DNA of 28,954 nt from a virus. Taxonomy: Duplodnaviria > Caudoviricetes. A program made the position numbers and the translations under genes. Positions 1 through 28,954 of the stretch are shown here, one piece after another. The stretch covers positions 1-28,954 of the IMG/VR virus record IMGVR_UViG_3300027732_000093, one strand, 5' to 3'. Within the stretch, counting starts at the first letter, position 1; the number at the start of each line of letters is the position of its first letter. The notes beneath the pieces were generated by a model. The model was not told the DNA's origin and did not search any database. It was given only the letters and a program-made list of their open reading frames with translations.

Positions 1-2468
1 GACCCAGTGGATCCTTGAGATCCTGTACTACCTGTAGTACCCTGAGATCCTGTATTTCCAATTATTCCTTGTATGCCTTGAATTCCTTGTGTACCTTGAC
101 TACCTGTAGCACCAGTATTACCAGTAGTTCCCTGTGTACCCTGAACTCCCTGAACTCCTTGAGAACCAGTAGTTCCTGTAGCACCTTGACTTCCTGTAGC
201 TCCTGTAGAACCTTGGCTACCTGTTAATCCTGTACTTCCTTGTGCACCTGTAGTTCCTTGTGATCCAGTTGTTCCTATTGCACCTTGTGAACCTACACTA
301 CCCTGAGATCCAGTATTACCTTGTATTCCTGTTGATCCAGTAGTTCCCTGTAATCCTTGCACACCTTGTATGCCTTGTACACCTTGAGAACCTGTAGATC
401 CAGTTGCCCCTTGACTTCCTGTAATACCTTGACTACCAGTAGAACCTGTACTACCTTGGCTGCCTGTATTACCTACTGTACCTTGAATACCTGTTGTTCC
501 TTGTACACCCTGAATACCTAATAAACCTTGTATACCTTGAATTCCCTGCAGACCAGTTAATCCTTGTATACCCTGAGTTCCTTGAACACCTTGAACACCA
601 ATTAATCCTTGAATACCTTGTAATCCTGTTATTCCTTGAATTCCTTGCAAACCAATTAAACCCTGAGAACCTGTAGTACCTTGTGAGCCAGTAATACCTT
701 GTAAACCAAGAATACCTTGAGTTCCCTGTACACCTTGAATACCCTGACTACCTGTTTGACCTTGAGATCCAGTAGTACCTTGTGTTCCATTAATACCTGC
801 TGTACCTTGTGTACCTATTGCACCCTGTGCTCCAGTAGTTCCTGTGGTTCCTTGTGATCCAGTGCTACCTGTTATACCTTGAACTCCTTGAATTCCTTGA
901 CTACCAGTAGAACCCGTAGATCCAGTTATACCCTGATTTCCAGTTTCACCTTGAATGCCTAAAATACCTTGTATTCCCTGGCTACCAGTTTGACCTTGAG
1001 TTCCTGTGGTACCCTGGGATCCAGTTATACCTTGAACACCTTGTATTCCCTGGGATCCTGTACTACCAGTTGTACCTGTTTCACCTTGTATACCAGTAGA
1101 TCCCTGACTTCCAGTATTTCCTGTTGTGCCTTGTAATCCAATAGTTCCTTGTATGCCCTGAGATCCTGTATTCCCTAATATTCCTTGAATACCCTGTATT
1201 CCTTGGCTACCAGTTGAACCAGTAATTCCCTGAATTCCTTGAGAACCAGTTAAGCCTTGTGTACCTATTATTCCTTGTGGTCCTTGTATTCCTTGAATTC
1301 CTAATAAACCTTGTGTACCTTGAGAGCCAATTTGTCCTTGACTACCAATTGTACCTTGTGTTCCTATTTCACCCTGTATTCCTTGAACTCCCTGTGATCC
1401 AGTATTTCCTGTGTTTCCAGTTGCACCCTGTGAACCAGTACTACCTAATATTCCCTGAGTACCTTGAGTACCTTGACTTCCTGTATTACCAATTATTCCT
1501 TGTAGACCTTGAATACCTTGTATGCCATCATTACCTTGTATGCCTGTTGTACCCTGTGAACCAGTAGTTCCCTGAGAACCAGTTTCTCCTTGAATACCTG
1601 TTAATCCCTGAATACCTTGACTTCCTGTAAAACCTTGTGATCCTGTATTTCCAGTAGTACCCTGACTACCTACAGCTCCTTGTGAACCTGTACTACCAGT
1701 AGATCCTTGTGAACCTGTGTTACCTATAGTTCCTTGGACACCTTGTAGACCAGTTGCACCTTGTACACCTTGTAAACCATCAATTCCTTGTATTCCTTGA
1801 CTTCCTGTTGTCCCTTGTGAACCTACAATTCCTTGTACTCCTTGACTACCCTGTGCTCCAGTGATACCTGTACTGCCTTGTATACCTACAGCACCTTGGC
1901 TTCCAGTTGAACCAGTTGATCCCTGACTTCCTGTATTACCTGTTGCTCCCTGAACTCCAGTTGCACCTATAATCCCTTGTATACCTTGCAGTCCTATTAA
2001 TCCTTGAATACCAGTTTGTCCTTGTGATCCAGTCAAACCCTGTGTACCTTGAGCACCTATAGAACCAGTAGTACCTTGAACACCTTGAAGTCCTTGAATA
2101 CCTTGAATTCCAGTAATTCCTTGAATACCTTGAGTACCAGTAGTTCCTTGAGTACCTTGGATACCTTGAGTACCCTGTATACCTTGAGTTCCTTGAATAC
2201 CTTGAGGTCCCTGAATTCCCTGAATACCATTAGATCCTTGAGCACCTGTGGCACCTTGTGTTCCACTAGTAATTGCCACCCACTGAGTGCCATCCCAAAA
2301 GAATTGTGTATTAAGATCAGTATCCCATACAACAAAGCCTTCATCAGCTGGCCCAAGAGTCAGTCCAATGGTAATACGTTCAATTGTTGTAACAGGATTA
2401 AGAATAAAGTTGGTAATAGCATTACCATCTATATTCATGTCGTGGTAGTATGTTTTACAGTTTGGCAT
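1..2468 (-). CDS. Collagen-like (Gly-X-Y) fibre protein, 3' end truncated by window edge
   Basis: Absent from the ORF track because it has no stop in the window. The ATG at 2468 overlaps the upstream TAA (TAATG). A 68-aa head (MPNCKTYYHDMNIDGN...FVVWDTDLNTQFFWDGTQWVAITS) is followed by GTQ GAT GAQ GSN GIQ... from 2264 to position 1. The Gly register was spot-checked and holds at 301, 607, 904, 1201, 1507, 1804 and 2101 (about 251 triplets). Confidence 0.95.
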   Translation of the reverse strand, partial: MPNCKTYYHDMNIDGNAITNFILNPVTTIERITIGLTLGPADEGFVVWDTDLNTQFFWDGTQWVAITSGTQGATGAQGSNGIQGIQGPQGIQGTQGIQGTQGIQGTQGTTGTQGIQGITGIQGIQGLQGVQGTTGSIGAQGTQGLTGSQGQTGIQGLIGLQGIQGIIGATGVQGATGNTGSQGSTGSTGSQGAVGIQGSTGITGAQGSQGVQGIVGSQGTTGSQGIQGIDGLQGVQGATGLQGVQGTIGNTGSQGSTGSTGSQGAVGSQGTTGNTGSQGFTGSQGIQGLTGIQGETGSQGTTGSQGTTGIQGNDGIQGIQGLQGIIGNTGSQGTQGTQGILGSTGSQGATGNTGNTGSQGVQGIQGEIGTQGTIGSQGQIGSQGTQGLLGIQGIQGPQGIIGTQGLTGSQGIQGITGSTGSQGIQGIQGILGNTGSQGIQGTIGLQGTTGNTGSQGSTGIQGETGTTGSTGSQGIQGVQGITGSQGTTGTQGQTGSQGIQGILGIQGETGNQGITGSTGSTGSQGIQGVQGITGSTGSQGTTGTTGAQGAIGTQGTAGINGTQGTTGSQGQTGSQGIQGVQGTQGILGLQGITGSQGTTGSQGLIGLQGIQGITGLQGIQGLIGVQGVQGTQGIQGLTGLQGIQGIQGLLGIQGVQGTTGIQGTVGNTGSQGSTGSTGSQGITGSQGATGSTGSQGVQGIQGVQGLQGTTGSTGIQGNTGSQGSVGSQGAIGTTGSQGTTGAQGSTGLTGSQGSTGATGSQGATGTTGSQGVQGVQGTQGTTGNTGATGSQGTQGIQGIQGIIGNTGSQGTTGSTGSQGSTG

Positions 2469-3097
2469 TATGATAAATGAGCTGTACCTCCTACAGGGCT
2501 TGTGAATGTAATTGTAATAGTGGTTGAATTAACAACAGCAATAACGCCATCAGCATTACAACCATCACAATCTTCCACCCATACATTAGGTGTATATCCT
2601 AAATTATGATTGATATACCATACAAGTTGTGGATCTGCACAATTTTGAACATATGTAAATCCTGTACCTGTAGTATTGCAAATAGTAATTGAAGGGTTTA
2701 CATTTATACGTGTAATACAACCACCTGTATTAACTTCAATTATATTAGCTGAACTATCCTGTCCTACATAAGACATACCTATTGATCTAGGCCCAGCATG
2801 ACATGTTTGAATTTGATATTTACTTACGTCACACCAAGGTGGTCTATATTCACAAGATGTATCATGAGTGGGATAATAAACAGGTAACCATCCCATATGC
2901 TGTATAGAAACAGCACAAAGAGCTTCTCCATCATCATTAGCTTGATAATTAGCAATGTCTCTACGTAAATCATCTAACCAAAGTTTACCACTTCTTCTAC
3001 AAGACTGTATACCATATTTAGATCTAAGATATTCATCATAGATTGAATTTGCAAAATTCATTAAATACTTATCCCTTTGTGATAATAGATTTCTCAT
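2468..3097 (-). CDS. Cys-rich putative virion/fibre-associated protein, 209 aa
   Basis: ORF track. The C-terminal beta-rich module WYINHNLGYTPNVWVEDxxG...TITITFTSPVGGTAHLS is of a type common in phage fibre proteins. Translationally coupled to the collagen gene. Confidence 0.75.
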   Translation of the reverse strand: MRNLLSQRDKYLMNFANSIYDEYLRSKYGIQSCRRSGKLWLDDLRRDIANYQANDDGEALCAVSIQHMGWLPVYYPTHDTSCEYRPPWCDVSKYQIQTCHAGPRSIGMSYVGQDSSANIIEVNTGGCITRINVNPSITICNTTGTGFTYVQNCADPQLVWYINHNLGYTPNVWVEDCDGCNADGVIAVVNSTTITITFTSPVGGTAHLS

Positions 3098-3107
3098 TTA
3101 TAATTAT

Positions 3108-3239
3108 TTAAGGCTTTTTTTGTACAGCAATCTTTCTTTCATAAGCTACTAAACAAGTTGAACATACTTGTCTTCCGTCTGATGCTACACGTTTTTGGCA
3201 TCCACAAGAAATAACTGTATTACAATTTTGACAGTTCAT
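3108..3239 (-). CDS. Small Cys-rich (putative metal-binding) protein, 43 aa
   Basis: Translated by hand: MNCQNCNTVISCGCQKRVASDGRQVCSTCLVAYERKIAVQKKP (CxxC...CGC...CxxC). A-rich leader AACCAAATAATATG. Fills the intergenic gap. Confidence 0.8.
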   Translation of the reverse strand: MNCQNCNTVISCGCQKRVASDGRQVCSTCLVAYERKIAVQKKP

Positions 3240-3269
3240 ATTATTTGGTTTTTTGGTTTATTAATTATA

Positions 3270-3812
3270 TTAACAATAACTTCCGAATTTTTGTAATCTT
3301 GATTGTGCATACATGAATAAATCCATTCCTTGTTGTAAATCATCACACTGTTCTACTTTTGCTTTAGCTGCATCTATATAAGATTTAATAAGTCTTAATT
3401 CATTTAGAGCATCTTTTACATCAGGCTCAGGTTCACAAGCAGCTAATTCTAATTTGCAAAGTTCGTTATAATATTTATTTAAAGTTTGACAAACTCTAAG
3501 ATAATGATATTCTACAAAAACTTTATCATTTGGACTTACAGAATATCTAAGTGTGTATATACCATCAGGAAGTCTTTCACTTGTTGTTCCACAACCAGAT
3601 GTCTGTAGTCCAAGTGTACAACCATTTAAAATAAGATTAAATCCTTGTAAAACATCTATTACAACAGGTTCATTAAAACCTGGAGAAGTAATTTCCAATT
3701 TAGGACAAGTGATAGGTACATGTTCATCATAGATGCTAGTATCTAATACACGAAAGACACTACAATTATTAGTGTCTGGAACTTCTAAACTTAATTGGTG
3801 TCTGTAAGCCAT
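3270..3812 (-). CDS. Conserved phage structural-module protein (possible tail hub-like), about 180 aa
   Basis: ORF track 3270..3875. The start was moved to the ATG at 3812 (MAYRHQLSLEV) because the TTG start overlaps a promoter-like motif. Contains LPDGIYTLRYSVSP. The role is inferred from position. Confidence 0.7.
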   Translation of the reverse strand: MAYRHQLSLEVPDTNNCSVFRVLDTSIYDEHVPITCPKLEITSPGFNEPVVIDVLQGFNLILNGCTLGLQTSGCGTTSERLPDGIYTLRYSVSPNDKVFVEYHYLRVCQTLNKYYNELCKLELAACEPEPDVKDALNELRLIKSYIDAAKAKVEQCDDLQQGMDLFMYAQSRLQKFGSYC

Positions 3813-3865
3813 TATAGTAAACTTTATAAAGTTATGGGGAAAAATTTCTTTGTACTCTTCAATAT

Positions 3866-3873
3866 TAATATAC
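3866..3873 (-). promoter_or_regulatory. Putative late promoter motif GTATATTA
   Basis: The same motif lies upstream of genes at 6015-6022, 15244-15251 and 25693-25700. This copy directly follows a terminator. Confidence 0.5.
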
Positions 3874-3897
3874 AATTTTTTGAGCAGTTTTCAAAAT

Positions 3898-3933
3898 AAA
3901 AAAAAGGGAGAGACATGTAGTCCACTCCCTTTT
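3898..3933 (-). terminator. Intrinsic terminator after the 668-aa gene
   Basis: AAAAGGGAG...CTCCCTTTT inverted repeat with an 8-U tail on the minus strand. Confidence 0.8.
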
Positions 3934-3951
3934 AGTTTTAATAGGATTTTA

Positions 3952-5958
3952 TTAATATTGTTCAAATGTACCACCTGCAGCATTTGTAGGAATTGTACCA
4001 CCAGCAGCTGTAACAGAACTAACAACGTAATTAGTTAAAGATGATGTTGAAGTACCAGTTGGAACATGGAATACTAACAAATATTGATCATTATCAAACA
4101 TACCACTTGGATTGTTAAATCTAGGAACACTATGTAAAATCATTACTTGATCATACAAAGAAGTTCTTGAAACATTAGCCAATCCAGGATTTTGTTCAAT
4201 TTCTCTCATCCTTAAGCTTTCTACACGAGAACTATCAGGGTAAGCTAATTGTAAATAACGATCAGAAAGAATTATGTCACGTAATACTGTTTCACCAATT
4301 CCTGAAGCTTGAATAGGAGATTGAATTATTGTATTATCATTTGCAGTTGTGTTAGCTCCAGTGTTGCTATTAGAAGTAGTAAAACAATTTACAGCACAAG
4401 GATCACCAGACTCATCAGTTAATGATGTGTAGATTAACAATGGCTCCAAATCATAGTAATCAGTAGGAGTGAAAGTACAGATACCAAATTTAGTTTCAAT
4501 ATAAGCAGCACTTAATTCAATGTGAGCATCTACAGTGAAGCTAGCAGCATCTGCAGCACCAGAGTAAAGAGCAGCACCATTAGAACCAGCAGCAAGAATA
4601 GTAGCATTAGTTGCAATACCTGCAGAAACTACAGCAGATCCACCAACACCAGTTTGAGTACCAGTACCTGGAATAACTGTAGCAGCACCTAATTGAGGAG
4701 TGTCAACAGCACCAGAATAAAGATCATTATAGAATTTAACACTTACAGTGGCACTAATTGTAGGAGCTGTTTGTTGAGTTGGGTAAGTGACTGTAATAGA
4801 AGTACCAGTAGTAAATGCAGTAATAAAAGCATTAGCTGGGATACCTGTACCAACAACTTTTTGACCAAGTGCAACACCATTTGCAGTTGTAAATGCAGCA
4901 GATCCTAAAACAACAACTGAAGTAGTAGCTGCAGTTACAGTTGAAGTGGCAGCTTGAGTTGTTGACAATTGATATACTCTAGCCTGAACCATTGTATTAA
5001 AAATAAGGCTCAAATTAATTTGATCAGCCCAGTTTAACAATGTTGGAACTGGATCTTTTTGCAATGTAGGATCTACAGTGCTGCAACATCCTGTATAAGA
5101 ATCTAATGTTCTATACATATTATGATCCAAGAAACGTAAAGCTGGAGAACCTTTAACATCAACACGTAATCTGTAAGTACTATCACAAGCTAATCCACAA
5201 GTTACAGGAACCTGAACAACCGTTTGACGAGCTTGTTTAGCTGTAACTTTAATTACACGTGAAACATACTTAGGGTTAATCATTTTAGTCTTAACAGACT
5301 CTTTGTAACCACCAAGAGCAGGACTAATTTTATCACTAGTAAAGTAAGAACCTTGAGCAATGATAAAAGGTTTAGCACTAGCTGCTTGAACAGCAACACC
5401 ATCTGGAGAGAAGAAACCTACTTGACCGGCAGTCAAAGAGTTTGTAGATCCAGAAGATAAAGTAGGAACTGAAATACCAAAAGCAATAGAAGCAGTTGTA
5501 GCAATTGTAGCAGTTACAGAACTAGACAAAGTAACCAATGTAGCAGTAACAGCAGTAACTATTGTACCTGCAGGAATACTTGTACCAGTTACAGACATAC
5601 CAACTGAAACACCAGTAGTAGCAGCAAATTGTAATACATTTGGAGCATTGTAAGAAGCACTTGGTGTAGTAACCAATGGAGTTGTTGGAACACCAATAGT
5701 AATTGCTGTTACACCAGATACTAGTGCAGCAGTAATTGGAAGTGATAATGTAATTTCATTAGTTCCAGGTATTGCTGCAACAACTGTTGTACCAGCTTGA
5801 ATACCAGCACCAGAAACAGACTGACCAGCTAATACACCAGTATCACTAGTTAATGTTATTACTGTACCAATTGTGGTACCTAAAGTGGCTGTTGCAAGTG
5901 TAGTACTTGCTGTTGTTGAAGGAAGAAAGCTCTTCCTAAAGGCATGAGGGAAATACAT
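3952..5958 (-). CDS. Structural protein, probable crAss-like auxiliary capsid protein with inserted beta-rich domains, 668 aa
   Basis: T/A/G/S/V-rich. Core segments KESVKTKMINPKYV, YRLRVDVKGSPALRFL and HSVPRFNNPSGMFDNDQYLL. Lies downstream of the ring-protein homologue, as in crAss-like gene order. Has its own promoter-like motif and terminator. Confidence 0.65.
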   Translation of the reverse strand: MYFPHAFRKSFLPSTTASTTLATATLGTTIGTVITLTSDTGVLAGQSVSGAGIQAGTTVVAAIPGTNEITLSLPITAALVSGVTAITIGVPTTPLVTTPSASYNAPNVLQFAATTGVSVGMSVTGTSIPAGTIVTAVTATLVTLSSSVTATIATTASIAFGISVPTLSSGSTNSLTAGQVGFFSPDGVAVQAASAKPFIIAQGSYFTSDKISPALGGYKESVKTKMINPKYVSRVIKVTAKQARQTVVQVPVTCGLACDSTYRLRVDVKGSPALRFLDHNMYRTLDSYTGCCSTVDPTLQKDPVPTLLNWADQINLSLIFNTMVQARVYQLSTTQAATSTVTAATTSVVVLGSAAFTTANGVALGQKVVGTGIPANAFITAFTTGTSITVTYPTQQTAPTISATVSVKFYNDLYSGAVDTPQLGAATVIPGTGTQTGVGGSAVVSAGIATNATILAAGSNGAALYSGAADAASFTVDAHIELSAAYIETKFGICTFTPTDYYDLEPLLIYTSLTDESGDPCAVNCFTTSNSNTGANTTANDNTIIQSPIQASGIGETVLRDIILSDRYLQLAYPDSSRVESLRMREIEQNPGLANVSRTSLYDQVMILHSVPRFNNPSGMFDNDQYLLVFHVPTGTSTSSLTNYVVSSVTAAGGTIPTNAAGGTFEQY

Positions 5959-6014
5959 AGTTTTTAAAATTTAAGGGGTTTATAAATAAATAAGTTTTTA
6001 TTGTGTTTATAATA

Positions 6015-6022
6015 TAATATAC
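6015..6022 (-). promoter_or_regulatory. Putative late promoter motif GTATATTA
   Basis: TTCGTATATTATAT, about 57 nt upstream of the 668-aa gene. Confidence 0.5.
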
Positions 6023-6026
6023 GAAA

Positions 6027-6491
6027 TTATTTCAAAAATAACAATTTATATTTTACACCATTGATTGTACTCTTAGCATTATCAAGCAAATTTACAATCT
6101 CACTGTGTGGGATTATTGACTGCAAAGCAGTTATTTTATCTTTCATTTTACAAAGAAAGTCTAAAGCATCTTCTACAGAATTAAGTTCAGCTGGAGCTGT
6201 ATTAGGAAGTTCTAATATCTTTTCTTCAGCTCCTTGGTATTCTTCTACAAGATCATCAGCATGATTTCCAAAAGCATCATATCCTTTATTAAGAGCTTTG
6301 TGAGCTGCATAAGATCCAAGTCCTGTCACTTTTAAATGTAGTCTATGTAAACTTGTTACAGCATTCAACATGTCTTGAGCTAAAGCTGCTGTTTGCATAC
6401 ATAATCCACATGTTTCTTGCCCTCCCATAGCAGGTGACATTGGTGTAGGTCCACTGATTGAAAATATACCAGGTCTTTGCAATGATCTCAT
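6027..6491 (-). CDS. Dps-like ferritin-superfamily protein (DUF5856-like), 154 aa
   Basis: HLKVTGLGSYAAHKALNKGYDAFGNHADDLVE equals H-x11-H-x14-D-x3-E, the Dps ferroxidase-centre spacing. The size fits a four-helix bundle. Confidence 0.8.
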   Translation of the reverse strand: MRSLQRPGIFSISGPTPMSPAMGGQETCGLCMQTAALAQDMLNAVTSLHRLHLKVTGLGSYAAHKALNKGYDAFGNHADDLVEEYQGAEEKILELPNTAPAELNSVEDALDFLCKMKDKITALQSIIPHSEIVNLLDNAKSTINGVKYKLLFLK

Positions 6492-6496
6492 ATTAT

Positions 6497-7198
6497 TTAA
6501 CTGTTTGTTTGTACTGCTTGTTGTTCTCTTTGATATTGTGTTATACTTTCTATATCACCAGCCAATATCATTGCTGTATTATCAGCTATAATTTCAGCTA
6601 CATCTTCATTAAATTCACATTCTTGATCAGCTGTATATATAGTACCTGTACTAATATTAACACAACCATTAAATTGAATCTCTTGTGGTTTTCTAAAATA
6701 AATTAGATGACACTCTGGAATTGAAAACTGTTCATTTGTATATACTTTGAGTTTATTACTCATTATAGTAGAAACTGTTTCAGCCCACTCAAAGTTTGGT
6801 TGCTTATCTTTATTGTTTAAAATAATAGATATATTAGCTTCCTCTACCTCATATATAGTCATTCTACGTTTTGGACAACATTCTTTTTCAGCAAAAACAT
6901 CAGATCTTACATAGTGAAGATAATCTACAGGTAAACTAGAAGATTCATAATAAATACCTTTATCTACCATTACAAGTTCTTCATGCTTAAGTAATCTTTG
7001 TAGATCATCTATAAGACCACTAGATTGTTCAGCACCTTCTTTACGAAGATTATAACCATAAAGTTGACGTCTTGTCCACTCTATCTGAGCTTTATTAGCT
7101 GCTTCTTGTATTTGCCAACACTCTAGATTATCATAGTCCAGTGAGGCTAGCTTATTCAGCCTTTGTTTTATTTTAATTTGTAATAAGTTATTATTCAT
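6497..7198 (-). CDS. Putative tail ring / head-tail connector protein (crAss-like), 233 aa
   Basis: The N-terminus KQRLNKLASLDYDNLECWQIQEAANKAQ and the LPxDYL and YFRKP motifs resemble crAss-like ring proteins. Lies downstream of the MCP. Confidence 0.65.
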   Translation of the reverse strand: MNNNLLQIKIKQRLNKLASLDYDNLECWQIQEAANKAQIEWTRRQLYGYNLRKEGAEQSSGLIDDLQRLLKHEELVMVDKGIYYESSSLPVDYLHYVRSDVFAEKECCPKRRMTIYEVEEANISIILNNKDKQPNFEWAETVSTIMSNKLKVYTNEQFSIPECHLIYFRKPQEIQFNGCVNISTGTIYTADQECEFNEDVAEIIADNTAMILAGDIESITQYQREQQAVQTNS

Positions 7199-7199
7199 A

Positions 7200-7442
7200 T
7201 TAACATTTCCATTTTCTTAAAGCTAAAGCTTTTCTTGTAGGTTCACCATTAGGTTTTTTCATAGGTCCTTTCACTCCAGACATTCTAGCACAAAAAGATT
7301 TTTTTCTAGGTCCTCCTTCAGGTTGTGGAGCTTTAAGATTAGATCCAGGATTGGCTGCATTGTAAGAAGCTCTACCTTTAGCATTCAAACCACCACTTGG
7401 TGATTTTCCTTCTTTTCTGGTCCAAGCAGGAGTCTTTGCCAT
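7200..7442 (-). CDS. Small basic protein (DUF6321-like), 80 aa
   Basis: AWTRKEGKSPSGGLNAKGRASYN...RKKSFCARM...ALRKWKC, a widespread phage motif. Confidence 0.8.
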   Translation of the reverse strand: MAKTPAWTRKEGKSPSGGLNAKGRASYNAANPGSNLKAPQPEGGPRKKSFCARMSGVKGPMKKPNGEPTRKALALRKWKC

Positions 7443-7444
7443 AG

Positions 7445-7807
7445 TTATTTCTTTTTAGAAGATTTCTTTACCATTCCACCTTTTTTCATAGTAGCTCCAG
7501 CTATTCTATCAGCTGCTGTAGGTTTAGGATTTTTATCAATTCCTTTCTTTACAGAAAGCATACCAAATGAAGTAGATCCACTTTTAGACATTTTAGGTTT
7601 TTTAGATGTACCTATACTACCACCTTTTTTATAACTATTGGCAGCTTGTGCTTCTGCTTTACTAACACGTGGAGCACCTCTTAAAAAGCCACCAACTGTT
7701 CTTCTAACTTTCATATCTTCAATATCTCCTTTATCACCTAATGTAATTTTAGTTACATAGTTTCTACTATCTTCTTTAAGTTTTATCTTTTTTTTAATTG
7801 CATCCAT
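7445..7807 (-). CDS. Lys-rich protein with YKKGG/MKKGG motifs, 120 aa
   Basis: ORF track. Tightly packed with its neighbours and strongly basic. Confidence 0.75.
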   Translation of the reverse strand: MDAIKKKIKLKEDSRNYVTKITLGDKGDIEDMKVRRTVGGFLRGAPRVSKAEAQAANSYKKGGSIGTSKKPKMSKSGSTSFGMLSVKKGIDKNPKPTAADRIAGATMKKGGMVKKSSKKK

Positions 7808-7808
7808 T

Positions 7809-8141
7809 TTATTTATTTTTAGATTTTACAGATCCACCATTTTTCATTCCACAACTTCCACCTATTTTTTTGTAACCCATTTTGTTTCTTACAGCTGTAG
7901 GAAGTTTAGAAAGACCCACTTTATCAGTAGGTACATTTTTTAAAGAACCACCCATAGCCATTTTAGGTTTTTTACCTGCAGCTTTCATAGCAATAGCAGT
8001 AGCAGCTTGTTTTTTAGATTTTCCTACAGATCCACCTTTTTTCATCATTGAATTTTCCATCATTGATCCATCAGGCATCATGTGCATACCACCCATTCCC
8101 TTTTTAGGTTTTGAAGAACCACCTTTTTTCATACTATACAT
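7809..8141 (-). CDS. Lys/Gly/Met-rich protein with repeated MxxGG motifs, 110 aa
   Basis: ORF track. Contains MKKGG twice, MAMGG and MKNGG. Confidence 0.75.
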   Translation of the reverse strand: MYSMKKGGSSKPKKGMGGMHMMPDGSMMENSMMKKGGSVGKSKKQAATAIAMKAAGKKPKMAMGGSLKNVPTDKVGLSKLPTAVRNKMGYKKIGGSCGMKNGGSVKSKNK

Positions 8142-8153
8142 AATATTTAGTTT

Positions 8154-8291
8154 TTATTTTTTTACACAATTATTATAAGTTTTACCATACATTTTTTTAG
8201 TTCCTTTCTTCTCATATCCTGGCCAACAACTTTTAGCAGTTCCACCTTTTTTCATCTTAAGTATATTAGATGTTTTATTTACTTTTGGCAT
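8154..8291 (-). CDS. Small basic protein, 45 aa
   Basis: Translated by hand: MPKVNKTSNILKMKKGGTAKSCWPGYEKKGTKKMYGKTYNNCVKK. Has MKKGG plus a CWxGY...NCV motif. Starts 1 nt after the upstream stop. Confidence 0.8.
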   Translation of the reverse strand: MPKVNKTSNILKMKKGGTAKSCWPGYEKKGTKKMYGKTYNNCVKK

Positions 8292-8292
8292 A

Positions 8293-8562
8293 TTATCTAT
8301 ACTTTTTAGATTTTTCTTTAGCTGACTTTGGTTGAGCTACAAATTGTTTTCCTTTACTATTACCTAAAGCTTTAGCTTTATTAGTAGCAGCTTTTTCACC
8401 AGCAGATAAAGAACTCCAAGCAGCTTCTGGTAAATATCTCTTAGTTCCTTTAGACTTAACTTCTTTAGAAGATCCTTTCTTCTTATTAGATGCAGTTCCA
8501 GAGGTCATCCATTTTTGATCACCCCAGCTTTTAAGACTTTGTTGAGATTTAGCTAATGCCAT
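8293..8562 (-). CDS. Basic protein, C-terminal half of a DUF5872-like family, 89 aa
   Basis: QQSLKSWGDQKW...RYLPEAAWSSLS...ATNKAK...GKQFVAQPK motifs. Confidence 0.75.
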   Translation of the reverse strand: MALAKSQQSLKSWGDQKWMTSGTASNKKKGSSKEVKSKGTKRYLPEAAWSSLSAGEKAATNKAKALGNSKGKQFVAQPKSAKEKSKKYR

Positions 8563-8741
8563 TATTTATATCCTCCACCTTTTGATTTATATTCTTTAGC
8601 AAGTAGTTGAGCTTTTCTAGCTGACCATTCACCAGGATCACCACCTTTACTTCCAGATTTAATTTTACTAAACAAACCTTTTCTCATTCCAGGATTAGTA
8701 TAATTACCTGCTGCATTAACTTTACTTTTTGCTTTTGCCAT
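8562..8741 (-). CDS. Basic protein, N-terminal half of a DUF5872-like family, 59 aa
   Basis: Translated by hand: MAKAKSKVNAAGNYTNPGMRKGLFSKIKSGSKGGDPGEWSARKAQLLAKEYKSKGGGYK. TAATG overlap with the next gene. Confidence 0.85.
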   Translation of the reverse strand: MAKAKSKVNAAGNYTNPGMRKGLFSKIKSGSKGGDPGEWSARKAQLLAKEYKSKGGGYK

Positions 8742-8970
8742 TTTTATAAGGATTTTCTTTATGCCATTTCTTAGTAGCTGCTATACCTTGTGCAACTGTT
8801 TTAGCTTTAGCTTTTTGTGTAAGATCTATAGTATCCCATTTACCTTTATTCTTAGTGGGGTGGTTTACCATTATATGACCTTTCTTTCCTTCTCCTACAC
8901 CTGTAGCACTTTCTTTTTTGTACACTACATGTTTTTCACCACCAGCTGAAATTTTAGTTTTCTTAGCCAT
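8722..8970 (-). CDS. Small Lys-rich protein, 82 aa
   Basis: ORF track. Starts 1 nt after the carbonic anhydrase stop. Confidence 0.75.
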   Translation of the reverse strand: MAKKTKISAGGEKHVVYKKESATGVGEGKKGHIMVNHPTKNKGKWDTIDLTQKAKAKTVAQGIAATKKWHKENPYKNGKSKK

Positions 8971-8971
8971 T

Positions 8972-9940
8972 CTACTTAGGTAATCCTGCTTTAAATGTTG
9001 TTGTTAAATCAGAAAATGCACCAGTACCAACACCAGTTGTTGTCCACTTCTTAAATGTATTTACATTTATATAAGCTTCATATCTATCATCTACATTTAT
9101 AAATGTACCACTACAGAAAAATACGTCTTTATTAAGCCCAGCTATATTTTGTATACCTGTAGCACCAATTAAAAATGTTTCACCAGCAACTCTTAATATT
9201 TCTGTAGCCACTACCATTTTAGCAGGGGTACCTGTAGCTGCAGTAAGCAATGCTCTATTAGTTACTGATGCTAATATATTAGTTATATAAAACTGTTGAT
9301 AATCATTATCTGGAAAAGCTACAGATGGAAAAGTTGGTAATCCAGCATTAGCAGCCACCCAAGTGATAGCTGCAAGTACAGCACCACATGAAGTATTTAA
9401 AGTTGTTTGTCCTCTACGTAAACTTTGCCCTACCACTCCACTTTGTGATATACCTATGTGAGGCATATTAATTACAAACAAAGCTCCTGTATCAGTAACA
9501 TGACTAGCAAAAGCTCCTAATCCTGTAATACCTGTATGAGGGTAACCAGCTAAACCACCAGAATAAAAAGGTCCAAGAAACTCATTCATTGAAATTGGTC
9601 CTTGACCTATATTATCTACATCTACAAAACTTGGTCCATTTAAATCATCAGCACAAGCTGAGATTGAAGTAACCATATTATTTGCAGCATATCCTAAATT
9701 CTTTAAAAATAATTTAGTGTAGTCTACAAATGATTGAGCTGATACAGCATCAGAATATGTAATTCTAACTGTATTAGTATATGAAGATGGATTTCTAAAA
9801 TCTGTATTTTCATTAATCACTTCAATCCACTCTCCTGGTTTAGGATTCTTATATGCAAAAGTTAATGTACCAGCTGCAATATCTCCAGCTGGTTTACGAA
9901 GTACATAAGGCTTTTTAGGCTTGGTATTATAACTTCTCAT
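8972..9940 (-). CDS. LCIB-like (theta-class) carbonic anhydrase with N-terminal extension, 322 aa
   Basis: Motifs SACADDLN, GPFYSGGLAGYPHTGITGLGAFASHV, PHIGISxxGxVG, RRGQ and SCGAV match the LCIB/C fold. The Cys-His-Cys zinc ligands are present. Confidence 0.85.
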   Translation of the reverse strand: MRSYNTKPKKPYVLRKPAGDIAAGTLTFAYKNPKPGEWIEVINENTDFRNPSSYTNTVRITYSDAVSAQSFVDYTKLFLKNLGYAANNMVTSISACADDLNGPSFVDVDNIGQGPISMNEFLGPFYSGGLAGYPHTGITGLGAFASHVTDTGALFVINMPHIGISQSGVVGQSLRRGQTTLNTSCGAVLAAITWVAANAGLPTFPSVAFPDNDYQQFYITNILASVTNRALLTAATGTPAKMVVATEILRVAGETFLIGATGIQNIAGLNKDVFFCSGTFINVDDRYEAYINVNTFKKWTTTGVGTGAFSDLTTTFKAGLPK

Positions 9941-9948
9941 TTTTTAAA

Positions 9949-10092
9949 TTATTTTTTATTTTTAGCCATTTTTTTAAATGTCATAGCAAGAGCTTTCCTT
10001 TTAGGAGTACAAGTAGATTTAGTCATTGGTGTACAAAAACCCTTATGAGCAGGATTAACAGCTTTTTGAATCCAGTTTTTGTCCTTTGCCAT
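9949..10092 (-). CDS. Small basic protein, 47 aa
   Basis: Translated by hand: MAKDKNWIQKAVNPAHKGFCTPMTKSTCTPKRKALAMTFKKMAKNKK. Fills the gap exactly. Confidence 0.8.
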   Translation of the reverse strand: MAKDKNWIQKAVNPAHKGFCTPMTKSTCTPKRKALAMTFKKMAKNKK

Positions 10093-10095
10093 ATC

Positions 10096-11112
10096 TTATT
10101 GATTCCAATGTTTTTCAATCTTTTTAGTAAGATCTACAAGAATTTCTTCATTCAATGGATTTTTTAAATACTCCACTACATCTGTTAGGTTACGGCCCAT
10201 CAAAGTAGTGGTAGCCATATGATAGATAAATCCATCTGCTTTTGTAGAAATATATTTATAATAATGGCTTTCTTTTACCAAAGCTTTAATCTTTAATGAT
10301 TCCATATCAAGATTAACTGCTTCTATAAATCTTTCAGCTGTTTTCTTTTTATTCTTTTCTACGGCTTCACCGTTGATATACTTATCCATATTATCATAGA
10401 TGATATCATTTGGAGTAGACTTCTTGTACTGAGCACCATTTACGTCTAGTGTCTTAGCAACATAGAATAACTTATTCTGATTTTTATCAAATAACTTTTG
10501 AAGTTCTGAAAGAGCTTTGTTTCTAAGTTTTTTAATTTCTGTATTAATAGATGCACTTTCTTCTAATCTATCTAAATAAAATTTAGGAGGTGTTGGCATT
10601 TTACGTGCTTCATCCAAAGACTTAGCTACTATTGAAAAACCACCAGCTTCAATTGCATATAATCTAATAAGATCATAAGGATCTGTAGCAGGTTCTAAAT
10701 GCACTGGTTCATTACCACATCTAATTTTTATCTTATCCCAAAAATCACTATTGTTTTGTTTAAGTAAAACAATCTTATTCCAAAAATCTTTATCTTCAGG
10801 ATCCACCATATTGGCTGCAAGTTCTTTTTCTAACTGAGCAACTACAATACGAATTTGTTTAATTTTAGCTTCTTGTTCATCCAATGGAAGAGCTTTAACA
10901 TCCGGAGCATATTCATTTAAACCAGTAAGGTATCTTTTAATACCATTGATTTCTAAACAAGCTATACTCTCTTCATGAAAAGCACCATCAAAAAGACTTA
11001 ATCCGTATTTTTGAAGTCCCATATTATCTACTTGAGAATCAAAATAAGGACGGATTGCAATACTAGATTTTTTGTTTTGTGGATACTTTTCCACGATAGT
11101 TACACTACTCAT
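10096..11112 (-). CDS. Conserved crAss-like capsid-module protein downstream of MCP, 338 aa
   Basis: ORF track. Size and position match the conserved gene that follows MCP in crAss-like phages. C-terminal MGRNLTDVVEYLKNPLN motif. Confidence 0.65.
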   Translation of the reverse strand: MSSVTIVEKYPQNKKSSIAIRPYFDSQVDNMGLQKYGLSLFDGAFHEESIACLEINGIKRYLTGLNEYAPDVKALPLDEQEAKIKQIRIVVAQLEKELAANMVDPEDKDFWNKIVLLKQNNSDFWDKIKIRCGNEPVHLEPATDPYDLIRLYAIEAGGFSIVAKSLDEARKMPTPPKFYLDRLEESASINTEIKKLRNKALSELQKLFDKNQNKLFYVAKTLDVNGAQYKKSTPNDIIYDNMDKYINGEAVEKNKKKTAERFIEAVNLDMESLKIKALVKESHYYKYISTKADGFIYHMATTTLMGRNLTDVVEYLKNPLNEEILVDLTKKIEKHWNQ

Positions 11113-11149
11113 TGGTTTTTTGGTTTTTTATATGTAAAATTATAAGCAA

Positions 11150-11172
11150 TATACCGGAAATATTCCGATATA
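11150..11172. repeat. 10-bp inverted repeat (operator or hairpin)
   Basis: TATACCGGAA-ATA-TTCCGATATA, with one G.U pair on the minus strand. Intergenic. Confidence 0.6.
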
Positions 11173-11178
11173 ATATAA

Positions 11179-11409
11179 TTAATCTAACAATTTTGAAATC
11201 AAACTTCTTTCAGTAAGATCTTCTGCATTTTTTTGTGCTCTTTCCTCAGCTCTTGTTATTTCTCTATCTGTAAATAATATACAACGTTTGTTAGCTCCAT
11301 CCCAGTCAGATACCCATATAGCAATATAAGTATCATTTTCATGAGTGAATGATTTAGTCTTAGTATTTTTAACTCTAAGAAGTCTTCCTAAACGTGTAAG
11401 TATTTCCAT
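11179..11409 (-). CDS. Hypothetical protein, 76 aa
   Basis: ORF track. TAATG coupling to the upstream gene. Confidence 0.75.
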   Translation of the reverse strand: MEILTRLGRLLRVKNTKTKSFTHENDTYIAIWVSDWDGANKRCILFTDREITRAEERAQKNAEDLTERSLISKLLD

Positions 11410-11864
11410 TAATCTCCTATTTTAACTATTTCATAATTAAGATATACAGTGGTCCAAGCTGTTGTTCCACTAAGCTGAGCAATTCTAACAGCAATACTAC
11501 CATTTGCAGTAATTGGTGCAATAGTAGCTATAGAGTTAATACTTGCATGAGCTACACTAACTTGTACAAAATATTTATCTACATCAGCTAAAAGTAACTC
11601 AGAGTCACTAAGAGTGATTGTTAATGTACCTGTATTAGAAGTGGTAATTTTAACTACACCTTTTTTAGTAGTGATAGCTTGTGTTCCTGTAGCTGCTGCT
11701 GTTAAAGCAAGAGTGTATAAAATTTGATCATTAAGATCTCTAGATAAAGCATTTGTATCTGAAAGTCTAGCAAATGTAGATTGTTTATATCTAGCTGCTC
11801 CTGCAGCTTTAATATTTTTATCAGGAGAACTAGGATTTTGTATTAATCTTTTAAGAGCAGCCAT
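11409..11864 (-). CDS. Putative capsid decoration/head-fibre protein, 151 aa
   Basis: A helical N-terminus is followed by a T/A/I-rich beta domain. Lies just downstream of MCP. Function is inferred. Confidence 0.55.
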   Translation of the reverse strand: MAALKRLIQNPSSPDKNIKAAGAARYKQSTFARLSDTNALSRDLNDQILYTLALTAAATGTQAITTKKGVVKITTSNTGTLTITLSDSELLLADVDKYFVQVSVAHASINSIATIAPITANGSIAVRIAQLSGTTAWTTVYLNYEIVKIGD

Positions 11865-11897
11865 GGATTATATATTTTAAAATGTTTAAGTAATTGA

Positions 11898-11976
11898 ACC
11901 TAATAAGGACTGCAAATCCTTCATCCGATCAAGATGGTGTGCATACTATAGGTGGTCTAAGGATACTATCCTTAGA
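11898..11976 (-). ncRNA. Candidate structured cis-regulatory RNA (hairpin plus 3-way junction/pseudoknot)
   Basis: A 9-bp perfect hairpin at 11956-11976. Stems ACCUA/UAGGU, CAUCU/GGAUG and AAGGAU/GUCCUU, with G.U pairs that form only on the minus strand. Confidence 0.45.
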
Positions 11977-11983
11977 TTGGGTA

Positions 11984-12211
11984 TTATTTCTTTCCTTTTG
12001 AGCTGCCACCAATATTCATCTTAGTCATTGCTGACTTAGGAGCAGAAGATTGGACAACACCTTTACCTGCATTTAAACCAACAAATACACCTTTAGAGCC
12101 AGGAGTTGTTTGAACAGAAACTTTTGCATTTCCACCACCAGTACGTCCTGTAGCTTTATCTTGTGCAGATTTAATAGCAACAGATTTTGGAGTGTTAGGA
12201 TTACCAGCCAT
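11984..12211 (-). CDS. Small basic Gly/Lys-rich protein, 75 aa
   Basis: ORF track. Ends in MNIGGSSKGKK. Confidence 0.7.
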   Translation of the reverse strand: MAGNPNTPKSVAIKSAQDKATGRTGGGNAKVSVQTTPGSKGVFVGLNAGKGVVQSSAPKSAMTKMNIGGSSKGKK

Positions 12212-12242
12212 GTTGTATATATTTAAATATTAAAAATAATAT

Positions 12243-12282
12243 AAAAAGACTCAGGTGCTGATCTTACGGTAAGCACCTGAGT
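12243..12282 (-). terminator. Terminator/stabilising hairpin after MCP
   Basis: An 11-bp stem ACTCAGGTGCT/AGCACCTGAGT followed by CUUUUU on the minus strand. Confidence 0.75.
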
Positions 12283-12292
12283 ACTATTATAA

Positions 12293-13912
12293 TTAGAATG
12301 ATCCACCAGTTACTGGGTTTCTCATAACGATCTTCAACACTTTAGTTGGATCCTTAACCCAGATAGCAGGCATTGTTTGTGTCATAAATACTCTGTAACC
12401 ATTGAAGTTGCCACTAGACTGGAAGCCTTGTGTACGACCCATATAGTCCATTGTACCATTTTGATAGAACCATTTCAATTGATTATCCCAGCTTAATTTC
12501 AACAAGAAGATGTTGTCATTAGTATTATCTGTGATATCAAAAATAATGAAATTGTATGAACTTAATGGGAAACCATCAATAATTGGATTCTCAATATCAT
12601 TTGTATGTACATTATCAAAAGCTGGATTCAATACAAACTTAACGTTAGCTAAGAATGGTATGATGTAGCTAGTGTAAGCAAATCCAAAGTTTAAGTCCAT
12701 TCCAGTACCAGTTACAGCACCAAGCTCATGAGCATTAAGAACAAGACCAGAGTTAACTGCTTCTTTCTTAATTGCTTCATTAACAAGCTTCATACCACCC
12801 ATACCAGTTTGTACAATCAAAGCACGTTGAGGATCTGGTCCTTTGAATTCAACTTTACCATTAAAGAAGTTGAAAATTTCAGATTTGAAAAGATCCAAAT
12901 TAAAAGATGCTTTGTTATATATACGTTTGTAAGAGTTATCTAATTGCTTCCAAAGACCAACTGATAAACGAATATCATCTGGACCATCTTGTCTAACTTT
13001 ACCACCTTGTCCCCACATTAAGTAAGTTTCGATGTCATTAGCAATTTTAGTCAAATGAGCTGCTTCTAAAGTAGTCAAGAAAGAACGTGTAAGCTGACCA
13101 TTTGCATAAGCCTTCTTAACGTAATCTTTACCCATTTTATCAGCCATTGTTTCCAAGTTAGTGATAGATGGATCTACATTCTTATCGAAGTTTCTCCACA
13201 TTTCAATTACTGGAACTGTACCATCAGCTTTCATACCACCTTTCATCATCAAGTCAGCACGACTAGAAATAGAATAGTGAACGTGAGCTTCTGCTCCTCC
13301 TACATAGTTGTAGAATTCACGGAAACCAGCAGATACATTACCAATGTCAGAAAATCTTTCTCCGTATTCTCCACGAGCAGAACCTTTACGGAAAACCTTA
13401 GTACCAATTTTAAGATATTTGTTATCCAAATACTTAGTGTTGTCGTTGTTTACCAACTGTACTGTGTAAATGAAACCGTCACCAGCTGGGATAATATCAT
13501 CCACTGTGATGTACATTTCCACACCATTGTACTTGTCATAAGTGATGATGTCACCATGACCAAATGAACGCTTGTTTAATTTAATCTTGAAGGTTTGTCC
13601 ATCAACACCTTTTGTAGCATTAGATGATTCAATATCTTCAACGATGTAAGGAAGATCCTGAGCAACAGGAATCTGCCATTTGTACTCACCACGGTTATTA
13701 TCTACTGAAATAACGTTCTTACCACCAAAAGATGACATTTGATACAAAGGCATTTCTACTTTTTGTGCCATTGCCCAAAGATCTACTGGACCTAAATCTG
13801 TAGGTTCAGCTGACTTAAGGAGGTTAGAAAGGTGGTACGAATCTACGTGTGAACTTGTGTTATACACATTGTCACGTAGGAAAATACCATTGTTTAAAAC
13901 TGGGGTTGCCAT
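12293..13912 (-). CDS. Major capsid protein (crAss-like), 539 aa
   Basis: Size, position after the portal and acidic scaffold-like gene, codon usage typical of a highly expressed gene, and a downstream terminator. Segments YLMWG, GLWKQL and VKFVLNPAFD are similar to crAss-like MCPs. Confidence 0.85.
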   Translation of the reverse strand: MATPVLNNGIFLRDNVYNTSSHVDSYHLSNLLKSAEPTDLGPVDLWAMAQKVEMPLYQMSSFGGKNVISVDNNRGEYKWQIPVAQDLPYIVEDIESSNATKGVDGQTFKIKLNKRSFGHGDIITYDKYNGVEMYITVDDIIPAGDGFIYTVQLVNNDNTKYLDNKYLKIGTKVFRKGSARGEYGERFSDIGNVSAGFREFYNYVGGAEAHVHYSISSRADLMMKGGMKADGTVPVIEMWRNFDKNVDPSITNLETMADKMGKDYVKKAYANGQLTRSFLTTLEAAHLTKIANDIETYLMWGQGGKVRQDGPDDIRLSVGLWKQLDNSYKRIYNKASFNLDLFKSEIFNFFNGKVEFKGPDPQRALIVQTGMGGMKLVNEAIKKEAVNSGLVLNAHELGAVTGTGMDLNFGFAYTSYIIPFLANVKFVLNPAFDNVHTNDIENPIIDGFPLSSYNFIIFDITDNTNDNIFLLKLSWDNQLKWFYQNGTMDYMGRTQGFQSSGNFNGYRVFMTQTMPAIWVKDPTKVLKIVMRNPVTGGSF

Positions 13913-13942
13913 AGGGCTTAAAATTTAAGGGTTAATAATTAA

Positions 13943-15208
13943 TTATCTTTTAAAAATATTTTGAGGTTTAGCTATTTTTTTTGATTTTTGATTGTCATCT
14001 TCTTCTTGATAAGTAGAAACATTTTTACGAGATTGTTCTGTTTTAAGTTGTCTCACTGTTTGTTCTACTGCTTGGTTCTTTCCTTGTTTCATTAAATTAC
14101 CACGGTATTCATCAGGATTAGAAAGTAACCAAAGAGCTTCAGCAATTAAAGGATAGTCAGGTTCTACAAACTGATACTTCTCTAAAAGGTGTCCTAATAA
14201 ATTAGTAGGTTTACCTGATATAGAAGGATATTGTGGTTGAACAAGTCCGCTATATAATTGAGCTTGAACTTTTTTATCTAACTTAAGACCATTAATTTCT
14301 GCTGGTCTTAAAGCTTCAAATACATTTCTTTGATATGTATCTGCTGCTACTTGTTGTTGTTGTTTTCTATATTCTTGTTCTTGCAATTGAGCAATAACAA
14401 TTTTTTCTTGCATTTGATCCAACTTTGGTTTGAATTGTTTAGCTTTCTTTTCTAAAACTCCAATATCTTTCCAAGTTGTAAGTTCTTCATCAATCTCATC
14501 AGTTGTACCAAAGTTACTTGCTTGTAAATATGAACGAACAATTTGTTCTTGATCATACTCATCTGAAGGATCTAATTCTCTAACTTGTTCTGTAGCAGCT
14601 AAAGCTTGAAATAAACCTTTAAGATCTTGTCCTCCATCTGCTACATATTTAGCAGCATATTGAAGTTCTTCTGGAAGACTTTGAAAAAACTCAGCAGGAG
14701 TTGATGCAGCCACTTCATTTTTAATATTGCTAACATTAGCTTGCCAAAGTTCTTCAACATCTTTTTCAGCAAGTCCACTTAAATAATCATCAAGTGATTG
14801 TTTGTTTTCATCATAGTCATCAAATGCAAACATTTCATTTGACTCTATTCTTTTCTTTAAAAATTCTACTAGTCCAGACTTTTCTGTCCTTGGTCTTCCT
14901 TTTTTAGGTTCATCATCAAACTCAGGTACTACACCTTCATCTAAGATTTCATTTAATGCTTCTTTTAATTCAGGTTTACTATCTACATTATTTGTAGTTG
15001 AATTAAAAGTACTAACATTATCAACTTTAGGATCATTATCTAAAAAATCTAAGTTAGTTTGTTTTTTACTAAAGATATTAGCTTTAATTTCTGTAGGAGC
15101 ATCTGTTGGAGTAACTATGTTACTTGCTGCAGGAGCTCCGTCAAATAAACTATCAATATCTAAATCTACTTGTTGTACAGATGTTTGTACATTTTGATTA
15201 TCAGCCAT
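13943..15208 (-). CDS. Acidic coiled-coil protein upstream of MCP (putative scaffold), about 421 aa
   Basis: ORF track 13943..15253. The start was moved to the ATG at 15208 (MADNQN). D/E/Q-rich. Sits between portal and MCP. Confidence 0.7.
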   Translation of the reverse strand: MADNQNVQTSVQQVDLDIDSLFDGAPAASNIVTPTDAPTEIKANIFSKKQTNLDFLDNDPKVDNVSTFNSTTNNVDSKPELKEALNEILDEGVVPEFDDEPKKGRPRTEKSGLVEFLKKRIESNEMFAFDDYDENKQSLDDYLSGLAEKDVEELWQANVSNIKNEVAASTPAEFFQSLPEELQYAAKYVADGGQDLKGLFQALAATEQVRELDPSDEYDQEQIVRSYLQASNFGTTDEIDEELTTWKDIGVLEKKAKQFKPKLDQMQEKIVIAQLQEQEYRKQQQQVAADTYQRNVFEALRPAEINGLKLDKKVQAQLYSGLVQPQYPSISGKPTNLLGHLLEKYQFVEPDYPLIAEALWLLSNPDEYRGNLMKQGKNQAVEQTVRQLKTEQSRKNVSTYQEEDDNQKSKKIAKPQNIFKR

Positions 15209-15243
15209 ATTTGTTTGGTTTTTTATGTGTATCTCTACATTAT

Positions 15244-15251
15244 TAATATAC
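15244..15251 (-). promoter_or_regulatory. Putative late promoter motif GTATATTA
   Basis: TTGTATATTAAT, 36 nt upstream of the scaffold ATG. The same 12-mer occurs upstream of 3812. Confidence 0.55.
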
Positions 15252-15310
15252 AACTTAAACTCTAAAAATTTATAAGTTAATATCTAAGGTGTGGACTATA
15301 TAGCTATAAC

Positions 15311-18061
15311 TTATTTTTTCTTTTCTTTAGGTTTTGGTGCATCATATTTATTCTTATTTTCTACAGCTATTTGAAGTTGTTTGTCTGCTATAGTTTGTTG
15401 AGCTTGTAACTTTTCTCTTTCTATATTATGTTTGTCTGTAGTTTGAGCAGTTCTATTTATTTCTTGCTCTCTTTTAAAATTCATAGTTTGTTGATATTCA
15501 TCCTGCTTTCTAATATTATTCATAGCATCTTGATAATCAGATTGTTGATTTTGGTTAATATCAACCTGAGCACCATATCCAGCAGCTCTAATTTCAGCTT
15601 CAGTGATTTTAGTTTGTCTATCTTTAGCAGACTCTTCAGCTTTAAATTGATTAGCAGCTTGTAATTGTTGTTGAGCAGCTTGAATTTGTTCTTGTTGCAT
15701 TTGTTGCTGATGCTGTTGTTCTTCTTGTCTTTGAGCATTAACTTTTTCTTCAGAAGCTTTAAGAACACCAGTAAGTTCAGCAATTGATTCTGATTTAATT
15801 ATATTACCAAGATCATATATAGAAGCACCAGTGGCATTATTATTAAGTGCCAACTGTTTAAGTTGCTCCATCATTGCACGAGAATTTGTTTTAGTTGTAC
15901 AGAATATATTCATATCTCTAAGAAGAAGATCAGTTCCATTCATTTGAAAATTAATTTTTTCATCAGCTCCTGTAATATACTGAAGACGAAGACTAGGTTT
16001 TTTAGAATGATAATACTGAGCAAGATCAGTTCTCATTTGATGTACTCTAGGCATTAAATTATCACTATGCTGTATAAAGTATTGTTCTGTCTGTGCATAA
16101 GAAGCATTAGCAGCTTGTTCTACACCGGTAGCAGTTTGCTGTTGAGATATCTGCATACCCATACGTTGTTGATTAAGTCCTATTACTTCAAAAGCTTGAG
16201 TTTTAAAATACGTACCTAATTGTATTCTAGAAAGCAAACGTTGTGTTTGTTCTAGATTTAACACTTGATAGTGTTGAAAATTAAGAGCATTCTCAGTGTT
16301 AGTTATAGAAGTATCTAACGGTAACATTTGAAAATTCTTCATAGCAACATAGGCTTTAGCCAGATTATTTTTACCCCAGTCTTCTCCCAATGAGTGACGT
16401 GGTAAAGCATTCTGGTCTAACATGATAACCGTGCCTAGCTCATCTACGAGAATATCTGCAATTTGGTTATTCACTATATTATAGCCTATTTGATATGGTT
16501 TCATTAGATCTACTAATGAAACAGAACGTGTATTTCTATCTCCAAACACTGATCCTTCTACAGGAAGTTTACATCCATAAATAGTAGCATCTCCTTTAAA
16601 TTGAAATGGAACTCTACCTGGACGACCACCATTTAGTCCTAAATAAATAGGATTGATACCTCCTGGGTTATTCATACCCCAGAAAGCTGGACGGTTAGGT
16701 CCTATTTTAACTCCACCCCATACCTCATTAATCCAAATCCAATCTATATGTTCACCAAAAGCTAAATTATCTTTTGTTTTTTCTTTCCAAATAGATGTAT
16801 CATATTCTGGTTTATCAGTTATTTTATATTCTTCTGATATTATATCTTGAATAATATCTCCATTTTGAGTTATTTTTGTAAGATGTCCAACTTTTCTTTG
16901 ACTTTTCCAATAGATTGTTGAAACCCTGAGCATGTAACTTTTACCAAAGTCTTGCAAGTCTTCTGAGTCAGATAGTATCCATTGTACAATATCTCCAAAT
17001 TGACTTCCGGCATCATACAAAGAAGTAAATTGTCTATAAGCCAAAGAAGGCATTTGAGTGTTCCATTCATGAGATCTAGTAGGGTCATAGTATGTTCCGT
17101 CATTTTGATATCCTTGTATTGCATATCCAGCAGAACGTGCCGGATATATTGCTTCTAAAGCTTCTAATTGTTCTTCAGTCATCATCCATCCAAACTTATC
17201 TACAACATCTGATATAGACATCATATCAAGTTTACCCACCCAATTACCCTGAGATATATAACGTACATCTGGACTCTTATGATAGAATGTAAGTAGGGGA
17301 TTCCATAGTTCAACATCATAGTCATCTTCCATCATACTAAAATGCCAAAACTCTCTATCAGTAATTAACATATCACGAAAAGCTCTTTCTTCTAGCTCTT
17401 GCATTTTAAATCTTTCCTCATCTACAGACATTTGATGGGTGGCCCATTCTTCAACCATAGATCTATAATCTTTTTTAAAGAAAGCTTCTATTTCAGGAAG
17501 AGTTTTAAGTGCTTCAGGAGACATTTGTTTTTTGGCATCTTCACTATTAGGATCAAGTCCCATTTCAGCCATAATAGCCATTTGTTTTTGTTCAGCTTGT
17601 TGCATCAATGTTTTTTCAATCATTGATCTTTTTTCTTCTAACATTTCATTATATGACATGTCATCTACAGCTCTAAACATCACTCTAGATGATCTCTTAG
17701 AAAATTCATTAGTAAGAACATTAATTACATTAGGAATAATAGGATAGAACTTAAGCTCAAATGCAGATACATCTTCTTTAGTGAGTGTATCTATTAAATC
17801 ACCCATCTCATTATCTTCCTCCACTATATAATCTTGCTTATCTATAATACCCTTAGCTAGTTTATAGTTTTTCATTAGACGTCTAGCATTACGTCTAAGT
17901 TGTTTCATGCCTTGAAACTCTAACCAGTCAAGGTTCCATGCCCTCCACTGATCATCTTTTTCTTTTTCAGAAACAAACTGAAACGGTTGTATAAGAGTAC
18001 CCATCTTGTTGTACTCTACTTTAGCTCCAGCTTTTAATTGTAAGGCATTATATATTTGCAT
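15311..18061 (-). CDS. Portal protein (crAss-like), 916 aa
   Basis: Large protein downstream of TerL with YPIIPNVINVLTNE, WIWINEVWGG and SLVDLMKPYQIGYNIVNNQI motifs, and a Q-rich coiled-coil C-terminus. Confidence 0.85.
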   Translation of the reverse strand: MQIYNALQLKAGAKVEYNKMGTLIQPFQFVSEKEKDDQWRAWNLDWLEFQGMKQLRRNARRLMKNYKLAKGIIDKQDYIVEEDNEMGDLIDTLTKEDVSAFELKFYPIIPNVINVLTNEFSKRSSRVMFRAVDDMSYNEMLEEKRSMIEKTLMQQAEQKQMAIMAEMGLDPNSEDAKKQMSPEALKTLPEIEAFFKKDYRSMVEEWATHQMSVDEERFKMQELEERAFRDMLITDREFWHFSMMEDDYDVELWNPLLTFYHKSPDVRYISQGNWVGKLDMMSISDVVDKFGWMMTEEQLEALEAIYPARSAGYAIQGYQNDGTYYDPTRSHEWNTQMPSLAYRQFTSLYDAGSQFGDIVQWILSDSEDLQDFGKSYMLRVSTIYWKSQRKVGHLTKITQNGDIIQDIISEEYKITDKPEYDTSIWKEKTKDNLAFGEHIDWIWINEVWGGVKIGPNRPAFWGMNNPGGINPIYLGLNGGRPGRVPFQFKGDATIYGCKLPVEGSVFGDRNTRSVSLVDLMKPYQIGYNIVNNQIADILVDELGTVIMLDQNALPRHSLGEDWGKNNLAKAYVAMKNFQMLPLDTSITNTENALNFQHYQVLNLEQTQRLLSRIQLGTYFKTQAFEVIGLNQQRMGMQISQQQTATGVEQAANASYAQTEQYFIQHSDNLMPRVHQMRTDLAQYYHSKKPSLRLQYITGADEKINFQMNGTDLLLRDMNIFCTTKTNSRAMMEQLKQLALNNNATGASIYDLGNIIKSESIAELTGVLKASEEKVNAQRQEEQQHQQQMQQEQIQAAQQQLQAANQFKAEESAKDRQTKITEAEIRAAGYGAQVDINQNQQSDYQDAMNNIRKQDEYQQTMNFKREQEINRTAQTTDKHNIEREKLQAQQTIADKQLQIAVENKNKYDAPKPKEKKK

Positions 18062-18066
18062 GATAA

Positions 18067-18201
18067 TTAATTAGTTAAAGTGATAGGAGCATCTGAACTA
18101 AGGTATGTTACTGTTATACTAGTAGTTCCTGCAGCAGTTGTTGATGTTGTACATGAATAAATGCCGGCATTTAAATCTGAAATTGTAATTGTTGTTACCA
18201 T
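18067..18201 (-). CDS. Small Thr-rich hypothetical protein, 44 aa
   Basis: Translated by hand: MVTTITISDLNAGIYSCTTSTTAAGTTSITVTYLSSDAPITLTN. Exactly fills the terL-portal gap. Confidence 0.65.
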   Translation of the reverse strand: MVTTITISDLNAGIYSCTTSTTAAGTTSITVTYLSSDAPITLTN

Positions 18202-18202
18202 T

Positions 18203-20425
18203 TTATCTTATATTTTTAAAAGCATTACGAGAAGGTCTGGTCATACCATTATTTTTACCAGAACTACCAATATGCCTAAAAGGACTATAATTTAATTTAC
18301 TAAATTTTTGTGAGTTATCCAAGTTTTTATTTGTAACTTCTATACGTTTAGATAATCCTCTATTAGATTGCTGTACCTTGGCAAAAGCTACAAGTGAACA
18401 GAATGCTACCAATCTATCCACGTTTAATCCTTCTTGGTAAGCTTGCATTTCTTTTAAAAGCATTGGATCAGGAATTCTTTCCACCCCATATATAACTTTA
18501 GTAATGGTACCATCTACATCTGTTTCCTGATCTATTTCTTCTTGTAAGAACTCAATACCATATGATAACAAGTTTCCTTTAAAAAGAGTTCCTACGTTTT
18601 TCCATCCATATTCTTGGAATACATTTCGGTTAGCTCCAATATCTTTTAAAAATAAAATCATATCTTTAGGAACTAAGTATCTTTGTTTCTTCTTAGATAT
18701 CATGTATTGAATAAATAAAGCTACGTTATTCTCCACTAAAGCCCAGGCATTATACCATTCAATCATTATCTCTAGACGTTCATGAGTTTTATTAATATCA
18801 TCAAACCTACCACACCATGAAGCAACTATAGCATCTCTTTCAATAGAGTTTTCAACTTTACCATTTCCCTCATCTTTTATAACTTCTACTGAGTTTTTAA
18901 GAATGTATATACTACATAATGAATCAGATGTAGTTGTTTTACCTTCTCCTACAGGATCAATTGATGCATAGTACATACCAAATGTCGGATTTTTACAAGG
19001 ACGTTCATATACACATATTACTCCTTCTTTATCATCAGACTTTCTACTTATAGGAAACTCCCTAATTGGAGCTTTTCTAGAAACCTTATCTACAATTTTA
19101 CCTTCAGCATCTCTTGTAAGTTCCAGATATTCAACAGGATATGCTTTATCTTCTATACGTTGTAATTGTTTAGAAACAAGATGAGGAGGAAATACAGATT
19201 CTTTTCTAGTAGCAAATGCTTCCTCTATGCATGTTGGTTTCTGAGATATACGAAGTTGGTATTGATCAGGAGGAAGATCTTTATACCATTGTTTACGTTC
19301 TTCAAATATAGCTTCTAAAGCTTCTTTAACTAAAGAGTTACCAGCTTCATCTATATAAGGAGGCATTGACCACTGCTCTGGTATAAACAAACCAGTTTCT
19401 CCTATAGTGCCTTTTTTATCTAATAAATTACTTGTAATAGCAAACATCCCATATCTATTAGGATGTAGTATCATATCTTTTAAAGGTTGGCATTGTTCAA
19501 GATCACCTACAGAACCAGCTGCTATAAACGTACCTGTAGTCACCATACCAGATTGCATAGCTGGTCTCATAAACTCATATGTATCCATCATCTTAGGAGC
19601 AATACCTGCCTCCTCATGAAAGAAGTATGTTACAGGTCCACCCACACCATTAGTTGGATCTTTCTCAAATGATGTACCTGTAATGATAGATTTATTACCC
19701 CTGTAGGTATCTCTTCCTCCAATCCTGACCTTTATTCTTTGTTGCCATGAGAATATCTTATCAGGTTCAGATGGTCTGTACCAGGCTGTATGTTCGTTAA
19801 GGAAATTTCTATATTCATTAAGCATCCTCCAAGATCCTTTCTCAGAAATATAATCTTTAAGACTAGCTCCTATTTTATTTACAGAACCTTCTTCAAACCA
19901 ATAAGCATTGATTAGTTTGGCCATGTGAAAATAAGAAGAAGCTATCTGACGTTTCTTTAGAATAGGAAGATGTTTATAATATAGTTCACCAAGACATTCG
20001 TACAAAGCCATATGATACTGAGCATCTCTCACTTTAGCAAAGTCAAAACGTTTTTCTTCTTTGTCATAAATTGGTAAAAAGTTAAGCCACATGTAATAGT
20101 CTCTAGTGACATACCATGTTTTTTCTTCTTCTTTATAAATAACTCCCCATCTACATTTAGATTTTTGTTCATCCCAATAAGCCATAAAGTCTTTACTCTT
20201 TAATGGAGCTTGACAATAATATCCTTGTTTTTGAAATTTTCTAGCTTCAATATTAAATTGCTTAGATATTTCCACAGTTAGACCATATCCCTCATCAGGA
20301 CCGGCATCTTTAAATATAGAACGTATAAAATCAATAAACTCTTCACGTGTATAAAATGTTGTTAGATCCCACACACCATTATCATAAGTAGGTATTTCTA
20401 TATAGTAATTACTTAATTTATTCAC
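18203..20425 (-). CDS. terL: Terminase large subunit, 740 aa
   Basis: Walker A-like LKKRQIASSY, Walker B FFHEEAG, coupling motif GSVG, and RNase H-like nuclease motifs SIDPV, VENN and NVDRL. Confidence 0.9.
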   Translation of the reverse strand: MNKLSNYYIEIPTYDNGVWDLTTFYTREEFIDFIRSIFKDAGPDEGYGLTVEISKQFNIEARKFQKQGYYCQAPLKSKDFMAYWDEQKSKCRWGVIYKEEEKTWYVTRDYYMWLNFLPIYDKEEKRFDFAKVRDAQYHMALYECLGELYYKHLPILKKRQIASSYFHMAKLINAYWFEEGSVNKIGASLKDYISEKGSWRMLNEYRNFLNEHTAWYRPSEPDKIFSWQQRIKVRIGGRDTYRGNKSIITGTSFEKDPTNGVGGPVTYFFHEEAGIAPKMMDTYEFMRPAMQSGMVTTGTFIAAGSVGDLEQCQPLKDMILHPNRYGMFAITSNLLDKKGTIGETGLFIPEQWSMPPYIDEAGNSLVKEALEAIFEERKQWYKDLPPDQYQLRISQKPTCIEEAFATRKESVFPPHLVSKQLQRIEDKAYPVEYLELTRDAEGKIVDKVSRKAPIREFPISRKSDDKEGVICVYERPCKNPTFGMYYASIDPVGEGKTTTSDSLCSIYILKNSVEVIKDEGNGKVENSIERDAIVASWCGRFDDINKTHERLEIMIEWYNAWALVENNVALFIQYMISKKKQRYLVPKDMILFLKDIGANRNVFQEYGWKNVGTLFKGNLLSYGIEFLQEEIDQETDVDGTITKVIYGVERIPDPMLLKEMQAYQEGLNVDRLVAFCSLVAFAKVQQSNRGLSKRIEVTNKNLDNSQKFSKLNYSPFRHIGSSGKNNGMTRPSRNAFKNIR

Positions 20426-20726
20426 GTGTAGTATTTACTAAAGTTTCCATTATTTCTGACATCATATCATTAATTTTTTGATTATAATGTTTAGTAAAAG
20501 ATTCAAATTCAGGATTTGTTTTTGTTAATTCTTCTAATTTAGAAGATCCTTCGTTAAGTTTATTTAAAAATAAATTAATAGGTACTTCTCCTTTTTTTAA
20601 TGATTCTGCAACATCTTTCAAAAAAATTTTTTCTTCTTCTGTTTTAAATGATTCATCATTTAACATCTCATTTAATTTTTCATCAATGTTTATTTCTTCT
20701 GCTTCTTTTTTAATTTTTTCTGACAT
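20418..20726 (-). CDS. Acidic/Lys-rich helical hypothetical protein, 102 aa
   Basis: ORF track. Overlaps the terL start by 8 nt. Confidence 0.65.
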   Translation of the reverse strand: MSEKIKKEAEEINIDEKLNEMLNDESFKTEEEKIFLKDVAESLKKGEVPINLFLNKLNEGSSKLEELTKTNPEFESFTKHYNQKINDMMSEIMETLVNTTRE

Positions 20727-20742
20727 AGTATTTATTTTTTGG

Positions 20743-20760
20743 TTATTGATCGTAAGCTAA
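20743..20760. repeat. 18-bp direct repeat, copy 1
   Basis: TTATTGATCGTAAGCTAA, identical to 21239-21256. Confidence 0.9.
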
Positions 20761-20772
20761 GTTTTTTGTAGT

Positions 20773-21216
20773 TCAACAACAACCACTACCTGGTTTACAA
20801 GAAGTATTTTTTATTTTTGTAGTAGGTATACCACAATGATCTTTAGCTAAACAATCTGTTTGTTTTGCAGTTAATAAAAAATTATCTCCATTAAAATCTA
20901 AACCAAATCTATTTATTGTTTCTGCTTGATATTCTATTTCAACATTTAAATCTTCATTACCAAAAAGTGGTTGTGCAGATATAATAATATTTTGAAGTTT
21001 TTGTGGTTCAAGTCTGTGTTCAAAATCATCTGCCACCCATAATTGAAGACTAACATTTTTTTCCATTCTAATAGTTCCTCCACAATCTATAAAATGTTTT
21101 GTATTTAAACCAGCTTCAGTAATGTGAAAATGCCTTGGCACAAAATTACCATTTGGTTGAATAAAGTTTAATTGAGATATACTCTTTAAATGTTGTTTAA
21201 ATTCTGATAATTTCAT
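20773..21216 (-). CDS. DUF6428-family protein (Bacteroidota arsenic-operon-associated), 147 aa
   Basis: MKLSEFK...VPRHFHITEAG...FIDCGG...QLWVADDFEHRL...EIEYQ...TDCLAKDHCGIP...CKPGSGCC, recognised by eye. Confidence 0.85.
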   Translation of the reverse strand: MKLSEFKQHLKSISQLNFIQPNGNFVPRHFHITEAGLNTKHFIDCGGTIRMEKNVSLQLWVADDFEHRLEPQKLQNIIISAQPLFGNEDLNVEIEYQAETINRFGLDFNGDNFLLTAKQTDCLAKDHCGIPTTKIKNTSCKPGSGCC

Positions 21217-21238
21217 TTTTAGTTTTTATAATTTATAA

Positions 21239-21256
21239 TTATTGATCGTAAGCTAA
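21239..21256. repeat. 18-bp direct repeat, copy 2 (encodes LAYDQ-stop of the 170-aa gene)
   Basis: Identical to 20743-20760. Confidence 0.9.
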
Positions 21257-21751
21257 ATTTTGTCCTCCTCTCACTGAACTTTGTTGTTCTTCCATAAGAT
21301 CTTTATACACTCCTTTAAATGATTGTCTTACATCATCATACTTTTCTGCCATTCTAAGAAGAGCAGAAGAAGATCCATCTCTACCAAATGTAAGAGTTTC
21401 AGTTGCTAAACTTTTACCCATATTATCTAAAAATATTTTTATACCTTGGTATGCTCTATATGTAGGAGTTTGATACATTTTCTCACATAACTTTAAAGCA
21501 TTAGATATAAGTTCATCATCAAGACTAAAATCAGCATTCACTTCTTTCAGGATAATATGTTCCTTGTCTTCTTCTGGTACATCAAAGAAAGGATTCATAT
21601 CTGGGTTGGGACAAGTCATGTAGAATAAATAAGAGTATATCTGTAAATATTCATCTGGATATTCATCCATTATATCTTTAAGAAACTTTAATGTATAACA
21701 ATGTTCACTAGGAATCACTTTACCATTTTGTACATCAAATAATCTTATCAT
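21239..21751 (-). CDS. Conserved protein upstream of TerL (candidate terminase small subunit), 170 aa
   Basis: Helical protein ending in VRGGQNLAYDQ. The TerS role is inferred from position only. Confidence 0.6.
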   Translation of the reverse strand: MIRLFDVQNGKVIPSEHCYTLKFLKDIMDEYPDEYLQIYSYLFYMTCPNPDMNPFFDVPEEDKEHIILKEVNADFSLDDELISNALKLCEKMYQTPTYRAYQGIKIFLDNMGKSLATETLTFGRDGSSSALLRMAEKYDDVRQSFKGVYKDLMEEQQSSVRGGQNLAYDQ

Positions 21752-21754
21752 TAT

Positions 21755-22051
21755 TCATATTTTTTTTAAAAAGTCCATATTACGTTTTGCTCCTTTAGGC
21801 CATCTACTTATCTTTGGTTTCCATTCTTCTGGAATTGGTGGTGTTAAACTTTCTCCTGTTGTAGGATTACCATACACTATTAAATCATTTTGATCTACAG
21901 TGCGTATAAGTCCTGTATGATATATACGTACAACAAACTGAGGATTAGATGTTACACTTCCACCAATCATAAACATTACAAGACAATCTCCAAGTCCTTT
22001 TGCATAAGCATCAAATGGATTATGCAATTCATGTATTGTTTGAGTGATCAT
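21755..22051 (-). CDS. Hypothetical protein, 98 aa
   Basis: ORF track. ATGA overlap with the upstream gene. Confidence 0.7.
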   Translation of the reverse strand: MITQTIHELHNPFDAYAKGLGDCLVMFMIGGSVTSNPQFVVRIYHTGLIRTVDQNDLIVYGNPTTGESLTPPIPEEWKPKISRWPKGAKRNMDFLKKI

Positions 22052-22281
22052 AGTTTTTCTTTTGTTTGTCTTAATAAATCTCTACCTCCATTTCTAGATA
22101 ATCCTCTAAGAACAGATTGGTTTTTTAATTCATCATTGTGTATCCACGTATGCCTATTAAAATGTTTTTCTTTTTCTGTTAAATAACATTTTCTTGCTCT
22201 TTCTTGTAGGTCAAGAGTTCCCATTTCAAATTGATCTAGTAACTCTGATAATAGTGGAATGTTGTTAGTTTGATTCTCCAT
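22048..22281 (-). CDS. Hypothetical protein, 77 aa
   Basis: ORF track. Operon packing. Confidence 0.7.
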   Translation of the reverse strand: MENQTNNIPLLSELLDQFEMGTLDLQERARKCYLTEKEKHFNRHTWIHNDELKNQSVLRGLSRNGGRDLLRQTKEKL

Positions 22282-22525
22282 CTTTAAGTTTTTTTAGTTT
22301 AACAGTATATGTTTCAACTCCTTCTTGGTCTTCTATCCAATCTTTCCAAGAATAATCATAATCAATCTGTCCTATTCTATTTTGCTTAAGGTCTTTTTTA
22401 AATGACTTAAAAAAATCCCACCATCTAATTTTTTTACATGGTTTAGGATCTTTAAGAGTACATAAGAACTTTTCAAGATCTTCTTTTTCTTCTTTTTTAG
22501 CTAAGAACTTTTTAATAATGTTCAT
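22265..22525 (-). CDS. Hypothetical Lys-rich protein, 86 aa
   Basis: ORF track. Starts immediately after the nuclease stop. Confidence 0.65.
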   Translation of the reverse strand: MNIIKKFLAKKEEKEDLEKFLCTLKDPKPCKKIRWWDFFKSFKKDLKQNRIGQIDYDYSWKDWIEDQEGVETYTVKLKKLKDGESN

Positions 22526-22527
22526 TA

Positions 22528-23355
22528 CTATTTAGCTTTTATTTTATGTTTATTATCTTCTAACCAATGAATTAGATCTATTGCTTCCTTTTTTAAATAA
22601 GGTAGGTCATATTGTACTACATCTGTGACAATAGGATTACCATAAGTATCAAGAGCAGATATAGGATTGTCAAACCTATCCCGTCCTGCCTCCTCAAACA
22701 ATATGTGATGAATTGTAAGAATACCTGGAATAAGCCTAGGATTATGCTTAAGAATAATAAACAAATACATACTAAGCTGGAGAGCATAGTGATTAAGGTG
22801 GCAATCATCAAGATGAGCCACAGGAGAAGACATCTTTTGAGAGATACCTTCCCAGTTAGTAAATCCTTCAACTTTAATTTCTTTATTAGTTTTATAATCA
22901 GTGATGTGCACTTTACCATCTATCACTTCTACAAGATCTGACTGCCCACATATACCGGCAGATTTAAAATAGACCATATGTTCTGGATAGACACCATTAG
23001 TAAGTTTTTGATTAGGGGAATGTTTAACTCCATCAATTTCAATAGGTTTAAATATAGGAACTGTAGTTCCATGTCTTTCCATATTATCATGTCCACAAAT
23101 ATCATTTTCTCTTTGATTATGATACCATGTACCAAGATCTGTAGCACGTTTAGCTTCTGACTTCCAAGCTTCTTTAATTTCTGTAGGTGTCATTCCATAC
23201 CACTTACTTTTTTTACTTTTAGCCACTTTAGATGCTATAGTTTCTGCATCAAATGGTTGCTTAAAATTTGATATAAGACTAGTGACACTTAACCAACTTA
23301 TATCGTCTGCACTTGTGTATTTATGATTATGGGCTGTAAATTTTAATATACTCAT
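22528..23355 (-). CDS. PD-(D/E)XK exonuclease (RecB/Cas4-like superfamily), about 275 aa
   Basis: Motifs SVTSLI, GTWYH, PEHMVY, GQSDLV, ITDYKTN and YALQLSMY. The start was moved to the ATG at 23355 (ATGA overlap). Confidence 0.85.
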   Translation of the reverse strand: MSILKFTAHNHKYTSADDISWLSVTSLISNFKQPFDAETIASKVAKSKKSKWYGMTPTEIKEAWKSEAKRATDLGTWYHNQRENDICGHDNMERHGTTVPIFKPIEIDGVKHSPNQKLTNGVYPEHMVYFKSAGICGQSDLVEVIDGKVHITDYKTNKEIKVEGFTNWEGISQKMSSPVAHLDDCHLNHYALQLSMYLFIILKHNPRLIPGILTIHHILFEEAGRDRFDNPISALDTYGNPIVTDVVQYDLPYLKKEAIDLIHWLEDNKHKIKAK

Positions 23356-23681
23356 AGTCCTAATTTTTCTTTTAGCTGATCTTCTTCTTCTTGTGTAAGT
23401 TCTGCTTTCCAATATCCTTTAGGACAATCAGATGATAGAGCTCTTGTCTTTAATGAAAGACTACATCCACATCCTCCTAGTTTTTCATTACAACAAGGCT
23501 GTGTTCCTGGAATCATACATCCTACACCCTGCAGATCAAAGAGAGTACACTTATTACAAACTTGCATTCTCTGTTCTGCAATTTCCTCTACATCTTCTTT
23601 TTTAAAAATACTATTTGTTAGTCCTTCTAGTATTTGTCCTTTTGACTTCCAGATTTTTATTACATTCGATCTTAGTGACAT
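23352..23681 (-). CDS. Cys-rich putative zinc-binding protein, about 109 aa
   Basis: RMQVCNKC...C...PCC...CGCSLSLK...CPKGYW. Probable start MSLRS at 23681. Confidence 0.75.
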   Translation of the reverse strand: MSLRSNVIKIWKSKGQILEGLTNSIFKKEDVEEIAEQRMQVCNKCTLFDLQGVGCMIPGTQPCCNEKLGGCGCSLSLKTRALSSDCPKGYWKAELTQEEEDQLKEKLGL

Positions 23682-24048
23682 TGCTACGTTTTTTATGTAG
23701 TTTAATAAAATCTTTTCTTTCCTTTTCTTCCTCAATAGTTTTTTTAATTGTTTTCAAATTAAAAAGGTTTTCAACTGTTTTAAATCGTGCAGTCATTTGC
23801 TGCATTCCTTTTTGTTTATTATTCTCTTCCCACTTTTCTAACATTCTAATTTTCTCATCTATTTTCCAATGCTTGATTGTAAAATCTCCAAGATTAGTTA
23901 TATGTAATCTAGGATGCTTTAATGTACCTAAATTTTTTCTAATTTCTTGCCAATAAAATGTAACAATATCTTCTACAGTTTTTTCTGATATTGATAGCTC
24001 ATTGGCAACCTGTGGTATAAACTCTTTAGCTTTCTTTGGTCTCAACAC
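23611..24048 (-). CDS. HU/IHF-like DNA-binding protein, 145 aa
   Basis: KEFIPQVANELSISEKTVEDIV...LHITNLGDFTIK matches the HU helix-helix plus GxF strand pattern. Confidence 0.6.
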   Translation of the reverse strand: MLRPKKAKEFIPQVANELSISEKTVEDIVTFYWQEIRKNLGTLKHPRLHITNLGDFTIKHWKIDEKIRMLEKWEENNKQKGMQQMTARFKTVENLFNLKTIKKTIEEEKERKDFIKLHKKRSNVTKIECNKNLEVKRTNTRRTNK

Positions 24049-24397
24049 TTAAAAATTTAAAATCAAGAAAAATGTTTCCTTGTGAATACACTTTAAGATC
24101 TGGATTTATAAATATCTTTTTCTTGTTCTTGCCTTCTTTCTTAATCAAGTTTTTCTTTTCAGCTTTAGTGAGACAATTACGTACACTTTGTGTACTAGAA
24201 AATATATCTTTAGTATGAGCTTTACTACAAAATGATGTAAGCTCTTGGTCTCCTTCCAGAGCCAAATAAGTTAAACAATCTAAGTCTGCTTCACTAACAG
24301 ATATTTTATTGAGATAACAATGAGTGAGGATTTGATATTTTACAATATCCCATTTAGTCATCTTCACTCTTTTATTCACTTGGTTTACAATAGCCAT
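24026..24397 (-). CDS. Putative winged-helix DNA-binding protein, 123 aa
   Basis: LSxxDLDCLTYL...STQSVRNCLTKAEKKNLIKK...IFINP is a wHTH-like pattern. Confidence 0.55.
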   Translation of the reverse strand: MAIVNQVNKRVKMTKWDIVKYQILTHCYLNKISVSEADLDCLTYLALEGDQELTSFCSKAHTKDIFSSTQSVRNCLTKAEKKNLIKKEGKNKKKIFINPDLKVYSQGNIFLDFKFLSVETKES

Positions 24398-24828
24398 TAT
24401 AATTCTATTTTAAAACTTTTATATTCTTCCTTTGTTCCATTCCAATCTTTATATGTAAGAATTGGAACAGCTCCAAAGTTTTCAAATATTTTCCAGCTAG
24501 ATCCCTTACGAGCTTCTCCTGTTAAAAACTCAAAATCAGAATTTGTCCCCCACTCTATAGCAAGTCTTACAAGTTCATGACCCAACCCTTTACCTTGATG
24601 ACTTGGTGAGACTGTGAAACTTTCTACATTAAGAATGTTGGTTGAATCCCATGTTAATAAAATCTCACCCACCAAATCTAGTTTATCTCTGAGCCATATA
24701 CCCTGGAAATTTTTTTCCTCTTGTAACATATACAATTTATATCCAGGTTCCCATCTAAGTTCTTTAGGATGTTCCTTTTCAAACTTTATGGTTTCTTTGT
24801 AATCTTTAAGTTTATAAAGGGGGGACAT
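24397..24828 (-). CDS. GNAT-family acetyltransferase, 143 aa
   Basis: Acetyl-CoA motif A VSPSHQGKGLGHELV, and a C-terminal IFENFG. Confidence 0.85.
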   Translation of the reverse strand: MSPLYKLKDYKETIKFEKEHPKELRWEPGYKLYMLQEEKNFQGIWLRDKLDLVGEILLTWDSTNILNVESFTVSPSHQGKGLGHELVRLAIEWGTNSDFEFLTGEARKGSSWKIFENFGAVPILTYKDWNGTKEEYKSFKIEL

Positions 24829-24834
24829 TCTGAT

Positions 24835-25167
24835 TTATTTTTTTAATTTACGTTTAGCTGGAACTGAATCTTTAGCTACTAAAACTTCGTCTCCCACTTT
24901 AAATCCTTGTTCAGAAAGTTCTGGATTTTCTTCCATATCTTCTTCTGTTAGATTGTGTGGAACTGCATCAGCAGGTGGTGTGGGATTACTCATCTGAGCA
25001 ATAAACCCTAAAGCTTTTAACTCTTTAGCTCTTGCTTCTGCTAAATCAGCATTTAAATTCTGAAGTTTTAACTGTACAGCTTTCACTTCAATTTGTTCAC
25101 TTAAAAACTTAATTACTTCCTCTTTACTTGGAGGAGGAGCCTGTTGCTCGTTTAATTGTTCGTCCAT
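24835..25167 (-). CDS. Hypothetical coiled-coil protein, 110 aa
   Basis: ORF track. A-rich leader. Confidence 0.75.
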   Translation of the reverse strand: MDEQLNEQQAPPPSKEEVIKFLSEQIEVKAVQLKLQNLNADLAEARAKELKALGFIAQMSNPTPPADAVPHNLTEEDMEENPELSEQGFKVGDEVLVAKDSVPAKRKLKK

Positions 25168-25189
25168 TTTTATTTGTTTTTTTATTGGT

Positions 25190-25483
25190 TTATAATTCTA
25201 AATCTAATGAATTGTCATCTGACAAAGTTTCCAAATTGTATTCTTTTAATAAATTAAAGAACTCTCTATATGGAGTGTCTATTATATAGGCATCCCCCGT
25301 GTTGGTAAATATTGTTGTACACCCGTATGTAGCCATACCTACATCTTCTGATGTTAGCTTAGCTGCATCCACCATAGACATATTAAATATAAAGGGCATC
25401 CATTTACCTGTGTCTTCTATACCTAAAGAATCTATATCTTTAAGATCCATAGTGTGACAATTAAGATTGCATTCGTGTAACAT
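25190..25483 (-). CDS. Hypothetical protein, 97 aa
   Basis: ORF track. Operon packing. Confidence 0.7.
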   Translation of the reverse strand: MLHECNLNCHTMDLKDIDSLGIEDTGKWMPFIFNMSMVDAAKLTSEDVGMATYGCTTIFTNTGDAYIIDTPYREFFNLLKEYNLETLSDDNSLDLEL

Positions 25484-25484
25484 A

Positions 25485-25688
25485 TTATATATTGGTTTGT
25501 GGTTTATGTGATCTATGATATTCTGTGTAATTGGTATACTTACTTCTATTAGTGGCTTTAATCATCTGCATAGCTATCATCCTTTCAACTATACCGTCCC
25601 TAACATCTATAATGGGCACTTGTACCTTTTGTCCATACTTGTTGGTTGTTTCCCTGTAATAAGATTTCTCATGTAATGTAATGCTCAT
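25485..25688 (-). CDS. Hypothetical protein, 67 aa (first gene of the late strand)
   Basis: ORF track. Its stop lies 1 nt before the next ATG. Confidence 0.65.
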   Translation of the reverse strand: MSITLHEKSYYRETTNKYGQKVQVPIIDVRDGIVERMIAMQMIKATNRSKYTNYTEYHRSHKPQTNI

Positions 25689-25692
25689 ACTA

Positions 25693-25700
25693 TAATATAC
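25693..25700 (-). promoter_or_regulatory. Putative late promoter motif GTATATTA at the head of the minus-strand module
   Basis: AAGTATATTATAG just upstream of the first minus-strand ORF. Confidence 0.45.
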
Positions 25701-25759
25701 TTTAAATGTTTAAACTTAACAAATTTAATAATTTTAAATTTATAACTCATTGATAAGTT

Positions 25760-26030
25760 ATCCCCCCTATGTTAATATCCCTTAGTGTACCCCCGTGGTC
25801 CGTGTTTGAGGATGTAGGTACCTTCTAGCCAGCAGGCCCCGGCCAACATACAGCAGGGTGGGTACCCCCATAAAACTACAGGACACTTTAAAAATACAGG
25901 GAAAAAAAAGAATGCTTATCTTTCTACCAAGGAGAAGGTAGACATGGTAGAAGACAAGACAACAAGGTCTATCATCTATGTTATCTATGTTATCTATCTA
26001 TCATATATATATACTATATCTATGTATTAG
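25760..26030. other. Strand-switch region: GC-rich patch plus ATCTAT micro-repeats (candidate genome end/pac/origin)
   Basis: Non-coding. C/G runs and three GTACC cores at about 25788-25870. TTATCTATG-type repeats at about 25968-26025. Confidence 0.4.
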
Positions 26031-26084
26031 TATTGAACACTCAGCCAGGTCAGCTACACTCTGTATATATATAGGCTCTAATGT

Positions 26085-26100
26085 CCTTTATTAAATTGGT
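26085..26100 (+). promoter_or_regulatory. Repeated early-region motif copy 1 (CCTTTATTAAATTGGT)
   Basis: One of 8 intergenic copies. Confidence 0.65.
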
Positions 26101-26106
26101 CAAGAT

Positions 26107-26340
26107 AGGGTAGAAAGACATATAGTCCCTTGAGACCTAAGAGCTGAGAGTAAGACTCAGTTGTCCTGTTACCAACCTACGGTACAGATTAGACATAACA
26201 GAAAGGTCAGACCTCAGAGTATAATCTGCTGAGGTCATTTATGTTTTTAACAAATGGTTGGTTCCTTATAGCTTTGGACCGTAATACCACAACAGCCTTA
26301 GCCGGCAACAAGACCTCAGTAACCCGTCTATAAACTGCTG
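26107..26340 (+). ncRNA. Candidate structured non-coding RNA
   Basis: No ORF of 60 aa or more. Stems GACCT/AGGTC, GCTGAG/CTCAGT, CTGTTA/TAACAG and GACCTCAG/CTGAGGTC. AGACCTCAG...TATAAWCTGCTG is repeated. Confidence 0.4.
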
Positions 26341-26349
26341 TATTTATTT

Positions 26350-26365
26350 CCTTTATTAATTTAGG
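26350..26365 (+). promoter_or_regulatory. Repeated motif copy 2 (CCTTTATTAATTTAGG)
   Basis: Upstream of the ORF at 26463. Confidence 0.65.
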
Positions 26366-26462
26366 ATATGGTCACAGGGCTTATTATATAAACCTGTTAT
26401 AAATAAGAGCACCATATCTATTTACAAAATGTATTTATTTCTTAACTATTAAATTAATTATT

Positions 26463-26789
26463 ATGAAAAAGGTTTTTTATTATTCTATGCTTGTTATAAC
26501 AGTCATAGGATTTCTTGGATTTATTTATGGAGTATTTGGTAATGGTACTTCTAATACAGCTAGTACATTAGGGTTGATGTTCATCTCCTTAGCAGCTGGA
26601 AGTATGGCTCTTATGACAGAACCAAAGGCTACTGTTAAACAGGAAACCTATGGTCTTAGTATGCTTATACTTATTAGTATAGCAGTCATAGTAATACTCT
26701 TTGCATCATCTTGTAGTAAGCAAGGCTATGGTTGTAAAGGCAACCAGAGTTGGAAGCAAATGACTAAAAGGATAAACAATGGGTATTAA
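26463..26789 (+). CDS. Membrane protein (3 hydrophobic segments, lipobox-like FASSC), 108 aa
   Basis: ORF track. Hydrophobic stretches, then ILFASSC followed by SKQGYGCKG. Confidence 0.75.
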   Translation: MKKVFYYSMLVITVIGFLGFIYGVFGNGTSNTASTLGLMFISLAAGSMALMTEPKATVKQETYGLSMLILISIAVIVILFASSCSKQGYGCKGNQSWKQMTKRINNGY

Positions 26790-26801
26790 CCCGTTGTTTA
26801 T
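26772..26801 (+). terminator. Hairpin terminator overlapping the stop codon
   Basis: 13-bp stem ATAAACAATGGGT/ACCCGTTGTTTAT. Confidence 0.65.
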
Positions 26802-26804
26802 TAT

Positions 26805-26820
26805 CCTTTATCAAATTGGT
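26805..26820 (+). promoter_or_regulatory. Repeated motif copy 3 (CCTTTATCAAATTGGT)
   Basis: Immediately after the terminator. Confidence 0.65.
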
Positions 26821-26824
26821 ATTT

Positions 26825-26864
26825 TTCCATCAGCCTATCGGCTGAACACCTTTATAAAATCAAG
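26825..26864 (+). promoter_or_regulatory. Hairpin plus motif copy 4
   Basis: TTCCA-TCAGCC-TATC-GGCTGA-ACACCTTTATAAAAT, homologous to 27859-27896. Confidence 0.6.
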
Positions 26865-26909
26865 AATATTAGTAGTATGTAATATTATATTAATTATAGT
26901 TTATTAATT

Positions 26910-26925
26910 CCTTTATCAATTTAGT
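26910..26925 (+). promoter_or_regulatory. Repeated motif copy 5 (CCTTTATCAATTTAGT)
   Basis: 30 nt upstream of the ATG at 26956. Confidence 0.65.
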
Positions 26926-26955
26926 ATTAATTTTTTTAACCTTAAATTATTTATT

Positions 26956-27174
26956 ATGCTTACTTATTTTTTTAACATTGAACTTGTATCTATCAATCCG
27001 TCTTCTGAAAACGGAAATGTTGATATTGACACGGATACCGTGGAAATAAAAGCAGTTGATGAAAAAATAGCTGAAGAGCTATTAAGAGACAAGTTCAACA
27101 TTTCTTCAGAATTCTTTAGTCAATCTGTCCACAGATTAGAATTTATTGGAACTCTTGAAGACGAAACCTTTTAG
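26956..27174 (+). CDS. Small acidic hypothetical protein, 72 aa
   Basis: ORF track. Flanked by a motif copy and a terminator. Confidence 0.75.
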   Translation: MLTYFFNIELVSINPSSENGNVDIDTDTVEIKAVDEKIAEELLRDKFNISSEFFSQSVHRLEFIGTLEDETF

Positions 27175-27177
27175 GTT

Positions 27178-27215
27178 AAGAACCCCGAAACAGAAATATC
27201 TGTTAGGGGTTCTTT
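27178..27215 (+). terminator. Intrinsic terminator
   Basis: AAGAACCCC...AACAGA/TCTGTT...GGGGTTCTT followed by T-rich sequence. Confidence 0.75.
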
Positions 27216-27230
27216 ATAATTTATTATTAT

Positions 27231-27246
27231 CCTTTTTTATATTGGT
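27231..27246 (+). promoter_or_regulatory. Repeated motif copy 6 (CCTTTTTTATATTGGT)
   Basis: 31 nt upstream of the ATG at 27278. Confidence 0.6.
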
Positions 27247-27277
27247 ATTTTATTCTTAATCATTAAAACAATTTGTT

Positions 27278-27802
27278 ATGTTAACAAACAAAATCTCTCT
27301 TGAAGCCCTAAAACTTGCAGGCTTTAAGAACCCAACTGCCATTGCAGAAATTATTTCTTATGTTCCAAACCCGAATGTAGCTTTAGAAATGCTATTAGGT
27401 ATTCACGAACCACTTAGTGTTGATTATGCTAATAGGTTCAGAAGTTACAGGAACAGCAACTACAATGACCTTGTAGAAATCATTAGCTATGATGAGTTAG
27501 CCAATAAGATTATGTACAAGAAGTACACTCAGAAAACTCAGCAGTTATGGTTTGTTACAGCAGAAGATTACAAAAACCAAGTTAACGGTTTAGCTGTTAG
27601 ACCTGTCACTTACCACGATTACAGGTATGTACCAACAACAGGCTTCACTGAAACAGAACAATCTGATAACATTGACAGCTTTGGTTGGACTACACTAATC
27701 TCTAACCAAGATGCATTTGATATGCTAACACGTTGGGAAAATTGGGAAGTATTCAGAATTAAAGAGGAAGAAGTTCCTGATAATTTTGAAATGATGGCTT
27801 AA
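27278..27802 (+). CDS. Hypothetical protein, 174 aa
   Basis: ORF track. Flanked by a motif copy and a terminator. Confidence 0.8.
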   Translation: MLTNKISLEALKLAGFKNPTAIAEIISYVPNPNVALEMLLGIHEPLSVDYANRFRSYRNSNYNDLVEIISYDELANKIMYKKYTQKTQQLWFVTAEDYKNQVNGLAVRPVTYHDYRYVPTTGFTETEQSDNIDSFGWTTLISNQDAFDMLTRWENWEVFRIKEEEVPDNFEMMA

Positions 27803-27808
27803 TTATTT

Positions 27809-27842
27809 GAAGAACCTTACAGAAATGTAGGGTTCTTTTTTT
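27809..27842 (+). terminator. Intrinsic terminator with GAAA tetraloop
   Basis: GAAGAACCTTACA-GAAA-TGTAGGGTTC-T7. Confidence 0.85.
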
Positions 27843-27858
27843 ACCAAGTTTATTATTC

Positions 27859-27896
27859 TTCCATTCGGCAAGCCGAAACACCTTTATAAAATTAGC
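27859..27896 (+). promoter_or_regulatory. Hairpin plus motif copy 7
   Basis: TTCCA-TTCGG-CAAG-CCGAA-ACACCTTTATAAAATTAGC. Confidence 0.6.
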
Positions 27897-27941
27897 AGTA
27901 ATATATATATGCTGCTTTTTATTAATTCCAATGTATAATAT

Positions 27942-27957
27942 CCTTTATTAAATTAGT
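27942..27957 (+). promoter_or_regulatory. Repeated motif copy 8 (CCTTTATTAAATTAGT)
   Basis: 41 nt upstream of the ATG at 27999. Confidence 0.65.
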
Positions 27958-27998
27958 ATTTTTATTTTTTATTTTTTAACACTTAAACTCTATTAAAA

Positions 27999-28562
27999 AT
28001 GAGCAGTTCAAAATTAACAATCGTTTCAGTTGACAATTTTTGTCAGCAAATGGGTAACACCGAGTATGTAATTTTTACTTGTCTTACAGACAAACAACAA
28101 GAACTTTCTGTTGCCGTAAGTTACAATGCATTACTAAGCCGTGGTGTAAAAATTGATTTAATAGACAGTATTATTGGTAGCACCTTAATAGCTAACGATG
28201 ATACTAATATTAAAACATTAGAATTCATTACAGGTACAGATAGAGTGCAAGGTATTGTTGACGGCACTCTAATCAACAATGATCCCGACAGTAAAAGGTT
28301 TGGGGAACCTATTACAATTTTATTGCTTAATAAAGCAAATTCTACTTTGATAAAGTGTTCCACCTATATGGCAGACACTAAGGATTTAGTCTCTACCACA
28401 CAGGCTAAAGTCATTGTAGAACAAACTAAAGAAAAAGTCCTAAATGCTGAGAGAAGAAAGCACGATAGACTAAGAGCAAGAGCTTCAGCCACTCCTGTTG
28501 TACTTACAGAAAAAGTTAAAGACGCTGAACTTGAAACAAACGACTTACCGTTTGAAGATTAA
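27999..28562 (+). CDS. Hypothetical protein with SSB-like acidic tail (NDLPFED), 187 aa
   Basis: ORF track. Beta-rich N-terminus and a DLPF C-terminal motif. Confidence 0.75.
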   Translation: MSSSKLTIVSVDNFCQQMGNTEYVIFTCLTDKQQELSVAVSYNALLSRGVKIDLIDSIIGSTLIANDDTNIKTLEFITGTDRVQGIVDGTLINNDPDSKRFGEPITILLLNKANSTLIKCSTYMADTKDLVSTTQAKVIVEQTKEKVLNAERRKHDRLRARASATPVVLTEKVKDAELETNDLPFED

Positions 28563-28569
28563 TGTATTC

Positions 28570-28604
28570 AATGCCTATCACTCTAACAAAGTGGTAGGCA
28601 TTTT
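28570..28604 (+). terminator. Intrinsic terminator
   Basis: AATGCCTATCACT/AGTGGTAGGCATT followed by TT. Confidence 0.7.
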
Positions 28605-28611
28605 ATATTTA

Positions 28612-28693
28612 ATACAGCACACAGAAAGTTCTTTGAACTTACGGACAGCCTTTCAGGCTTCTACCAAGAGAGTACGTGTGCCGTGTGTTGTGT
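28612..28693 (+). ncRNA. Candidate multibranch structured RNA
   Basis: An 11-bp closing stem ATACAGCACAC/GTGTGTTGTGT (2 G.U) encloses AAGTTC/GAACTT and AGCCT/AGGCT hairpins. Confidence 0.4.
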
Positions 28694-28697
28694 ATAG

Positions 28698-28713
28698 TGT
28701 TCCACGTGAAACA
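28698..28713. promoter_or_regulatory. parS: parS centromere-like site (ParB/Spo0J box)
   Basis: TGTTCCACGTGAAACA is an exact match to the chromosomal parS consensus TGTTNCACGTGAAACA. Intergenic. Confidence 0.85.
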
Positions 28714-28719
28714 TATATC

Positions 28720-28785
28720 AGAAGGTGTTAGCATAAGCAAAGTGTGGAAACTGGATAGTTTGTGGACATAACATCTTCTTTTTTT
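28720..28785 (+). terminator. Long stem with U-tail
   Basis: AGAAGGTGTTA/TAACATCTTCT followed by T6. The enclosed loop is large. Confidence 0.45.
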
Positions 28786-28954
28786 ATTAATCAAACCTTT
28801 GTAACTAATTAATAATCAAGGGAGTGTGTAAAAGCCAGGCAACACACAGCCTATAACATCATCTAAACAGCTATTGACTATTCTATATAATAACATACGG
28901 ATTAAATAGCTATAATGCACCACAACTCACTTCCCAAGGCATAGCAATTGTAAT

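Follow-up and report, generated by a model that had tools for sequence, protein, structure and literature searches.

The lake-water or freshwater crAss-like phage analysed here encodes a 322-amino-acid protein that joins a carbonic anhydrase domain of the LCIB/theta family to a short N-terminal module found on many unrelated proteins. Both this architecture (the fusion to the module) and its setting in a phage are new for a PF18599 enzyme; in the literature we searched, mostly papers accessible without subscription, neither an LCIB/theta enzyme from a phage nor a carbonic anhydrase borne on virions is described. By analogy with the head fibre gp29 of phage crAss001, we regard it as probable, with modest confidence, that the product is a dimeric enzyme, active and attached to the capsid. 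The LCIB/theta domain, with a complete set of active-site residues, sits behind a portable module of 35 residues with predicted self-pairing; the enzyme, itself probably a dimer, would use the paired module to attach to the capsid exterior as an optional decoration. If so, a metabolic enzyme would act outside, on phage particles, and not in the infected cell, a logic unlike that of the usual auxiliary metabolic gene. The features of the gene are given below by their positions in the window, i.e. the whole 28,954-nucleotide stretch of DNA that was analysed.

8972..9940, minus strand: gene for the 322-aa fusion of module and LCIB/theta carbonic anhydrase (ATG start, Pfam, PDB sequence matches, Foldseek)
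9812..9919, minus strand: portable N-terminal beta-strand module, aa ~8-43, a predicted self-dimer and putative virion anchor
9053..9745, minus strand: LCIB_C_CA (PF18599) domain, aa 66-296 (Pfam profile)
9647..9655, minus strand: C96-A97-D98, comprising the first Zn ligand, a small residue at the PtLCIB4 Ser47 position and a conserved Asp (alignment)
9500..9502, minus strand: H147, equivalent to PtLCIB4 His88 when residues are counted from S47R in the 5b60 alignment
9458..9460, minus strand: H161, second Zn ligand (alignment)
9416..9418, minus strand: R175, invariant Arg of the RRG motif (alignment)
9386..9388, minus strand: C185, third Zn ligand (alignment)

Family, fold and active site of the enzyme

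Sequence and fold both assign the product of ORF 8972-9940 to PF18599. It matched the LCIB_C_CA profile with an E-value of 1.1e-32 and 113.6 bits (cut-off 25), and its PDB sequence matches were diatom and algal members of the LCIB family (6kfs, the best at E 9e-23, 9vzj and 5b5y). An AF2 model of the monomer, built with 33 sequences as input (mean pLDDT 78), was aligned by Foldseek to PtLCIB4 (5b5y) over 267 columns with E 7e-15, a target TM of 0.82 and an rmsd of 3.3 Å, and beta-class enzymes appeared only at E ≥ 0.01. Profile and structure searches had both been proposed by the sequence-only reading, which named an LCIB-type motif set with Cys/His/Cys as Zn ligands; in the alignments, C96, H161 and C185 indeed fall on the C/H/C motifs found in the diatom proteins. 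The model is weak (pLDDT < 50) at aa 97-119 and 122-136, which adjoin the active site, so that it does not establish the active-site geometry.

The closest known enzymes are the LCIB/theta proteins PtLCIB4 (5b5y, 5b60, 5b5z), 6kfs, 9vzj/9w05 and Chlamydomonas LCIB/LCIC (5k5w, 5b5x). With them the phage enzyme shares the fold (target TM 0.82 to both 5b5y and 6kfs), the C/H/C ligand motif, counterparts of the Asp, the Arg and His88, and the GGLAG and RRG motifs, yet the identity in the structure alignment is only ~24-25%. Unlike the known LCIB/theta enzymes, it is phage-encoded and has a portable N-terminal module, an insertion of ~10 aa and a histidine at position 135.

In the 5b60 alignment, counted from the S47R position, C96, A97, D98 and H147 correspond to C46, S47, D48 and H88 of PtLCIB4, and the remaining H, R and C motifs are matched by H161, R175 and C185. 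We followed these positions in 223 distinct homologues of at least 270 aa, many of them closely related to each other: C96 is kept in 222, and D98, H147, H161, R175 and C185 in all 223, while position 97 is Ser in 196, Ala in 27 and never Arg. Judged from these alignments, the phage enzyme retains every residue for which a PtLCIB4 active-site counterpart was identified. Enzyme and module are under purifying selection. In the enzyme part, dN was lower than dS in 9/9 pairs of the window with a homologue and in 6/6 pairs from other groups; in the module the same held for 8/9 window-versus-homologue pairs, the ninth pair being identical.

Jin et al. reportedly found in 2016 that PtLCIB4 has activity, which is reduced by S47R and by H88A. 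According to a review, in the part of it available, no activity was seen for three crystallised LCIB homologues, so that intact motifs are no proof of catalysis (PMC5876011). Catalysis and its effect are the weakest step of the reading that we favour: the enzyme may be active, in which case it would speed CO2/HCO3-/H+ exchange at the particle. At a guess, the benefit would most plausibly come from control of local pH or of anions at the cell surface, or at the particle, bound by the virion.

In our estimate it is distinctly unlikely that the protein decorates the virion with a carbonic anhydrase fold repurposed for another task. Here the Zn site would bind or hydrolyse a target other than CO2, be it an anionic group on host surface polymers or a substrate of COS/CS2-type chemistry, which is known for other beta-CA-fold enzymes. 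Two features that set the phage clade apart from the diatom proteins would suit such a change, namely the near-invariant His135 (221/223 homologues; Phe in the diatom proteins) and the insertion of ~10 residues after the first Cys; moreover, some inactive LCIB-family proteins have been proposed to be structural, as stated in the available part of the review (PMC5876011). The retention of every PtLCIB4 active-site residue, including the counterparts of His88 and Ser47, speaks against it. The phage clade offers small soluble members for asking which residues make the LCIB/theta family active.

The N-terminal module

Residues 1-45 lie outside the Pfam domain and constitute a separate portable module, as anticipated from the sequence alone for a ~45-aa N-terminus outside the catalytic motif set. 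In the AF2 model, aa ~8-43 form three predicted strands (pLDDT ~85), and the module has no hydrophobic stretch of the signal-peptide type. A 40-position module profile, searched against 1.84 billion representatives, matched 729 clusters at E ≤ 1e-3. Among the best 150 of these 729 matches, the module starts within the first 20 residues in 149, the exception (P0177) being a repetitive false match; a tandem module pair is present in 77, and the 126 tails of at least 40 aa fall into 52 clusters. A Pfam partner at E ≤ 1e-4 was found in 31 of the best 150 and none in the other 119. The partners were Fib_succ_major (FISUMP; 11), BspA LRR (5), LamG3 (4), DUF285 (3), other LRR (2), Lcl_C (2), Ig (1) and YDG (1), some of these matches falling below Pfam's own cut-off. 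Fib_succ_major, LRR, LamG, DUF285 and Ig-type domains mark phage surface and fibre proteins. The earlier suggestion that the N-terminus resembles modules of decoration-like proteins in related phages, to be followed up by searching residues 1-45 alone for unrelated fusions, is supported by many unrelated adhesion-type fusions (the 52 tail clusters; Ig, LamG, LRR, FISUMP and DUF285 partners) and by predicted self-pairing. Within the best 150, all Pfam-named passengers other than the carbonic anhydrase are binding or repeat domains and none is an enzyme, which counts against the favoured reading and in favour of a repurposed Zn site.

Self-pairing was predicted with two copies of window aa 6-44, which gave a pairing score of 0.50 compared with 0.02 for the best of three controls; in calibration, the mark was reached by 20/30 one-chain-pair structures versus 1/23 single-chain structures. 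The runs agreed in 100% of contacts at pLDDT ≥ 86, and the predicted interface uses the conserved residues Y11, V13, I21, G24, L26 and V41. This modelling supports the view that the module is a two-fold self-pairing unit and that tandem proteins would form the same unit from one chain.

The module had no clear match in the family and structure collections that we searched. Against Pfam and PHROGs nothing fell below E 0.08, and module profiles against PDB sequences reached at best E 0.5 and 0.8. A tandem-module model (pLDDT 85) gave no Foldseek match at E ≤ 0.001 and a best VIA Z of 2.3, which by itself indicates neither a new nor a different fold. A short-protein word search with window aa 5-47 yielded no candidate; the profile search did detect short module proteins. 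In 50,697 GenBank phage records, module proteins found nothing better than E 0.7-0.9 and the enzyme had no match, so that no cultured phage or virion proteome was usable.

Close relatives without the enzyme encode a stand-alone protein of ~90 aa with two repeats, which hhalign aligned to the module at 96% probability and E 1e-9. We found it in 158 viral stretches, and in none of the 80 kept was the enzyme within 6 kb. An ESM Atlas search with the 91-aa tandem protein gave a best score of 0.82 and no family. This protein is a candidate minimal capsid decoration protein, without family or fold match. In most enzyme-less relatives the tandem gene ends the late gene run (L125-L134 and L165-L244; e.g. 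L131:1480-1755). Labels of 'holin-like' and 'spanin-like' for its neighbours were discarded; these genes had no PHROG match, and the labels reflected their position beside endolysins.

In the available part of the crAss001 structure paper (PMC10172136), gp21 is described as a trimeric head fibre whose residues 1-38 bind hexon pockets, and gp29 as a dimeric head fibre whose residues 1-58 bind hexon pockets and whose C-terminus is Ig-like. Like gp29 and gp21, the module protein consists of a short N-terminal unit and a variable passenger, is predicted to be oligomeric (a dimer) and belongs to a crAss-like phage. Unlike them, its module is without detectable sequence homology to either (hhalign probability 0.1-0.9% with single gp29 and gp21 sequences), and its passenger is an enzyme domain whereas that of gp29 is Ig-like. 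Capsid binding has been shown for gp21 and gp29; for the module protein we infer it. The gene for gp29 lies among lysis genes, and so do the module fusions of two other loci (L021 and L120). By analogy, the module fits the role of gp29 in size, passengers, predicted dimer state and neighbourhood, and the paired module may be a capsid-docking foot, analogous but not homologous to the 58-residue anchor of dimeric gp29. If this is true, the module would be the missing head-fibre-type anchor, given that the authors of the crAss001 structure, in the part of the paper available, expect unrecognised head-fibre analogues in other crassvirus groups (PMC10172136). The anchor candidate would then be a self-pairing unit that matches 729 clusters, belongs to no family in Pfam or PHROG and might serve as a display tag.

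Genomic setting and host

The window has the crAss gene order of capsid protein, portal, terminase and ring gene (PF23898; phrog_6547, phrog_6681, phrog_29507; gp33-like gene). The genes that define the setting of the enzyme are as follows.

18203-20425, minus strand: terminase large subunit (PHROG profile)
15311-18061, minus strand: portal (PHROG profile)
12293..13912, minus strand: crAss-type major capsid protein (PF23898, E 2.5e-33)
10096..11112, minus strand: conserved 338-aa gene (gp338), by hhalign a probable homologue of crAss001 gp33 (probability 62%, E 7e-5), bordering the slot upstream
7200..8970, minus strand: variable cassette of small Lys/Arg-rich genes (23-27% K+R; including DUF6321) in the same insertion slot
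6497..7198, minus strand: probable tail ring protein resembling gp34/gp35, bordering the slot downstream (match to phrog_29507, labelled virion structural, at E 5e-7)

The claim that the gene sits in the capsid block stands in part. It lies in a late block, with terminase large subunit, portal and major capsid protein upstream and the probable ring protein downstream (the latter a weak match to crAss001 gp34, with 191 columns aligned), but its direct neighbours are the gp33-like gene and small Lys-rich genes, not known capsid proteins. The main text of the crAss001 structure paper, whose mass-spectrometry table may also bear on gp33, does not mention gp33. Comparison did not support either gp338 or a 668-aa gene as the auxiliary capsid protein gp36. 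A promoter and terminator scan found no excess over shuffles.

To survey the slot we took the 80 closest gp338 loci, 73 of which extend over the full interval as far as the ring gene. It contains the enzyme in 5 of these 73, and 56 have no ORF of at least 50 aa there. In 16 of the first 17 enzyme loci the gene lies downstream of gp338 (the remaining one, L005, is too short to tell), and one locus, L037, is without the enzyme despite capsid and gp338 proteins 99% identical to those of the window. In another set (L018-L027) the enzyme gene ends the late gene run beside an endolysin, and the capsid protein of one genome in that set shares 91% identity with the window's. The enzyme gene is therefore optional and mobile, and its location among structural genes is weak evidence by itself, because the slot is an insertion hotspot, mostly empty, that takes many unrelated small genes. 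The earlier argument from position to a virion role is weaker than it was put, same-clade copies lying beside lysis genes.

Several other genes of the window deserve mention. Small genes of 75-120 aa, rich in Lys/Arg (16-27% K+R) and poor in acidic residues, form a changing set at 7200-8970 and 11984-12211; they include DUF6321, travel with the enzyme in two crAss-like lineages and are possibly DNA-binding core proteins. The conserved 668-aa late protein (3952-5958) has homologues of 395-691 aa, which differ by inserted Thr/Gly-rich segments; it has no gp36 or PDB match and is likely a structural protein with variable domains. Directly after the ring gene, a DUF5856 protein (6027-6491; PHROG label starvation-inducible regulator) is conserved, and it also occurs near the enzyme in a distant crAss-like lineage. 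A GNAT acetyltransferase gene (24397-24828) adjoins an HU/IHF-like gene (23611-24048). The first 2000 positions are GC-richer (44%) and have repetitive frames and no listed ATG-started minus-strand ORF, and they probably belong to a collagen-like fibre gene that runs off the window end.

We infer a Bacteroidota host from the crAss affinity together with the start sites, of which only 3/25 have a Shine-Dalgarno-like tetramer and 19/25 have A at -3. Few Shine-Dalgarno-like starts and A at -3 are the Bacteroidota pattern. The heterotrophic host named by the sequence-only reading is likewise putative. A photo- or chemo-autotrophic host such as a cyanobacterium, whose CO2-concentrating mechanism the gene would feed during infection, appears very improbable. 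It would accord with the best cultured-phage match of the capsid protein, Leptolyngbya phage Lbo-JY46, and with the fame of the family, which is best known from algal CO2 concentration (PMC5876011 and PMC7215798, as far as available, the latter also for the definitions of the carbonic anhydrase classes). However, that capsid match has 29% identity, which is uninformative on the host, and the other capsid-protein matches were Cellulophaga and gut crAss phages; the start sites point elsewhere, and a scan of 32 window proteins showed no photosynthesis gene. A DUF6428 gene (20773-21216; E 4e-56), immediately upstream of the terminase region, looks host-derived and might help in host assignment.

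Distribution of module and enzyme

All 10 genomes that are at least 90% complete and have the window-type capsid protein contain a module protein; 3 of them were reached via module or enzyme and not via gp338, so that the unbiased count is 7/7 (those found through gp338 alone). In the 3 near-complete enzyme carriers (G006, G010 and G039) the enzyme is the sole module protein found, and the 7 near-complete genomes without the enzyme have the tandem protein or other module fusions. Exclusivity in this clade thus rests on three complete enzyme-bearing genomes and is not strict, as additional module genes lie no more than 10 kb away in 21/74 enzyme loci. In the favoured reading, the enzyme would be made late and would take the site that an adhesin fusion or the tandem protein on its own would otherwise fill.

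The enzyme matched 191 protein clusters, nearly all of 309-332 aa among the 120 matches listed, and its profile found 74 viral loci and 249 metagenome matches, 80 of the latter being kept. A pattern scan of 185,579 prokaryote genomes met the clade only on one 1.6-kb MAG contig (one further marginal match failed the Pfam check), and no theta-type viral model turned up in BFVD at E ≤ 0.001. Within the reach of these searches, the enzyme clade is therefore phage-specific. Nine lake or freshwater metatranscriptome runs of a set of 24 contain at least a fifth of the words of window 6400-14000 (the 15 with a word share under 0.2 were unused); in one, a single contig spans 8027-11873 and includes the whole enzyme gene with no difference, which is presence in an RNA library; contigs neither establish transcription nor allow genes to be ranked by expression.

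The module is present in 213/223 enzyme homologues; of the 10 others, 6 have another leader at the N-terminus, and the module-less set includes second, leaderless paralogues in two loci (L269 and L276). These figures bear on a more conventional account, which we hold to be somewhat unlikely: an ordinary late auxiliary metabolic gene whose product is cytoplasmic, provides bicarbonate for the host carboxylases that serve the synthesis of pyrimidines, purines and fatty acids or steadies the pH while particles are being made, and bears the module as a dimerisation or localisation tag from a neighbouring gene. Such a role would explain a catalytic residue set that is intact and under purifying selection, and is compatible with a gene that is optional, lies in an insertion hotspot and has leaderless paralogues; self-pairing is, moreover, the only predicted property of the module. 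Phage carbonic anhydrases from three classes, alpha, beta and gamma, have already been reported as auxiliary genes, and share with ours a viral carbonic anhydrase gene and fresh water, but no theta class and no virion-module fusion is named in the part of that preprint available (bioRxiv 10.64898/2026.01.21.700432). Yet a cytoplasmic enzyme would hardly keep the module so widely and under purifying selection, or have another leader in most cases where the module is missing; it has no need for repeated fusion to leaders that otherwise bear Ig, lectin and LRR domains, and the aligned diatom family members are without such a leader. Even on this ordinary account, the LCIB/theta class, mainly algal so far, extends to a widespread phage-specific clade.

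Among the viral loci, 67/74 have the module on the enzyme, including those of a distant crAss-like lineage whose capsid protein shares 25% identity with the window's. The 7 module-less loci belong to a myophage lineage (four) and to a large phage (three), for which one record is 203 kb long and has no crAss-type capsid match. The myophage gene order is head protease, major head protein, PhoH, enzyme, head-tail adaptor and tail sheath, and the enzyme has either of two leaders, each of which also starts neighbouring genes of 67-776 aa. In the large phage, one enzyme has a leader of 130 aa and a second paralogue is leaderless. Neither the myophage leaders nor those of the 203-kb phage had a PHROG match at 1e-5 or a Pfam match at 0.1, and an ESM Atlas search with the 130-aa leader (L269) gave TM ≤ 0.41 and no usable lead; a virion role for these leaders is thus our suggestion only. 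In quick trees, sequences grouped by lineage, and those of the myophage and the 203-kb phage were placed among crAss-like rows; a single clade of 21 crAss-like rows versus 6 others was not rejected (p-AU 0.72), and hence we claim no donor lineage. Tentatively, and at less than even confidence, one phage-specific theta enzyme may repeatedly have been fused to different virion-docking leaders by freshwater phages with three or more unrelated kinds of virion. The crAss-like leader, found in all complete genomes examined, would be an exchangeable, self-pairing capsid foot, and free particles would then carry an active CO2/bicarbonate enzyme on their exterior, away from any cell.

Two arrangements in these other lineages are worth recording. 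In the myophage head region (L267:6621-11247, L271:5678-6982, L275 and L277), genes of 67-73 aa consist almost only of the leader and adjoin an enzyme gene with the same leader, the two alternative leaders occurring in close relatives. The large phage (203 kb, G043) has two tandem theta-CA genes (L269:9617-11683 and L276:9614-11738), of which the leaderless one is more divergent, an arrangement that recalls the LCIB/LCIC pair.
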